Of a DNA stretch of 64,000 bases, positions 1 to 64,000 are shown piece after piece. This DNA is from Acidobacteriota bacterium (GTDB lineage Bacteria; Acidobacteriota; UBA6911; RPQK01; JAJDTT01), in the NCBI GenBank assembly GCA_965217775.1, contig CBDCJH010000002.1, positions 64,001 to 128,000 on the forward strand, given 5' to 3'. Numbering within the stretch: position 1 is the stretch's first letter; the number at the start of each line of letters is the position of its first letter. A program made the position numbers and the translations under genes. The notes under the pieces are model-generated. The model ran no database searches, was not told the origin of the DNA, and was given only the letters and a program-made list of their open reading frames with translations.

Positions 1-254
1 GAGCAAGATTCTCCGAAGCCGTGCCACTAGCTCGACTTTACCGTGTTCGCACCAGCATAGCATTGCCCTAGCGCGTGGGCAGACCGACGATTCAGATTCA
101 AGTTATTGATAAGGAAGGGTTTATCAGCCAGCCCGGCCGAGGCCCTTGCTCTCGTCCCATTGATTTTTGTATGACCTAACATATGGTGGGATTTGTCAGG
201 TCTTCTCCAGAACTATTATTCCATCTTTTAATGAAGTTTTTACGGATAACTCGC

Positions 255-284
255 TTGACATCGGTCGGATCCATACGCTATTGT
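255..284 (+). promoter_or_regulatory. Sigma70-type promoter of the IS1634 transposase
   Basis: TTGACA (255-260), 18-bp spacer, TATTGT (279-284), shortly before ATG 298. Confidence 0.55.
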
Positions 285-297
285 ATGACCTAATTAT

Positions 298-2022
298 ATG
301 GCTAGCCTCGTCAAGAAGATCATCCGGGGCCGCCCCTACTACTACGCCCGCGTCTGCAAGCGCGTCGACGGCAAACCCAAGATCGTCTCCCAGACCTATC
401 TCGGTCGCGCCGACAAGATCATCGAGAAGCTCCGCGCCGCCCCCGCCCCCGCCCAGCCGCTCGAGGCGGTCGTGCGCGAATTCGGGGCCTCGGCCGCCCT
501 GCTTACTCTCGCCCGCCGCTTGCAGTTGGTCGAGCACATCGACCGCCATCTCCCCAAGCGCGGCTCCGGTCCCTCCGTCGGCACCTACTTGCTCGCCGCC
601 GTCCTCAACCGCTGCCTCGCCCCCGGCTCCAAGGCCAGCCTCGCCCGTTGGTTCGACTCCACCGCCCTGCGCCGCCTGCTCCCCCTGCGCTCCAACCAGC
701 TCACCAGCCAGCGCTTCTGGGACCATATGCACCGCGTCCCCGTCCCCGCCCTCCCCGCCATTGAACGCGACATCGTTGCCGCCATGACCCGCGAGTTCCG
801 CCTCGACCTGGGCCAAGTGCTGTTTGACGCCACCAACTTCTTTACCTACATCAATTCCTTCAACCAGCGCTCCCAACTGGCTCAGCGCGGTCACAGCAAG
901 GAGGGCCGCAGGTCGTTGCGCATCATCGGCGTGGCCCTGCTGGTCACGGCCGACTTCCGCCTGCCCCTGCTGCATCGCACCTATCCCGGCAACCGCCCCG
1001 ACGCGCCGACGTTCCAAAGCCTCGCCGCCGACTTGGCCCGGCGCTACCGGGAGATCGCCGCCGGGACCGAGACGGTCACCCTGGTCTTCGACAAGGGCAA
1101 CAACTCGCGCCCGAACTTGGACTGGGTCGAGCGCAGCCCGTTCCACTTCATCGGCTCGCTGGTCCCCACCCAGCATCCGCACCTGCTGGCCGTGCCTGCG
1201 GACCAGATGCGCTCGCTGGAGGCCGACGGGCTGGCCGGCGTGCGCTCCTACCGCACCGAGTCCAAAGTGTTCGGCGTCCAGCGCACGGTGCTGGTGACTT
1301 GGAACCAAGCGCTGTTCGACGCCCAATGTCGGACGCTGCTGCGCGAGATCGCTAAGCGGCGCCAGCACCTGCGCGCCCTGCAGTGGCAGTTGCGGCGCTG
1401 GCGCGAGGGCAAGATCCGGGGGGGACGCAAGCCGAGCCTGGCCGGCACGCGCAAGAAGGTCGACGGCTGGCTGCGGGCCCGGCACATGCGGGACCTGTTC
1501 GCCGTTCAGGTGCGTGAGGTGGACGGCTTGCCGAAGGTGAATTATCGCTTCCAGCGGCGCGCCTGGGAGCAGCTTCAGCGCACGTTACTGGGCAAGACCC
1601 TGCTGTTCACCGACCAGGCGGGCTGGAGCGATGCCGAGCTGGTGCGCGGCTACCGCGCGCAACATCATGTCGAGAGCGCCTTCCGGCAGCTCAAGGACAG
1701 CAACTGCATCGCCATTCGGCCACAATACCACTGGACGGACCAGAAGATCGCGGTGCATGTGTTCTGCTGCGTGCTGGCGCTGATGCTGTGCGGCCTGCTG
1801 CAGCGGGAACTGAGCCGCCACGGCGTGCAGGACTCGATCCCCGCGCTGCTGGACGCGCTCAGCGGGATCCGCGAGGTCGACGTGCTGTATCCAGCGCGGG
1901 AGGAGGGCGGCGAGCCCGAACTCCGGACGACGCTCTCGCAGATGACGGACGAACAGCGCACGATGTACGAAGTCCTGGGACTCGAAAAACACGCCATCCG
2001 ACCCCTTGGTGCGGCTCCGTAG
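298..2022 (+). CDS. IS1634-family DDE transposase
   Basis: 574 aa. N-terminus KKIIRGRPYYY, then VLFDATN, GHSKEGR, LVFDKG, VESAFR and C-terminal IRPQYHWTDQKI motifs typical of IS1634. Confidence 0.9.
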   Translation: MASLVKKIIRGRPYYYARVCKRVDGKPKIVSQTYLGRADKIIEKLRAAPAPAQPLEAVVREFGASAALLTLARRLQLVEHIDRHLPKRGSGPSVGTYLLAAVLNRCLAPGSKASLARWFDSTALRRLLPLRSNQLTSQRFWDHMHRVPVPALPAIERDIVAAMTREFRLDLGQVLFDATNFFTYINSFNQRSQLAQRGHSKEGRRSLRIIGVALLVTADFRLPLLHRTYPGNRPDAPTFQSLAADLARRYREIAAGTETVTLVFDKGNNSRPNLDWVERSPFHFIGSLVPTQHPHLLAVPADQMRSLEADGLAGVRSYRTESKVFGVQRTVLVTWNQALFDAQCRTLLREIAKRRQHLRALQWQLRRWREGKIRGGRKPSLAGTRKKVDGWLRARHMRDLFAVQVREVDGLPKVNYRFQRRAWEQLQRTLLGKTLLFTDQAGWSDAELVRGYRAQHHVESAFRQLKDSNCIAIRPQYHWTDQKIAVHVFCCVLALMLCGLLQRELSRHGVQDSIPALLDALSGIREVDVLYPAREEGGEPELRTTLSQMTDEQRTMYEVLGLEKHAIRPLGAAP

Positions 2023-2070
2023 GTCATACGGGACACCTGCCCTATCTCTTTGCAAAAAAACAACTTATCT

Positions 2071-2619
2071 TTATCCTGATCTCCAATACGGTAAACTCGG
2101 GCTAGGAGTTCCAGGAGCTTTGTAGACCACGATGTCTTCGGTTTTCGTCTCGGCGTCGGCAACGACCCCTATTACGGCTCCAAGTCCCGCACAAACAGGG
2201 ACAGCTACCAACAACGCCTGGTAGGCTAGATCGCCGCGCGTTCCACTAGGTGCTTCGAAGACAATTCCAATCAAGGAGAGCCCACCAGCGACTCCGGCTC
2301 CAACTGCGGCTCCTTTCAATGCGCCATCGCCCAATCCATCCTTGGCAGGAAGTGTAATGGTCTGGATATCCGCTCGCGGAATCAATGCCCGGCCGGCGGC
2401 GTTCAGGAGTTCTAGATCTGACGAAGACAAGTCTCGGAACTGGCCGCTGATTCGATCTCCGTTTTTCAGTTCCACCTTGATGAGCGGCGCCATTTCTAAG
2501 GCGGCGACCTTCTCCCAGCGGCCCGGGATCACCTCCGCATGTGCTGGGATGGAGATCAATCCAGCCAGAATCAAAGAGACGATTTGGATCCGGTATGATT
2601 TCATGGTTGAGGATTTCAT
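2071..2619 (-). CDS. Secreted/membrane protein with small beta-barrel (Sm-like) domain and glycine-rich hydrophobic helices; C-terminus supplied by the IS
   Basis: Signal peptide ending AHA, VELKNGDRISG beta motif, GALKGAAVGAGVAGG glycine zipper. Last ~10 codons lie inside the IS1634 right end. Confidence 0.65.
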   Translation of the reverse strand: MKSSTMKSYRIQIVSLILAGLISIPAHAEVIPGRWEKVAALEMAPLIKVELKNGDRISGQFRDLSSSDLELLNAAGRALIPRADIQTITLPAKDGLGDGALKGAAVGAGVAGGLSLIGIVFEAPSGTRGDLAYQALLVAVPVCAGLGAVIGVVADAETKTEDIVVYKAPGTPSPSLPYWRSG

Positions 2620-2642
2620 TTCGGCACTTCCTTATGCTTTGG

Positions 2643-2727
2643 TCTCCTGCCCCCCGTGGAGCGTCCCCACAGAGAGCAGGAGGGACGCATCAACAAATGT
2701 GAATTCTGCGCGGGAAGAGGCTCACCG
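2643..2727 (-). promoter_or_regulatory. Repeated promoter plus 5' hairpin leader, copy 1
   Basis: About 57/65 identical to 3489-3553. Contains CGGTGAGCC-N16-TCACATT on the minus strand and a CTCCTGC...GCAGGAG hairpin. Confidence 0.65.
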
Positions 2728-2879
2728 AGGACGGGATGGGGCAGGGCGCCTGGACATCTGGCCCACGTTTGAAGGATCAGAAAAACATTTGATCCTTCGG
2801 TTAACGGATGTCCTGCTGATGATCTTCTCTCTGCTGGGGGTCTCCGGGGGGTTCGTGGCAGACATCCTGGGAGAGATCG

Positions 2880-3464
2880 TCAATCGACGATCTTGATGAT
2901 GATAGTCTCGCGATCCTTGCGTTTGCCCAACCAGTAGCCGAGAATAGCGCTCCCTACGGCTCCGCCCAGAAGGACCGAACACACCTCACCACCTCTTGAG
3001 GTCTCAATGATATGAATTCCCTGACTCGTGTACGCTACGATCGGGATAGAAAATCCGAGAAGTCCAAAACCTACGGCTCCCGACAACCGCAAGCTACCCC
3101 GCATTGCCTCAACTCGAATCTCTTTGACTGAACCTATGGCGATCGTGGTTTCGGAACCCTTAGAGTACCGTTTCCCATCCGTGGCTCTTGTAATGTGACC
3201 AAGATGAATGCTGTCGGCCAGAACCGTGATCTCATTGCCCCGGATGGCGCCTCCCTCAGAGAGAAGAATCGTGAACTGTTCCTCTCCGCTCAGAAAATCG
3301 CGAACTTCCTCCCAGGTCATCTCGCGGCGAATCTCCGTGCCGGCATTCAGCGTCTCGGGAACACAGAACAGAGCAACCAAGATCTGTGCTAGCAGTAACG
3401 GGATCATCCCGGCTGTTGTGGTTTTCCTCAGCCATCCTCCATTCGTGATCGTCAGACGTCTCAT
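2880..3464 (-). CDS. Membrane protein with the same architecture as its neighbours
   Basis: Start moved to ATG 3464 (RBS AAGGAGG). Signal-like N-terminus MRRLTITNGGWLRKTTTAG, beta domain, two C-terminal Gly-rich TM helices. Confidence 0.7.
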   Translation of the reverse strand: MRRLTITNGGWLRKTTTAGMIPLLLAQILVALFCVPETLNAGTEIRREMTWEEVRDFLSGEEQFTILLSEGGAIRGNEITVLADSIHLGHITRATDGKRYSKGSETTIAIGSVKEIRVEAMRGSLRLSGAVGFGLLGFSIPIVAYTSQGIHIIETSRGGEVCSVLLGGAVGSAILGYWLGKRKDRETIIIKIVD

Positions 3465-3488
3465 GGCGTGTACCTCCTTCTGCCTCGC

Positions 3489-3573
3489 TCTCCTGCCCCC
3501 CGTGGGACATCCCCACAAAGGGCAGGAGGTACGCATCAGGAAATGTGAATTCTTCGTCGGTAGGGGCTCACCG
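3489..3573 (-). promoter_or_regulatory. Repeated promoter plus 5' hairpin leader, copy 2
   Basis: Same CGGTGAGCC-N16-TCACATT motif and hairpin CTCCTGCCC...GTGGG ACAT CCCCAC...GGGCAGGAG. Confidence 0.65.
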
Positions 3574-3608
3574 AGACCGGGCATAGTCACGGTGTCTGAA
3601 GTTCCGAA

Positions 3609-4205
3609 TCACTTGGAATCGTTCGGCTCCTTGGTCTTGATCGCCGGCGAGCCATCCCACCACTCTAAATCTCTGTGCTGGAGTGGGACTTCGTAAATCC
3701 TTCCCATCCGTGATCCGATGAAGAATGGGATCGAAATTGGGACGGACAGAATAATGAGGTTGGCGAGAAAACCTTCTCGTCGCGTCATATCGTTGCTGAG
3801 CGGAAACAGTGCACCTGCACCAGCGGTAACCAAAATGGCGGCCCATCCGGGCCATCGCTTCAAGAACGGGCGATGGGTCAGCACCTTGCGCACATCCGTT
3901 TTCTGCAACGTGCGGGTTCTCAAATCCGTGTGGATGCGCTCCGTAAGTTCCAGGGTGACAGAGTCCTCCGTAGCCGATAGGAACCGCCCCTTGATCTTCT
4001 GCCTTCCTTGGGGCGCTTTGTCTTTGTACAGTTGAACCTCAGTCTTGGTCCCCGGCTTCACGCCTTGGACCTTGGGCCAAGTGGGCATGGGGTCCACGGA
4101 CCACCCGCCGCAGCTTGGCACACTCGCGAGTAGCAACAGGGGGACGAGGCCCGCCGCCGTGGTTCTCCTGAGTTCTCCTCCACTCTTGTTCGTCCATCGT
4201 CTCAT
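3609..4205 (-). CDS. Putative lipoprotein/membrane protein with the same architecture as its neighbours
   Basis: RBS GGAGG. N-terminus similar to the 3464 gene, possible lipobox (VPSC), KGRFLSATEDSVTL beta motif, two C-terminal TM helices. Confidence 0.7.
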   Translation of the reverse strand: MRRWTNKSGGELRRTTAAGLVPLLLLASVPSCGGWSVDPMPTWPKVQGVKPGTKTEVQLYKDKAPQGRQKIKGRFLSATEDSVTLELTERIHTDLRTRTLQKTDVRKVLTHRPFLKRWPGWAAILVTAGAGALFPLSNDMTRREGFLANLIILSVPISIPFFIGSRMGRIYEVPLQHRDLEWWDGSPAIKTKEPNDSK

Positions 4206-4246
4206 GGCATCGCCCTCCTCCGGGTGGAATGATCCCGTCAGGGATC

Positions 4247-4278
4247 AATGTGATGTTTTCACCAGAATGGGCTCACCG
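4247..4278 (-). promoter_or_regulatory. Shared bipartite promoter motif, copy 3
   Basis: CGGTGAGCC-N16-TCACATT with the same 16-bp spacing as copies 1 and 2, followed by a GATCCC-TGAC-GGGATC hairpin. Confidence 0.6.
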
Positions 4279-4348
4279 GTTTGGAAATAAGAGGGGATCG
4301 AAAAGCGCCAATCCGTCGCAGAGAATGGGGAGTCAGAGGTCTTCTGTA

Positions 4349-4376
4349 GATTACGATAAAGTATATTATGCATATC
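4349..4376. other. dif-like 11-6-11 tyrosine-recombinase site
   Basis: GATTACGATAA-AGTATA-TTATGCATATC resembles E. coli dif (GGTGCGCATAA-TGTATA-TTATGTTAAAT) and lies just upstream of the recombinase remnant. Confidence 0.55.
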
Positions 4377-4380
4377 TATG

Positions 4381-4626
4381 ATGGCTGACTAGGAACTCGT
4401 TCTCAGAACCTCGGATTCGCCGGCCGAAACCGACCTCGAAGGGACCTTCCCGGCCATCCTCATGCGCGCCGGCAAGGCGGCCTGCTTTGCCGCGGACGTG
4501 TTCTTCTCGGCCCGAATCTCCAACCCCCACACCCGGACCGCCTACGCCCACCAGGTGAGCCGGTTCCTCGCTTGGTGCGAGGACCAGGGGCTGGAGCTCC
4601 ACCAGGTGACGCCCGGCCGGGCCGGT
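4381..4626 (+). pseudogene. Tyrosine recombinase/integrase N-terminal remnant
   Basis: ATG 4381 with in-frame TAG at codon 4, then FFSARISNPHTRTAYAHQVSRFLAWCE (SAM-like core-binding domain). No catalytic domain follows. Confidence 0.7.
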
Positions 4627-5106
4627 GCAAGCGACGGAGCCGCGGAATCGCCGGTTCTTTTCATCGGCAGCCTCCTCCATTCCCTCGGCACCACAGGTGA
4701 AATGGTCCTCGGCGGCATCGCTGTCGGGAGGCGGCCCTTCCACCTCCGTCACCCAGAGAACGCCCGCCGCCTCGTTCAGCTCGCCGAAAATAAGGCCACC
4801 GGGCTCAACTTTTTGGTCCGGCCGTTCGAACAGAGCGTCTCGTCCACGCTCGCATTTCGCGTACGGCTTCGGAAGATACCCGGACCGAGAGCCCCCTTCC
4901 CTTCTCTTCTAGGATGTGGTCTGGCGACCAAGAAAACGCATGGATCGGACCCTGCTCTTCGAAGATCCACCCGGATCCAGTTTTCCCGATATCGAGTCCG
5001 GAAGCGTCCGTTGGAATGAAGCGGAATCGTCGCATAGAATCCGCCGGATACACTATCCCGCGATCGTGAGTCCGCAGTTGATCACGTGGACGGGAGGCTA
5101 TGCCTT

Positions 5107-5853
5107 ATGAGTGATTCTGTTGCGTTACCATCTGAACTCATCGCGGTTCGCGATGCTTGTGGCCGAATTTTGAAAAAACTCAAGGGCGGAATGGACCCGT
5201 CCGAGAAGCCGGCTGGTCCCTTCGACGACCATGAACCATTCGACATCGTCGATTCCGGCATCCTATCGATCCAATTGACACGCCTCCAAGACGGTGTGTT
5301 TCACTTGGTGAGCGCGATCGAAGAATTGGGCGAAGCAATGGAGATTGGTGAGTACGACAACTCCACCGTGTACAGCATCATGGGTCGAGTTGAAGCGCAC
5401 GTCGAGATTCTGCAGGCGGAATGTGTTGTGGTTGGTGCCTGGCGTGTCAGCGGCGAGGATTTGGTCGCCCGGGATCTGATGACCGCCATCTACAGGCATA
5501 CGCTGAACGAAATCCGGCTGTGGTTGGAAGAGGTGGTCGCAGGGCTGACTGATCCAATCTCCGAACTGGAAAAACGGGGTATTGGACTGGCTGAGCAGGT
5601 GGAGACCCTGAAGTGGGTGACTGAGCCAGCCCCGACGTCCGTGCAGATCCCATTCACCCTTGAGTTAACTGGCGCACCGGAGCTTTCCGATCTAACGGCA
5701 TGGATGGAACGCCGAGCCCGGCGGAAGGTGGCCCAGCTTGAACGGCAGGAGGGGGAACAGATCCGGCGTGAGCGCGACTCCGTTAGAGATTGGAGTTTTT
5801 TGTTTGGAGCCTTGTTCGGTTGGTGGCTCGGCGGCGGGGGCGACGACGAGTGA
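5107..5853 (+). CDS. Hypothetical protein with C-terminal membrane anchor
   Basis: GGAGG RBS 9 nt upstream of ATG 5107; helical protein ending FLFGALFGWWLGGGGDDE. Confidence 0.65.
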   Translation: MSDSVALPSELIAVRDACGRILKKLKGGMDPSEKPAGPFDDHEPFDIVDSGILSIQLTRLQDGVFHLVSAIEELGEAMEIGEYDNSTVYSIMGRVEAHVEILQAECVVVGAWRVSGEDLVARDLMTAIYRHTLNEIRLWLEEVVAGLTDPISELEKRGIGLAEQVETLKWVTEPAPTSVQIPFTLELTGAPELSDLTAWMERRARRKVAQLERQEGEQIRRERDSVRDWSFLFGALFGWWLGGGGDDE

Positions 5854-5907
5854 GATCTTGACGACCCGCCCAGGTCCGGTCCCTGCGAGATCTCCCGCCA
5901 CTGCCCC

Positions 5908-8589
5908 TCACGCCCGCTTGAGATCACGGATAATGCGGTCACAGTTGAGCACCTTCTCCGCCAGATCCAGCGGGCGATAGTAGTAGTGGTTGGACGCCTC
6001 GTATCCGATTCTGGAGTCGCGCCGAGCAATCGGGTAGAGCCGTCGGGCCAGATCGATCTCATCCCGGGCGAGCGCCATCATCTCCGCCCGGATCTTGCGG
6101 AGGTCGCCGGTCCCAGACTCCAACTGCTGCCGGAGCATGTAGAATTCCACCTGATTCGCAACGCTGCGGAAGTGGATGAAGCAGGTCTCACTCACCCCCA
6201 GGTCTTTCCTCGCCTCCGTCTGTAGATGCTCCGGAACTTGCTTCAGGGCTCTCCGTAGGGCGCCGAGTCCCTTTTCCCATTTCTCCGACATCGTGTGGAA
6301 CTGTTTCTGCACCACCTCTTCCGGGTAGGCGCCGCGCCAGCCCGGCACGTCGTCATGGGGGAACAGAATCATGCGGGATCGTTGACCCGTGGGATTCGAA
6401 CGCAACAGATTGGCGGGTCCGTGCTGGACCGGGATCATGTAGATGCTGATCCCGTACGGAAACTCTTCGAAGGCGTCACTGAAGGCCTTCCATGCCGCCT
6501 TGACCAGTGGCGCGGACTTCGGACCGTAACGGCGCTCCGCCACCAGAGTCAGGACCTCGTCGGGATCCGGCGTCGGCCAGCGGCAATATTCCCGAGCGAC
6601 CTCCAGATTGGGCGAAGGGTACCCCCCCACTGTCCAAGAGAGCATCAGCCCTTCGATTCCGACTCTCAGAAGGTTCTCGAGATGCCGCTGAGTCAGGTTC
6701 AGGACCGGTATGTAGGGGACGGACGACATCTCCCAACTGTTGTTGATCTGGATCTTGGCCAGGGCGCTGATTCCCCTCTGGCGCGCGGCCGTCCAGTGCC
6801 GCACCGCCCTCGGTCCCGGACCGACCACGGAGACGGAGTACTCGCCGACCTGGGTGCGGACGCCGCCGCGGTGGACCGGTTGTTCCCACTCGCTGATGCT
6901 GAGCAGACGGACGTCTTGCGGAAGGCTGCGAATGGTGGCAAACGGGTCATTGCCGTTCGGCACCCAGGAGTGCCCCCAGCCCCAGTCCCAGAAGATGATC
7001 TCGGCCTTTCGGCTGCTGCTGCGGATGCCGTCGCGGATGGCCTTCAGGACCGCCCCCACCGTCTTCGAGGGGTCGATCCCGGGGCAACGGGGGCAGTTCT
7101 CGGGACGTCCCCGGGAGAAGCAGTTGGTGAGGTTCTCCGACATGGTGATGTTGACGATCCCTCCCAGGTCGGGAACCTGGGCGAAGACGTGGCTCAGACC
7201 TTCCGAGACCCACTGGAGGACCGGCTCCGTGTTGGTGCACATGGCGTAGTAGCGGGGATCGGCGACGTCGTAGGTGCCCTTGATCTCGGAACGGCCGCGA
7301 AAGAAGGATTCGGGCATGGCCCTGGGTTCGTTGATGTAGAGCAGGACCTTCATGCCGTACTCGGCGCACCGGTCCACCAGCCGGTTGAGCCGTTCGAGGC
7401 GCGTCTGCCAACCCTCGCCGAATTCGGGAAAGATGCGGGAAGGGGAGAGCTGTCTCAGGACGCCCTGCAGCCAGACTCCATTGACTCCCAGGCGCGCCAA
7501 TTTCTCCAGGTACGCCGGAGGAAACGGATCGATGTCCTCCTCCATCAGGGGATCTCCGTAGAGGGCGACGTAGGAGTACAGGTAGGATGTATCCAGTCGC
7601 CGGGCTCTTCGGATCGTCCCCTTGGGCAGGAAGGGACCGTGCCGCTGCTCCATCCGCAATTGCATCTCGTAGACGGCTTGGCGAATTCCCCCCGGATCGG
7701 ACGCCAGAACCGTCACCGAATCGGAGTCGATCCGGATCTCGAAACTGTCCGGAATCGACGCGATGTCCGGATCCAAGTGGAAACGGAGCGTTCCCCCATT
7801 CGACGCCCCGCCGTCGCCGACAGCCTGGGTGGGACAGTGCATGGTGTGCCTCAGGTAGGACCGAAACCTCTCAGCTACCCTCTTCAGCCTGGCTTGATCC
7901 GGTATCCGGACCCCCCAACCTGAGAGATCGACCTCCTCCCGAAACGCTTGTGCCCGCGGGTCCCGATGCGCCGGGATCTTGCTTCGGCTCAGATCGTGAA
8001 CGAAACGAAACGGCTCCTCCCCGCTTTCGTGCAGAGCCTTCCCAAAGGTCGTTGCCACCAGCCGCCGGATCTCCGCAGTCCTGCGCCTCTCCTCCGGCGT
8101 CGGAGTCGCCCAACGGATCGGCTCACACTTAGGTTTGGGTCCGAGCTTGTAGAACAGGAAATCGTCTTCCCGGAGAGTGAATTCGTAGTGCTCCCGATCC
8201 CAGCCGAGAAGGGAGATCAGTTGCTCTTCGGGCAATACGTGCCAGTTCTGGCGGATCACGGAAATGTAGATACGGCGGAGCTGTTCGGCGGTCAGGGTCG
8301 GCTTATGGGGAAGGCCAATCGACTCTCCCAATTGAATGATCTGATCGGCCGTGGACCCGACGACCCGGCCCATGCGGACGGCGTTGGCCAATTCCCAGTT
8401 TCTCCAGACGAACAGATAGAGCCGACTGGGGAAATGAGGCTCGGCGATGGGAGCGGAGAAGTCCCCGTAGTGAGCCTCGATGGGACCCTGAGGCCGAGCC
8501 AGACCGGTCAGAACCGCCGGAGTCGCGACGGCGCCGGCCAGAAACTCTCTTCGGTTGGGAGACATTCTTCGGGTGAATCGCTGCGACAT
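5908..8589 (-). CDS. Tat-exported glycoside-hydrolase-like protein (GH20 domain-2-like fold plus TIM barrel)
   Basis: NRREFL twin-arginine motif; SFEIRIDSDSVTVLASDPGGIRQAVY resembles GH20 domain 2; GVNGVWLQG barrel strand. Confidence 0.65.
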   Translation of the reverse strand: MSQRFTRRMSPNRREFLAGAVATPAVLTGLARPQGPIEAHYGDFSAPIAEPHFPSRLYLFVWRNWELANAVRMGRVVGSTADQIIQLGESIGLPHKPTLTAEQLRRIYISVIRQNWHVLPEEQLISLLGWDREHYEFTLREDDFLFYKLGPKPKCEPIRWATPTPEERRRTAEIRRLVATTFGKALHESGEEPFRFVHDLSRSKIPAHRDPRAQAFREEVDLSGWGVRIPDQARLKRVAERFRSYLRHTMHCPTQAVGDGGASNGGTLRFHLDPDIASIPDSFEIRIDSDSVTVLASDPGGIRQAVYEMQLRMEQRHGPFLPKGTIRRARRLDTSYLYSYVALYGDPLMEEDIDPFPPAYLEKLARLGVNGVWLQGVLRQLSPSRIFPEFGEGWQTRLERLNRLVDRCAEYGMKVLLYINEPRAMPESFFRGRSEIKGTYDVADPRYYAMCTNTEPVLQWVSEGLSHVFAQVPDLGGIVNITMSENLTNCFSRGRPENCPRCPGIDPSKTVGAVLKAIRDGIRSSSRKAEIIFWDWGWGHSWVPNGNDPFATIRSLPQDVRLLSISEWEQPVHRGGVRTQVGEYSVSVVGPGPRAVRHWTAARQRGISALAKIQINNSWEMSSVPYIPVLNLTQRHLENLLRVGIEGLMLSWTVGGYPSPNLEVAREYCRWPTPDPDEVLTLVAERRYGPKSAPLVKAAWKAFSDAFEEFPYGISIYMIPVQHGPANLLRSNPTGQRSRMILFPHDDVPGWRGAYPEEVVQKQFHTMSEKWEKGLGALRRALKQVPEHLQTEARKDLGVSETCFIHFRSVANQVEFYMLRQQLESGTGDLRKIRAEMMALARDEIDLARRLYPIARRDSRIGYEASNHYYYRPLDLAEKVLNCDRIIRDLKRA

Positions 8590-8826
8590 GAACCTGCCTC
8601 GAAAGAACTGAAGGAGAGTGCGATTCCTTGACCTGAATTATTGCATTTTGGGACAATTCGATCACTCAACCAGCGCATTGACTTCACCTTCCAACCGGAG
8701 CCAGGCACTCGAGGAAATGGACGACACCGGGCTCTCGATTCAAAACGGAAGCCAGGGTCCGGCTCGCGCTCTGAGGGTTTGCTTCAGAGCCGGGCCCATG
8801 GCCGAAAAGCGGAAAGGGACGAGACC

Positions 8827-10452
8827 ATGAAGAGCAGACGGAAGTTCCTGACGGAAACAGCAGCGTTCACCACTCTGGGGACGCTCGCATGCGGCGTGTC
8901 TCCTGAGCATTCGGGCGAAGCCGTGCGGCACCGGTCCGAGACTCCTTCTTGGCCCACACCTTTGCTGATGCCCGACGACTTCAGCGAGCTGCACCTGACC
9001 GCCTGGCGTGTGGAGCCCGGGATCCCCGATCCGGAGAACCCTCTCCTGGAGGGGGACATGCCGTGGGATGCCGGTGGCATCGGAATCCACAGCTCGGTGT
9101 TCAAGGATCCCAGGAACGGACGATGGAAGGCCTATCTCGTGGCCACTCCTCCGGAGGAGACGGCCCGGGACTGGCGCAGTCCATGGGCTTCCAACAATCA
9201 CTCCAAGCGCCGACTCTGCCTGTTCGAGAGCGATGACGGAGTCCGCTGGTCCCGGCCCCTACTGTCCAACGCTTCGTTCGGCCCACATGAGAAGACCAAC
9301 ATAATCTTCGACCTCGACCAGGGGACGGCCGCCTATTCCTCCGTCATGGTCGATACCGGCGACGCCGACATGCCCTACGAGATGTACGTCCTTCGTTTTG
9401 CTTCCGTCGAGGGAGAAGCACCGGCCGGCACCGGCTATTACCGATACCGTTCCCGCGACGGTTATCGCTGGGAGCTATTTGGTGAACCCATCTACGACCC
9501 AATGAGCGGCGATCTCTGTTTCTTCTATCGCTACGGTCCGGGAGAGCATGTCGCCTATTACCGGCTGGGTGGCAAGAAGCAACCGGGCGACCATGTCCCG
9601 ATCTACGAGGATGCGCCCCGCCGCACCGTCTATCGGGCGACGAGCGAAGACGGGGACGTGTGGACGCGGGACGAGTCCATGATCTTGACCGTGGACGAGC
9701 GCGACCACCGGGACACTCAATACCAGGAGCTGGTGCCGCACCGGGTCCCCGGCGGATACCTGGGGATGGTGACCATGTACCGCCCCCTCACCCAGACCCT
9801 GAACCTGCGCCTGGCGGCATCACGGGACGGTAGCCGCTGGTGGTATCCGGACCGCCGGCCCTGTCTGGACAACGCTCCCTTGGGCGACTATGGGGGCGGG
9901 ATGATCTGGCAGAGCCAGTACCTGGTCGAGGAGGACAGCCGAATTCACCTCTACTATGGGGGAACCGAAGGCCCGCACCGGCAGATCTTCGACACCCGCG
10001 CTCCCAGCCAGCAGGTCGGTTACCTGGAGAGCGCCATCGATCACGGCGCTCATTTTCTGCCCTTCAATTCCGCCCTCTGCCGCGCCTCCTGGCAGTTGGG
10101 GCGAATGTACGCACTGATCCCCGCCGCCGGCGGCCCGACACTCGGCATGGCGGTGACCCGGGCGCAAGATCTGGCCAATCGGTCGTTGCGGGTCAATCTC
10201 GTCACTCGGCCGGCCAAGAAATCGACACGACCGGACTTGGATGCCGGCTATCTGCAGGTGGAGCTTCTGGACTCGGAAAATCGGCCGCTGGACGGCTTTG
10301 CCAGGAAAGACTGCAGCCCCCTGAAGGGCAACTATACGGGTTTGCGCGTGAGCTGGAGTGGGGGCGAACGCGCGCCGGAAGGAGCCCGCAAGGCCAAGTT
10401 CTATCTGAAGCGGGCGTTTCTGTACGGTTTCGGGTTTCAGATCAGCTCGTGA
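8827..10452 (+). CDS. Tat lipoprotein, 5-bladed beta-propeller glycosidase-like (GH32/43/130-like)
   Basis: SRRKFL Tat motif, LAC lipobox, Asp-box-like SDDGVRW/SRDGYRW/SEDGDVW/SRDGSRW repeats. Start moved to ATG 8827. Confidence 0.65.
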   Translation: MKSRRKFLTETAAFTTLGTLACGVSPEHSGEAVRHRSETPSWPTPLLMPDDFSELHLTAWRVEPGIPDPENPLLEGDMPWDAGGIGIHSSVFKDPRNGRWKAYLVATPPEETARDWRSPWASNNHSKRRLCLFESDDGVRWSRPLLSNASFGPHEKTNIIFDLDQGTAAYSSVMVDTGDADMPYEMYVLRFASVEGEAPAGTGYYRYRSRDGYRWELFGEPIYDPMSGDLCFFYRYGPGEHVAYYRLGGKKQPGDHVPIYEDAPRRTVYRATSEDGDVWTRDESMILTVDERDHRDTQYQELVPHRVPGGYLGMVTMYRPLTQTLNLRLAASRDGSRWWYPDRRPCLDNAPLGDYGGGMIWQSQYLVEEDSRIHLYYGGTEGPHRQIFDTRAPSQQVGYLESAIDHGAHFLPFNSALCRASWQLGRMYALIPAAGGPTLGMAVTRAQDLANRSLRVNLVTRPAKKSTRPDLDAGYLQVELLDSENRPLDGFARKDCSPLKGNYTGLRVSWSGGERAPEGARKAKFYLKRAFLYGFGFQISS

Positions 10453-11798
10453 ACGGGCTGGCCGGTGGTGTCGTCGATGGAGTTGGCGATCTTGACGGGA
10501 CGGCCGATGGGGCTCATGTACTCCTTGGTCCAATCGATGCCGAACGCCTTGTAGACGGTGGCGTGCACGTCTCCCATGGAGACCATGCGTTCGGCCACGA
10601 AGGCGCCCCGCTCGTCGCTGGCCCCCACCACCTTGCCTCCCTCGACACCGCCTCCTCCCAGGATCATTGACCAGCAATGGGGCCAGTGGTCGCGTCCGCC
10701 CTTGGAGTTGAAGCGGGGAGTGCGTCCGAACTCTCCCATGACCAGGACCAGGGTGGACTCCAGCAGTCCCCGTTCCTCCAGATCGTCCAGCAGCACGGGT
10801 AGGGACTGCTCCAGACCTGGGACCAGCTTGTCCCGGTGGCTCTTGTCGTTGTTGGCATGCGTGTCCCAGCCGTTGAGATCGTGGCCGGCCGCAGTGACGA
10901 AGCGGCTTCCCGTCTCCACCAGCCGGCGCGACAGCAGCAGGCTTTGACCGAAACCGGTGCGGCCGTAGGCGTCGCGAGTCTTCTCGGACTCCTTGGAGAG
11001 GTCGAAGGCCTCCCGAACCTCGGGGGAGAGGACCATGTTCACGGCCTGCTCGGTGAAGCTGTCCATCTTGAACGCTTCGGCCATCTCCATCTTCCGCCGG
11101 TAGGTCTCGTCCATCAGGGCCAGGAGTGAGCGCCGGTCCTCCAACCGTTTCGGCGAAACGGCCTTGGGCAGACTCAGGTCCTGAACCTGGAAGTCGTCGC
11201 TGTTGGGATCGGTGCCCACGACCATGGGATCGTACTTGGCGTCCAGGAACGCTCCCTTCAGGTAGTTTCCCTTGGCCCCCTCCTTGTAACCGGGGACCGC
11301 AACATGTGCCGGAACATGGTTTCTGGGGCCCCGTTCCCGGGTCACGATGGTGCCGAAGGAGGGAAACTGCATGGCCGCCGTGGGCCGGTGTCCGGTGAGG
11401 GCGTAATAGGTCCCCTGGCCGTGGTTGTTCTCCTCCGTGTGCATCGACCGGATGATGGAGACCTTGTCCATGCGCTTGGCCATGCGGGGAAGGAGGCTGG
11501 AGATCCGGATTCCGGGGACGTTGGTGGAGATGGGCCTGAAGCTGCTGTCGACCTTGGGGTCCCACATGTCGATGTGGCTCGGCCCCCCGTCCAGCCAGAC
11601 CAGGATGCACGACTTGGCCGTGGCGTTGGCTTCCACGTCGATGCCGGCTTCCGCGAAGACGCTCTTGGCTTGGAGATACCGGCTGAGGCTGATGCCGAAC
11701 AGGCTGAGAGCCCCGGTCCGGATGAACTCGCGGCGCTTCAGCAGCGACTCGGTACAGGTCAGACAACCGATCTTGTCGCCGGGTTTGGGTACGCTCAT
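10437..11798 (-). CDS. DUF1501 domain protein (Tat)
   Basis: KRREFI, KSCILVWLDGGPSHIDMWDPK, WDTH, GEFGRTP and GRDHW motifs. Confidence 0.9.
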   Translation of the reverse strand: MSVPKPGDKIGCLTCTESLLKRREFIRTGALSLFGISLSRYLQAKSVFAEAGIDVEANATAKSCILVWLDGGPSHIDMWDPKVDSSFRPISTNVPGIRISSLLPRMAKRMDKVSIIRSMHTEENNHGQGTYYALTGHRPTAAMQFPSFGTIVTRERGPRNHVPAHVAVPGYKEGAKGNYLKGAFLDAKYDPMVVGTDPNSDDFQVQDLSLPKAVSPKRLEDRRSLLALMDETYRRKMEMAEAFKMDSFTEQAVNMVLSPEVREAFDLSKESEKTRDAYGRTGFGQSLLLSRRLVETGSRFVTAAGHDLNGWDTHANNDKSHRDKLVPGLEQSLPVLLDDLEERGLLESTLVLVMGEFGRTPRFNSKGGRDHWPHCWSMILGGGGVEGGKVVGASDERGAFVAERMVSMGDVHATVYKAFGIDWTKEYMSPIGRPVKIANSIDDTTGQPVHELI

Positions 11799-11860
11799 GA
11801 GCGGATTTCCTTCTCGGATCTCGTGTCCATCCTATACCAGGTATCCCCGTCCTTCGACCA

Positions 11861-14422
11861 TCAATTCGAAGCAAACTCCCGGGATGTGATCATGGCCCAC
11901 ATGATGTCCTTCAAAGCCTCCTCGCGCGAATCGCTTGCTGCGACCACCTGCTCCAGCCGGGACTGCTCCCTGTCGGTGGGCAACCGGCTCAGCGCCCTCA
12001 GGTACAGCTCTTCGATTATCTCTCTGTCCGATTTGCCGGACTTCAGGAGTCGGTGAAGCCGGTTGCCGGGATCGCCGATCTTCTCCTGATACGTGGAGCC
12101 GACCATGATGTGGAGCGCCTTCTTCAGGCTGGCGTCGTTCTTGCGCTCGGGGATGCTGGCTCGGTTGGGACGATCGTGGATGTCCAGGAACTTGGACGCG
12201 TAGAGGTCCGGGACCCGGAGGTGAATGGCGCGGGTCCCCGCGGGCGCGGTGCCCATCCAGTTGTTCTTGAAGGTCTCGGGGACTCCCGTAACGTTGGAGA
12301 TGGCGTCCAGGAGAATCTCCGCGTCCAGATCCCGGCGCACCCGGTGGGAATAGTTGGCTATGTCGTTCCGGTTGGCGGCGTTGGGAATGGCCGAGAGCTG
12401 ATAGGTGCGCGACTTGGCGATGAGCCGCAGGAGACGCTTGAGATCGTAGCCGTTTACGGCAAAATCGCGGGCCAGTTCGTCCAGCAGCTCGGGATGAGTC
12501 GGAGGGTTGGTGGAGCGGAAGTCGTCCACCGGGTCCACGATTCCGCGTCCGAACATGTGTCCCCACATCCGGTTCACGATGGTCCGGGAGAAATTGGGCT
12601 GGGCGATGATCCAGTCCGCCAGAGCCATTCGGGGATCGAATGACTTCTCCTCGGGCAGCGGTCTTCCGTCAGGAAACACCGGGGACACTTCCTCGCCGGT
12701 CCGGGGATGGAGCACCTTGACCGTGTCCTCCGACTCCTCGTAATCGGGGACGCGGCCCGCCGGATCTTCGAAGACCACGATGGCGCCTTCGGAGGTCCAC
12801 TCGGTCCGGCTGAGCCGACCGAAGAAGGCCGCCAGACCCCAGAACTGGTCCTGGGACCACTCTTCGAAGGGGTGATGGTGGCACTGGGCGCAGTCGAGCC
12901 GGTATCCCAGGAAGACCCGCATCTCCTCGGGCATGACGTCCTGGGGTATGGATGCCTCTCCGTTCTGCAGGAAGTGCCGGGAGGGTCCGTCGTTTCCCTG
13001 TGCCGAAATCCGCTCTAGGGCCATCTGATCGTAGGGCTTGTTCTCGGTCAGGCTGTTGCGGATCCAGGCCCAATAGACCAGAGAATGGGCTGGCGTTCCG
13101 GTGGAGGAGTAGGAGACCCGGAAGAGATCGCTGAAGCGGAAGGTCCAATAGTCGATGTACTCGGGCGTCTCCAGCAAGGTGTCGATGAGATGGTCCCGTT
13201 TTGCAGGATCGGTGCTGCTCAGGAACTCGCGGGCCCGATTCGGCGGCGGGAGCGTACCGGTCAGGTCCAGACAGACCCGCCTCAGGAATTCTTCGTCCGA
13301 AGAGAGGCTCGAAGGGGCGATCCGTAGTTTTCGCAGCTTGCCGAAGACGTGCCGGTCGATGAGGTTGTACTGTGTCACCTCAGGGACGGCAGATACAATG
13401 TCGGCAATGACGCCGATCCTGGAGTTGGCCACGCGGCCCGGTGCCCGCACCAGCAGGGCCGTCTCTCCTGTGTCGAAGGCCTCCACGCGGCCGGTGGCTG
13501 AGATCCGAACCAGTCCGGGGTTGACGGTCTCATAGCGCACCCGGTCCGTCAGATCCTCGGTCTTTCCATTGCCCAGATGTCCGGTGACCAGCAACTGCCG
13601 GTGCTGGCCCTTTTCCAAGACCAGGTAAGAGGGAAAGATCTCGATTTTTTGGATCCGCAACTGCTCCTCATCCCGCACCGGAGCGCCATCTCGGACCCAG
13701 TCGCGAATCGCCGCGTAGTCGTCGGAATCCGGCGCGAAGCGGCTGCCTCCACCGTGGGGGATCTGAAACGTCGGCTTCTGAAGCAGCAGGCTCTTCTCCG
13801 GATTCTTCGAATCCACTCGAGGCCGGATCGGTTCCGCGCTCTCGGGCGACAGGACCTGATAGGTGCCACCCTCCACGATCCAGCGGTGGTCTTCCTGGGG
13901 GTGCCGGGCGTCCAGTGAGAGCTTGAAGCCGCCGCGGCCCTTGACCCCACCGTGACAGGCGGAATCGTTGCAGCCGCGCCGCGTCAGTATGCCTCCGATC
14001 TCCCTGGAGAAGCTGAAAAGCCTCGGTGTTCGGCTCTCGCGCACCTGGACCGAAGCCTGGGAAACCTGACCCTGGAATTCGGCCTGAATGGTCGTTTCGC
14101 CGTCGTTGCGGGCAACGAGCTTGCCGTCGGCCGGAAAATCGGCCACTTCATGGTCGATTACCTCGAGGCGGCTGTCGGCGGTCACGTCCCGCTCCATTCC
14201 GTCCGCAAAAGTCGCCACTACAACCAGCCGCTGAGAGGCATCGACGCCCCACATTCGGATCTCCTGGGGTAGGAGGCGCAACGACAGAGCCTGGGGTGGA
14301 TGGGAGGGCGAGGGAGCCGGCGTTCCCGAAAACAGCAGCGAGCCGCTCAGAGCCAGGACGGCAGCCAACGATATCCGGGCTGGAGTCCGGCTCCAGGTTT
14401 TCCGCGCGGTAGCCGCTGTCAT
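11861..14422 (-). CDS. DUF1549/DUF1553 (PSD1) protein with Ig-like (Big_2) repeats
   Basis: GCNDSACHG, EFLRRVCLDLTGTLP, CAQCHHHP, NRMWGHMFGRGIVDPVDD motifs. Confidence 0.9.
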   Translation of the reverse strand: MTAATARKTWSRTPARISLAAVLALSGSLLFSGTPAPSPSHPPQALSLRLLPQEIRMWGVDASQRLVVVATFADGMERDVTADSRLEVIDHEVADFPADGKLVARNDGETTIQAEFQGQVSQASVQVRESRTPRLFSFSREIGGILTRRGCNDSACHGGVKGRGGFKLSLDARHPQEDHRWIVEGGTYQVLSPESAEPIRPRVDSKNPEKSLLLQKPTFQIPHGGGSRFAPDSDDYAAIRDWVRDGAPVRDEEQLRIQKIEIFPSYLVLEKGQHRQLLVTGHLGNGKTEDLTDRVRYETVNPGLVRISATGRVEAFDTGETALLVRAPGRVANSRIGVIADIVSAVPEVTQYNLIDRHVFGKLRKLRIAPSSLSSDEEFLRRVCLDLTGTLPPPNRAREFLSSTDPAKRDHLIDTLLETPEYIDYWTFRFSDLFRVSYSSTGTPAHSLVYWAWIRNSLTENKPYDQMALERISAQGNDGPSRHFLQNGEASIPQDVMPEEMRVFLGYRLDCAQCHHHPFEEWSQDQFWGLAAFFGRLSRTEWTSEGAIVVFEDPAGRVPDYEESEDTVKVLHPRTGEEVSPVFPDGRPLPEEKSFDPRMALADWIIAQPNFSRTIVNRMWGHMFGRGIVDPVDDFRSTNPPTHPELLDELARDFAVNGYDLKRLLRLIAKSRTYQLSAIPNAANRNDIANYSHRVRRDLDAEILLDAISNVTGVPETFKNNWMGTAPAGTRAIHLRVPDLYASKFLDIHDRPNRASIPERKNDASLKKALHIMVGSTYQEKIGDPGNRLHRLLKSGKSDREIIEELYLRALSRLPTDREQSRLEQVVAASDSREEALKDIMWAMITSREFASN

Positions 14423-16395
14423 TGCTCATACTCCTTCTTACCTTCGCCCGCCGCCGCCCCCTGACCTGTGGCCAACATCATGATGGGGACCCGTCCCAGC
14501 GGAAGCGGTGTACCGGTCCGGTCGCCGGCCATGGGTTGGGCCCAGAGACGGACGAGCTGAGGCGTCCCGGTGGCGGGTGCGTCCGCGTCCGCCACGAAAG
14601 CCATCGTTACTCCCTTTCGAACCGGACGGAATCGAGTCATATCACCGAGATTGCCGCTTTCCAGTCCCATGGGGAAATAATAGGCGCCTTTGAGCAGAGA
14701 GGTGGTGTAAGGGGCCGGGGTGGCCGGAAGGACCCGGACGCCGCGGGGAAGGTTGTCCGCCATAACGGCGACTCCGCCCTCGAAACCTTCCTCCAGATCG
14801 CAGACCACGGTGAAGGTCTTGCTCTGTCCCGGCTCCAGGTACACCCGATCCGTGGTGGGTCCCAACCTTCGCCCCTTGACTCCCAGGACGTACTCCACCC
14901 GGCCCACGTGGGGGATCTTGGGACGAATCAGCAACCGGTAGGCCAACTCGGGTCCGCCCCTTCGAGAGGTCAGGTCTCGGATCAGGAGCCGGTAGATTCC
15001 GTCTTTCTGAAAAGTAAAGACCGTCTTGCGCTCGGTCGTCTTGCTGACGTCGTCGCCGTCCCCGCCGTATTCAAAGTGGATATTGTTGAAGACTTCCTCC
15101 CCCTCCGGGCCGGAGACCCAGATCCAAGGATTGAATTGGGGTGGCGCCGCCTCGGGAGTCTCGACCTCGAATGCCAGACCCTCCCCGGCTTTCACGCGGA
15201 ATCGATAGGTGTCCACGTCCCCGGGTGGGTCGATGGTCCCCTCCAGGACCACGGCGGTGGAGACTTCGGGACCCTCGGTGTCATTGGGTTCCTGTTCCTG
15301 AAATCGAGAGATGACCCGGTCATGCACCGCGTCTCCCTGGGACTCCGGTTCGGCTTCGGCGTCTCCCGATCCGGTGGCGGGAGCGACACTTCGAGCTGCC
15401 AGCACCTTCAGCCGGTCGGATTCAAGCGGCTTATGGAACGCACCATGTTGAGCGTACGCCCCCGAGTCCCGTTCCAGCCAGTCGGCCGGATCGGGATGAG
15501 CGGGCTGACCCATGACCGTGGAAGAGTCCGGAGGCTCGGTGCCGATCCTGAGCAGGTAGACGAAGTCGGGGTTCCCCTCACCCAGGAAGGAACCCATGGA
15601 GACCAGGTAGCGGCCGGCTGTTCGGAATCGGTGCGTCGGCATGGGAAAGACGGCAAACCGGGCGCCCCAGCCCTGGCGCCGCGACTGGAGCACCGGAACC
15701 CAAGAGAGCGGCCGGGACTCCCACGGCAGCCTGAGGAGGCGGTCCGGGTCGAACCAGCTTCCGGTGGGTGCGTAGAGGTTCAACTCCGCCTCCGCACTGT
15801 AGGGGATATAGATGGGAAAGGAGGTGAAGGTCTGGAAGTGGAATTGCTCGCCCTCCTTCGCCTGGAAGGCGTACCAATCGAGTTCCCCGTTGGTCTTGGT
15901 GGTGCCGGCGATGACGACCGGCGCCTGAACCATCTGGCGCTTCTCCGCCTCCTGCTCCAGCACCACGGGTTCGCTGACGACCTGGAAGGTCAAGGCATTG
16001 GACATGCCGCGGGGAGTGACGATCCGAAACCGGTGAAGCCCGACCTTGGCGTCCCCGGCGATCCGGAGTTGCAACCGGGCTCGATGTCCGGCCAACTCCG
16101 TCTGCTTGGCTTGCGGGTCCCGCTCCGCCAGTTCATCGGGGGCTGATTCCCGGATCTCCTCGAGGCCCAGAAATCGGATCTCCACGTCGTCGCACTCGAA
16201 CCAGGCGGCAGTGGCCCCTTCCATGTGCTGCCCTCGGACCGACACCTCCACCGTCGTGCCTCGTTCTCCCCCCAGGGGGAAGACGGAGAGGGTCTTGGGC
16301 TCCTTGGGCGGCGCTTTCTTGGACTCGTCCGCAGCCCGGGAATCACCCAAGAACAAAAGCACGAGCACAGCTATCAGGGGTCTGATCTTGAACAT
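14419..16395 (-). CDS. Secreted PPC (pre-peptidase C-terminal)-repeat protein of the DUF1501 module
   Basis: Signal peptide, VFPLGGERGTTVEV, EQEPND and DVDTYRF motifs; ATGA-coupled to the DUF1549 gene. Confidence 0.75.
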   Translation of the reverse strand: MFKIRPLIAVLVLLFLGDSRAADESKKAPPKEPKTLSVFPLGGERGTTVEVSVRGQHMEGATAAWFECDDVEIRFLGLEEIRESAPDELAERDPQAKQTELAGHRARLQLRIAGDAKVGLHRFRIVTPRGMSNALTFQVVSEPVVLEQEAEKRQMVQAPVVIAGTTKTNGELDWYAFQAKEGEQFHFQTFTSFPIYIPYSAEAELNLYAPTGSWFDPDRLLRLPWESRPLSWVPVLQSRRQGWGARFAVFPMPTHRFRTAGRYLVSMGSFLGEGNPDFVYLLRIGTEPPDSSTVMGQPAHPDPADWLERDSGAYAQHGAFHKPLESDRLKVLAARSVAPATGSGDAEAEPESQGDAVHDRVISRFQEQEPNDTEGPEVSTAVVLEGTIDPPGDVDTYRFRVKAGEGLAFEVETPEAAPPQFNPWIWVSGPEGEEVFNNIHFEYGGDGDDVSKTTERKTVFTFQKDGIYRLLIRDLTSRRGGPELAYRLLIRPKIPHVGRVEYVLGVKGRRLGPTTDRVYLEPGQSKTFTVVCDLEEGFEGGVAVMADNLPRGVRVLPATPAPYTTSLLKGAYYFPMGLESGNLGDMTRFRPVRKGVTMAFVADADAPATGTPQLVRLWAQPMAGDRTGTPLPLGRVPIMMLATGQGAAAGEGKKEYEQ

Positions 16396-16581
16396 GGATT
16401 CGACTCGATGGTCAAAATTATGCTACCACACGCGCCGGCAAGTTTCGTTGCGCCGGGATCGCGTTTCAAGTAACTGTTCGTAGTAGACTGGCGGGGCGGC
16501 GGAGGCCGGCAAAAACGCAGCTTACTATCGAGGGGGCGTACGGGTCCGGCGCCAACATCAGCAGAGGAGAGGAGTGAGGCA

Positions 16582-17769
16582 TTGAAGTTTCCGGCAGGTC
16601 CAAGGTTCGCATCTCGATTTCGACTCGTTCGAATGTTGTTGCTTGCGCTGTTTCCACTCTGGCTCCAGCTCTCCTGCGGTGAATCGGTCCCTTCCCAGGA
16701 GGAGACGAACCGGAGCCTGGTGGTTCCAACCCCCGATCTCAAGGTGGCCTTCATCGGAGACTCGGGATACGGTCCGCGCACCGACCGGGTGTTGGAGTTG
16801 ATCCGGCGGGAGGGCGCCCATCTGGTTCTCCACCAGGGGGACCTCGGGTACGACGAGGGCAATCCGAAGGCGCCGGTCAACTGGCATTCGGGTGTCGAGC
16901 GGATTCTGGACGCGGCGGTCGAGGGAGGACGGTTTCCCTATCTCTACAGCGTCGGCAACCACGATGTCCGCCACTGGCGCCAACGGAGTCCACCCGGATA
17001 TAGCCGGATTCTCCAGGAGCGGGTGGAAGGGACCCCCGGCCTGGAGTGCACCGGGGATCTGGGAGTGAAGTCCTCCTGCACCTACCAGGGACTCTACCTG
17101 GTGCTCTCGGGAGTGGGCTCCATGGGTCAGGGGCACCGGCAGTACCTCTCCGAGGCCCTGGACGAGGGCGAGGACTTCCTCTGGAGAATCGCCTCCTGGC
17201 ACAAGAACCAGCAGGACATGCAGGCGGGCGGGAAACGGGACGACACGGGCTGGGGGGTGTACCGGGACTGCCAGGAAGCCGGAGCCATCATCGCCACCGG
17301 TCATGAGCACTCCTACTCCCGGAGCTATACCCTGACCGATCTGGGCAACGAGCCGGCGGGCCACGGAGCCACGGGCTCACCCGAACGGATGGTTTTGGGG
17401 GCAGGGAAGACCTTCGTCCTGGTCAACGGACTGGGGGGCAAGAGTGGACGGGACTACCACTGTGAGCAGCACGAGGACGACACCTGGTGGGCCACTATCT
17501 TCGCGCGGAACTTCTGGCTCGCCAACGGGGTCGTCAAGGAGAAGAACTGCTCCATCATGGACCCGGAGGGGAAACAGTATGCCCGGACGGTCCGGGAGTA
17601 TGCCGACGGCGTCTTGTTCATCACCTTCAACCCGGGCGGCCAGACCCACTTGGCCCACGGAGAATTCCTGACCGTGGAGGGAGACCGGATCGACGAATTC
17701 GAGATCGTGAACGAGCGGAGCCCGAACGCGGCAGTCAGCTCGGATGTCAGCAGCAGAGAAGGCGGATGA
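16582..17769 (+). CDS. Calcineurin-like metallophosphoesterase (exported/lipoprotein)
   Basis: FIGD, HQGD, GNHD and GHEH motifs; LSC lipobox. Start could also be ATG 16633. Confidence 0.8.
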   Translation: MKFPAGPRFASRFRLVRMLLLALFPLWLQLSCGESVPSQEETNRSLVVPTPDLKVAFIGDSGYGPRTDRVLELIRREGAHLVLHQGDLGYDEGNPKAPVNWHSGVERILDAAVEGGRFPYLYSVGNHDVRHWRQRSPPGYSRILQERVEGTPGLECTGDLGVKSSCTYQGLYLVLSGVGSMGQGHRQYLSEALDEGEDFLWRIASWHKNQQDMQAGGKRDDTGWGVYRDCQEAGAIIATGHEHSYSRSYTLTDLGNEPAGHGATGSPERMVLGAGKTFVLVNGLGGKSGRDYHCEQHEDDTWWATIFARNFWLANGVVKEKNCSIMDPEGKQYARTVREYADGVLFITFNPGGQTHLAHGEFLTVEGDRIDEFEIVNERSPNAAVSSDVSSREGG

Positions 17770-18695
17770 AAAGGCGCGATGCGCTGAAACTGATGGCGGG
17801 AAGCCTGTTGGCCGGGGACCTTTGGAGCCGCTCCGAAAACGGACGACTGCGAGCGTCCCCGGATTTCCGATTCCGTTACATCCTGGCGTCCAGCCTCTAT
17901 GGAATGTTGAAGCTGAAGGAGATCCTTCCGGAGGTGGCGCGCACCGGCTGCCGCTTTATCGACATCTGGCCGCGAGGCCATGCCGACCAGCGGGAACAGA
18001 TCGAGGAGATGGGGCATGAGGCCTTCGGCCGGCTCCTGCAGCAGCACGGGGTCCAGGTGGGAATCCTGACCCACTACGACCTGGGTCCGTTCGGTCTCCA
18101 GGAGGCGATGAATGTCGGCCGGCAGTGGGGAACCCGCATCCTCATCTGCGGCAGCGTCAAACGGACGGGCGAGGGTCCGGAATCGCTGAAAGCCGAAATC
18201 GACGCCTTCATCGAGAAGATGAAGCCCCACGTGGCCGCCGCCGAGGAGGCAGGCGTGACCATCGGCATCGAGAACCACGGCTCGGCGTTGATCCGGAGCC
18301 CCGATTCCATCCGCTATCTGGCCGAGAAGTCGCCCTCACCCCGTCTGGGGATCGCTCTGGCGCCCTACCACCTGCCGCAGGACCCGGAGCTCATCGCCGG
18401 ACTCATCCGGGATCTGGGGCCGAAGATGGTCCACTTCTATGCTTGGCAACATGGCAAGGGCGCCATGAAGAAGCTGCCCAAGGCGGAAGAGATGGAGCAG
18501 TTGCCTGGATTCGGCAGCCTGGACTTCATCCCCATCGTTCGGGCCCTCAAGGAGACCCGCTATCAGGGATGGACCTCCATCTTCATGCACCCGGTCCCCC
18601 GGGGGATTCCCATCCTGCCCACGGCCCGGGAGGTCACGGACGCCGTGAACCGGTCCCGCCGTTACCTGGAGGAATGCCTGCAGGCGGTCTCGTGA
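17766..18695 (+). CDS. Tat-exported sugar-phosphate isomerase/epimerase (AP-endonuclease-2 TIM barrel)
   Basis: MKRRDALK Tat motif, IGIENH, LPGFGSLDF; ATGA overlap with the upstream gene. Confidence 0.8.
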   Translation: MKRRDALKLMAGSLLAGDLWSRSENGRLRASPDFRFRYILASSLYGMLKLKEILPEVARTGCRFIDIWPRGHADQREQIEEMGHEAFGRLLQQHGVQVGILTHYDLGPFGLQEAMNVGRQWGTRILICGSVKRTGEGPESLKAEIDAFIEKMKPHVAAAEEAGVTIGIENHGSALIRSPDSIRYLAEKSPSPRLGIALAPYHLPQDPELIAGLIRDLGPKMVHFYAWQHGKGAMKKLPKAEEMEQLPGFGSLDFIPIVRALKETRYQGWTSIFMHPVPRGIPILPTAREVTDAVNRSRRYLEECLQAVS

Positions 18696-18715
18696 CCCCG
18701 GCATCGACGGCGGGG
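18679..18715 (+). repeat. 37-bp direct repeat, left copy (includes the upstream gene's stop)
   Basis: TGCAGGCGGTCTCGTGACCCCGGCATCGACGGCGGGG; 34/37 identical to 21285-21321. Confidence 0.85.
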
Positions 18716-18856
18716 TAAATAGGTTTCATGAGAGGATCTTTGCGACCCTTTCTGTTCTCCGCTTAGTGTGACCATTTGGGACTGGATTCCCTGACACCCC
18801 ACCGTAAGACAAAGCGTTATTACAATAGTTGTTACGACCTGAGGAAGGGACGATCC

Positions 18857-19084
18857 ATGGTTGAATTGAAGGTTCGTAAATTCGGCAACTCGCTCGGCGT
18901 CATCCTTCCCAAAGAGGTCATCAGCCGGCTGCGAACGAAAGACGGGGAGCCTCTATTCCTGATCGAAGCTCCTGACGGCGGGTACCAACTGACACCTTAC
19001 GATCCCGCGTTCAAAAGGAAACTGGCCAAAGCCGAAGATATCATTGGCCGCTACCGGAACACGTTGCGCGTATTGGCCAAGTGA
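18857..19084 (+). CDS. AbrB/MazE/SpoVT-family antitoxin (orphan)
   Basis: LKVRKFGNSLGVILPKE...LTPYDP...YRNTLRVLAK, typical of antitoxins paired with Doc. RBS upstream of ATG 18857. Confidence 0.85.
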   Translation: MVELKVRKFGNSLGVILPKEVISRLRTKDGEPLFLIEAPDGGYQLTPYDPAFKRKLAKAEDIIGRYRNTLRVLAK

Positions 19085-19116
19085 CGAATGGGAATCACGG
19101 GAGGGAAGAAACAGAA

Positions 19117-20331
19117 TCACGAAAACCGGGTGACATTCTCTCTGCCTGCGACCGCCCGAACTGCAGACTCGTCGAGTTCGACGCCCAGACCTGGACCGGC
19201 GGGCACGAGGTACTCGGGGCCGTCGACCTCGAGGGGCCGATCGAGATAGCGGTTGGCAACCGAGAAGACGGCCGGGTTGTACTCGGCGAGCCCGACATTG
19301 CTTGACGAAGCAGCGAATTGCAGGGCCGCGGCAATCTGGGGTCCCATGGCAATGCTGATGTGGGGGACGATCCGAGCGCTGGCGCCGATGTCCCGCGCCA
19401 GGCCGGCCGCTTCGGTGATGCCCCAACGGCCGAGGTCAGGCTGCAACCACTGGACGCAGCCGCACGCCAGGAATGGAGCCAGCTCGTACCGCGTACGATA
19501 GCTCTCGCCCAATGCGATCGGCGTGCGGATTTCAGCCGCCAAATCGGCGTGGTCTGCCGGGGATTCCGGAGCAAGCGGGCATTCAAGCCACAGGGACCCG
19601 CGATCGTCAAGTTTTCTGCCAAAGCCGCCCGCCGAGGCCCCGTCAAGCCGCCAGAGAGCGTCCACCGCGAGGGAAGCCTCCGGCCCCAAGGCTGCGCGCA
19701 GGCGGTCGATGAGATCGAAGAGTTCTTCTTCCGTACGGTCGTAGAACAGCTTGAAGATTCGAAATCCTGCGTCCCAGGCCTCCCGGGCCCGCTCTACTCG
19801 ATCCGCGTTGGTTGCGCCCGGGAGCCCCGAGAGGTAGCACGGAATCCTGCTCTTGGAGGCGGAAGATGACAGCAGGTCCGCGACCGAAGTCCCAAGAGCC
19901 TTGCCGGCCAGGTCCCACAGGGCGATGTCGACTCCGGCGATCGCATCGAGCATGAAGCCGCCCGTCTGACCGCGAACGCGCATGGTCGAGTACATCCGAT
20001 TTCGCAACGACCTCACCGTATCGGGAGAACCGTCGAAATCCTGGCCCTCGACCGCCGGGCGCAGCAATTGATCAATGATCAGGCACGCTATATCCGGAGC
20101 GAGCGGGGCCTGGGCCTCTCCCCATCCGGCCAGGCCTGACTCCAGTGTCACCTTGACCAGCGCGGCTTCGAAATTCACCGAATAGAGCGTGCTGTTCGTT
20201 TCCGACCAGCGGTAATCGAAACCACCGGCCGCCAGCTTGGCGGGTGTACCCGCGGTTCCTGTCACCGCTGCGGCGTCACGCGGCAGCCTGATCGAAAACG
20301 CCTCGATTAAAGCGATTCGATCTACTGACAT
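19117..20331 (-). CDS. Mandelate racemase/muconate lactonizing enzyme family
   Basis: GWGEA, AGVDIALWDL, FKL, VDA, WLECP, GES and QPD enolase-superfamily motifs. Confidence 0.9.
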   Translation of the reverse strand: MSVDRIALIEAFSIRLPRDAAAVTGTAGTPAKLAAGGFDYRWSETNSTLYSVNFEAALVKVTLESGLAGWGEAQAPLAPDIACLIIDQLLRPAVEGQDFDGSPDTVRSLRNRMYSTMRVRGQTGGFMLDAIAGVDIALWDLAGKALGTSVADLLSSSASKSRIPCYLSGLPGATNADRVERAREAWDAGFRIFKLFYDRTEEELFDLIDRLRAALGPEASLAVDALWRLDGASAGGFGRKLDDRGSLWLECPLAPESPADHADLAAEIRTPIALGESYRTRYELAPFLACGCVQWLQPDLGRWGITEAAGLARDIGASARIVPHISIAMGPQIAAALQFAASSSNVGLAEYNPAVFSVANRYLDRPLEVDGPEYLVPAGPGLGVELDESAVRAVAGRENVTRFS

Positions 20332-21233
20332 GGCGGACTGTTCGTCCCCACCAATGATCGCAGAGCAGCAAGCTCCCTCAACCCGTATGCATCAAGCGAG
20401 CGGGTTGGATGGCGGACCATGGCGTGCTCGATAATTCCCGCATGTACGAGATTGTGTTTCATTGCCGAAACGCCCAGTCCGGGCTGCAATTCATACCGGA
20501 TCAGGGGCAGCGCCCGCTGGAACGCGCTCCATGCCGAATCGAACTCGCCGTTCTCAAGCGCGCTCCAGATCGAGCAGTAGACCGAAACCAGGTCGCTGCC
20601 CGGCATGATTCCCCGGGATCCCCGCTGCCACTCCTCGATCATGAACTGCCCGTTCAGTCCTCCGAACAGCGTCAGCGTGTCGCCGGCGGCTTCGAGCGTC
20701 GTGGTGATCTTGGGGGCGGTCGGCGGAGCCTCGATCTTCGCGTACTCCACATGCTCGATTTCACGGGCCATGCGTGCGAGCAGCGCCGGGGGCATAGCTA
20801 CCTGCGTGAGCAGGGGCGCATCCTGCACCATGATCGGAATTCCAACCGCATCGCTGATCGCGGAATAGAAGAACCTCAGGCCGTCCGCATCGGGGCGCAA
20901 GTAGTACGGCGGCAAGACCATCAAGCCTGCCGCACCGAGGCCCTCCGCTTCTTTGCAGGCTTCGACGGCGGCTTCCGTACCGGTGGCGCCAACGCCGGCG
21001 ATCACCGGGGTCCTGCCGTCCAAATGACGCACGATCGCATCGAGCAACCGGCGCTTCTCTGAAGGCAGGAGAGCGTAGCCCTCCCCGGCGTTGCCGAAGG
21101 CGCCGAAGCCGCCCAGGGCTCCGTGCGCGTACAGATGGTCAACGACCCGCAGCAGGCCGGCCACGTCGACCTTGCCGTCGTCCTTGAACGGCGTTACCAG
21201 AATGGGAATGACTCCTTGGAAAGCGTTCTGCAT
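20322..21233 (-). CDS. Dihydrodipicolinate synthase/class I aldolase family
   Basis: GVIPILVTPF, GNAGE, VLPPYY, catalytic YAKIE. Confidence 0.9.
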   Translation of the reverse strand: MQNAFQGVIPILVTPFKDDGKVDVAGLLRVVDHLYAHGALGGFGAFGNAGEGYALLPSEKRRLLDAIVRHLDGRTPVIAGVGATGTEAAVEACKEAEGLGAAGLMVLPPYYLRPDADGLRFFYSAISDAVGIPIMVQDAPLLTQVAMPPALLARMAREIEHVEYAKIEAPPTAPKITTTLEAAGDTLTLFGGLNGQFMIEEWQRGSRGIMPGSDLVSVYCSIWSALENGEFDSAWSAFQRALPLIRYELQPGLGVSAMKHNLVHAGIIEHAMVRHPTRSLDAYGLRELAALRSLVGTNSPPCQ

Positions 21234-21284
21234 CTTTATCGTCTTCGTACCTGAAAAAACAGACGGTCCCTTTCCGTACGCACG

Positions 21285-21321
21285 TGCAGGCGGTCTCGCG
21301 ACCCCGGCATCGGCGGCTGGG
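21285..21321 (+). repeat. 37-bp direct repeat, right copy
   Basis: TGCAGGCGGTCTCGCGACCCCGGCATCGGCGGCTGGG. Confidence 0.85.
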
Positions 21322-21335
21322 AAGCCGCTGCTTCT

Positions 21336-22523
21336 CTACCACATGGACTTCTTGTCCCCCCAAGGGTGACGGAGAAGCTCCTCCTCGCGGAGCTCGGTCC
21401 CCCATCCGGGGCCGGTGGGAACCTTCATCTGGCCGTTGACGACCTCAGGCGCATGGGTCGTCACATCGTCCCTCCACGGAACGTCATCGATGTCGGCCTC
21501 CATGATGCGGACGTTGGGGAGGACTCCGCAGAGGCTGGCGCTCATGAAGGTGGCCAAGTGGCTGTAGTAGTTGTGAGGAGCGATGTTCAATTGGTAGGTC
21601 TCCGCCAGGTCCCCGATCTTCTTGGCCTGGGAGAAGCCGTTCCAGGGCACGTCCACCATGAACACGTCGGCCGCCCGCAACTCGAAGTAGGGGATGAACT
21701 CCCGCATGTAGATCAGGTTCTCGCCGGTGCAGATGGGAGTGGAAGTCGATTCCTTGATGTCCCGAATGGACTGGGGATCGTACATGTCGATCTCCAGCCA
21801 GAGCAGGTCGTAGGGCTCCAAGGCACGGGCGATTCGGCGGCAGGCTTCCGGTTTGAAGTTGAAATTAAGGTCCAGGTTGATGTCCACGTTGGGCCCGACA
21901 GCCTCTCGAAAGCTGGCAATGACGCTCACGATGTGGTCCAGCAACTGAGGCGTGATGGCCTGGTCCGTGGTGCCGGTACCCCGGGCGAATCCGGGAAAGT
22001 AGGCGAACGGAGTATCCCCCGGGAAGATGATGTTGGTCTTCAAGGCGGTGTAGCCCTTCGCCACCACCTCACGGCCCAGGGCGCCCACGTCCGACAGGGT
22101 CCGGAGCGGCTCGCACCCGACATGGCGGTAGTGCGCGGTCCGGGTGGTTCCGCAATGGGACCAGTAGAGGCGGACCTCTTCCCTCAGGGGACCGCCGAAG
22201 AGCTCCACGACGGAGATGCCCAGGGCGCGCGCCTTGATGTCCAGGAGCGCCAGCTCGATGCCGGCGATCCCCTTGGCAGCGATGCCCCCCGGACTCTGGC
22301 GGGTGCCTCGGATCATGTCCCAGAACCGCATCTCGAAGGCCCGGGGATCCTGTCCCAAGAGGAGCGGCTTCAGGTCGTGGACGACGCCCACCACGCCCCA
22401 CGGATTCTTGCCGTCGCTGCACTCGCCGCAGCCGGTCACCCCCTCGTCGGTCTCGATCTTGACGAAGACCCAGGGCCTCCAACCGGCGTCGACGACGAAG
22501 GTCTTGATCTCGGTGATTTTCAT
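21336..22523 (-). CDS. Mandelate racemase family (galactonate-dehydratase-like)
   Basis: MKITEIKTF, VKIETDEGVTGCGE, GIELALLDI, TGEN, APHN, PTGPGWG. Confidence 0.9.
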   Translation of the reverse strand: MKITEIKTFVVDAGWRPWVFVKIETDEGVTGCGECSDGKNPWGVVGVVHDLKPLLLGQDPRAFEMRFWDMIRGTRQSPGGIAAKGIAGIELALLDIKARALGISVVELFGGPLREEVRLYWSHCGTTRTAHYRHVGCEPLRTLSDVGALGREVVAKGYTALKTNIIFPGDTPFAYFPGFARGTGTTDQAITPQLLDHIVSVIASFREAVGPNVDINLDLNFNFKPEACRRIARALEPYDLLWLEIDMYDPQSIRDIKESTSTPICTGENLIYMREFIPYFELRAADVFMVDVPWNGFSQAKKIGDLAETYQLNIAPHNYYSHLATFMSASLCGVLPNVRIMEADIDDVPWRDDVTTHAPEVVNGQMKVPTGPGWGTELREEELLRHPWGDKKSMW

Positions 22524-22664
22524 GGTGATAGTCCCTCGTTTTTGAAAAGGTCCCGAGAGCGTACGCTTGGGAACATTACCCGCGCAAGCCTTGCCGAATA
22601 GGCGGGCGCGGAGCCGGCGCGATCAGATTGACTGCCAACGCCGTGAGTATGCGAACATGGAATC

Positions 22665-22919
22665 ATGAAAACGACCGTCGCACTTGATGAAGCTACCTTC
22701 CGAGAGGCTAAGGTCCTGGCCGCCGACCGTGGGATGACGTTGGAGCAGTTCGTCACTGAAGCGGTCCAAGAGCAACTCCGTCGCTATGACCGCGAAGCCC
22801 ATGATCGAGACAAAGAGCCACCATGGATGGCCGGGTTCGGCAGGCTGGCCGACCTCACGAACGAAAATCGGCGTGTTCTACGTATGATCGAGAAGGAGTT
22901 CGAGGGGCCCGACTCGTAA
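22665..22919 (+). CDS. VapB/CopG-like RHH antitoxin
   Basis: MKTTVALDEATFREAK...PPWMAGFG...IEKEFE; TTGACT-type promoter upstream. Confidence 0.75.
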   Translation: MKTTVALDEATFREAKVLAADRGMTLEQFVTEAVQEQLRRYDREAHDRDKEPPWMAGFGRLADLTNENRRVLRMIEKEFEGPDS

Positions 22920-22927
22920 GACTCGGC

Positions 22928-22951
22928 GTGATCCTCGATGCGATCCCGTGA
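22928..22951 (+). pseudogene. Probable 5' stub of a VapC/PIN toxin
   Basis: GTG ATC CTC GAT (M-I-L-D, the usual PIN start) 8 nt after the antitoxin, then a stop after 7 codons. Confidence 0.45.
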
Positions 22952-23021
22952 TTACCCACAACGCGTTTTCAGACTCGGGCGGTGCGTGCTAATCTGGTTT
23001 CCGCTCAATAGGGGAGATCAC

Positions 23022-23606
23022 ATGGAAAAAGTACTCGTCATTGTGGGAGATGCGACCGAGACCGTGGATACGCTGTATCCGTATTTTCGCCTCCAGGAGG
23101 CTGGCTTCCAGCCCGTCGTCGCGGCGCCGGAGAAGCGCCGTTACAACATGGTCCTGCATGAGATCGGGCCCAACTGGGACATCACCCGGGAGTTCGAGGG
23201 CTACAAGATCGATGCGGACATCGCCTTTCGCGACGTGGTGCCGGAAGAGTACCTGGGCATCTTCTTTTCGGGCGGCCGAGCTCCCGAGTACCTCCGTTAC
23301 GATGAGCACCTGGTAGCCATGACGCGCCATTTCTTCGAGATCAACAAACCGGTGGGCTGCGTCTGCCACGGCGTGGAGATTCCCGCCTACGCCGGCTGCG
23401 TCAAGGGGCGGAGGATGGCCACCGTGCCCAAGTGCAAGTTCGACTTGGAAGTGTGCGGCGGCATCTTCGTCGACGCCGGCTGCGTGGTGGACGGAAACCT
23501 GGTGAGCGGGCGCACCTATCACGACCATGGCCAGTACATGGGGCACTGGATCCGGCTGCTGATCGAGGCTCGCGAGGAGCAGCTTGTCCAGGCCGCGGTC
23601 GGTTGA
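23022..23606 (+). CDS. DJ-1/PfpI family protein
   Basis: GGRAPEYLR, nucleophile-elbow VCHG, VVDGNLVSGR; RBS GGAG before ATG 23022. Confidence 0.9.
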   Translation: MEKVLVIVGDATETVDTLYPYFRLQEAGFQPVVAAPEKRRYNMVLHEIGPNWDITREFEGYKIDADIAFRDVVPEEYLGIFFSGGRAPEYLRYDEHLVAMTRHFFEINKPVGCVCHGVEIPAYAGCVKGRRMATVPKCKFDLEVCGGIFVDAGCVVDGNLVSGRTYHDHGQYMGHWIRLLIEAREEQLVQAAVG

Positions 23607-23607
23607 G

Positions 23608-26001
23608 TTGAGACTCCGCCGGATATCTCTTTCCGCTCTGACGGCGGTCCTCTGTGGCCTGCTCCTGACCGTCGCTTGTTCCTCGGTTCCCGATCTTCCC
23701 AAGGCGCCGACCTACCCTCTGGTGGTGGGCTTCGAACGATTTCACCGGAACGGCGATTCGGGTTCGCTCCAAGGGGGTGAGGTCCTCCTGGGAGAGCTGG
23801 GTTGCACCCATTGCCACCGGTCCGGGGACGCAACCGCCCGACGGCTCATTCCCCGTCAGGCTCCCCTCCTCGACGGCGTGGGCGGCCGGATCCGCCTAGC
23901 TTATCTGAAAGACTTCCTGGCTCGACCTCAAGCGGCCAAGCCGGGGACGCCAATGCCTCATCTCCTGGCGGGTTGGGCGCCGGAGAAGCGGGAAGCGGCG
24001 GCCGAGGCCCTGGCCCACTTTCTCGCCTCCCTGGAGGCGCCGGATCCGGCAGAGTCCGCTCCGGAAGCGAATCCGCACGAGATCGAGGAAGGAGAGCGCC
24101 TGTACCACACGGTCGGGTGCGTCGCCTGCCACGCTCCCTTCGAGCCGGCCGGAACCTTGCATCAGGTGAGTGGCGAGGGGTTTTACCCGGAACGAATCCA
24201 GGTCCCGCCCCCTCGGGTCCCCTCGGTCCCCATTGCGGATCAGTCGTTGAAGACGACTCTGGAGCCGTTGGCCGACTTTCTGGTGGACCCCTTGCGACTC
24301 CGGCCCGCGGGGAGAATGCCTCCCATGCGTCTTTCCAATGCCGAGGCTCGTTCCATCGCCGCCTATCTGTTGGGGCAGGGCACGGACCTCATGGCTCCCG
24401 AAAGCATCAATCCCGACGCGGAAAAGATCACAAGGGGCCACGCCCTCTTTCGGGAGCTGGGTTGTGGCTATTGCCATCGTCTTGAAGAAGAGGAGACCGC
24501 CGCGGCACCGCTCCCGCGGCTTGAGGAGCTGGACCCCGGTAGACCGGGCGGCTGCCTGGACCCGTCGCCCCGGAAGGGGGTGCCCGACTACGAATTGGAC
24601 CCGGACCAGAGGGCCGCCCTCAGCGAGGCGCTGGCCGGACTGAAAGGAACGGTCGGGCGGCTCGATCCGGAGGCCGAGGTCCGGCGCTATCTGGAGATCT
24701 ACAATTGCTTCGCCTGTCACCGGCGGGGAGAGCAGGGTGGACCCGAACCGGGGAGAGCCGCCTATTTCCTGCCGGTGGAGGAGTTGGACATGGGGAACGA
24801 GGGCCGGTTGCCCCCACCCTTGACCGAGGTCGGCCGCAAGTTGACTCCCCCGTGGTTGAGGAAGGTCCTGGAGGGATCGGGCATGGTGCGTCCCTATCTG
24901 ATGGTTCGAATGCCGGACTACGGGACCGCCGCCGAAACCCTGGCGGACGCCTTGATTCGTGCCGACGAGGATCTGCAGTTGCCCGCTACGGATGTCTCCG
25001 GCACCTTGCACCACCACCGGAACCGTTATGGGCGCCGCCTCATGGGCGCCGACGGTCTCAATTGCATCAACTGTCACGGCCTCCACGGACACGCCTCCAC
25101 GGGCATGCCGGCCCTGGACCTGGCAGACACCCTCGAACGCCTCCAACCCGACTGGTTCAAGCGGTACCTCCTGGATCCCGACTCCAGCCGTCCCGGAACC
25201 CTGATGCCCGCCTTCTTCGAAGGAGGGAAGGGAACGTTGGAGGAAGTACTGGAGGGAGACCCGGACAAACAGATCGAGGCCATCCTCACCTATCTGAAGG
25301 AACTGGACCAGACCCGCCTGCCCGTGGGCATGGAGCCGGACGAGTTCTTCGAGTTGGTCCCCGGCGACCGGCCCATCCTCTTGCGGACCTTCATGGAGGG
25401 AGTCGGCACCCACGCCATCGCCGTGGGTTTTCGCCAGGGAATCCATTTCGCCTTCGATGCCTTGGAGGTCCGATCCAAACTCCTCTGGAGAGGCCGGTTC
25501 CTCAACGCCGAGTCCACCTGGTCCAATCGCTTTTCGCCTTTCGTGCACCCCTTGAGCGAAGATCTGGCCAAGCTTCCTGACGTCATGCCTCTGGCGTCTC
25601 TGAAGGACGGCCTGAGCCCTTGGCCCGACCGGAAGGGTAAAGAGGCGGGCTTCCGCATGGGTGGATTCCGGGTCTCACCTTCCGGTGAACCCACGTTCCT
25701 CTACAGCTTTCGGGGAATCGCCGTCGAGGAGCGGCTGATGCCGTCTCAGGAAAGTGCCTGGTTTCGGCGAACTATCGAGCTCACCGGCGACGGCGAATCG
25801 GTCTGGGTCCTGGCAGCACGGGCTCCGAAGATCGAATCCCAGGGCGCGGGACACTATTCTGCCGGCGGCCTCAAGTTCCGACTCCGTGAGCCGGAAGTCT
25901 CCATGGCCGTTCTACGCCGTTCGGGCGGAGCCGACGAGTTGTTGCTGCCGATCCGATTCCGGGAAGGGCGAGCCCGGGTGCAACAGGAGATCTCATGGTG
26001 A
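23608..26001 (+). CDS. Multihaem (five CxxCH) c-type cytochrome lipoprotein
   Basis: CTHCH, CVACH, CGYCH, CFACH, CINCH with MP axial-Met motifs; VAC lipobox. TTG start is uncertain. Confidence 0.85.
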   Translation: MRLRRISLSALTAVLCGLLLTVACSSVPDLPKAPTYPLVVGFERFHRNGDSGSLQGGEVLLGELGCTHCHRSGDATARRLIPRQAPLLDGVGGRIRLAYLKDFLARPQAAKPGTPMPHLLAGWAPEKREAAAEALAHFLASLEAPDPAESAPEANPHEIEEGERLYHTVGCVACHAPFEPAGTLHQVSGEGFYPERIQVPPPRVPSVPIADQSLKTTLEPLADFLVDPLRLRPAGRMPPMRLSNAEARSIAAYLLGQGTDLMAPESINPDAEKITRGHALFRELGCGYCHRLEEEETAAAPLPRLEELDPGRPGGCLDPSPRKGVPDYELDPDQRAALSEALAGLKGTVGRLDPEAEVRRYLEIYNCFACHRRGEQGGPEPGRAAYFLPVEELDMGNEGRLPPPLTEVGRKLTPPWLRKVLEGSGMVRPYLMVRMPDYGTAAETLADALIRADEDLQLPATDVSGTLHHHRNRYGRRLMGADGLNCINCHGLHGHASTGMPALDLADTLERLQPDWFKRYLLDPDSSRPGTLMPAFFEGGKGTLEEVLEGDPDKQIEAILTYLKELDQTRLPVGMEPDEFFELVPGDRPILLRTFMEGVGTHAIAVGFRQGIHFAFDALEVRSKLLWRGRFLNAESTWSNRFSPFVHPLSEDLAKLPDVMPLASLKDGLSPWPDRKGKEAGFRMGGFRVSPSGEPTFLYSFRGIAVEERLMPSQESAWFRRTIELTGDGESVWVLAARAPKIESQGAGHYSAGGLKFRLREPEVSMAVLRRSGGADELLLPIRFREGRARVQQEISW

Positions 26002-27494
26002 CGCGCGCCGGTCTCGTGGGTTGGATCGTTGTGGCGATTGCCGGAGTCCTGCAGGCTCAGGAAGAAGACTACTATCGCATCGTGACCCTCCCCGTACCGG
26101 AAACGGTCCCTTTCGAGGTCAGCGGCCTCGAACGGCTACCGGACGGGCGGATAGCGGCGGCGATCCGCCGGGGAGAAATCTGGTTGTTCGAGGGCGCCTA
26201 CAAGGAACCGCCGGAAGGGCTCCGATTCCGCAAAATCGCCCAGGCGCTCCATGAACCCTTGGGCCTGATTCGCCACGGCGACTCCCTCTATCTGGCCCAG
26301 AGGAGCGAGCTGACCCGGCTCCGGGATCTTGACGGCGACGACGTGATCGACGAGTACCTCACCGTCACCAACGACTGGGGCATCACCGGCAACTACCACG
26401 AATACGCCTACGGCCCCCGGGTCGATGGGGACGGGAACTTCTGGCTCACCCTCAACGCCGCCATCGGGAAGCAGACCGCCGGGGCCGACGCCTGGCGGGG
26501 CTGGGCCGTGAAGGTGACGCCTCAGGGCCGGCTGCTCCCCGTAGCTACGGGTCTGCGATCGCCCTGCGGGATCGGAGTGAACGGCAGCGGCGAAGTCTTC
26601 ACCACCGACCAGCAGGGAGGCTGGGTCGCCACCTGCTCCCTCCATCACTTGGAGGAGGGAGACTTCTATGGACATCCCGACGGTCTCAAGTCGTGCTCTC
26701 TACCCGGCTCTCCAGTCGCCTGTCCGGAACGCATCCCCACTGGAATCACCGTGGTGGAGGCGGCCAAGCAGATTCCGGGATTCAAGTTGCCGGCAGTCTG
26801 GTTCCCCTACCGGAAGATGGGCCGGAGCGCGACCGATCTGGCCTGGGACCAGACGGCAGGCCGGTTCGGACCCTTCCAGGGACAGCTCTTCGTGGGGGAT
26901 TTCACCGACGCCATGATCTCGCGGGTGTTTCTGGAACGAGTGGACGGACAGTACCAGGGAGCCTGCTTCCGCTTCCGGGAGGGATTCCAGAGCGCCGTGG
27001 TCCGCCTGGTCTTCGGCTCCGACGGATCGCTGTTCGTGGGGGAAACCAACCGCGGCTGGAACTCCCTGGGCAGCCGTTCCTTCGGTCTGGAACGCCTGGT
27101 CTGGACCGGCCGCACGCCCTTCGAGGTCCAGGAGATGCGGGCCCTGCCCGACGGCTTTCGGCTCACCTTCACCTGGCCCGTCGACCCGGACCGCGCCGCC
27201 CGGCCCGATTCCTATCGCATCACCAGCTACACCTATCTCTACCATCCCGACTACGGCAGTCCGGAGGTCGAGACCAGGGAACTGAACCTGAAAAAGGCTC
27301 GCGTGGCCGCCGCCGGACGGTCGGTGGACCTGACCGTCGAGGGGCTCAGGCCGGGCTACGTTCACGAGCTCCACTTGCCCGGAATCGTCTCGGTCGAGGG
27401 AGAGGGACTGCTCCATCCGCGGGCGTACTACACGCTGAACCGGATTCCGGCTGTGGATCCCAGCTTAGAGCCGCATACCCGTACTCGACCCTGA
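25995..27494 (+). CDS. PVC-type beta-propeller (glucose/sorbosone-dehydrogenase-like, DUF7133-like) protein
   Basis: Signal peptide, GNYHEYAYG, TGLRSP, DQQG, FGPFQGQLFVGD; overlaps the cytochrome stop. Confidence 0.8.
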   Translation: MVTRAGLVGWIVVAIAGVLQAQEEDYYRIVTLPVPETVPFEVSGLERLPDGRIAAAIRRGEIWLFEGAYKEPPEGLRFRKIAQALHEPLGLIRHGDSLYLAQRSELTRLRDLDGDDVIDEYLTVTNDWGITGNYHEYAYGPRVDGDGNFWLTLNAAIGKQTAGADAWRGWAVKVTPQGRLLPVATGLRSPCGIGVNGSGEVFTTDQQGGWVATCSLHHLEEGDFYGHPDGLKSCSLPGSPVACPERIPTGITVVEAAKQIPGFKLPAVWFPYRKMGRSATDLAWDQTAGRFGPFQGQLFVGDFTDAMISRVFLERVDGQYQGACFRFREGFQSAVVRLVFGSDGSLFVGETNRGWNSLGSRSFGLERLVWTGRTPFEVQEMRALPDGFRLTFTWPVDPDRAARPDSYRITSYTYLYHPDYGSPEVETRELNLKKARVAAAGRSVDLTVEGLRPGYVHELHLPGIVSVEGEGLLHPRAYYTLNRIPAVDPSLEPHTRTRP

Positions 27495-27515
27495 GCCAGC
27501 CGGCCGATCGCTTCG

Positions 27516-28808
27516 TCAGGCGCTCAGAAACCAGGACTCGGGCACCCGGACGAGCTTGATTCTCCGGGTCCTCTTGCCCTCCGTGACCGTGTCGTACTGG
27601 TAGGTCATGAGCACCCTTTTTCCAGAGAAGGCCAGGGAGGGATAGTGGCACCGGATGAAGCCGCTGGGCAGTTTTCCGGCCTTCGGGTTGACCCGGATGT
27701 GGGCCACCGGCGGCGGCGAGACCCTCCCTGCCGGTTGCAGGCCGGGACTGGAGTCCACCGTCTTGAAGTTCTGCCAGGTCTTGCCCTCGTCGGCGGAGGT
27801 GGCCACGGAAAGGCGGGAACGATAGTACCCGCTCCGAATCTCGTCCCCGGTCGTCTGGTTCCAGATTACCAGCAGATGTCCGGAGCCGCGCAGCCGGTCC
27901 AGGTCGCAGGGGACGTCGCCGCTGGAGAGGGCGGTGGGACTCGCCTCATGCCAATTCTCGCCGCCGTCGTCCGAGTGGGCCTGGAAAAAGCGTCCCACCT
28001 TGGTCCTCAAGAGCATGAGGACAGATCCGTCCTTGAGCTCGGTCACCACCGGCTCGGCGGTTCCGCCGAATCCCCCCAGGCTCCTCTCCCCGGGCAGGGG
28101 CCAGACCATGATGGATCCCTTGGACCGCTGCCAGGTCGATCCCCGGTCGTCGGAGAAATAAGCGAAGCAGCCGCTCATCTGAGGCCGGTGGGCATGTCCT
28201 TCCAGTCCGATGGAATGCCCGTCCAGAATCCCCGTGGCCATGGCCTGGCGGGTTTCGGGGTGAAGGCCGTTGAACTGCCAGTAGACGGGCAGCAGCAACC
28301 GTCCCGTGGAGAGCTCGGTCAGTCGACCGAAGGGAACCTGCAAAAAGGCGCCCGACGACCCCGAGCCGGGTCCCGGCAGGTCGATGTCCGATCCCGCCGA
28401 CCAATTCCGGCCTCCGTCCTGGGAAGTGGCAAAGCGGAGGACTCGATGGTCGGCGTGGCGTGCCGGCGCGCCGCTCGGTTCCTCGGCGTAGACCATGCCC
28501 ACGGTTCCCCCCTTGAGCGGAACCAGGTGGTTACGGGTGACGTTCAGGGGTTTTCCCTGCCGCAGCAGCGGGAAGGGTTCTCCCCAGGTCTCTCCGCCGT
28601 CGCGGGAAAGGGCAGCGGAATTGCCCTTCATCAGGGTCAGAATGCGGCCGCCCTCCAGCGCGGCCAGAATTCGTCCGGAGCCCGGGGGCAGCAACCCCTC
28701 GTAGGTGTGTCCGCTGGCGGAGACCTCGGCGGACCCTCTAAGGGCCGCGGCCGCCGCCATGGAGGTTGCCAGAAATCGCCTTCGGGTCAGACTGTTTTTC
28801 TCTTTCAT
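27516..28808 (-). CDS. Tat-exported sialidase-family (BNR/Asp-box) protein
   Basis: TRRRFL; five Asp-boxes (SRDGGETW, SQDGGRNW, SDDRGSTW, SDDGGENW, SADEGKTW); HYPS. Confidence 0.85.
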   Translation of the reverse strand: MKEKNSLTRRRFLATSMAAAAALRGSAEVSASGHTYEGLLPPGSGRILAALEGGRILTLMKGNSAALSRDGGETWGEPFPLLRQGKPLNVTRNHLVPLKGGTVGMVYAEEPSGAPARHADHRVLRFATSQDGGRNWSAGSDIDLPGPGSGSSGAFLQVPFGRLTELSTGRLLLPVYWQFNGLHPETRQAMATGILDGHSIGLEGHAHRPQMSGCFAYFSDDRGSTWQRSKGSIMVWPLPGERSLGGFGGTAEPVVTELKDGSVLMLLRTKVGRFFQAHSDDGGENWHEASPTALSSGDVPCDLDRLRGSGHLLVIWNQTTGDEIRSGYYRSRLSVATSADEGKTWQNFKTVDSSPGLQPAGRVSPPPVAHIRVNPKAGKLPSGFIRCHYPSLAFSGKRVLMTYQYDTVTEGKRTRRIKLVRVPESWFLSA

Positions 28809-28921
28809 CCACTATCTCCCGGTTCTGAAGCGCACAATCACAAATCACAGAGGCAGGGTACGGGTGTCCGCTCCGGCATTGTAGAATGGGCCGCTCCCGA
28901 AAACGAGAGGAATCAGCGACG

Positions 28922-29443
28922 ATGACCATACGGCAGGCGAGAACTCCCGGGTCCAAGGTTTTCCAGCGACAGAAGATGGCTGAGGAATGTGAACGACTCC
29001 GGGACCAGGGGCGGACCATCGTCTTCACCAACGGCACCTTCGATCTTCTGCACGCCGGACATACGACCTATCTGAACCAGGCCCGGGAGTTGGGAGACGT
29101 GCTGATCGTGGGTCTCAACTCGGACGAGTCGATCCGCTCCATCAAGGGGGACAAGCGGCCCATTATCCGGGAGCCTTACCGGTCCCGGATGCTGGCGGCC
29201 CTGGAGTGCGTGGACTACGTGGTGCTCTTCGACGAGGATGAGCCCCGGGATCTGATCTCCGAATTGCTGCCGGACGTGCTGGTCAAGGCGGAGGACTGGG
29301 CCCACTATGTGAGCGGCCGCGACGTGGTGGAGGCCAACGGAGGCCGCGTGGTCCTGGCGCCCCTGGTGCCGGGCCTTTCCAGCAGCGGGATCATTCGGCG
29401 GATCCGGGAGCTGTTCCAGGACCCGGAAGAGGATTCCCGTTGA
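28922..29443 (+). CDS. rfaE2: D-glycero-beta-D-manno-heptose 1-phosphate adenylyltransferase
   Basis: VFTNGTFDLLHAGH, VGLNSDESIRSIKGDKRP; adjacent to hldD. Confidence 0.85.
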   Translation: MTIRQARTPGSKVFQRQKMAEECERLRDQGRTIVFTNGTFDLLHAGHTTYLNQARELGDVLIVGLNSDESIRSIKGDKRPIIREPYRSRMLAALECVDYVVLFDEDEPRDLISELLPDVLVKAEDWAHYVSGRDVVEANGGRVVLAPLVPGLSSSGIIRRIRELFQDPEEDSR

Positions 29444-29463
29444 GAAACCGAGGTTAGTGCAAC

Positions 29464-30450
29464 GTGCCGGTCCAATACATCGTCACCGGCGGCGCCGGCT
29501 TCATCGGCCGCAACCTGGTGGCCGCCCTCAACGCCCGGGGACACGAGGACATCCTGATCGTGGACCGTCTGGGCTCGGACCAGAAGTGGAAGAACCTGCT
29601 GGGCCTCTCCTTCATCGACCTCGTGGACCTGGAAGAATTCCGGAACTTCATCGCAGACTCCTCCATCGACGAGCTGGAGACGGTCTTCCACCTGGGAGCC
29701 TGCAGCTCCACCACGGAACGGGACGCCGACTACCTGCTGGACAACAACTACCGCTATTCCCAGGAAATCTGCCAGTGGTGCCTTTCCAGCGACGTGCGCT
29801 TCATCTACGCTTCCAGCGCGGCCACCTATGGGGACGGATCTCTGGGCTACTCGGACGAGGAGAGCCGGATTTCCCTCTACCGGCCCTTGAACATGTATGG
29901 CTACTCCAAGCAGTTGTTCGACCTCTGGGCTAGCAAGGAGGGGTTGTTCGACCGGATCGTGGGGCTCAAGTACTTCAACGTCTTCGGCCCCTACGAAGAT
30001 CACAAGGGCGAGATGAGATCCATGGTGCACAAGGCCTACGGCCAGATCTTCTCCACCGGAAAGGTGCGGCTCTTCAAGTCGCATCGGGACGAATACGAAG
30101 ACGGGGAGCAGTTGCGCGACTTCGTCTACGTGAAGGACGCGGTGGACGTAACCCTCTATTTCGAGGACCATTCCCGGGTTTCGGGGCTCTACAACTGCGG
30201 CACCGGACGGGCTCGGAGTTGGAACGAACTGGTGGGCTCCCTCTTCGTTGCCATGGGACGACGGCCGGAGATCGCATACATCGACATGCCCGAGTCCTTG
30301 CGCAACCAGTACCAGTACTTCACCCAGGCGGACGGGGCCAAGCTCCGGACCGCCGGATACGATCGCCCCTTCACGACCTTGGAAGAGGGGGTGCGAGACT
30401 ATGTGACGACCTACCTGGAGCCGGTCCTGGGCGGGGCCGCTCCAGGGTAG
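29464..30450 (+). CDS. rfaD: ADP-L-glycero-D-manno-heptose 6-epimerase
   Basis: TGGAGFIG, HLGACSSTTE, YASSAATYG, YGYSK, YFNVFGP, YQYFTQAD. Confidence 0.95.
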   Translation: MPVQYIVTGGAGFIGRNLVAALNARGHEDILIVDRLGSDQKWKNLLGLSFIDLVDLEEFRNFIADSSIDELETVFHLGACSSTTERDADYLLDNNYRYSQEICQWCLSSDVRFIYASSAATYGDGSLGYSDEESRISLYRPLNMYGYSKQLFDLWASKEGLFDRIVGLKYFNVFGPYEDHKGEMRSMVHKAYGQIFSTGKVRLFKSHRDEYEDGEQLRDFVYVKDAVDVTLYFEDHSRVSGLYNCGTGRARSWNELVGSLFVAMGRRPEIAYIDMPESLRNQYQYFTQADGAKLRTAGYDRPFTTLEEGVRDYVTTYLEPVLGGAAPG

Positions 30451-30475
30451 ACCCACCAGCAAGAAAGGAGATCAC

Positions 30476-31339
30476 GTGGCCGAACCTCTTCGCATTCTCT
30501 CCATCGGAGCTCATCCGGCGGACATCTTCGACCAGTGCGGCGGCACCATGGCCCATCACACCGCCCGGGGCGATTGGGTGGGCTGCGTCGTTCTGACCCA
30601 CGGAGCCCGGGTCCACGACAAGATCATCAGCGACTCCATGCACGGCCGGGAGACCGTTCCCGAAGCCTCGGTGTTGAAGGAGATGATCGAGGAACGCTCC
30701 GACGTGAAGGCGCAGGAGGTCCGTCGAGCCTGCGGTCTGTTGGGAGTGGAGGACCTCTACTTCTTCGGGGCCGACGACGCCATCCTGCTGGTGACCGAGG
30801 AGATTGTTCGGCGGTTGGCCCGGTTGTTGCGGGAGCTCCGCCCCAACGTGATACTGACCCACTACCCCAAGGAAGGGGACGGTGTGGCCCAACCCCACGC
30901 CATCACCGGACAGATCGTAATGCACGCCATCCATTTCGCTCACTCGGTAGACCCTGGGGACCGGAATCCGCCGACCAAGGCGGCCCAGGTCTTCTTCTTC
31001 GGGACCGGCGCCGCGGCGGTTCCCAGCGACGTCTGGGCCGCGCGGGTCGGCGTCTACAACGACGTGCTGATCGAGATCACCGACGTGGTGGATAAGAAAC
31101 TGGCGGCTCTGGATTGTCTGGAGAGCCAGGGGTACGGTGGCGCCTATGCCCGGAAACGGATCGAGACCAGCGACGGAGCGTTCGGCGTCGGGGGCCGCGT
31201 CGCCTATGCCGAGGGATTCATCAAGATGAGTTCTGAGGTCCACGACTTTCTTCCGGTGACCAGCCGAGCCTTGCGGCTGGCAAAGGAGTCGGATCATGAG
31301 ATGATGCGGCGCCACTCCTACCGGGTTCGGGTGGACTGA
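30476..31339 (+). CDS. PIG-L family deacetylase/hydratase
   Basis: GAHPAD metal motif, LTHG, ILTH, later His; C-terminal YAEGF. Confidence 0.8.
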   Translation: MAEPLRILSIGAHPADIFDQCGGTMAHHTARGDWVGCVVLTHGARVHDKIISDSMHGRETVPEASVLKEMIEERSDVKAQEVRRACGLLGVEDLYFFGADDAILLVTEEIVRRLARLLRELRPNVILTHYPKEGDGVAQPHAITGQIVMHAIHFAHSVDPGDRNPPTKAAQVFFFGTGAAAVPSDVWAARVGVYNDVLIEITDVVDKKLAALDCLESQGYGGAYARKRIETSDGAFGVGGRVAYAEGFIKMSSEVHDFLPVTSRALRLAKESDHEMMRRHSYRVRVD

Positions 31340-31353
31340 TACGAAGGAGAATC

Positions 31354-32109
31354 ATGACCTCTCTATCCTTGAAACCACGTGTGCCCGTCTTCGACGCCAA
31401 CGTCAAGGTGGGCAATCACCACAACGAAGTCTCTCCCTGTCCCGATCGGGCCGGCCTGCTGGCGGAGATGGACACCCATGGCGTGAGCCGGGCCGTGATC
31501 TACCATGCCCTGGGTGATCTGACTTCTCCGGTGGACGGAAACCGGGCGCTGGAGGCGTGGCTGGGAGACGACGGCAGGCTGCATCCCCAATGGAGCGCCC
31601 ACCCGTTGCCCCGTTCCCTGGAGCAACTGCAGGCACTGCATGCCCAGGGGCGGGTGACCAGCGTTCGTCTGGCCGGACTGGACATCATCGATTTCCCCTT
31701 CCGCCCCTGGAGTTACGACCCGCTCCTGAGTTGGCTGAGCCGGGAGGGGATTCCCTTGTGGGTTCCTCTGCCGGAGATGGACCCCGACGACATCGTGACC
31801 ACGCTCCAGGCCTATCCCGACCTGGAGACGGTGCTGGTGGGGGCTCACTATCTGCACGCCATGTGGGTTCAGCCCATGATGAAGGCGTTGCCGAGGGCGA
31901 ACTTGGAGCTGAGCCGCTATGAACCCGTCGGCCAGCTCGAGGCGTTGCTGGAGGAGTTCGGGGTGGAGCGTTTCGTCTACGGATCGTGGTATTGGCGCCT
32001 GGCCATGGGTCCCATGCTCTTCTACCTGCACCACGTAGGGCTGGACGACAGGGAGCTGGCTCTGGTCTGCGAGGGTAACCTGCTGAGAATTCTGGGAGTG
32101 GAATCATGA
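31354..32109 (+). CDS. Amidohydrolase-2 fold protein with degenerate metal site
   Basis: FDANVKVG replaces DxHxH; ERFVYGS C-terminal motif; ATGA-coupled to the next gene. Confidence 0.7.
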   Translation: MTSLSLKPRVPVFDANVKVGNHHNEVSPCPDRAGLLAEMDTHGVSRAVIYHALGDLTSPVDGNRALEAWLGDDGRLHPQWSAHPLPRSLEQLQALHAQGRVTSVRLAGLDIIDFPFRPWSYDPLLSWLSREGIPLWVPLPEMDPDDIVTTLQAYPDLETVLVGAHYLHAMWVQPMMKALPRANLELSRYEPVGQLEALLEEFGVERFVYGSWYWRLAMGPMLFYLHHVGLDDRELALVCEGNLLRILGVES

Positions 32110-32858
32110 TCGACGGCGTGCGAGTGATCGATTTTCATGGACATGTGGGGGCCAACGACATCATGGGGATGGTGGATGATCCCGACCTGATGCTGCACGC
32201 CATGGATGCCGGCGGCATCGATGTCTCCTGTCTGTTCAACATCTACTATCCGGATGGAACGACGGGCAACGACATGACGGCCCGGTTCGTGGCCCGGCAT
32301 CCCGACCGCTTCGTGGGCTTCGCCTACGTCTGTCCCCTGATGCCGGCCGACAGCATGGTGGCCGAGCTGGAGCGGGCCATCGACACCCTGGGGCTGGTCG
32401 CCATCAAGCTCTATCCCTCCTTCGTCCCCTGGTCCCTGGAACATCCCGTCTGGGACCCCATCTACGAATTCGCCAACGAGCGGGAGTTGGCCCTCATCCA
32501 TCACACCGGAACCGAGTGGCAGGCCTATCCCAAGTTCCTGGCCGACGTGGCGCCCCGTTTCCCCAAGGTCAAATTCGTCTCGGGGCACTCGGGGAACACG
32601 CCGGTGGAACGGGCGCAGGCCATCGCCGCGGCCCAGGCCAACGAGAACGTCTACCTGGAGACCTGCTCCACTTTCCGGACTCCGGGAGTCATCGAGCAAC
32701 TGGTGGAGGAGGGCGGGGCCGACCGGGTGCTCTTCGGCTCGGACACCCCCCTCATGGACCCTCGCCCGCAACTGGGGAAGATCATCACGGCCCAGATCTC
32801 CGACGAGGCCAAACGTCTGGCCCTGGGCGGAAACGCCGCCCGGATCCTGGGGATCTGA
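32106..32858 (+). CDS. Amidohydrolase-2 family protein
   Basis: IDFHGH, IKLYP, IHH, GHSG, LFGSDTP. Confidence 0.9.
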   Translation: MIDGVRVIDFHGHVGANDIMGMVDDPDLMLHAMDAGGIDVSCLFNIYYPDGTTGNDMTARFVARHPDRFVGFAYVCPLMPADSMVAELERAIDTLGLVAIKLYPSFVPWSLEHPVWDPIYEFANERELALIHHTGTEWQAYPKFLADVAPRFPKVKFVSGHSGNTPVERAQAIAAAQANENVYLETCSTFRTPGVIEQLVEEGGADRVLFGSDTPLMDPRPQLGKIITAQISDEAKRLALGGNAARILGI

Positions 32859-32924
32859 GGTCCGTCCGGCCGCAGTCGGCGCGGCCGCAAACTGCTAGGC
32901 CGGGAACCCGTTGGAGACGATGAT

Positions 32925-34208
32925 TTGGAGGAGGACCGCAGATCCTGGGAAATCGGTGCCGGAGACGCCGCGTTGGCGACGCCGGCCATGGACCGGTACA
33001 ACGGCCGGATCCTCATTCTTAAGTCGTTCCTGATCTATTTCGCCGCGCCCGTCGTCTACATCGGCATTGTCCAGGCGGCCCTGTGCGACCGCCTCGGCGC
33101 CGGCGCCACGGTGGCCAACCTGCCCGCCTCCGCCTATCTCCTGGGATCGGTGGCCCCCCTGGTTCTCTCCTGGCTCATTCCCCATCGGTGGACCCGCCCC
33201 ACGCTGGTGGTCGCCTACCTGGTGACCATGTCCGCCTTCCTGATGGTTCTGGCCACGCTGATTCTCCCCGTCTCCAATACGGTGCGGTTGTGGGCCGTGG
33301 TGGGCCAGGGTTTGATTCAGGGCGTTTCGGCATCGGTGGCCCACGTCTACGGTTTCCAATGCCTGAAGCGCGGCACGACCCCCAAGGGCCGGGCCAGGGC
33401 GTTGAAGTGGGCCTACGCGGTGTCGCCGCTGGCTGGTGTGGCGGGCTCCCTCTGGGCTCAGTTCGTCCTGGGAGGAGGCATCGCGGGGCTTGCCTTCCCC
33501 TATGACTTCGGCCTCCTCTACCTGACAGGAGTGCCGTGTATGGTGGCCATCTCTGTCTTGTCCAGTCGCTATCGCCTGCTGGACATCCATGAGGACAAGC
33601 CGCCCAACCTGCTTCCCTACCTCTGGCGGAGTCTCCGTTCCTTCTGGACCCTCCGGATTCTGCTCCTAGTCTGGCTAGCGTATTTCTTCTGGTATCTGAC
33701 CATCAACACCATGCCCAACCTGTCGCTCTACTCCCGGGAGGCATTGGGGCGGGAGCCCCAGGAACTCTCGGGCTGGATGATGGCCCTGCGCTTCGGATTC
33801 AAATGCGTGGGGGGATTCCTGCTGGGGGTGATCGCCATCCGATGGGGCATGCGAGCCCCGCTTTTGACCTGTGCCGGTCTCGTGGCCGCCGCCGTCCTCT
33901 GGGCCTGGTTCATCCCCGGGCACCTGTACCTGCTGGCCTTCGGCATCATGGGAGCCGGAGAGTTGGGAGGCGTCTACTTTCCCAACTACGTCATCAGCGT
34001 CTCTTCGGCCGGCGACTCCACCCGCAATCTGGCCATCCTCTCGCTGGTGACCCCGGTGAGCAGCCTGGGACCGGCGCTGCACGGCGGCCTCGCCGACACG
34101 CTCGGTTTCCCGGCCAGCTTCCTCTTCGGCGTGACGACGGCACTGATATCCTTGACCCTGATCCTGAGGCTCTCGCCCCAATCGTCCCCGGTCCGCCCCG
34201 GACCATGA
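32925..34208 (+). CDS. MFS transporter
   Basis: About 12 hydrophobic segments in a 6+6 arrangement; 427 aa. Confidence 0.8.
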   Translation: MEEDRRSWEIGAGDAALATPAMDRYNGRILILKSFLIYFAAPVVYIGIVQAALCDRLGAGATVANLPASAYLLGSVAPLVLSWLIPHRWTRPTLVVAYLVTMSAFLMVLATLILPVSNTVRLWAVVGQGLIQGVSASVAHVYGFQCLKRGTTPKGRARALKWAYAVSPLAGVAGSLWAQFVLGGGIAGLAFPYDFGLLYLTGVPCMVAISVLSSRYRLLDIHEDKPPNLLPYLWRSLRSFWTLRILLLVWLAYFFWYLTINTMPNLSLYSREALGREPQELSGWMMALRFGFKCVGGFLLGVIAIRWGMRAPLLTCAGLVAAAVLWAWFIPGHLYLLAFGIMGAGELGGVYFPNYVISVSSAGDSTRNLAILSLVTPVSSLGPALHGGLADTLGFPASFLFGVTTALISLTLILRLSPQSSPVRPGP

Positions 34209-34271
34209 GAGTAATGGGTGCCGGGAGTTCCTAATTCCAAAAATCTTGTGCAAATGGACGAAGAATTTTCG

Positions 34272-34289
34272 GTAGGGGCGCCTCTTGTG
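34272..34289 (+). repeat. GTAG-type REP half-site abutting the IS481 left end
   Basis: GTAGGGGCGCCTCTTGTG. Confidence 0.65.
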
Positions 34290-34380
34290 TGTACGGTATC
34301 AGGACATCGTTTACAGTTTGTATCAGGACATCCTTTACACATCAGGGTGAGAAGTAGCCTTCTTTGGGTAGGAGGTGAAG

Positions 34381-35532
34381 ATGCCCTGGAAAGTGACGAA
34401 TGTGATGGATCAGAAGATCCGTTTCGTACTTCGGGCCGTGCAGCCTGGGGCCAACATGAGCGCCCTGTGTCGGGAGTTTCAGATCAGTCGGCCGACAGGT
34501 TACAAGTGGCTGAAGAGGTATCGGGAAGCCCACAGCGTGACCGGACTGGAGGAGCGCTCCCGGCGGCCCCGGCACAGTCCGGCGAGAACGGCGGCGGCGG
34601 TGGAAGCTCGGGTGGTGGAACTGCGGCGGCAATACGGGTGGGGAGGCAAGAAGCTGCAGGTGCTGCTGGAGCGCGAAGGCGTGTCCTTGAGTGTCCCGAC
34701 GGTGAATCGGATTCTGCGGCGGCAGGGCGAGTTGGGGGAATACCAGGCGCAACGGCCGGCACCGCAACGATTCGAACGATCCCAGCCCAACGAGTTGTGG
34801 CAAATGGACTTCAAGGGGCCGTTTCAGGGCCCCGAAGGGCCGTGTCATCCGCTCTCGATCCTGGACGACTGCTCGCGGTATTCGGTGGGGTTGTATGGTT
34901 TGCCGACCACGCAAATGGATCCGGTGCAAACCTGTCTACGAAGGACCTTTGAGGGCTACGGAGTGCCGGAGGCCATGCTGATGGACCATGGGGCCCCTTG
35001 GTGGAGTACCAGCAATGGATGGGGGCTGACGCGATTGAGCGTGGAATTGATCAAGCAAGGGATCGACCTGATCTACGGGCGAGTCCGGCACCCGCAGACG
35101 CAGGGGAAGGTGGAACGATTTCATCGCACTTTGAGCGACTCGGTGGCGCACCGGGGGCGACCGCAACGGTGGCAGGAGTGGGAGCGATTTCTGCAGGACT
35201 TTCGCCAGGAATACAATCAGGTTCGACCCCATGAGTCGCTGCGGATGGAGGTCCCGGCCCAACACTACCGTCGCAGTACGCGTGGCTACGATCGGGACCC
35301 GGCTCCCTGGGAGTATCCCCGGGGGCTGCAGGTGAAACGGCTCAATCGCCGGGGGTGTTTGAGCGCGGGCGGGGACCGTTACTTTGTGTGTGAGTCCTTG
35401 GCGGAGGAGTGGGTGGGCGTGGAAGAGTTGGAAGACAAGCTGCTGGTCCGCTACCGGCACCTGTACATCCGTGAAGTCCACTTGCAGACCCGGCAGACGC
35501 GAGCTCTGGTCTGGCGGGTGGGGCAGGACTGA
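34381..35532 (+). CDS. IS481-family transposase
   Basis: MPWK start with AGGAGG RBS; ISRPTGYKWL HTH; WQMDFKG, LDDCSR, LMDHG and QGKVERFH DDE motifs. Confidence 0.95.
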   Translation: MPWKVTNVMDQKIRFVLRAVQPGANMSALCREFQISRPTGYKWLKRYREAHSVTGLEERSRRPRHSPARTAAAVEARVVELRRQYGWGGKKLQVLLEREGVSLSVPTVNRILRRQGELGEYQAQRPAPQRFERSQPNELWQMDFKGPFQGPEGPCHPLSILDDCSRYSVGLYGLPTTQMDPVQTCLRRTFEGYGVPEAMLMDHGAPWWSTSNGWGLTRLSVELIKQGIDLIYGRVRHPQTQGKVERFHRTLSDSVAHRGRPQRWQEWERFLQDFRQEYNQVRPHESLRMEVPAQHYRRSTRGYDRDPAPWEYPRGLQVKRLNRRGCLSAGGDRYFVCESLAEEWVGVEELEDKLLVRYRHLYIREVHLQTRQTRALVWRVGQD

Positions 35533-35700
35533 AGGGTGTGGGCGGCGCGGGAGGAGGGCACCGAAGTGGCCGTCGAGAACGGTCCCCTTCCGGTTCCTGG
35601 CGAGGCCGTTCGGGGGGGGAGCCACAAGGAGGGGTTCGAGAGATTCGCCGAGGGGCCGGGATGGGGCTGCGGAGCGTCTGGAGGACCCGCAGGAGACGCC

Positions 35701-35817
35701 CGGTTGGGGAGCGACGAGAGGGGGCTGGTGCGAGACGATCGGGGACGGGGGAGGCGCCAGGCCGCGATCGCATGGCCGTGGGGAGTCCGCCGCCGGCCGG
35801 TCGGTCACTGGATCAAG
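35701..35817 (+). pseudogene. Decayed IS21 istA N-terminal fragment
   Basis: QAAIAWPWGVRRRPVGHWIK resembles the IstA HTH (AAIARRLGVSRRTVYHWI); AGGAG upstream. Confidence 0.5.
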
Positions 35818-35941
35818 CCGCCTGGGGGTCACCCGCCCGGTGTGGCCGCAGCGGATTTCCGGTTGCCGTGGGGCCAGCCGTCGGTGCTCATGGAGGTGAT
35901 GGGGGACCTGAATGTCAATGGCCACTGAACATTGCACACAT

Positions 35942-35993
35942 CGCTGGAGACCCCGTGGCGGTCGCGGCCGCGACCGCCACGGGGTCTCCAGCG
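35942..35993. repeat. Perfect 52-bp palindrome (no loop)
   Basis: CGCTGGAGACCCCGTGGCGGTCGCGG|CCGCGACCGCCACGGGGTCTCCAGCG. Confidence 0.95.
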
Positions 35994-36250
35994 GCCGGAT
36001 CTGGTCCCTTCATGCCTCCCTCCTTTCGGCTCCGGATTCCTGTGCGCCGACCGCTCGGGCGGCGGTCGGATGGATCGCCCTGGAGAGCTCGGCGTGGCGG
36101 AGCGGCCGGGGGGCCGGTTCGAACGGGAGCGGGAATGGCGAACTGCTGGGGCATCTTGGCCGGACTCAGGTTCGTTTCACTGCCGGAGCCGAGGGCGTTC
36201 CCGTCACCGGCGACGAAGCGGCCGAGGAGGGTGGACGCGAAACGCCGTCC

Positions 36251-36376
36251 CCGGACTTCGACTTCAGCCTCCAGCGATCGATTCAGCGGGAGCCGATCGA
36301 CTCGCTCGACGAGCTGGGCTTCGTGGAGCGAAGGGAGAACCTCGTCTTGCGGGGTCCGCCCGGGGTGGGCCCAACG
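36251..36376 (+). pseudogene. Decayed IS21 istB fragment
   Basis: DFDFSLQRSIQREPIDSLDELGFVERRENLVLRGPPGVGPT; Walker A lysine replaced by proline. Confidence 0.8.
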
Positions 36377-36457
36377 TCTCGAGCCCTCCGCGGGGCCAAC
36401 GTCCAAGACCCGGATCCGTCCGGCACCCCTGGAGGGGGAGGAGATCGGCACCCTTAG

Positions 36458-36571
36458 GGTCCGCCCGAGCGGCGCGGTTCGGTTGGTCCAACGGGGGAAC
36501 CGGCGTGACGAGCCGACCTCGACGGAGTTGACCTGGAACCCGGCTCTTGAGCCCTGGGGCCAGATCCTGGG
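36458..36571 (+). repeat. 114-bp direct repeat, copy A
   Basis: Near-identical to 37127-37240 (GGTCCGCCCGAGC...CCAGATCCTGGG). Confidence 0.9.
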
Positions 36572-36920
36572 AGAGCAGGTGATGGCGGTGCTGGTGAACC
36601 GGGTTCGGCCCTGCGGCCACAGCGACCGGCGGCGCCGTGCCGCCGAGCTCTCCAAGGGGGCGCCATCCGGGCGCCCTCCGAAGATGGGGTGAAGCTCTCG
36701 CCGTCGGAGCAACCGTGTCCTGAAGGCCGTCCCTTCTCAATGGCCATGGACACGGTCCGCCCAGGGCTGCGGGAGCGGGAAGGAGGGGGGCATGACGGGA
36801 CCCCGGCCGGCTACGGGGTCTCCCGCGATGGATGCCATTTTTGCGGCCGATTGACAGGGCCGGGATTCCGGCCTGTCCCCAGCGTCCGGAACCGTCACGC
36901 CGGCCGTCGGTGCGATTCGG

Positions 36921-36964
36921 AGCGAGCCTGGGGCGCCGGGTGCACCCGGCGCCCCAGGCTCGCT
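36921..36964. repeat. Perfect 44-bp palindrome (no loop)
   Basis: AGCGAGCCTGGGGCGCCGGGTG|CACCCGGCGCCCCAGGCTCGCT. Confidence 0.95.
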
Positions 36965-37126
36965 GTTGCAGACCCCCGCCGGCTCTGTTTTGCATGGACG
37001 TGATCCCGCCCTTGGCTGCAACCGGCAGCCGCCCTGCCTCCCCCTGACCGAAGCGGAATGACCACCGAGACCCACTTGAACCAGATGACCCAACCGTCCA
37101 CCCAAACGCGATCCCTTCAACCTACC

Positions 37127-37240
37127 GGTCCGCCCGAGCGGCGCGGTTCGGTTGGTCCAACGGGGGAACCGGCGTGACGAGCCGACCTCGACGGAGCTGA
37201 CCTGGAACCCGGGTCTTGCGCCCTGGGACCAGATCCTGGG
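37127..37240 (+). repeat. 114-bp direct repeat, copy B
   Basis: Near-identical to 36458-36571. Confidence 0.9.
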
Positions 37241-37511
37241 GGGTGGTGGCGGCCCTTCTGGACCGAGACTTGTCCTGCGGCCACAGCGACCGGCGACGCC
37301 GCCCCGCGGAACGCTCCAGGACGATCCATCCGACGACCGCGCGAGCGGTTCGCCCAGAGGACTCCGGACCGAGAAGGCGGGGCTCCTGCGATGTATGCAG
37401 TTCTCGATGGCCCGAAGTGTGCAATTTTCGATGGTCATTGACACAACGGCCATGGACCAGCTGTAAAGGATGTCCTGATACAACTTGTAAAGGATGTCTT
37501 GATACCAAACA

Positions 37512-37529
37512 CACAAGGGTCGCCCCTAC
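37512..37529 (-). repeat. GTAG-type REP half-site abutting the IS481 right end
   Basis: Reverse complement GTAGGGGCGACCCTTGTG. Confidence 0.65.
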
Positions 37530-37723
37530 GAGAACTTCTCCCATTTTCGGTAAATTCGGCCGATTCCACTTGTCGAATCTTCTGACTCTCCTGCTTTCAA
37601 CCACTTGCGGAGATTTGACCTGATATTTTGGGGGAACTCCTGTCGGGCGGGCCGGTGCTTGAGTGCAGGCTACGGACGGAACTATGCTCTGGTTGATAGG
37701 AAAAAGACCGGAAAGGAGACCTT

Positions 37724-38179
37724 ATGGCGATCTGGCGGAGAGACCGCGACGTGGTCCGGGACGAGGATGAACGTTCGGAGAAAGCCACTCCCACCTCCGA
37801 TGAAGAGTGGAAACAGACCCTAACGGCGGAGCAGTACTACGTCTGCAGGGTGAAGGGGACCGAGCCCCCATTTTCCGGCAAGTACTACGCCAACAAGGCC
37901 GACGGCTCCTATCTTTGCGTGGCCTGCGGGAGCGAGCTCTTCAGCTCGGACACCAAGTTCGATTCGGGGACCGGTTGGCCCAGCTTTTGGGCTCCCGTCG
38001 AGAAAGAGCGGGTCGCCATGGAGACGGACGACAGCTACGGGATGAGGAGAGTCGAGGTGCTGTGCCGCGGTTGTGGGTCTCACCTGGGACACGTCTTCGA
38101 TGACGGCCCCCGTCCCACCGGCCTTCGCTTCTGTATCAATTCGGCGGCCCTGGACTTCAAGGAAAAACCAGGCAAATAA
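37724..38179 (+). CDS. msrB: Peptide-methionine (R)-S-oxide reductase
   Basis: [43 protein letters not shown]; AAGGAG RBS. Confidence 0.95.
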
Positions 38180-38255
38180 CCGGGCCTTCCAGCTTTCCCT
38201 CCCGCGGCGCCGGGTCTTCCCGTGTTTTTTGATCCCGCGACGTTTTATACGAGGG

Positions 38256-38690
38256 ATGCTTCGCACGACACCGGGCGGTGGTTGGGTGCGCGAGGGACGG
38301 GTGTCCCCGATCCTCGCCTGGCTCTGGAATCGACGCTTCAACCCCTCTCATGGCGACCTGGGCCGCTGGGGCGAGTGGATCGCACTGCGGCACCTGCTGG
38401 CCATGGGATGGGACGTGGTGGCCCGGAATTGGAGAGTCCGGCGGGGCGAGGTGGACCTGATCGCCTGGCACGATTCCTGGCTCGTCTTCGTGGAGGTGAA
38501 GACGAGTCTTCTCCCCTCTCCGTTTCTGCCGGAGGAGCGTGTGGACACGGAGAAGCAACGCCGGCTGGAGCGCCTCGCCTACGAGTTCGTCTGGCGCCAC
38601 GAATTGGAGGAATCGCCGGTGCGATTGGACGTTATCGCCGTCGAGACTCGGGACCAGGTTCGTTTCCGGCTCCGGCACTACGTTCTGTAA
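38256..38690 (+). CDS. YraN family (UPF0102) endonuclease-like protein
   Basis: LGRWGE, RNWR..RGEVDLIA, VFVEVKT, RLDVIAV. Start uncertain. Confidence 0.85.
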   Translation: MLRTTPGGGWVREGRVSPILAWLWNRRFNPSHGDLGRWGEWIALRHLLAMGWDVVARNWRVRRGEVDLIAWHDSWLVFVEVKTSLLPSPFLPEERVDTEKQRRLERLAYEFVWRHELEESPVRLDVIAVETRDQVRFRLRHYVL

Positions 38691-38720
38691 GGGGCCCGTC
38701 GTTGAGTCTCCGCTGCCGCG

Positions 38721-38927
38721 ATTCAGGTTCCGCTCGCATCGACGATTCGTGATGCGGACCCCAGCGATTCAGAGGAGCGCTGGTTGACCGTGGGCGAAAC
38801 CCTGTAAGGCCAGTTGTCGGTCGTGTATCAAACTTGGCGAGAGATCGGAAACCGGATAAAAATGAGGATCATTTCAGCGCGATTTGCAACGCTGAACGAA
38901 CGGTGCCTGTACGAGTTGGGAAGATGA
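38721..38927 (+). pseudogene. BrnT-family toxin pseudogene
   Basis: Frame reads PLASTIRDADPSDSEERWLTVGETL*GQLSVVYQTWRE...MRIISARFATLNERCLYE; EERW and RIISAR are BrnT hallmarks. In-frame TAA at 38805; 5' end degraded. Confidence 0.75.
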
Positions 38928-41900
38928 CGCAGGAGTACGATTTTTCTGCCGGCGAGCGTGGTAAGTTCTATCGTCCGAACGCCACGCTGAATCTGCCCCA
39001 ACCCATCCAGAAGTCCGACTGGGCGGATTCCAATAGTCCAATTTGCGCTTTCATTGCGGAGCAGACGAGGAACACTCTCCGGGCATACCGTGAGCAACCG
39101 CATCTCATCACCGAGCATGCCAACCACGAACACGATATCGCTCATGGCGGTTACGCTCATCGACAGCTCTTCGAGCTGGTCCAAAACAGTGCGGATGCGC
39201 TTGCCAACGCACCCTGCGGCAAGAGCATTCTGGTCCGCCTGACGGAAAACTATCTCTACTGCGCCGACGACGGGGACGCGATCAGTCAGGACGGGGTCCG
39301 AGCACTCATGTTCTCCCACATGTCGAGCAAGAGGAACACTAGTGAGATCGGGCGGTTCGGACTCGGCTTCAAATCGGTGCTGGGTGTTACGGATGCCCCC
39401 GAGTTCTACAGTCGCGCCGGCTCCTTTCGGTTTGATCGGGAATATGCGGCCGATTGCATGGCTCCGTTTGCTCCGGAGGGGCGCTTTCCGGTCCTCCGGT
39501 TGCCGGTTCCCATCGAGGTTCGAAAAGCGGCGGAAGGAGACGCTGAACTGGTCGAACTGATGACTTGGGCCACAAACATCGTCCGCCTGCCGCTGAAGCC
39601 GGGTGCAGGGGAGGATCTTGCGCAGCAGGTCCGCGGTTTTCCGCCGGAATTTCTCCTGTTTGTCGACCATGTCCGGTATCTGACCCTTGAAGGCGAGGAA
39701 CGGTCTCGGGATTTCATTCTGGAAAGGTTCAACGGCGAGCTTCGCCTCGATACCAGCGCGGGGTCTTCGCGGTGGAAGTGCTTCCAGATCACACACCAGC
39801 TTTCTGCCGAAGCCCAAGAGGACAGGCGTTCACTCGACGACAGCGGTGACGTGTCCGTCTGGTGGGCGGCGCCGTTGGACCGACTGAACGAACCGGGTTA
39901 TTTCTGGCACTTCTTCCCGACCAAGACGGCAAGTCTTCTGGCCGGGATCCTGAACGCGCCCTGGAAGACCAACGAAGACCGGCAGAACCTGTTGCCGGGT
40001 CCTTACAACGACGAGTTGATCGATGCCGCGGCGAGAATGGTGGCGAGAGGCTTGCCCAATCTGGCCGGCGAGCGGGATCCGGCACGACATCTGGATGCTC
40101 TCCCGCGCCGCTATGAAGCCGGCGACACCGAGCACAGCAACCGCCTTCGCGATCGGTTGTATGAGGAACTGCGCGGCCGGCCCGTGGTCCCCGATCAGGT
40201 CGGAACTCTGCGCAGGATACGGGGCGTTTCCTACGCGCCGTCAGCGCTGACTCAGGATCTGTCGGGGGCGGAATCGCTCCGAGAGTGGGCAGCCGCCAGT
40301 CAGCGTCCAACAGATTGGGTACACCACAGCGCACTCCGTACGAATCGGATCGCCCGGGTCAACCGGCTGTTTTCTCCGGAGCGCCGGAGTTTGACGCAGG
40401 CCCCTCGGTCGTCGATAGGAGAGTGGCTGAACGCCCTGGTCGACGGCTCGGTCGGAGCTGAGGCGATCGAGGCGTCCATGACGGCGCTCCAAGTGGCTGC
40501 GTCGATTCCGCAGGAGCTGAGGCAGGGAGCATACCTTGGCGACATTCTGCCGACGCAGAGCGGGGACTGGTGCTCGCCCGACCCGGATGGCGTGTTCCTG
40601 TCATCGTTCGAAGACGACCCGGATGCTGACGACCTCCTGGTTCATGCGCGGCTCGTGTCTGACGCAGACACTTTGGCCGCTCTGAAGGAACTTGGCCTCA
40701 AGTACGTCTCTGCCGAGAGTCATTTCCAATCCCTGGTCCGGCGGTTGTTCAGGTGGGAACGCGCATCGGTTGTAAATGGGTGGAACGAGTTCTGGGTCAC
40801 TTCGCGTGATGTGGGCACGGAAAGGGCGTACGCGATGATCAAGGCCCGGTGGGATTCGGCATGGCGGATTCAAGTGTGGACGCGGGCTCGCCATTGGCAG
40901 TCCCTGTATTCGGTCCTCCTGCCAGGTGAAATCGTGTCTTCGGCAGGCGCACGCGACAGCGACGTCACGGTCGACACCGACTTCCATCGTGCCGACCTGA
41001 AGTTGCTGGAGAGACTCGGGGTGACGGATGGGCCGAGGCCGAATCGGCAATTGTCGGGCGACCCCGCTTTCGAGTGGTTCTTGTACACCTGTCGCCGGAA
41101 GTTCACGGCTCGGGACCTTCCGAAGAAGCCGCATTGGCGCAGGCTGCAGTTCGACTCGACGGTCGGAAGTGGTCCCATGCAGGTTCTGACCCGGCTTTCC
41201 GATGAAGGCAGAGCACGATATACCGACGCCTTGCTTTCCCTGGAGACCACGTATGGCGGACGGACCCTGCGCCACGAAACTCAGCGCATCTATCCGGAGC
41301 TTCCGTGTCCGAATCCGGCGGTCGCGTTGCTGGCGGAGCATGGCCGTATCCGGTGCGCCGGTGAAATCGTTCCCCTGGCGGATGCGCTCGGTCCTCACCC
41401 CGCCAATCCTGCTGCGCTGAGTGTCCTGCTGTCGCATCCGATGGCGAGCCGAATCAGGAGAGACTTCGATCTTGCCGAGCCCGAGGTGGAACCTGTCGGC
41501 GAGGAGGACGCGGTGCCGCTGACCGACGTGTGGCCCGGTCTGGCGCCGCACCTGAGTGCGCACTCGATGACTTGTTCGCTGATCCGCTGCCTGGAACTGG
41601 TCGCGGACGGCGCCAGCGGTCCCGAATCTGCATTGGTGGACTCCAAAGTCTACCTGGTCAGGACGGATGACGAGGATCGGGAGCTGCGGCTGGTCACGCA
41701 ACGGTTGGGGCTGGATCTGAGTGACACCCAGCTCGAGAACATACGGCGATACGCAGCCCCGGAGGAAGTCGAAAGACAGCACGCGGCGATCCGGCGTCTG
41801 GCATCGGACGCCGAGAGGTTGGCCCAAGCCGTGGGGGCGGATGCCCTTCGTTCCGGTTTGCCCACGTCCCTCCTTCAGGTGCTTGAAGTCGATCGCACAC

Positions 41901-43375
41901 CGCTGACCGGCATGGAGCTGGCGGAAATGGCCATCGCGACGTTTCATACGTCCGCTCTGAAGGCGTACAAGCGGGCTTTGGAACACTTGGACCCGCCGAA
42001 ACGCTGGGCTGGATCACAACGCGCCGTTGACTTCGTCCGATCGCTCGGGTTCTCGGCGGAGTGGGCCGGACAACGGAATTCTCGCCGTCCGCCGTATCTT
42101 GATGTGGAGGGTCCGCACTCACTTCCGGAACTGCATGGTTACCAGCGCACTATCGTGGACCGGGTGCGAGACATGCTCTGCAATGGAGTCGCGGGAAACG
42201 GTGGGCGTCGAGGGATGACCAGTCTGCCTACGGGGTCGGGAAAGACGCGCGTCGCGGTGCAGGCCATTGTCGAAGCCATGCGTGATGGCTTCAATGGCGG
42301 TGTCCTGTGGGTGGCGGACCGCGACGAGCTGTGTGAGCAGGCTGTGGAAGCATGGGGGCAAGTCTGGTCCAGCGTGGGCGCTGAAGGGAAACGCTTGCGC
42401 ATTTCCAGGATGTGGGCTGGCCAGCCGCGGCCGCTGCCGGTCAGCGACCTCCACGTCATTGTCGCGACGATCCAGACGCTCAACGCCAAGTTGTCGAAAC
42501 CGCCCGGTGAATACAGTTTCCTTTCGAATTTCACCCTCGTCGTTTTCGACGAAGCCCACCGATCCATTGCGCCTACCTTCACCTCCGTCATGGAGGAGAT
42601 CGGGCTGACCCGTTGGCAGCGAAGTGAGGAGCCGTTTCTGATTGGCCTTACCGCGACGCCTTACCGGGGGCATGACGAGCGAGAAACGGCAAGGCTGGTG
42701 CGTCGCTACGGTGCCAATCGCCTGGATGCCGGGGCGTTCGCGGGCGATGAACCCGGGGAAGTCGTCCGCGAGCTGCAGGAGATGCGGGTACTGGCGCGCG
42801 CTGACCACAAAATCATCGAAGGCGGCGATTTCTCCTTGAACCGGCAGGAGTTGAAGATATTGCAGGCGATGCCTTATCCCGCCTGGTTGCCCCGTAGCGT
42901 GGAGAATCGCATCGCTCGCGACGTGGATCGAACCAAGCGTATCGTCCACGCGTACGAGAGATTCGTTGGTGATGTCAGCCCGGAGTGGCCCACGCTGGTG
43001 TTCGCCACGTCGGTGGAACACGCTCTGACGGTGGCGGCGCTGTTGAACTCTCAAGGCGTGAGGTCCAGGGCAGTGAGCGCCGCAACGGAGTCCTCCGTCC
43101 GACGAAGGATCGTCGAGGAATACCGGGCGGGAGAGATCCGGGTCTTGGTCAACTATGGCGTCTTCCGCGAAGGATTCGACGCACCCAAGACGCGAGTCAT
43201 CATCGTCGCCCGTCCCGTCTACAGTCCGAACCTCTATTTCCAGATGATCGGGAGAGGTCTGCGAGGACCGAAGAATGGCGGCAACGACCGGTGCCTGATC
43301 GTCAACGTGCGTGACAATATCGAGAATTTCGACCGCGAGCTGGCCTTCTCAGGACTGGACTGGCTTTGGGGATAG
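38924..43375 (+). CDS. BrnA-like N-terminus, sacsin-type GHKL ATPase and SF2 (DEAH/ResIII-like) helicase fusion; putative defence protein
   Basis: MTQEYDFSAGERGKFYRP start; ELVQNSADA, DDG, IGRFGLGFKSV (sacsin/Hsp90-like); LPTGSGKT, DEAH, GLTATP, EGFDAP, QMIGRG helicase motifs. Confidence 0.85.
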   Translation: MTQEYDFSAGERGKFYRPNATLNLPQPIQKSDWADSNSPICAFIAEQTRNTLRAYREQPHLITEHANHEHDIAHGGYAHRQLFELVQNSADALANAPCGKSILVRLTENYLYCADDGDAISQDGVRALMFSHMSSKRNTSEIGRFGLGFKSVLGVTDAPEFYSRAGSFRFDREYAADCMAPFAPEGRFPVLRLPVPIEVRKAAEGDAELVELMTWATNIVRLPLKPGAGEDLAQQVRGFPPEFLLFVDHVRYLTLEGEERSRDFILERFNGELRLDTSAGSSRWKCFQITHQLSAEAQEDRRSLDDSGDVSVWWAAPLDRLNEPGYFWHFFPTKTASLLAGILNAPWKTNEDRQNLLPGPYNDELIDAAARMVARGLPNLAGERDPARHLDALPRRYEAGDTEHSNRLRDRLYEELRGRPVVPDQVGTLRRIRGVSYAPSALTQDLSGAESLREWAAASQRPTDWVHHSALRTNRIARVNRLFSPERRSLTQAPRSSIGEWLNALVDGSVGAEAIEASMTALQVAASIPQELRQGAYLGDILPTQSGDWCSPDPDGVFLSSFEDDPDADDLLVHARLVSDADTLAALKELGLKYVSAESHFQSLVRRLFRWERASVVNGWNEFWVTSRDVGTERAYAMIKARWDSAWRIQVWTRARHWQSLYSVLLPGEIVSSAGARDSDVTVDTDFHRADLKLLERLGVTDGPRPNRQLSGDPAFEWFLYTCRRKFTARDLPKKPHWRRLQFDSTVGSGPMQVLTRLSDEGRARYTDALLSLETTYGGRTLRHETQRIYPELPCPNPAVALLAEHGRIRCAGEIVPLADALGPHPANPAALSVLLSHPMASRIRRDFDLAEPEVEPVGEEDAVPLTDVWPGLAPHLSAHSMTCSLIRCLELVADGASGPESALVDSKVYLVRTDDEDRELRLVTQRLGLDLSDTQLENIRRYAAPEEVERQHAAIRRLASDAERLAQAVGADALRSGLPTSLLQVLEVDRTPLTGMELAEMAIATFHTSALKAYKRALEHLDPPKRWAGSQRAVDFVRSLGFSAEWAGQRNSRRPPYLDVEGPHSLPELHGYQRTIVDRVRDMLCNGVAGNGGRRGMTSLPTGSGKTRVAVQAIVEAMRDGFNGGVLWVADRDELCEQAVEAWGQVWSSVGAEGKRLRISRMWAGQPRPLPVSDLHVIVATIQTLNAKLSKPPGEYSFLSNFTLVVFDEAHRSIAPTFTSVMEEIGLTRWQRSEEPFLIGLTATPYRGHDERETARLVRRYGANRLDAGAFAGDEPGEVVRELQEMRVLARADHKIIEGGDFSLNRQELKILQAMPYPAWLPRSVENRIARDVDRTKRIVHAYERFVGDVSPEWPTLVFATSVEHALTVAALLNSQGVRSRAVSAATESSVRRRIVEEYRAGEIRVLVNYGVFREGFDAPKTRVIIVARPVYSPNLYFQMIGRGLRGPKNGGNDRCLIVNVRDNIENFDRELAFSGLDWLWG

Positions 43376-43452
43376 CCGTGCTGCCACTCAGGGCATGGGG
43401 GCAAGCGGCTACCGGGTCCTCCGAAGATCCGGGGTTTCGGACCGGCGGGAGG

Positions 43453-44790
43453 TCAGAACTTCCGGGTGGCCTTTCGGAAGATCTCCAGACCCTCCTGCAC
43501 GTCCTCTTCCGGCATGTTCAGCGCGGGTCGGAAGCGGATGGACCGCTCGCCGGAGGGCAGGATGAGTAGCCGGTGCCGAAAAAGGCACCGCAGGAACCGG
43601 TCCCGCGTAGGAGTGTCGGGCAGGTCGATGGCGCAAAAGGGGCCTTCGCCCCTGGCGTTGGAGAAGAGGGCAGGTGTCTCCTCGGCCAACTCGTGCAGAC
43701 CTTCCAACAGCACCCGGCCCATCCTGCGGGCGTGCTCCAGGATCCCCTCCTGCTCGTAGATCTCCAGGTAGATCCGGCACCGGACCATGTCGATGAGGCT
43801 TCCGCCCCAGGTCGAATTGATCCGCCCCGGCACCTGGAAGACGTTGTCGGGGACGTCGTCGATGCGGCCGTTGGCCATGATGCCGCAGACCTGGGTCTTC
43901 TTGCCGAAGGCCAGCAGGTCCGGCTCCGCGTAGTGCTCCAGGGCCCACATCTTTCCGGTCCCGCCCAGGCCGGTCTGCACCTCATCGTAGATGAAGAGGA
44001 GGCCGAACTCGTCGCAGATGGACCGGAGAGCTTGGTGGAACTCCCGCCGGAAATGGTTGTCTCCACCCTCCCCCTGGATCGGCTCCAGGATCAGGGAGGC
44101 GACTCGGGCCGAATTTTTCTCAAGCACCTGCCGGATCTGCCGCAGGGCCCGCTCCTCCGATTCCAGCACTGATTTGAGGTTGCCTCCCGTCAGGGGGAAG
44201 CGGCATTTGGGATTCTCGATCCGGGGCCAGTCGAACTTGGGGAAATACCGGGTCTTGTTCCGGTCGAAGGTGTTGGTGAGGGAGAGGGTGTAGCCGAGCC
44301 GTCCGTGGAAGGCCTCCCTGAAATGGATCACCTGGAGGTTCTTTTCTTCCGGGAGACCTTGGGTGCGATTCTTCCGGACCTTCCAGTCGAAAGCCACCTT
44401 GAGGGCGTTCTCCACCGCCGGGGCGCCGCCTTCCACGAAGAAGAGGTGCTTCATGGAATCGGGCAGCGCGAGGCGGCAGAAAGTGTCCACGAAGGCCCCC
44501 ATCTCGGGGGTGTACAGGTCGGAGTTGGACGGCTTGTGGAGGGCCGCCTCTCCCATTTCTTCCACCACTTCCGGGCGCGTCATGCGCGGGTGGTTGTAGC
44601 CGATGGGCGAGGTGGCGTAAAAGGCCATGAAATCGAGAAAAAACCGGTTGGTCTGGAACTCGCAGAGGCGGGACCCGCGGCTCCGGGACAGGTCGGCGAC
44701 GATCTCCACCCCGGAAGCGGGCAGATAGCGGGAGAGTATGCCGGCCGTCTCGCCGGCGTCGAGGTTTACAGTCCGTGGCGAAAGTCTCAT
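43453..44790 (-). CDS. lat: L-lysine 6-transaminase (class III PLP aminotransferase)
   Basis: KPSNSDLY, AVENALKVAFDWK, FHGR.GYTLSLTNT, EPIQGEGGD, DEVQTG, FGKKTQVCG, RINSTWGG. Confidence 0.85.
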   Translation of the reverse strand: MRLSPRTVNLDAGETAGILSRYLPASGVEIVADLSRSRGSRLCEFQTNRFFLDFMAFYATSPIGYNHPRMTRPEVVEEMGEAALHKPSNSDLYTPEMGAFVDTFCRLALPDSMKHLFFVEGGAPAVENALKVAFDWKVRKNRTQGLPEEKNLQVIHFREAFHGRLGYTLSLTNTFDRNKTRYFPKFDWPRIENPKCRFPLTGGNLKSVLESEERALRQIRQVLEKNSARVASLILEPIQGEGGDNHFRREFHQALRSICDEFGLLFIYDEVQTGLGGTGKMWALEHYAEPDLLAFGKKTQVCGIMANGRIDDVPDNVFQVPGRINSTWGGSLIDMVRCRIYLEIYEQEGILEHARRMGRVLLEGLHELAEETPALFSNARGEGPFCAIDLPDTPTRDRFLRCLFRHRLLILPSGERSIRFRPALNMPEEDVQEGLEIFRKATRKF

Positions 44791-44927
44791 GCAGCACCGA
44801 GACCGTTCCTGCGCCCGCCGGACAAGGCGCGATGAGGGAGCATACCGGGAGTATGTGACCGAGTCGCAACGCAGTCCGCCGGGATGCAGGGACGGTCGAA
44901 TGCCATGACGACTTTCACCACGGGCTG
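44769..44927 (+). mobile_element. ~159-bp MITE, copy 1
   Basis: TIRs CAGTCCGTGGCGAAAGTC...GACTTTCACCACGGGCTG; near-identical inverted copy at 48040-48197. Confidence 0.85.
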
Positions 44928-44928
44928 T

Positions 44929-46326
44929 TCAGGTCGCCCGTTTCCACCTTGTTCCCTCTCGGGTGTCCTCCAGGACGATCCCTTTTTCGGACAAGAGGCT
45001 GCGGATCCGGTCGGCCCGGGAGTAATTCCGCGTTTGGCGAGCCTTCGTCCTTTCCTGGATGAGCCGGGCGATCTCGTCGTCCTCCAACTCGAGGGCCTCC
45101 AGTTGGAAGGTCTCGAAGATCCGGTTCACCTTGGAAAAGAAACTCAGGATGGCGTCGCGGTCGGGACCGCCGACCCGTTTTTCCTGCAGGAGCAGGTTGC
45201 CCTTCCGGACCAGATCGAAGATGGAAGCCAGGGCGGCTGACGTATTCAGGTCGTCGTCCAGACTGGACTCGAAGTTGCGGCCGGCGTTGACGGCCGCATC
45301 CGTCAGCTCCCGGTTTTCTTCCCGGTCGTCCGGGACCTCCCGGAGGCGCTGTATGAAGTCGTTGGCCCGCTGCAAGGCCGACTGAGCCTGGGTCATTCCC
45401 TGGAGGCTGAAGTTGAGTTGCTTCCGGTAGTGGACGCTCAACAACAGGTAGCGGACCGCCAGCGGGTCCCAACCCTGCTCCAACAGATCTCGCAGGGTGT
45501 AGAAGTTGCCCCGGGACTTGGACATCTTCTCTCCCTCCACCACCAGATGGGCGCTGTGGACCCAGTGGCGGACGAAGGGTCTGCCGGTGGCGCCCTCGCT
45601 CTGGGCGATCTCGTTCTCGTGGTGGGGAAAGACCAGGTCGACTCCCCCGGCATGCAGGTCGAAGGATTCTCCCAGGTACTCCATGCTCATGGCCGAACAC
45701 TCGATGTGCCAGCCGGGGCGGCCCGGGCCCAGTGCCGTTTCCCAATAGGCTTCATCCGGCTTTCTCGCCTTCCAGAGCACGAAGTCCCGGGGATTGTCCT
45801 TGCTGTATTCGTCGGCGTCGGTGGCATCTCCCCGTTCCGCTTCATTCAGGTCGAGGCGCGAAAGCCTGCCGTAGCCGGGAAGCCGGTCGATACGGTAGTA
45901 GATCGACCCGTCCTGCTCGTAGGTCAGACCCTTCCGGCGCAGCCGCAGGATCAGATCCACCATCTGCGAAATATGTTGGGTCGCCCGGGGCATGATCTCC
46001 GGCCGCTGGAGGCGCAAGGCTTTCATATCGTCCAGAAAGGCCTGGGTGTAACGGCTGGTGTACTCCTGAATGGGTTCGCCCCTGGCCCCGGCGCCGTTGA
46101 TGATCTTGTCGTCCACGTCCGTGATGTTCATGACGTGGGTGAGTCCGAAGCCCTTGTAGAGCAGGTAGCGGCGGAGCAGGTCCTGGAAGGTGAAGGTCCT
46201 GAAGTTCCCGATGTGAACGAAGTCGTAGACCGTGGGTCCGCAAGCGTAGAATCGCAGGTCCCGGCCCTCGATGGGGACGACCTCCTCGGTGGCCCGGGTC
46301 AGCGTGTTGTAGAGACGTAGCGACAT
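44929..46326 (-). CDS. cysS: Cysteine--tRNA ligase
   Basis: CGPTVY, HIGN, DFVLWK, GRPGWHIECSAM, FPHHENE, KMSKS. Confidence 0.97.
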   Translation of the reverse strand: MSLRLYNTLTRATEEVVPIEGRDLRFYACGPTVYDFVHIGNFRTFTFQDLLRRYLLYKGFGLTHVMNITDVDDKIINGAGARGEPIQEYTSRYTQAFLDDMKALRLQRPEIMPRATQHISQMVDLILRLRRKGLTYEQDGSIYYRIDRLPGYGRLSRLDLNEAERGDATDADEYSKDNPRDFVLWKARKPDEAYWETALGPGRPGWHIECSAMSMEYLGESFDLHAGGVDLVFPHHENEIAQSEGATGRPFVRHWVHSAHLVVEGEKMSKSRGNFYTLRDLLEQGWDPLAVRYLLLSVHYRKQLNFSLQGMTQAQSALQRANDFIQRLREVPDDREENRELTDAAVNAGRNFESSLDDDLNTSAALASIFDLVRKGNLLLQEKRVGGPDRDAILSFFSKVNRIFETFQLEALELEDDEIARLIQERTKARQTRNYSRADRIRSLLSEKGIVLEDTREGTRWKRAT

Positions 46327-46378
46327 GGAAAAATTGCAGCGAGATCTTAGTCGAAGACCGGGACTGAGGCAACGAGGC

Positions 46379-48004
46379 TCAGAGTTCGCCCTCCGTTGCC
46401 GGGGAGACGGGTGCTTCCCGGACCAGGGACTCCCGCGGCAGCCGGACCAGGCGCAGATTTCCCTCTTCCAGAAGCGATTGGGATCCCTGAAGGGCCGCCA
46501 GTTCCGTCCATCCCGACTCCTTGGTGAGCAGATAGTAGTGAGGCTGTGGGTTCTGGGACGAATATTCCCGCAAGTGCGCCAGGCTCGGGACCTCCTCCCG
46601 GGTCGCTTGGTAGCCCGTGTAATAGAGCGCGGTGTGATGGAAATAGCGGTAGAGGACCAGCGGCCGGTCCTCGCTGATCAAGGGCTGGGACGCCCTGGCC
46701 AGACCCCGGGCCGAATGGTAGTGCTCCACCACGGGTCCCAGGAACGAGAAGGCGGCCGCCGTCGCCAGCACCATTCCGCCGACCAGCGAGAGGAAGGCCC
46801 GCTCCGGCCGGCCGGAGCGTGATTCGCGAGCTCCCCAGAGGGCGGCCCCGGCCAGAGGCAACGCCACCCAGAGGCCCGAGTCGGAGGAGTAGATAGTCCG
46901 GCTCATATAGACGATGGTTCCCGCCATCAGGAGCGCCATTCCCCGCAGCACCAGCCATTGGATCCGGAGCGATCTTCTCGCCGCCGTCTCACTGGCCAGG
47001 TCCCTGTCCCACTCCAGGGCCACGAGCAGGGCCAGCGCCGGCGCGACCGGCAGGACGTAGCCGGGAAGCTTGCTCTCGCTGAGGGAGAAGAGGAGGACGG
47101 GCAGCGCCGCCCAGATCCAGAGGAAGAATTGGCCGCGGTTCAGGCCGGTCTCGCCCCGCGCGCGCCAGAGGCGGGCGCAGGAACCGGCGAGAAAGGGCGT
47201 CCAGGGGAAGAATCCCACCGCCAGGACCGCCAGGTAGTACCAGAACGGCTGGGAATGGTGGTGGAGATCCGACATGACACGGGCCAGATGGTGATTGAGC
47301 CAGAAGGTCACGAAGAAGGAGTAGCCGTTCTCGACCCAGACGCTCCAGTACCAGGGAATGGACGTCGCCAGGAACGCCGCCGTCCCCGCCAGCAGGTGTC
47401 TCCAGTGCCATTCGAGCTTCTCGATCCAGAGGAAGTAGACCGTGAAGATTCCGCCGAACAGGATCAGGGCTACGGGTCCCTTGGCCAGTGCCGCTGCTCC
47501 CAGGGCGGCGCCAGAGAGCAGTGACCAGACGGGGTTGCGGCTGGTGGTGGCCCGGTAACCGCAGACCAGGGCCACGGTGAGACCGGCGGCAAGGGGCATG
47601 TCGGTGCTTCCCGCCCGGGCGAAGATGAAGAACAGGGTGGAGGTCGACAGGATGAGAATGGACAGGACGCCCGCGCGGAAACCGGCCAAGTGCCGGGCGA
47701 GTCCTCCGACGGCAAGGACGCAGAGAATGCCCAGCAAGGCCACCGGCAGGCGAGCCGCAGTCTCGTTCACTCCGAAGACGCGGAAGCTGAGGGCCTGAAC
47801 CCAGAAGAGAAGCGGCGGCTTCTCCAGCCAGGGGAACCCTTCCAGTCTGGGCGTGACATAGTCGCCGGCCAGGAGCATCTCTTCGGAGATGCGCGCGTAG
47901 CGGGGCTCGTCGGCGCCCATGAAGGGAAGATCGCCTAGTTGGAAGAAAATCGTCAGGTAGACGGCCAGCAGGACGAAGACGATGAGATGGCGTTGGCGTC
48001 CCAC
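46379..48004 (-). CDS. ArnT-family (GT39/GT83) membrane glycosyltransferase
   Basis: DEPRYA, EKPPL, AARLP, LAKGP, PFWYYL, SKLPGY; polytopic membrane protein. Confidence 0.88.
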   Translation of the reverse strand: MGRQRHLIVFVLLAVYLTIFFQLGDLPFMGADEPRYARISEEMLLAGDYVTPRLEGFPWLEKPPLLFWVQALSFRVFGVNETAARLPVALLGILCVLAVGGLARHLAGFRAGVLSILILSTSTLFFIFARAGSTDMPLAAGLTVALVCGYRATTSRNPVWSLLSGAALGAAALAKGPVALILFGGIFTVYFLWIEKLEWHWRHLLAGTAAFLATSIPWYWSVWVENGYSFFVTFWLNHHLARVMSDLHHHSQPFWYYLAVLAVGFFPWTPFLAGSCARLWRARGETGLNRGQFFLWIWAALPVLLFSLSESKLPGYVLPVAPALALLVALEWDRDLASETAARRSLRIQWLVLRGMALLMAGTIVYMSRTIYSSDSGLWVALPLAGAALWGARESRSGRPERAFLSLVGGMVLATAAAFSFLGPVVEHYHSARGLARASQPLISEDRPLVLYRYFHHTALYYTGYQATREEVPSLAHLREYSSQNPQPHYYLLTKESGWTELAALQGSQSLLEEGNLRLVRLPRESLVREAPVSPATEGEL

Positions 48005-48039
48005 GGTGGCATTCTAACCCGCATTGCACACGGGTATAT

Positions 48040-48197
48040 CAGCCCGTGGCAAAAGTCGTCACGGCATTCGACCATCCCTGCATCCCGGCGGACTGCGTTG
48101 CGACTCGGTCACATACTCCCGGGTATGCTCCCTCATCGCGCCTTGTCCGGCGGGCGCAGGAACGGTCTCGGTGCTCGCGGGACTTTCACCACGGGCT
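48040..48197 (-). mobile_element. ~158-bp MITE, copy 2 (inverted)
   Basis: CAGCCCGTGGCAAAAGTC...GACTTTCACCACGGGCTG; matches 44769-44927. Confidence 0.85.
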
Positions 48198-48226
48198 GAT
48201 CCGGCGGCTCGGCGTCGGAACCCGCG

Positions 48227-48261
48227 GAAAAAAGAAAAGGGGTCCGGTCGGACCCCTTTTC
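48227..48261 (-). terminator. Intrinsic terminator of groSL
   Basis: GAAAAGGGGTCCG-GT-CGGACCCCTTTTC hairpin followed by a U-tract on the minus strand. Confidence 0.8.
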
Positions 48262-48290
48262 CGGTTGCCGCAAGCTTGGATTGCAGCGGA

Positions 48291-49940
<1,650 letters not shown>

Positions 49941-49995
49941 CTAAGAATTGTGGGGATCGCTGCTGTTTGCGGTGAATAAGACCGGTTCAGGCAAC

Positions 49996-50286
49996 CTAGC
50001 CCTCCAGGATGCCCAGGACTTCGGCCTCGGCCATGATCAGGTACTCCTCGTCGTCGAGGGTGACTTCGGTTCCGGCGTACTTCCCGAAAAGGACCCGATC
50101 GCCAACCTTGACCGACATGGGCTGACGCTCGCCGTTGTCGAGCACCTTTCCGTCACCGACCGCCACGATCTCACCCTCCTGGGGCTTCTCCTTCGCCGTA
50201 TCGGGAATTACGATGCCCCCGCGGAATGCTTCTTCCGACTCGATGCGCCTGATCAGTATCCGGTCCTGCAATGGCTTGATTGACAT
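49996..50286 (-). CDS. groS: Co-chaperonin GroES
   Basis: KPLQDRIL, GGIVIPDTAKEKPQEG, VKVGDRVLFGKYAG. Confidence 0.98.
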   Translation of the reverse strand: MSIKPLQDRILIRRIESEEAFRGGIVIPDTAKEKPQEGEIVAVGDGKVLDNGERQPMSVKVGDRVLFGKYAGTEVTLDDEEYLIMAEAEVLGILEG

Positions 50287-50372
50287 CCGTACCCTCCTGT
50301 TGAATCGTGTATCCTTGGTTTGCGGATTTCGGGCCTCAAACCACTCGAGGCCCTATGGTCTGGGGATTTACT

Positions 50373-50399
50373 CTGGCACTCTTACTCTAAGAGTGCCAA
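50373..50399. promoter_or_regulatory. CIRCE element (HrcA operator)
   Basis: CTGGCACTC-N9-GAGTGCCAA versus consensus TTAGCACTC-N9-GAGTGCTAA, upstream of groS. Confidence 0.92.
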
Positions 50400-50429
50400 A
50401 TCATAGCAAGAGGGCCGATTGCCGGTCAA
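50400..50429 (-). promoter_or_regulatory. Sigma70 promoter of groSL
   Basis: Minus strand TTGACC, 18-bp spacer, extended TGn-TATGAT, abutting CIRCE. Confidence 0.75.
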
Positions 50430-50600
50430 GAGCGCTCCCCGAAAATGTCAAATCGGCGTCCGGTTGGGAGAGTCCTTCGGGAAAGCCCACCGATCGGCCG
50501 ACGGCAAACGTTTCCTTTGAACGGATGTCGAGATGTGACTAGAATGTGTTCGCCGGGGAGGCGGAGCTTTTCCGGCTCGACCCCTGAACGAAACTGTTGA

Positions 50601-50767
50601 CTAGGAGGCTGCGCGGTAGAAATGATCGTAGCGAGAAAGTGGGGAATCGAGGCCAGATTTTCTCGATTTTGAGGTGCGTAGTTGTTCTATTCGCCGAGAA
50701 ATCGGGGAAATCTGGACCGATTCTACCGCTTTCGCAGTAGATCAATTTCTGCGGCGCAGGCTCCTAG
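50601..50767. mobile_element. ~167-bp fold-back MITE with CTAG ends
   Basis: CTAGGAGGCTGCGC...GCGCAGGCTCCTAG with nested complementary arms along its length. Confidence 0.7.
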
Positions 50768-50806
50768 CGGCCCTCGGGGCCGCGAATCCCTGAAGGAGAA
50801 ACGACT

Positions 50807-51700
50807 TTGGCTGAAATGAGGACCCTGGATCTCAAAGGCGTTACCAAGGTGAACCGCGGAAAGGTTCGCGAAATCTTCGGTTTGGACGGCCACCTGCTGC
50901 TGGTGGCGACCGACCGCATCTCGGCATTCGACGTGGTGCTCCCCACCGTGATTCCCGACAAGGGGAAGGTCCTGAACCAGTTGTCCGCATTCTGGTTCTC
51001 CCTGTTGGACGATCTGGTGGACAATCACATGGTGTCGATCTCGGTCCGGGAGTTTCCGCGCCAGTTGCATCCCTTCCAGGATCAACTCCGCGGCCGTTCC
51101 ATGCTGGTTCGGCGGTGCGATCCGTTGCCGGTGGAGTGCGTCGTGCGAGGCTTCATGGCGGGATCGGGCTGGAAGGAGTACCAGGTCGACGGCACCATCT
51201 GCGGCATCCCGCTTCCCCCGGGTCTGGGGGAGTCGGACGAGCTTCCCGAGCCCATCTTCACTCCGGCGACCAAGGCGAAGACGGGCCACGACGAGAACAT
51301 AACGTTCGAGAGGTGCGTCGAGATCATCGGTGAGGATCTGGCCTGCCGGGTTCGGGATCTGAGTCTCGCCATCTACAGCCGCGCCCGGGATTACGCCCTG
51401 GAACGAGGCATCATCATTTGCGACACCAAGTTCGAATTCGGCTTGGACGGTTCCGACCTGCTTCTCATCGACGAGGTGCTGACTCCCGATTCGTCGCGTT
51501 TCTGGCCGGCCGAGTCGTACCAGCCGGGAGGATCTCAACCTTCCTTCGACAAGCAGTACGTCCGGGATTACCTGGAGACGCTGGATTGGGACAAGACCCC
51601 GCCCGGGCCCACGCTTCCGGACCGGATCGGAGCGGCGACCTCGGATCGGTATCTTGAGGCTTTTCTTCGGCTCACCGGTGAGCATCTGAAGACAAATTGA
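50807..51700 (+). CDS. purC: Phosphoribosylaminoimidazole-succinocarboxamide synthase
   Basis: GKVRE, TDRISAFD, ECVVRG, DTKFEFG, DEVLTPDSSRFW, FDKQ; AAGGAG RBS. Confidence 0.96.
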   Translation: MAEMRTLDLKGVTKVNRGKVREIFGLDGHLLLVATDRISAFDVVLPTVIPDKGKVLNQLSAFWFSLLDDLVDNHMVSISVREFPRQLHPFQDQLRGRSMLVRRCDPLPVECVVRGFMAGSGWKEYQVDGTICGIPLPPGLGESDELPEPIFTPATKAKTGHDENITFERCVEIIGEDLACRVRDLSLAIYSRARDYALERGIIICDTKFEFGLDGSDLLLIDEVLTPDSSRFWPAESYQPGGSQPSFDKQYVRDYLETLDWDKTPPGPTLPDRIGAATSDRYLEAFLRLTGEHLKTN

Positions 51701-52590
51701 AGGTTTTCGCCGACCTTCATATCCATTCCCATCATTCCAGTGACGGGGAGTGGACCGTCCCCCGCATTTTTGCCCAGGCTCGCCGAGTGGGCCTCGATGT
51801 TTTCTCCATCTCGGACCACGATACCGTGGCTGCTCTGGAAGAGGCGTTCACCCTGGCCGAGGACTTTCCGGGAGAGTATCTGGCCAACGTTGAGATCAGC
51901 GTCCGGCACCAGGGCGTGGGGCTCCACCTGCTTGCCCCTCTGGTGGACTGGCACGACCGCCCGCTTCTGGATCTGCTGGCCCGCATCAGGCTGAGTCGCG
52001 TTCGGCAAAACGAGATCCGGGTCGGCCGGCTCCACGCTCTCGGATTCGATATTCGATATGAGGATGTGCGGGAGGCTCTGGGATCGGTCCCGGTGACCGG
52101 TCCAGCCATCGCCTCGGTGGTCCTCTCCAAGGGTGCGAACCGCAACCACGCCCTGATGGATCGGATCCCGGCCGGTAGTGCTCTCAGTCCGGAGATCGAC
52201 TTCTACAAGTTCTTTTTCCTTCCCGGAGGTGCGGCTTACGCTGCCAAGGAGACTGTGTCCCTGTCCCGGGCGATCGCCACCGTCAGGGCTGCGGGAGGAG
52301 TCCCGGTTCTGGCCCATCCAGGCCTGAAGCGAGACGTGGTGGACGAAGAGTGGAGCCGCGGCGTGAGGGACTTGGGACTGGAGGGGATCGAGGCGTACAG
52401 CTCATATCATACCGAGGAGACTTGTCGATACTATGTGGAGGTCGGACGCCGGTTGGATCTGGTGGTCACTTCGGGGAGTGATTTCCACGGCCGCCTCAAG
52501 CCTCACGTAGCGTTCGGAGACGTTCCCGAGAGTCCCGCCGAAATGCTGGATCGACTGAAGGAACGCCGCCAGAGGGTGGCACATGGGTGA
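51697..52590 (+). CDS. PHP-domain phosphoesterase (TrpH/YciV-like)
   Basis: DLHIHSHHSSDG, SDHDT, LAHP, GSDFHG. Confidence 0.9.
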   Translation: MKVFADLHIHSHHSSDGEWTVPRIFAQARRVGLDVFSISDHDTVAALEEAFTLAEDFPGEYLANVEISVRHQGVGLHLLAPLVDWHDRPLLDLLARIRLSRVRQNEIRVGRLHALGFDIRYEDVREALGSVPVTGPAIASVVLSKGANRNHALMDRIPAGSALSPEIDFYKFFFLPGGAAYAAKETVSLSRAIATVRAAGGVPVLAHPGLKRDVVDEEWSRGVRDLGLEGIEAYSSYHTEETCRYYVEVGRRLDLVVTSGSDFHGRLKPHVAFGDVPESPAEMLDRLKERRQRVAHG

Positions 52591-53134
52591 TCTCAAGATC
52601 CTGGATATCCTGGCCCTTGCCATCGTGGCCGTTTCGTTCGTCACCGCGTTGGTGAAGGGACTGATCCGTGAACTGATCGCCCTGGCGGCTGCCATATCGG
52701 GCCTCCTGCTCGCGGTCTACTACTTTGCCGAGGTGTCACCAGTGCTCGAACAGATCGGCATCGGGACACTCCTTTCCGAACTCCTGGCCTTCGTGGGCAT
52801 CTTTCTGGGCTGCATCATTGCCGGGTCTCTTCTGTCATCCTTCCTGAATCGCTTCATTTCCGCTCTGAACATGAAGTGGATCGATCGTCTCCTGGGAGGA
52901 CTTTTCGGTCTGCTCAGAGGATGGTTGATCGTGGCCGTGATCTTTCTGGCCTTGACCGTTTTTCCGATCAGTAATGACCTGGTGAGCGGCACGGTGACCG
53001 GCGAGTACTTTCTCGTGGTCACCCAAAAGCTCGTGGAGCTCTCGACTCCGGAGTCCTTCCAGGAGCGGTTTCAGAAGGAGTACGATCGAATCTACCAGTA
53101 CTGGCTGCAGCGGAGCGCCGACGAGAAATCGTGA
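52583..53134 (+). CDS. cvpA: CvpA family membrane protein
   Basis: KGLIRE and DRLLGGLFGLLRG; four TM helices; purine-gene neighbourhood. Confidence 0.85.
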   Translation: MGDLKILDILALAIVAVSFVTALVKGLIRELIALAAAISGLLLAVYYFAEVSPVLEQIGIGTLLSELLAFVGIFLGCIIAGSLLSSFLNRFISALNMKWIDRLLGGLFGLLRGWLIVAVIFLALTVFPISNDLVSGTVTGEYFLVVTQKLVELSTPESFQERFQKEYDRIYQYWLQRSADEKS

Positions 53135-53199
53135 AGAACTCTACTTTTCGGCGTTGCGTTCAGCACCGATGGCGGACTCGCCCGGTCCGGGCATGACCC

Positions 53200-53433
53200 A
53201 TGGCCAGCGACGATCAGCTTCCCATAAAGGACAGGCTGGAAGCGATCGCCGACGAACTGGTGGCCAAGGGGATCCTCTGGCGGGAGGCGGCGCAACAGTT
53301 CGAGAAACTCTTCATCCAGCGTTCCTTGGACCAGACCGGCGGCAAGATCGGATCTGCGGCCCGGCTGATGGGCATGCACCGGAACACGCTCGCGGCCAAG
53401 ATCCGGAAGCACCGCATCAATAAAAAGAGATGA
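53200..53433 (+). CDS. Fis-type HTH_8 small DNA-binding protein
   Basis: FEKLFIQRSL...AARLMGMHRNTL. Confidence 0.85.
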   Translation: MASDDQLPIKDRLEAIADELVAKGILWREAAQQFEKLFIQRSLDQTGGKIGSAARLMGMHRNTLAAKIRKHRINKKR

Positions 53434-53463
53434 TGAGCGGTGAGGACCGCTTATTGAGAATTT

Positions 53464-53553
53464 GAGCGGCGGTTTCCAGCCGCCGAATTCCGGAGCGGCG
53501 GTTTCCAACCGCCGGACTCCCAAAGGGGAATGGGCGATTGGAAATCGCCCCTC
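53464..53553. repeat. GGAG-type REP cluster between convergent genes
   Basis: GAGCGGCGGTTTCCAGCCGCCG, GGAGCGGCGGTTTCCAACCGCCG and inverted GGGCGATTGGAAATCGCCCCTCC. Confidence 0.75.
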
Positions 53554-56500
53554 CTACCCTTCCGTGAGGCGCACCGCCAAGACCTGAGAGATCCCAGGTT
53601 CTTCCATCGTGACCCCGTAGAGTGAATCGGCCATTTCGATGGTCCGCTTGTTGTGGCTCACCAGGATGAACTGAGTCTCTTGGGACATGTCCCGGATCAG
53701 GCGGACGAATCGCTCCACGTTGGTATCGTCCAGAGCGGCATCGACTTCGTCCAGGACGCAGAAGCGGCTGGGGCGGTACCTGAACAGAGCCACCAGAAAA
53801 GCAACGGCGGTGAGCGTCTGTTCTCCACCCGAGAGTTGAGAGAGGTACTGCACCTTCTTGCCGGGCGGTTGGGCAAAGAGGTCGATGCCGCTCTCCAACA
53901 CGTCCTCTTCGTCGATCAGCTTCATGCCGCTGGTTCCGCCGTCGAACAGCTTGCGGAAGGTTTCGTGGAAGTGGGTGTTGACGGAGTCGAAGGCCTTTTT
54001 GAACTTCTCCCGGCTGTGACGGTTGATTTCCTGGATCGCCCTGGTCGTGTCGGCAATGGATCGTTCCAGGTCTTCCCGTTGCCCGCTGAGGTAGCTGTGC
54101 CGCTCCTCGTTGTCCTGGTACTGCTCCAGAGCCGTCATGTTGACCGGCCCGAATTTTTCCAGCTTGGATCTGAGTTCCAGGTACCGGTCGGAGACCCGGG
54201 CACCGTCCTCAACCGCAGTCACCCCTTCCATGATCGATTCGAGCGGTTCCTGGAGGTCTTCCTGGCATTGCCGGGACAGATTCTCCAACCGGGTTTCCAA
54301 TCGGGCCCTCCGGACCTCCTTGTCTGAACTCTCCTCCTGCAACTGCTGCTGTTCCTGTCGTAGCGCCTGAAGCCGGGTCTCGAGACCTCGCCGGTCGCTC
54401 CGGTACTCGTCGTATTCCCGGCGGTCGTTCGCCTCGGCAGTCGACAGCCGAACGGCCTCGGCTTGGCACGTCTCGAAGGTCTTCTCCAGGTTCTCCAGTT
54501 CCAGGGTCAGCGTCTTCAGCCGCTTCTCTCCGTCCGCCTTCTGTGCCTCCGTCTCGTGCAGCCGGAATGCCAGAGACTTCAGGCGGGCTTCCGATCTGGA
54601 GAGCGAGTCCTCGACGGATCTTGCCTTCTCCTCGATCACCCGTTCTTCGGCTGCGCTGCGGTGCAGCTGTTCCCGGGATTCGGAGAACTGGCTTCTTGCC
54701 TGGATCAACAACTCGGTCGCTTCACCCAGCTCGGCATCGACCTGCCGAGCCAGATCCTCCTTCCCGGTCAGGGTCTCGGAGGTAGCCTGCGCGCCATCGT
54801 CCTCGCTCGATTCCTCTTCTCGGAGTTGAGTTTCCTCAAACGCCAAGACCTTCAAGGCTCGACGGTGATGCTCCAGATCGCGCCGTGCCTGTTCCTCCTG
54901 CAACTCCAGCTGCAGGACGTCTTTCTCAGTCTGATGAAGCGTCTGTTGGAACTTGCGGGCCGCGCTCGAGGTCTCCCGGATACGTTCCCGCAGTTCCCCT
55001 TCGCGCCGGGCCAGACGGTTCACTCGAGCCTTCGCCCGGGCCAGCTTCTTCTCCAGATCGGCCTTCTCTCGACGAAAGGAGAGCAGGCCGCCTCCGGGTC
55101 GTCCGGCCCGGCTCACCGAGAGCAGCCCACCCGGCGCAAGGGCCTCGCCGTGGACGGTGAGAAACGTTCTCGACGGATAGCGGTGAGACAACGTAAAGGC
55201 ACGGTCCAGATCGGATACCACCACCGCATCCGCCCGCTCCGGGAGGACCCGGCGAAACGCCTTGCGGACCGGAGGTTCCAAGGTCAGGAGATCCCCAAGG
55301 GTTCCCACCACCCCCTTCTCGGCCGCCAGTTGCTTTCCGCCGTTCCGGGCGGGCTCCGAAAACCCGTTGGCCTTCAAGCTCAGGAAGGTGCATCTTCCAC
55401 CGTCCAACGCTCTGAGTTCGGAGACTCCGCCGACCGCCTGCTGGAAGGAATCCACCAGAACGAACTCCAATTCCTGTTGCAGGAACTGTTCCACCAGGCG
55501 TTCGAATTCGGGGCTGATTCGGGCAAAATCGGCAAGCGTTCCCGACACGGGCACCGAACTGCTGCGGAGATGGCGGAGGGCCTTGGCCACTCCCTCGCTG
55601 TAAAGGGAGTGGCTGACTTCCAATTCTTCCAGGGATTGAAGCCGCCCTCGCCCGCTGATCCATCCTTCCCGGGCCTCGGCCAATTCGCCCCGAACTTGCG
55701 CCAGTTCTCTCTCCAGCTTCCGGCGCTCCTCCTCGTTGGTCTCGAGCCGGCCCCGGACCGCGCCCGCCTCTTCGCGGCGGCGGGAACCGGTCAGTTGCCG
55801 CTTCTGAAGCCGTTCCCGAGCCTGCTCCATTCCCGATTCGTGACCCGCCCGCTCCCGTTCCAGGCGGGACCGCTGGATTTTGATCGATTCCACGTGCTGG
55901 AATGCCCGGTCTCTGGCATTCCGAAGCCGGGTCAGTTCGGCCGAAAGTTCCAGATGGCGGGCTCGGAGCTGCTCGACTCTCTTCTCCGCGGCTTCCAGCC
56001 GAGCCTTGCACTCGTCCGCGACCTGGGTGTGAAGGGTGAGGCGGCTGGCGACGAGCGGCCGCTCTGCTTTCAAGCTCGCGTCTTCCGCCCGGAGAATCCG
56101 GTGCTCCGACTCGATCGTTTCCAGCGACTTGAGCAACTCCTGGCGGTTCCGCCCGTGTGTGTCCAGGAGCCGTCGTGTCGATTCGATCTGCTGGCCGCAA
56201 AAGCGGATCGAATTCCGAGTCCGGTCCAGTTCCAATCGAGCGCCGGTGCTTTTTTCTCTCAGCTCCGACAGCCTGTTTTCCAGATCCTCCATTCGTTCCG
56301 AAATCTCTTGGAGAGTCCGTTCCCGATTCCGGATGTCAGAGGTCACTTCGGTCAGTGCCGGACCCAGGCGCGCCTGCGCCGCTTTCACTTCGGCCAGGCT
56401 GACGACGATTTCATATGCCTCCAAGCCGAAGCGCCGCTGTTGAACCTCCCGGAACTCCTTCTTCAACTCCTGGTGCCGCCGGGCCTTGGCCGCCTGCCGT

Positions 56501-57138
56501 TTGAGGGAACGGAGTTGGCGCTCCACCTCGCTCAGGATGTCGTCGATGCGGAGCAGGTTCCGGCGAGCCATTTCCAGCTTGAGTTCGGCGTTCCGGCGCC
56601 GGGCCTTGTAACCGCCGATTCCGGCGGCTTCCTCGATGATGGCGCGGCGATCCAGAGATCCGGAGTTGAGAAACCCCTCCACCCGGCCCTGGCGGATCAG
56701 GGCATAGGAGCCGAGCCCCAGGCCGATACGCTCCAGCAGAGCCTCGACGTCCTTCAATCGGCAGCGGTTTCCATTGATGAAATAGGCGCTGTCCCCGGAC
56801 CTGTAGAGTCTGCGCATGACGGACACGGAGGGTCCGTCCGCCTCGAGACCGTTGAACGCAATGCTCGTCTCGTCTTCCCGGGAGAGGGTGAGAGTGGCCT
56901 CCATCATTCCCGAGGGCCGCCGCTTGCTGGTCCCGTTGAAGATGAAATCGTCCATCCTCCGGCCCCGCAGGCGATGGGCGCCGACCATTCCCAGAACCCA
57001 GGAGAGGGCGTCTGTCAGATTGGACTTGCCGCAGCCGTTGGGTCCGACGACGATGGTGATCCCATCTTCGAACAGCACCCGGGTCCGGTTGGCGAATGAC
57101 TTGAATCCCAGTATTTCCAGCGAATCCAGACGCGGCAT
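53554..57138 (-). CDS. smc: Chromosome segregation protein SMC
   Basis: GFKSF, GPNGCGKSN, long coiled coils, hinge, LSGGE, LDEVDAALD; start at ATG 57138 with RBS. Confidence 0.95.
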   Translation of the reverse strand: MPRLDSLEILGFKSFANRTRVLFEDGITIVVGPNGCGKSNLTDALSWVLGMVGAHRLRGRRMDDFIFNGTSKRRPSGMMEATLTLSREDETSIAFNGLEADGPSVSVMRRLYRSGDSAYFINGNRCRLKDVEALLERIGLGLGSYALIRQGRVEGFLNSGSLDRRAIIEEAAGIGGYKARRRNAELKLEMARRNLLRIDDILSEVERQLRSLKRQAAKARRHQELKKEFREVQQRRFGLEAYEIVVSLAEVKAAQARLGPALTEVTSDIRNRERTLQEISERMEDLENRLSELREKSTGARLELDRTRNSIRFCGQQIESTRRLLDTHGRNRQELLKSLETIESEHRILRAEDASLKAERPLVASRLTLHTQVADECKARLEAAEKRVEQLRARHLELSAELTRLRNARDRAFQHVESIKIQRSRLERERAGHESGMEQARERLQKRQLTGSRRREEAGAVRGRLETNEEERRKLERELAQVRGELAEAREGWISGRGRLQSLEELEVSHSLYSEGVAKALRHLRSSSVPVSGTLADFARISPEFERLVEQFLQQELEFVLVDSFQQAVGGVSELRALDGGRCTFLSLKANGFSEPARNGGKQLAAEKGVVGTLGDLLTLEPPVRKAFRRVLPERADAVVVSDLDRAFTLSHRYPSRTFLTVHGEALAPGGLLSVSRAGRPGGGLLSFRREKADLEKKLARAKARVNRLARREGELRERIRETSSAARKFQQTLHQTEKDVLQLELQEEQARRDLEHHRRALKVLAFEETQLREEESSEDDGAQATSETLTGKEDLARQVDAELGEATELLIQARSQFSESREQLHRSAAEERVIEEKARSVEDSLSRSEARLKSLAFRLHETEAQKADGEKRLKTLTLELENLEKTFETCQAEAVRLSTAEANDRREYDEYRSDRRGLETRLQALRQEQQQLQEESSDKEVRRARLETRLENLSRQCQEDLQEPLESIMEGVTAVEDGARVSDRYLELRSKLEKFGPVNMTALEQYQDNEERHSYLSGQREDLERSIADTTRAIQEINRHSREKFKKAFDSVNTHFHETFRKLFDGGTSGMKLIDEEDVLESGIDLFAQPPGKKVQYLSQLSGGEQTLTAVAFLVALFRYRPSRFCVLDEVDAALDDTNVERFVRLIRDMSQETQFILVSHNKRTIEMADSLYGVTMEEPGISQVLAVRLTEG

Positions 57139-57240
57139 GACCCCTCTCAACGTATGCTATGATGACCGCCGACCCTGACACGCGGATATTCTTTTTCGTA
57201 CGCCCGCGTGCGGGTTTGCTTCATCGGTTTCGGCGTGACC

Positions 57241-59088
57241 ATGGGGATAGAAGGATCATTCGGAGGAAGGGGCCGCGGGGCCATCCTGAAGAGCCTCCTG
57301 GCTGGAATTCTCCTGGCCGGTTCCGCCGTCGCCCAACCCATTGGACTCTATCCTCTCGAGCAGGTCAGACCGGGCCAGAAGGGATACGGAAAGACCGTTT
57401 TCCACGGTAACAAAGTCGAGAAATTCGACGTCGAGATTCTGGGAGTCCTGGAAAAGTTCGAGCCCCGAAGAAACCTGATTCTGGTGCGGGTCTCGGGAGG
57501 TCAGTTGGATCGGACCGGTGTGTTTGCCGGAATGAGCGGCAGCCCGGTCTACATCGAAGAGAAGCTGGTCGGCGCCATCGCCTACTCCTTTCCCTTCGCC
57601 AAGGAGCCGATCGCGGGAGTGACGCCGATTCAGGAAACCGTCGACGTCTTCAAGGAGATCCATCGACTTCAGGCGCCCCCCTCTCCCGAAGGACCCCGGA
57701 CCGACATTCTGCTGGAGTCCGCGCAACTCAAGCTTCCCGATTACCTGCCTCCGTTCGCGCCGCTCGAGTTCGAGGCCGAACTGCCGGGCTTGGCCAGCCT
57801 CTCCCCTTTTCGCCTGACCCGTATCGCCACCCCCGTCAATACATCCGGATTCCCGGGGCGGGCGGTGGATTACTTCCGGGAGACGTTTCGCCGCTTGGGC
57901 CTGGTGCCGGTGCAGGGCGCCGGCGGCGCCAAGACCAGCCACTTTTCCCAGGCTCCACTGGAACCGGGTTCCAGCATCAGCGTCGAGTTGGCTCGGGGCG
58001 ACGTCAGCCTCAGCGCCAGCGGCACCGTCACCCATATCAGCGGGAACAAGATCTACGCATTCGGCCATCCCTTCCTGAATCTGGGCTACACCGACATGCC
58101 CATGAGTCAGGCCGCCGTTCTGACCATCATTCCGCAACTGAATACCAGCCACAAGGTCGCGGCGGCCACCCGGATGGTGGGGGCCGTGAAGCAGGACAGA
58201 GCCACCGGCATCATGGGGGTGAGCGGTAGCGACGCTCGACTGATCCCGGTGCATCTCAAGGTCAGGACCAGCCGGAACCAGGATCGCGAATACGCCTACG
58301 AGACCATCCGGGACAGCTTTCTGACCCCCTTCATACTCACCTTTTCGGTCTACAGCAGCCTGATCTCTTCGGAGAAGGGGCTCGGTGACCAGACGCTGCG
58401 GATCAAGAGCACCGTCAGCATCGCCGAGCATCCCGAGGTGGTGTTCGAGAACAACATCGCGCGTCCTTCAAACAACCCTGTCGCCGCGGCGGTGGCGGCG
58501 GCGGCGCCCGCCCATTTGCTGCTCAACAGCGGTTTTGAGCAGTTGGAAGTGGAGCGGGTCCGTATCGAGATCGAGGCGGTGGAGCAGATCTGGGAGGCGA
58601 CTCTGGAGAAGGTCTGGCAGGATAAACTGGAGGCCCGGCCCGGCGAAGAAGTGAACCTGACGGTCTTTCTCAGAAAGTTCAACGGAGAGACCATTGTCGA
58701 GAAGTTTCCCGTCAAGATTCCCGACGACATTCTTCCCGGTCCTCTCAAGATCATGATCGGCGACGGCCTGTCTCTGGCCAAGTCGGACGCGGAGTCGAAC
58801 CAGGGCCGATTCATACCCGAGAACGTGCGCCAACTGGTGAGGGCCATCAACAACCTGAAGAAGAACGACCGGCTTTATGTCCGGCTGTTCCGAGACCGCC
58901 CCAGCACCGTCGTGGATGGGGAAAGACTCTCCGATCTGCCGCCCTCCTTCCTGGCTCTCTATACCTCTCGGAAGACATCGGGAGACGTGCGGGCCGTGGA
59001 TCGGGCCGTCTACGTGGAGCATGAGCTGCAAGCGACCGAATACGTCCTCCAAGGTCAGCGTGTCATCCAGGTGGAGGTCAAGAGCTAG
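57241..59088 (+). CDS. SpoIVB peptidase S55-domain protein
   Basis: GYGKTVF, AGMSGSPVY, GVTPI, FGHPF; signal peptide. Confidence 0.85.
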   Translation: MGIEGSFGGRGRGAILKSLLAGILLAGSAVAQPIGLYPLEQVRPGQKGYGKTVFHGNKVEKFDVEILGVLEKFEPRRNLILVRVSGGQLDRTGVFAGMSGSPVYIEEKLVGAIAYSFPFAKEPIAGVTPIQETVDVFKEIHRLQAPPSPEGPRTDILLESAQLKLPDYLPPFAPLEFEAELPGLASLSPFRLTRIATPVNTSGFPGRAVDYFRETFRRLGLVPVQGAGGAKTSHFSQAPLEPGSSISVELARGDVSLSASGTVTHISGNKIYAFGHPFLNLGYTDMPMSQAAVLTIIPQLNTSHKVAAATRMVGAVKQDRATGIMGVSGSDARLIPVHLKVRTSRNQDREYAYETIRDSFLTPFILTFSVYSSLISSEKGLGDQTLRIKSTVSIAEHPEVVFENNIARPSNNPVAAAVAAAAPAHLLLNSGFEQLEVERVRIEIEAVEQIWEATLEKVWQDKLEARPGEEVNLTVFLRKFNGETIVEKFPVKIPDDILPGPLKIMIGDGLSLAKSDAESNQGRFIPENVRQLVRAINNLKKNDRLYVRLFRDRPSTVVDGERLSDLPPSFLALYTSRKTSGDVRAVDRAVYVEHELQATEYVLQGQRVIQVEVKS

Positions 59089-59112
59089 GAGTCCTAGGAG
59101 TCTGCGTTTCTC

Positions 59113-61338
59113 GTGAGTCCCCGCATGTCTTTTCGTCCTCTCAAACGGCTTTTGCCGCTCCTGTGCCTGTTCTCATGGGGCGAGTCTCTATTGGCCACTC
59201 AGCCGCGCAAATGGGTGTCGGCAACTCGAGACGAATTCCTGAAGGGGAAGCTGCGGGGAGTCTCCGTCACCAGCGACGCCAGGCTCATCATCGCCCCCAC
59301 CCTGGAGCCTTTGCTGGACACCGAGGAGCCGTTCGTCTACTCCGCCGTCGTTGACGGTTTGGGCAACCTCTACCTCGGGAGCGGCAACGACGGCAAGATC
59401 TTTCGGATCGGCGCCAACGGGGGATCCAAGGAGTGGGCCAAGTTGGATGAGCCGGGGGTCTACGCCATGGCGGTCGATTCGTCGGGACGTGTCTACGCCG
59501 GCACCGCTCCCGACGGCCAGGTCTACCGGCTGGACTTGACGGGAAAGGTCGAGGTCTTCTTCGACCCCGACGAGAAGTACATCTGGTCGTTGGCCATCGA
59601 CCGGCGGGACAACGTCTTCGTGGGCACCGGTTCCAGAGGCGTCGTCTACAAGGTCGGCCCCGACGGCGAAGGGCGGAAATTCTACGACAGTCCGACCACC
59701 CACATCGTGAGCCTGGCCTGGGACCTGGACGGCAATATCCTGGCCGGGACGTCTGCCCGGGCCTTGATCCTCCGCCTTTCCTCGGAAGGCGGGGCCACCG
59801 TGGTCCACGACTCGCCGTTGGAGGAGGTCAGGTCGATCGCCGTCGATCGGTACGGAAACATATTCGCGGCAGCCTTGTCAGGGGGCGCGCGCGCTGCCTC
59901 CCGGAAGTCGGCGAGCACGGTCAAGACCAGCGCCAAGACCGGGACCACTCCGGCTCCCTCCACGAATTCGAGCCGCACCGTTCGGGTATCCGGGACCAGT
60001 TCGGGAAAGAGGTTGGAGATCTACCGGATCGGCCGTAGCGGCGGCGTAGAAATCCTTTACAGCTCCGACCGTGCCTTGGCCTTCGATCTTCTGATCCGCA
60101 ACGATGGCAACTTGCTGGTGGCCACTGGAGACAAAGGCCGGATTTTTTCCGTCAGCCCTCGAAGATTCGTGACCCTCCTGGTCGAGTCGGGGGAGGAACA
60201 GGTCACACGGCTGGTGGAACGCCGCGGGAGACTCTTCGCCGCCACCAGCAATCTGGGGAAGGGCTTCGAGCTGAAGACCAAGCCGTCCAAGCAGGGCGTC
60301 TATGAGTCCAGGGTCTTCGACGCCGGGATGGTCGCCTCCTGGGGAACCATCGAATGGGAGGTGATCGACCGTGTCGAACCGGTGGTGAAGGCGTCGGTCC
60401 GGACGGGAAACACCGACAGCCCGGACGACACCTGGGGCAAGTGGAGTCCGCCCTATTCCGACTCGAGCGGGACCCGCATCGAGAGTCCTCCCACTCGCTA
60501 TCTTCAATGGAAGCTGGAGTTTCCCGCCGAGGGCAGGTCCGAGGCCGTGGTTTCCCAGACCAACGCCGTGGATCTGGTGAGCGTCAGTTATCTCCAGCAC
60601 AACCTGGCGCCCCTGCTCTCATCGATTACGGTGCACCCCCCGGGCGCAGCCTTTGTCCGCTACGGTTCCACCGATCCCGCAGGTGGGGTCTCGCCGGGTG
60701 GACCCGGCGGCGCTCACCGGCGCTCCTTACCCTCGGAGATTCGGCGTCTGGGTTCACCGACGGTCAAGACTCCGCCGCGGAGGGTGTACCTTCCTGGCGC
60801 CCAGAGTCTCTCCTGGAGTGCTCAGGATCCCAACGGCGACGATCTGGTCTACGGTCTCCACTACCGGGCCGCCGGTGACCGGAAATGGACGCTACTGAAA
60901 AAGGATCTCATCGAAACCTACCAGACCCTGGACGGCAAAAGCTTGCCGGACGGCACCTATGTGGTTCGGGTCACCGTCTCCGATTCCCCTTCCAATCCGG
61001 CGGACCAGGCCCTGGAGAGCGAGTTGATGAGCAAGCCCTTCGTCGTGGCCAACTCCGCTCCCGCCATAGCATGGGGCACGCCCCGGATCGAGGGGGCCGA
61101 GGCCCGGCTCCAGGTTGAGGTCCGGACCGTGGTCAGCGCCATCCACCAGTTGGAATACGCCGTGGACGGAGGCCGGTGGAGTCTCCTGTTTCCGGAGGAC
61201 GGCATCGCCGACGGGACCCTGGAACGCTACCGGCTGGTATTCAAGGGCCTGGACCGGGGTGAGCACTTGGTCACGGTTCGTGTCGTGGACTCCGTCGGGA
61301 ACCTGGGGAGCGGCCGGCTGAAACTGTCGGTTCCGTGA
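59113..61338 (+). CDS. Secreted beta-propeller (WD40-like) plus FnIII/Ig protein, partner of the S55 gene
   Basis: Repeated (L/V)(Y/F).GT/S..G.(I/V)(Y/F)(R/K) blades, RTGNT..PD.TW..WS, DPNGDDL, PDGTY. Confidence 0.75.
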   Translation: MSPRMSFRPLKRLLPLLCLFSWGESLLATQPRKWVSATRDEFLKGKLRGVSVTSDARLIIAPTLEPLLDTEEPFVYSAVVDGLGNLYLGSGNDGKIFRIGANGGSKEWAKLDEPGVYAMAVDSSGRVYAGTAPDGQVYRLDLTGKVEVFFDPDEKYIWSLAIDRRDNVFVGTGSRGVVYKVGPDGEGRKFYDSPTTHIVSLAWDLDGNILAGTSARALILRLSSEGGATVVHDSPLEEVRSIAVDRYGNIFAAALSGGARAASRKSASTVKTSAKTGTTPAPSTNSSRTVRVSGTSSGKRLEIYRIGRSGGVEILYSSDRALAFDLLIRNDGNLLVATGDKGRIFSVSPRRFVTLLVESGEEQVTRLVERRGRLFAATSNLGKGFELKTKPSKQGVYESRVFDAGMVASWGTIEWEVIDRVEPVVKASVRTGNTDSPDDTWGKWSPPYSDSSGTRIESPPTRYLQWKLEFPAEGRSEAVVSQTNAVDLVSVSYLQHNLAPLLSSITVHPPGAAFVRYGSTDPAGGVSPGGPGGAHRRSLPSEIRRLGSPTVKTPPRRVYLPGAQSLSWSAQDPNGDDLVYGLHYRAAGDRKWTLLKKDLIETYQTLDGKSLPDGTYVVRVTVSDSPSNPADQALESELMSKPFVVANSAPAIAWGTPRIEGAEARLQVEVRTVVSAIHQLEYAVDGGRWSLLFPEDGIADGTLERYRLVFKGLDRGEHLVTVRVVDSVGNLGSGRLKLSVP

Positions 61339-62401
61339 ACCTCATCTCGGGGAATCTCTGCAGAAAGGCTCGGGTGGCCCGGACCCGGAGTTCCGACCTA
61401 TTGCCCTCGCTCGGCGGCCGGTCCAGAAAGCAGGCCGCCAAGTTCCGCTCTTCCGCCCAGACCCGACCCGACTCCGGACCCATGACGTAGAGCGCGGTGG
61501 AGACGATGTCCGCCACCAGGGCTCTCGGATGCCAGACCACCACCGACCCCTGGAAGGAAGCGCCGGTCCCGGTCCTGGGATCCAGAATATGCGCCACCCG
61601 CCGGTCTCCCACACCGGTGTTCCGTTCGGAGCCACCGCTGGTGGCCAGGCTTCCGTCATCGAGTCGAACCGCAAGGGCCGGCGTCGTGCGTTGGCTGGGA
61701 TCGGCCATTTCCACGTGCCAGCCCGGCTCGCCTGGAGGGGTGCCCCACGTCATGACCTGGCCACCCAGGTCGATCAGCCAGGGCGGGTCTGCCTGGCTTC
61801 GGGCGTGCTCGTAGACACGGTCCAGAGCCTCACCTTTGCCGAAGGCTCCCGGGTCCAGCAGGACCTGTTCCCCCCGGACGACAGTGCAATCCTCCCGCCG
61901 GAACTTGAGATGCCTCATGCCCGAGGATTGCCGGGCCCGCTCCAGTCTCTCCCGAAAGCCGGTCCGTTGCGTCGACAGGCTCCGGTAGGCGATGGCCAGC
62001 GCGCCGATGGCGGGATCGAAGGCGGAGCCGGTATCCCGATTCCAGTGGAGCAGCTCGCTGTAGAGGCGGCACAGCGACGGAGAAAACCGGTAGGGGACGC
62101 CGACCGGATGCCGGTTCAAACGACTGAGCTCGCTCTCCTTCACCCAGGTGCTGAGTTGCCGGTTCGTCTCCTCCAAAAGACGGATGTAGGTCTCGCACCG
62201 GTCGATTCCCGAAATGCGGTCCCGGGCATAGACGCTCAGAGTACAGAGTGTCCCCATCAGGACCACCTGCCGTTGCACGGGAATCAGCTCGGGAGCGGCC
62301 AAAGCCGGGGGCAGGGACGCGCCGCAGAGGAAGGCTGTCGCCAGCAGCCGGTGAAGGGAGGACGCCGGTGCCTGGGGAGTTCGCCTGGATTCAGGCGGCA
62401 A
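61271..62401 (-). CDS. apbE: FAD:protein FMN transferase
   Basis: MGT, SELSRLN, FDPAIG, DPGAFGKG, IDLGG, ATSG, HILDPRTG, AD..STAL. Confidence 0.92.
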   Translation of the reverse strand: MPPESRRTPQAPASSLHRLLATAFLCGASLPPALAAPELIPVQRQVVLMGTLCTLSVYARDRISGIDRCETYIRLLEETNRQLSTWVKESELSRLNRHPVGVPYRFSPSLCRLYSELLHWNRDTGSAFDPAIGALAIAYRSLSTQRTGFRERLERARQSSGMRHLKFRREDCTVVRGEQVLLDPGAFGKGEALDRVYEHARSQADPPWLIDLGGQVMTWGTPPGEPGWHVEMADPSQRTTPALAVRLDDGSLATSGGSERNTGVGDRRVAHILDPRTGTGASFQGSVVVWHPRALVADIVSTALYVMGPESGRVWAEERNLAACFLDRPPSEGNRSELRVRATRAFLQRFPEMRFTEPTVSAGRSPGSRRSPRHEP

Positions 62402-62855
62402 GAGACCTGATCTCGCGCTTTCTTCGCCGACGGAGCCAGAGCCGGAAGGTCACCCACTGGTGCCAGAGGTAGGTCAGCGCGAAAATCGTCCCGGTGACCG
62501 AGTGCACGACGACGGCCAGGATGGAAAGGGTGGGATGGGTGAAGACCTGGAGCAGATAACCGGAGATCACCATCAGGGGAAAGCTGACCAGGATCAGAAT
62601 TCCAGTGCGCCGATTGCTCTTGGTTCGGCTGCGCAATTTATCGGTGATGTGACTCCCGTACATCATTCCCAGAATCAGAATCAGGCAGGGAGCCGCCAGA
62701 ATGTGAAGGTTCTGGGTAAAGAGTTGCCAGGGATGATTGACCAGTTGAAACGGATCATGGCTCTCCATCAGATATTTCATGACGAAGAGGAAAATCCCCG
62801 TAACCGAGAGCACCACGGAGAGGGTGTGAAACGACCAGGCTTCCCAGCGGCTCAT
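62391..62855 (-). CDS. His-containing four-TM membrane protein (DUF4405/cytochrome b-like)
   Basis: Hydrophobic helices with several His residues; SGYLLQ; in operon with apbE. Confidence 0.65.
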   Translation of the reverse strand: MSRWEAWSFHTLSVVLSVTGIFLFVMKYLMESHDPFQLVNHPWQLFTQNLHILAAPCLILILGMMYGSHITDKLRSRTKSNRRTGILILVSFPLMVISGYLLQVFTHPTLSILAVVVHSVTGTIFALTYLWHQWVTFRLWLRRRRKREIRSLAA

Positions 62856-62860
62856 GACAT

Positions 62861-63436
62861 CTACTTCCCGGGCCGCGATTCGGCCTGCAATACCTGGTCG
62901 ATGGCCAGCACCCGGCGCACGGCCTGACTGGCGGCCAAGCTGGTCAGGGTCGCTCCGACGATGGGTCGTATGGCTCGATTCAGGGAAAGCTCGTCACTGA
63001 GCTCGCGACTTTCGTACTGAGCGTACCAGTCCGGCGATGCGAGGTATTCGGGAGGTTCAAGAAATGCGGTCACCTCGATTCGCAGCACCTTTCCCGACTC
63101 GTCAAGGCAGATCAACAAGCTCTCCTTCTTGGTTCGGACGACATGAGTGTCCACGTACGCTCGACCGACCACCCGGTCCGCCTGGAGTGCCACGTAACGG
63201 GCGATCAATGGACTGGGAATATCGACCTTGGCCAGCTTTGCTGCCCGGCGGCGCTGTTGATCGGTCAGAAAAACTCGTTCCGCCCGGATCCGGGCTGCCG
63301 GATACGCCGCTGCCAGCGCCTCCTCCCGGCTCAGCACACCCATCGACGAGGCGGTGAAAACCAGGGTCGAGCAAAGGCATGCCGCCCAGATTCCGTAAAC
63401 GAGCCGCTTGGCTTCCGTTCTCTTTTCCCACACCAT
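62861..63436 (-). CDS. FMN-binding domain protein
   Basis: HVVRTK, F.EP.EY, IVGATLTS flavinylation-type motif; signal peptide. Confidence 0.85.
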   Translation of the reverse strand: MVWEKRTEAKRLVYGIWAACLCSTLVFTASSMGVLSREEALAAAYPAARIRAERVFLTDQQRRRAAKLAKVDIPSPLIARYVALQADRVVGRAYVDTHVVRTKKESLLICLDESGKVLRIEVTAFLEPPEYLASPDWYAQYESRELSDELSLNRAIRPIVGATLTSLAASQAVRRVLAIDQVLQAESRPGK

Positions 63437-63475
63437 GTCCCATTTCGCCGAAACTGGGAGGGGAGTCTAATGATG

Positions 63476-63492
63476 TTGAAATTTATTTTCAA
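63476..63492. promoter_or_regulatory. Fur-like box
   Basis: TTGAAATTTATTTTCAA, a 7-1-7-like inverted repeat in an AT-rich patch about 40 bp upstream of the FMN-binding gene. Confidence 0.6.
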
Positions 63493-63586
63493 GAAGAAAT
63501 GGGAGCCGCGCGTTCGTCGCTCCGGACGGGAGTGAAATATCGGAGGGAACTCCTGACGACGGCGGCGAACCCGCGATCGAACGTCT

Positions 63587-64000
63587 TCAGCTCTTCTGCA
63601 GGGTGATCCCGGAACCGCTGATGCGGATGCTGACGGTCACCTCGTCCCCGTCATCCTTGTCGATCTGCAATTTCAAGGGAGGGAACGTGAATTTGGCGAG
63701 CCTCAGCGCATAGGAACCCGGGGGCGCCTGGGCCTGACAGCTGCCCACCCGCCGCCGGAACCGAATTCTGGACGAGCGGTGGGACTTGCCTGACTGCTGG
63801 TCGACCAGCTGGAAGGTCAGATTGGCGATGCGATATATGTCGAAGTCATACCCGGCGGCCTTGGACACCTGGATCCGAATCTTGCGAGGTCCCAACTCCT
63901 TCTTCATCCGCTCGCCGTGCCGGCCCACCACCTGCGCCAATCGATTCTCGTCGTGCTCGGCCAGCCACTTCTCGTAATGCTTGCCCTGTCTGACTTCGGC
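63587..64000 (-). CDS. Hypothetical protein, 3' part (runs off the window)
   Basis: Frame is open from 64000 to the stop at 63587. Confidence 0.55.
   Translation of the reverse strand, partial: AEVRQGKHYEKWLAEHDENRLAQVVGRHGERMKKELGPRKIRIQVSKAAGYDFDIYRIANLTFQLVDQQSGKSHRSSRIRFRRRVGSCQAQAPPGSYALRLAKFTFPPLKLQIDKDDGDEVTVSIRISGSGITLQKS

Follow-up and report, generated by a model that had tools for sequence, protein, structure and literature searches.

A 1483-residue protein encoded in the genome of an Acidobacteriota bacterium is probably a Tiamat-like ATPase-helicase that tethers an RNase of the RelE superfamily through a borrowed antitoxin peptide, and in this genome it has been left as an orphan. 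Its gene (P0001; 38924..43375 on the + strand, stop codon included in the end coordinate) lies in a stretch of 64,000 nucleotides, referred to here as the window, and encodes a short head followed by an ATPase, a core and a helicase; we call the product the giant. It can be assigned, on sequence grounds, to a widespread subfamily of Tiamat-like proteins, whose members combine an Hsp90/sacsin-type GHL ATPase, a family-specific core and, at the position of the Tiamat nuclease, an SF2 DEAH helicase.

Directly upstream of the giant, the frame at 38721..38927 (+) is all that is left of a brnT toxin gene. Read from 38706 to 38924, it translates as ...DSEERWLTVGETL, interrupted by a TAA at 38805-38807, followed by GQLSVVYQTWREIGNRIKMRIISARFATLNERCLYELGR and a final stop. 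The frame with its internal stop had been called BrnT-like in a preliminary description of this DNA, and it does match Pfam BrnT_toxin (PF04365) above the gathering score: scored with X in place of the TAA, it reaches 38.1 bits (cutoff 34.5; E 1.9e-9) over positions 24-77 of the 77 in the profile. The C-terminal ~55 codons are kept; there is no start codon and nothing that corresponds to the first ~23 positions of the profile, so that the frame is not an uninterrupted coding sequence. A locally built BrnT HMM matches it in two pieces, and it is syntenic with the intact brnT of 30 related loci. The window brnT is thus classified as a pseudogene remnant rather than a functional BrnT member, decayed in this genome by a 5' deletion and the TAA stop. 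Its TGA sits within the ATGA at 38924-38927 and overlaps the ATG of the giant, from which no stop is encountered through to 43375, both as originally noted. To the left lies a yraN/UPF0102 gene (38073..38690, +; Pfam UPF0102, 74.6 bits), which borders the module from outside and is also a neighbour of L001-L004. The flanks as a whole consist of housekeeping genes: msrB, yraN, an aminotransferase and cysS. No sigma-70-like sites were detected in 38000-39300, no tRNA in 30000-50000 and no Rfam match within the window.

What kind of protein follows the decayed toxin? Residues ~33-477 (39020..40354, +) form an Hsp90/sacsin-type GHL ATPase with a transducer-like domain. Its Bergerat motifs are intact (E84, N88, D115, G117 and GxxGxG at 143-148) and invariant in the alignment. 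NCBIfam P_loop_sacsin matches residues 80-162 with 64.7 bits (cutoff 50), which bears out the sacsin-type GHKL ATPase recognized by the preliminary description. PADLOC TmtA models match residues 42-477 (8e-60; the best model over profile positions 11-428 of 1538), and Foldseek retrieves Hsp90/TRAP1 with a probability of 1.00 (best E 3.4e-7). At the other end, residues ~1066-1483 (42119..43372, +) constitute an SF2 DEAH helicase, matched by Pfam ResIII (86.4 bits, residues 1069-1248), DEAD (54.3 bits) and Helicase_C (47.2 bits, residues 1352-1447). Its motifs GSGKT, DEAH, TAT and QxxGRxxR are invariant across the family alignment (G1104, K1107, T1108, D1209-E-A-H1212, T1243-A-T and Q1440..G1443-R-G..R1447), in line with the claim that the helicase is intact.

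Between the two enzymes, about 800 residues had originally been left with no recognizable motif. This gap is in part accounted for, as the TmtA models extend to residue 477 and residues 470-1065 fold confidently in AlphaFold2 (mean pLDDT 86.2). The family-specific core (residues ~478-1065; 40355..42118, +) is rich in helical repeats in the AlphaFold2 model. Near residues 860-946 it may contain an inactive zincin-like fold (VIA-align to 3e11_B: Z 4.3, rmsd 3.3, 67 residues aligned), the best VIA-align score for the core being a helical and likewise weak match of Z 5.0. Foldseek of the core against the PDB gave no match at E<=1e-3 and the ESM Atlas no usable match for residues 480-1065; the fold searches were run with the whole 596-residue model. 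Pfam found neither DUF3684 (at E<=1) nor DUF3883 in the giant.

The first 25 residues of the giant (MTQEYDFSAGERGKFYRPNATLNLP; 38924..38998, +) belong to none of these domains. We identify this head as the N-terminal peptide of BrnT-partner antitoxins, devoid of their ribbon-helix-helix DNA-binding part. Since residues 1-60 alone have no Pfam or NCBIfam match at E<=1, and hence none to BrnA (PF14384), the identification was made by a genome pattern search together with genomic context. The head of the giant is identical at 20 of 25 residues to the start of the small antitoxin of locus L078, and the small antitoxin of L088 matches PF14384 only at positions 24-67, which is the part missing from the giant. 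Y5, F7, R12, G13, F15 and P25 are the same in the heads of all 18 operons compared, where identity to the reference head over the first 50 residues is no more than 32-54%. Residues 1-27 are modelled as disordered and unpacked (pLDDT 32-46). In the model, then, the head looks like a free peptide, conserved yet disordered. The window head scores 55.5 bits on a head HMM; the medians of 55.5 bits for toxin-less loci and 61.6 bits for the others are a biased comparison, as the intact loci served to train this HMM. Because the loci under study also supplied the sequences for the BrnT and head HMMs, there is some circularity, although the examples tested were confirmed by Pfam.

A back-translated EYDFS pattern occurs at 64 sites in 54 of 401 Acidobacteriota genomes, with none for the reversed control. 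The motif begins a small ORF in all 30 Acidobacteriota loci sampled (including L080, whose EYDFRRGKRG escaped the regular expression), and a BrnT gene lies directly upstream in 28 of them. Pfam assigns one of the small ORFs to BrnA (48.8 bits). EYDFS.G.RGKFY, put forward earlier as a typical start of antitoxins paired with BrnT, is thus borne out as such. The toxins tell a similar story: in a BrnT tree, the 30 BrnTs linked to giants in EYDFS loci form a group (support 94/89) with seven BrnTs whose partners are small antitoxins with the same ..LNLP head, separate from BrnTs paired with other antitoxin classes. The window genome encodes three further intact BrnT genes; two of these paralogs, L067 and L069, were placed in the tree and do not belong to the giant-linked BrnT clade. 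EYDFS.G.R is found only once in this genome of 6.43 Mb, which implies that the three paralogs use other antitoxin heads and that the genome lacks a canonical small antitoxin of the EYDFS type.

Is the union of antitoxin head and ATPase-helicase peculiar to the window? A search for homologs of the giant returned 1906 proteins at E<=1e-3; identity is 56-93% for the best 120, most of which are full length. Among these best 120, 107 start with M..EYDFS.GERG.F (106 by the regular expression, and P0054 with the same head and R for E). DNA upstream is present for 43 of the 44 EYDFS-headed loci, the window included. In 30 of the 43, brnT is full length and in one frame; four have brnT split over two frames (L001, L005, L007 and L015), one has a partial gene, four a remnant, and in four it is absent. 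The decayed cases comprise the window, L001-L005, L007, L013, L015 and L027. The 30 intact operons come from six phyla, and in 26 of them the brnT stop is a TGA within an ATGA at the start of the giant; such translational coupling is nearly universal among EYDFS loci. The commonest and ancestral form thus has brnT directly upstream with its stop overlapping the start of the giant, an overlap that implies that both proteins are made together. In L060, intact brnT and head are kept despite the loss of residues ~30-850 (an 820-residue deletion), and in L057 BrnT and the giant are fused in frame. As many of the records are long-read MAGs, this fusion and the split brnT genes may be assembly errors. 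The 30 intact operons are related to each other (53-65% identity) and therefore do not stand for 30 independent events. With the leader in 107 of 120 homologs and intact brnT in 30 of 43 loci, we reject an accidental, one-off capture of a toxin-antitoxin start by the helicase gene, one of two readings that the preliminary description had allowed; close homologs without the EYDFS leader would have spoken for it, and intact upstream brnT genes are present in the number just given. Further afield, a profile of the core region collects 749 clusters at 50% identity, and nearly all of the full-length cluster representatives examined are short-headed. That a majority of the distant relatives in the family carry no antitoxin head indicates that the core works without a toxin.

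The pairing of a toxin with a head of matching descent is not limited to BrnT. In L043 and L059, the gene upstream encodes a RelE/ParE toxin (TIGR02683; 126 and 129 bits, cutoff 62.85), and the start of the giants, which lack the EYDFS leader, corresponds to the N-terminal half of the cognate antidote TIGR02684/PF21716 (HI1420; positions 3-54 of 89). This constitutes a second, independent toxin/head pairing. In L063, BrnT (78.6 bits) is paired with a different giant head. A third type of head is seen in P0101 and P0122, whose N-terminus corresponds to a family of 76-residue stand-alone proteins. The 76-residue protein often comes behind a conserved ORF of 77 residues, namely in 39 of 58 loci from metagenomes and in 7 of 22 from Gemmatimonadota, and Pfam has no family for either ORF. 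Across 168 genomes searched, no long open frame joined a P0101-type head to a giant.

Binding of BrnT by the head is weakly supported by structure prediction. The complex of BrnT with head residues 1-50 scored 0.34 (median of three runs) against 0.02 for the best of three controls. Of 157 solved complexes, 116 reach the mark used, as do 2 of 215 mismatched pairs; a score of 0.60 or lower was obtained for only 18 of those 157 and for both mismatches. The runs share at least 80% of their contacts, with a partner pLDDT of at least 51. A sequence search for a solved BrnT-antitoxin complex found none. In the tethering idea put forward earlier, the antitoxin peptide is the handle by which the ATPase/helicase keeps hold of BrnT. 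Its genomic premise is supported by the leader and operon counts, and the RelE/HI1420 pair and the BrnT tree add to this support; the binding prediction is weak. Selection provides a further view on the head. Comparison of the window with four close relatives of the toxin-decayed clade yields dN/dS values of 0.19-0.31 for the giant, indicative of purifying selection. That the giant is intact and under purifying selection after decay of the toxin suggests that the ATPase-helicase core also has a toxin-independent role. In this same clade, dN of the head is about three times the gene average, and L002 and L003 have lost the otherwise invariant R12. Constraint on the head thus seems linked to the presence of the toxin.

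How does the giant relate to known systems? The preliminary description had recognized a GHKL-plus-helicase protein and left its kind unnamed, missing the likeness to Tiamat. With TmtA the giant has in common the N-terminal Hsp90/sacsin-type GHL ATPase and transducer-like region; judged by the main-text parts of the Tiamat preprint (10.64898/2026.09.30.754977), the two may also share a large core that is not catalytic, where the giant shows a weak trace of what could be a metalloprotease-like fold. Unlike Tiamat, the giant is no longer matched by TmtA models past residue 477, and its C-terminus is ResIII/DEAD/Helicase_C instead of a PD-(D/E)xK (DUF3883) nuclease by Pfam. In the Tiamat-like Type III-A proteins described in those parts of the preprint (10.64898/2026.09.30.754977), a C-terminal SF2 helicase replaces the PD-(D/E)xK nuclease, as it does in the giant, which combines a GHL ATPase with intact ATP-binding motifs and a C-terminal SF2 helicase. 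The same main-text parts treat prokaryotic N-terminal extensions as short and uncharacterized; they contain no occurrence of BrnT and no antitoxin-derived N-termini, and the supplements may list such neighbours. They do describe, next to Type I-K Tiamat, the fusion of a RelE-like nuclease with a helicase, and BrnT-like genes have been placed directly upstream of RtcR-associated CoCoNuT systems (eLife 2024, PMC11090510). As far as these sections go, RelE-superfamily RNases have repeatedly been joined to large defence systems that contain a helicase, either as neighbours or as fusions, in those cases with other large partner proteins and with no antitoxin-derived head described.

Compared with the BrnT/BrnA type II toxin-antitoxin system (PF04365/PF14384), reportedly described by Heaton et al. 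in 2012, the locus retains the toxin-first order, a toxin of the BrnT family and co-oriented adjacent genes with coupled stop and start (26 of 30 operons and the window remnant), and the first ~25 residues of the giant are those of small BrnT-partner antitoxins. It differs in that ~1450 residues of ATPase, core and helicase stand where the ribbon-helix-helix DNA-binding domain would be, in that the head alone reaches no BrnA model, and in that the window toxin is a pseudogene. PrrC with EcoprrI, PARIS AriA-AriB and Hachiman HamA-HamB are latent toxins held by a large ATPase or translocase. By analogy, the concept may be the same, a nuclease toxin kept silent on a large infection-sensing NTPase and freed or activated upon sensing, although these protein families are unrelated to the giant and BrnT. 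To our knowledge, none of them tethers its toxin by the toxin's own type II antitoxin peptide fused to the N-terminus of the sensor. In the literature we found no earlier description of an antitoxin-headed GHKL ATPase-helicase behind a toxin gene.

Other neighbours of the giant are few. PADLOC, run on 98 proteins (97 flanking ORFs and one added neighbour from L054), matched few of the 97; neither these matches nor the housekeeping flanks of the window give a sign of defence activity, a point against the tether reading. We rejected the idea of a third gene conserved beside the pair, be it a methylase, a nuclease or something else, for all-against-all clustering of flanking ORFs from 67 loci yielded only shadow ORFs within the giant, BrnT and a PDC-S68 candidate gene, the latter adjoining the giant in 6 of the 67. 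The preliminary description saw no nuclease or methylase partner nearby; the missing nuclease partner is BrnT itself.

How might such a protein act? In the reading we favour, the flexible head would bind and silence BrnT, so that the giant would be a 165-kDa antitoxin carrying its own RNase effector. The ATPase/helicase would engage a trigger, probably foreign nucleic acid, and BrnT would be freed or unmasked as the N-terminus of the ATPase rearranges; release of the toxin upon a trigger is speculative, as is the last step, in which freed BrnT would shut down translation and abort the infection. Against the tether reading it can be held that the core does without a toxin in much of the family, and that a labile antitoxin of 165 kDa would come at a high cost if the pair worked as a classical addiction module.

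Could the pair serve addiction only? The head would then bind BrnT merely to stabilize the giant gene, or the element that carries it, after transfer, and BrnT would be no immune effector released by a signal. Members of the subfamily occur in at least six phyla and are still 53-65% identical, a pattern that implies frequent transfer; the toxin has decayed repeatedly once the locus was vertically inherited, as in the window and the other decayed loci listed above; the giant outlasts the loss of the toxin, and most family members bear no toxin head. Addiction, however, demands an antitoxin less stable than its toxin, a costly demand at 1483 residues, and none of 72,556 plasmids holds a full-length member (15 records match the giant, none covering at least 80% of the query). 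Moreover, unrelated RelE-superfamily toxins and their cognate peptides were recruited at least twice, which fits an effector role equally well. On balance we regard addiction as the sole function as rather unlikely. A role apart from the adjacent toxin is improbable: the head would neutralize the three other BrnT paralogs in trans, or act as a signal for degradation or localization. The presence of these paralogs, their use of other heads in a genome with a single EYDFS.G.R, and the good preservation of the window head on the head HMM all suit such a role. It is at odds with the position of L067 and L069 outside the giant-linked BrnT clade and with the finding that 28 of the 30 small-antitoxin loci have the motif next to a BrnT gene; toxin-less heads also score somewhat lower on the head HMM, with the bias noted above.

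Finally, the head might be a functionless relic of a helicase gene placed in the brnA slot, its antitoxin codons kept only for ribosome-binding context and a coupled start. Its disorder in the model, its lack of a Pfam or NCBIfam match of its own and the near-universal ATGA coupling would be expected of such a relic. Yet six positions are invariant in 18 operons whose heads have otherwise diverged widely, the head is kept in the large majority of the best homologs and survives the 820-residue deletion of L060, its dN rises where the toxin is lost, and a head of this kind evolved a second time with a different family of toxins. We consider a relic very improbable. The tether reading can also be extended to a plug-in adaptor principle, which we offer tentatively and with some doubt: short toxin-binding peptides from type II antitoxins would be grafted onto the flexible stretch that precedes the N-terminus of a GHL ATPase, with interchangeable RelE-superfamily RNases as latent effectors, released by an ATP-driven N-terminal rearrangement of the GHL dimer when the helicase senses foreign nucleic acid. 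The cases at hand are BrnT with the EYDFS head, BrnT with a second head type, the HI1419 RelE/ParE toxin with the HI1420 head and possibly the 77-residue/76-residue pair.

Helicase-type Tiamat-like proteins lack the Tiamat nuclease and thus have no obvious means to harm phage or cell. A tethered RNase toxin would give these nuclease-less proteins an effector, and the adaptor principle, if true, would define a new class of toxin-antitoxin/defence hybrid and explain the effector of nuclease-less, helicase-bearing members at large. A BrnA-type N-terminal peptide of ~25 residues would be a portable toxin-binding module, separable from DNA binding, and would define the minimal neutralizing element of a poorly studied toxin-antitoxin family. 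That the same giant scaffold took up at least two unrelated toxin/peptide pairs, and then lost them, speaks of modular evolution, and the natural series of intact, frameshifted, remnant and absent brnT genes allows the recruitment of toxin-antitoxin modules into defence genes, and their discard from them, to be studied.

The 1483-aa frame of the giant opens at ATG 38924, directly behind a frame that reads ...DSEERWLTVGETL, stop, GQLSVVYQTWREIGNRIKMRIISARFATLNERCLYELGR, stop; the TAA at 38805 is internal, and the terminal TGA falls within the ATGA (38924-38927) of the giant's start. Scored with X at the internal stop, this upstream frame matches positions 24-77 of 77 of Pfam BrnT_toxin (E 1.9e-9, 38.1 bits, cutoff 34.5), as the preliminary description had suspected. 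The remnant lacks a start codon and the N-terminal third, and is preceded by yraN/UPF0102, which ends at 38690. The giant likewise proves to be the ATPase and helicase in one frame that had been proposed: NCBIfam recognises a sacsin-type ATP-binding domain (64.7 bits, cutoff 50), and Pfam recognises ResIII, DEAD and Helicase_C domains. The PADLOC TmtA (Tiamat) models match residues 42-477 only (8e-60). TTG at 38834 is unsupported as an alternative start, because the first M of homologs lies three residues ahead of EYDFS. Further upstream, a repeat cluster (35913-37443) directly precedes msrB. It comprises two direct repeats of ~200 nt (36449-36654 and 37118-37318, with one block 93% and another 77% identical) and two sets of inverted arms (36018-36109 versus 37290-37381; 35913-35959 versus 36810-36856). 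Neither an Rfam family nor a convincing gene covers it.

Is the head an accident of this genome? A word-indexed search with 8000 candidates scored returned 1906 giant homologs at E<=1e-3. Among the best 120 (56-93% identity, nearly all 1450-1560 aa), 106 fit an M..EYDFS-type regular expression, and the homolog P0054 has R for E in an otherwise identical head; in the other 13 the N-terminus is shorter or of another kind. With the leader present in 107 of the best 120, a one-off accidental fusion, which would leave close homologs leaderless, is not what we observe. A core-region profile finds 749 cluster representatives (50% identity) at E<=1e-3, 643 at 1e-10 and 379 at 1e-30. We read the N-termini of those with at least 1300 aa among the best 150 of the 749, and of an overlapping set of 16 with at least 1200 aa and the ATPase anchor motif. 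Of these full-length representatives only P0123 carries an EYDFS head; most begin a few residues ahead of the conserved N-flank, and some carry tails rich in K/R or N-terminal domains of other kinds. By these N-termini the antitoxin head is a trait derived within a single subfamily, and the core works without a toxin.

The head shares homology with the beginning of BrnT antitoxins. Among 401 genomes of the window's phylum, 54 carry a total of 64 sites matching a back-translated EYDFS pattern (reversed control, 0). In 30 of 30 fetched loci a small ORF opens with the motif and continues for another 33-114 residues; in L080 the motif reads EYDFRRGKRG, outside the regular expression used. A BrnT HMM match lies directly upstream in 28 of the 30 (exceptions L082 and L097), so that EYDFS is indeed a typical start of BrnT-paired antitoxins. 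The small proteins fall into three C-terminal classes. The L088-type class is a Pfam BrnA member (48.8 bits) over profile positions 24-67, i.e. the portion beyond the motif. The class of L073-76, L078, L082, L083 and L101 starts MKKEYDFSKGERGKFYRPNVKLNLP, then IYLDP..., and shares 20 of 25 residues with the window's head, diverging exactly where its C-terminal domain starts. By this identity and the small-ORF context, the head is the N-terminal peptide of such antitoxins, minus the DNA-binding part. Two loci hold two tandem EYDFS-type small antitoxin ORFs behind a single brnT (L093:1489-2158, L099:1185-2029).

Conservation extends to the brnT-giant operon, whose two genes are translationally coupled. 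From a species-representative genome collection (625 confirmed stretches) 66 loci were kept, and the state of brnT was determined from stop-to-stop frames, a BrnT HMM and tblastn of the giant, combined; the HMM was seeded from clear cases, one seed being in the wrong frame with no visible effect. Upstream DNA is available for 43 of the 44 EYDFS-headed loci, the window included. The count of intact upstream brnT genes proposed in the preliminary description comes to 30 of 43, full length and in a single frame. The gene is split over two frames in four (L001, L005, L007, L015), partial in L013, a C-terminal remnant in four (window, L002, L003, L027) and absent from four (L004, L008, L022, L052). 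Record titles assign the 30 intact operons to Spirochaetota, Pseudomonadota, Gemmatimonadota, Latescibacterota, Binatota and Acidobacteriota, and in 26 of them the giant's ATGA supplies the TGA stop of the brnT frame. Pfam confirms both upstream frames submitted (L006, 95.7 bits; L063, 78.6 bits). BrnT lies upstream of only one of 21 loci with other heads (L063), and beyond BrnT no conserved neighbour was found in the flanks of giant loci. A ~1250-aa gene, a full-length match to the PADLOC candidate PDC-S68 (L054 copy, 1510 bits), adjoins the giant in six of 67 loci (L009, L022, L040, L041, L054, L062).

A maximum-likelihood tree was built from 55 BrnT sequences (97 columns, many forks unresolved). 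In it, the 30 giant-linked BrnTs of EYDFS loci cluster with seven whose small antitoxins share the ..LNLP head, at a support (94/89) slightly short of the star threshold. BrnTs of other antitoxin classes branch apart, and that of L063 is placed elsewhere, beside a paralog of the window's genome. This genome encodes three further intact BrnT genes (G000 C2:345134, 2109641 and 4432888; L067-L069), none of the three followed by an EYDFS-type ORF; two of them, L067 and L069, entered the tree, and neither lies within the giant-linked clade.

The window itself holds a toxin-decayed orphan giant that is still under selection. Judged from upstream frames, it is syntenic with the homolog loci L001-L004 (yraN in all four, msrB too in L002 and L003), and the five form a brnT decay series. 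The gene is nearly complete and frame-split in L001, 5'-deleted with a stop in the window, reduced to the C-terminal half in L002 and L003, and gone from L004, the closest relative to have lost it entirely, where the space separating yraN from the giant is taken up by a HicB-like antitoxin ORF (Pfam 47.1 bits, L004:4586-4843). All five loci have an intact giant, with pairwise dN/dS of 0.19-0.31. Head codons 1-32 show dN of 0.12-0.35 versus 0.04-0.11 for the gene, the near-identical L002-L003 pair excluded. Heads of toxin-decayed loci score a median of 55.5 bits on a head HMM, versus 61.6 for those of intact loci; this HMM was built from the intact loci, and the decayed ones belong in part to a single clade.

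Is the design confined to BrnT? It recurs with another toxin family. In L043 and L059 (Dehalococcoidia) a TIGR02683 RelE/ParE toxin lies upstream (126.3 and 128.6 bits, cutoff 62.85), and the N-termini of the giants correspond to the cognate antidote TIGR02684/PF21716 (profile positions 3-54 of 89). These heads score 26.6 and 27.5 bits with Pfam (cutoff 27) and 33.1 and 40.2 bits with NCBIfam, under the full-length cutoff, as expected since only half a domain is present. L049 keeps a remnant of the TIGR02683 toxin, and in L063 the partner of BrnT has another, acidic head. In L060 (3928-6398) the protein behind an intact brnT has 723 aa, with the EYDFS head joined to the last ~630 residues; lacking residues ~30-850, it keeps the late core and helicase and has no ATPase. 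In L057 (4623-6260) BrnT and giant share one frame (..RRQYETGPMKQEYDFS..), possibly a toxin-giant fusion, possibly an assembly error, because the giant is broken ~1.3 kb further on; the record may contain errors.

A third head type (giants P0101 and P0122; loci L104-L164) occupies the first ~70 residues of these two proteins and equals a family of free-standing 76-aa proteins (..DESxEDYLYP..). Of 58 metagenome loci, 39 have the 76-aa protein behind a conserved 77-aa ORF (..RWRKLKG..HWYEAHGIG..), separated by a few-base gap. Neither ORF has a Pfam family, and the two look like an undescribed toxin-antitoxin-like pair. In Dehalococcoidia and Chloroflexota giants, K/R-rich tails of 20-50 residues (e.g. 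MAKKKRLNRKKNKRK..) replace the antitoxin head; none of the nine loci (L033, L034, L038, L041, L042, L054, L055, L056, L066) has a toxin gene upstream.

In the model of giant residues 1-480 (mean pLDDT 79.7, pTM 0.81), residues 1-27 have pLDDT <50 and no secondary structure, and order begins near the conserved DWAGP. Foldseek matches this model to Hsp90/TRAP1/HtpG N-terminal and middle domains (best E 3.4e-7, probability 1.00). Residues 470-1065 (mean pLDDT 86.2) gave no Foldseek match at E<=1e-3; VIA-align returned weak helical VHS/CID-like rows, with Z up to 5.0 (rmsd 2.5, 65 aligned), and a weak match of zincin-like 3e11_B to core model residues 399-468 (Z 4.3, rmsd 3.3, 67 aligned). These echo, without proving, the repeats and inactive metalloprotease-like fold that the available text of 10.64898/2026.09.30.754977 gives for the Tiamat core.

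Does the head contact the toxin? The complex prediction suggested earlier, run with the BrnT of L026, head residues 1-50 and an 18-row alignment for each partner, scores 0.34, 0.35 and 0.32 in its three runs, against 0.02 at most in three controls. Contact agreement between the runs is at least 80% and partner pLDDT at least 51. Of 157 solved complexes, 116 attain the mark for this score, as do 2 of 215 mismatches; scores at the mark yet no higher than 0.60 occur in just 18 of the 157 and in both mismatches. The tool's verdict on the predicted BrnT-head complex is weak support. The prediction is unlikely to recall a solved BrnT-antitoxin complex, because a sequence search of the PDB yields a single unpartnered BrnT-family chain (7vd7_A, E 1.2e-23) and nothing related to the small antitoxin.

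[quoted passage not shown] The accessible part of a survey of RelE/ParE-superfamily toxins (mBio 2025, PMC11980606) includes BrnT-BrnA fusions and does not contain the word helicase, and that of an eLife 2024 paper (PMC11090510) places BrnT-like genes directly upstream of CoCoNuT systems. Our full-text literature search found no description of an antitoxin-headed ATPase-helicase. The main rival reading, that the brnT-giant pair is a mere addiction device for a horizontally transferred gene, appears to us less probable, although the data agree with either reading. We infer that the head binds and silences BrnT. If it does, the ATPase/helicase might, speculatively, control the release of BrnT upon sensing infection.
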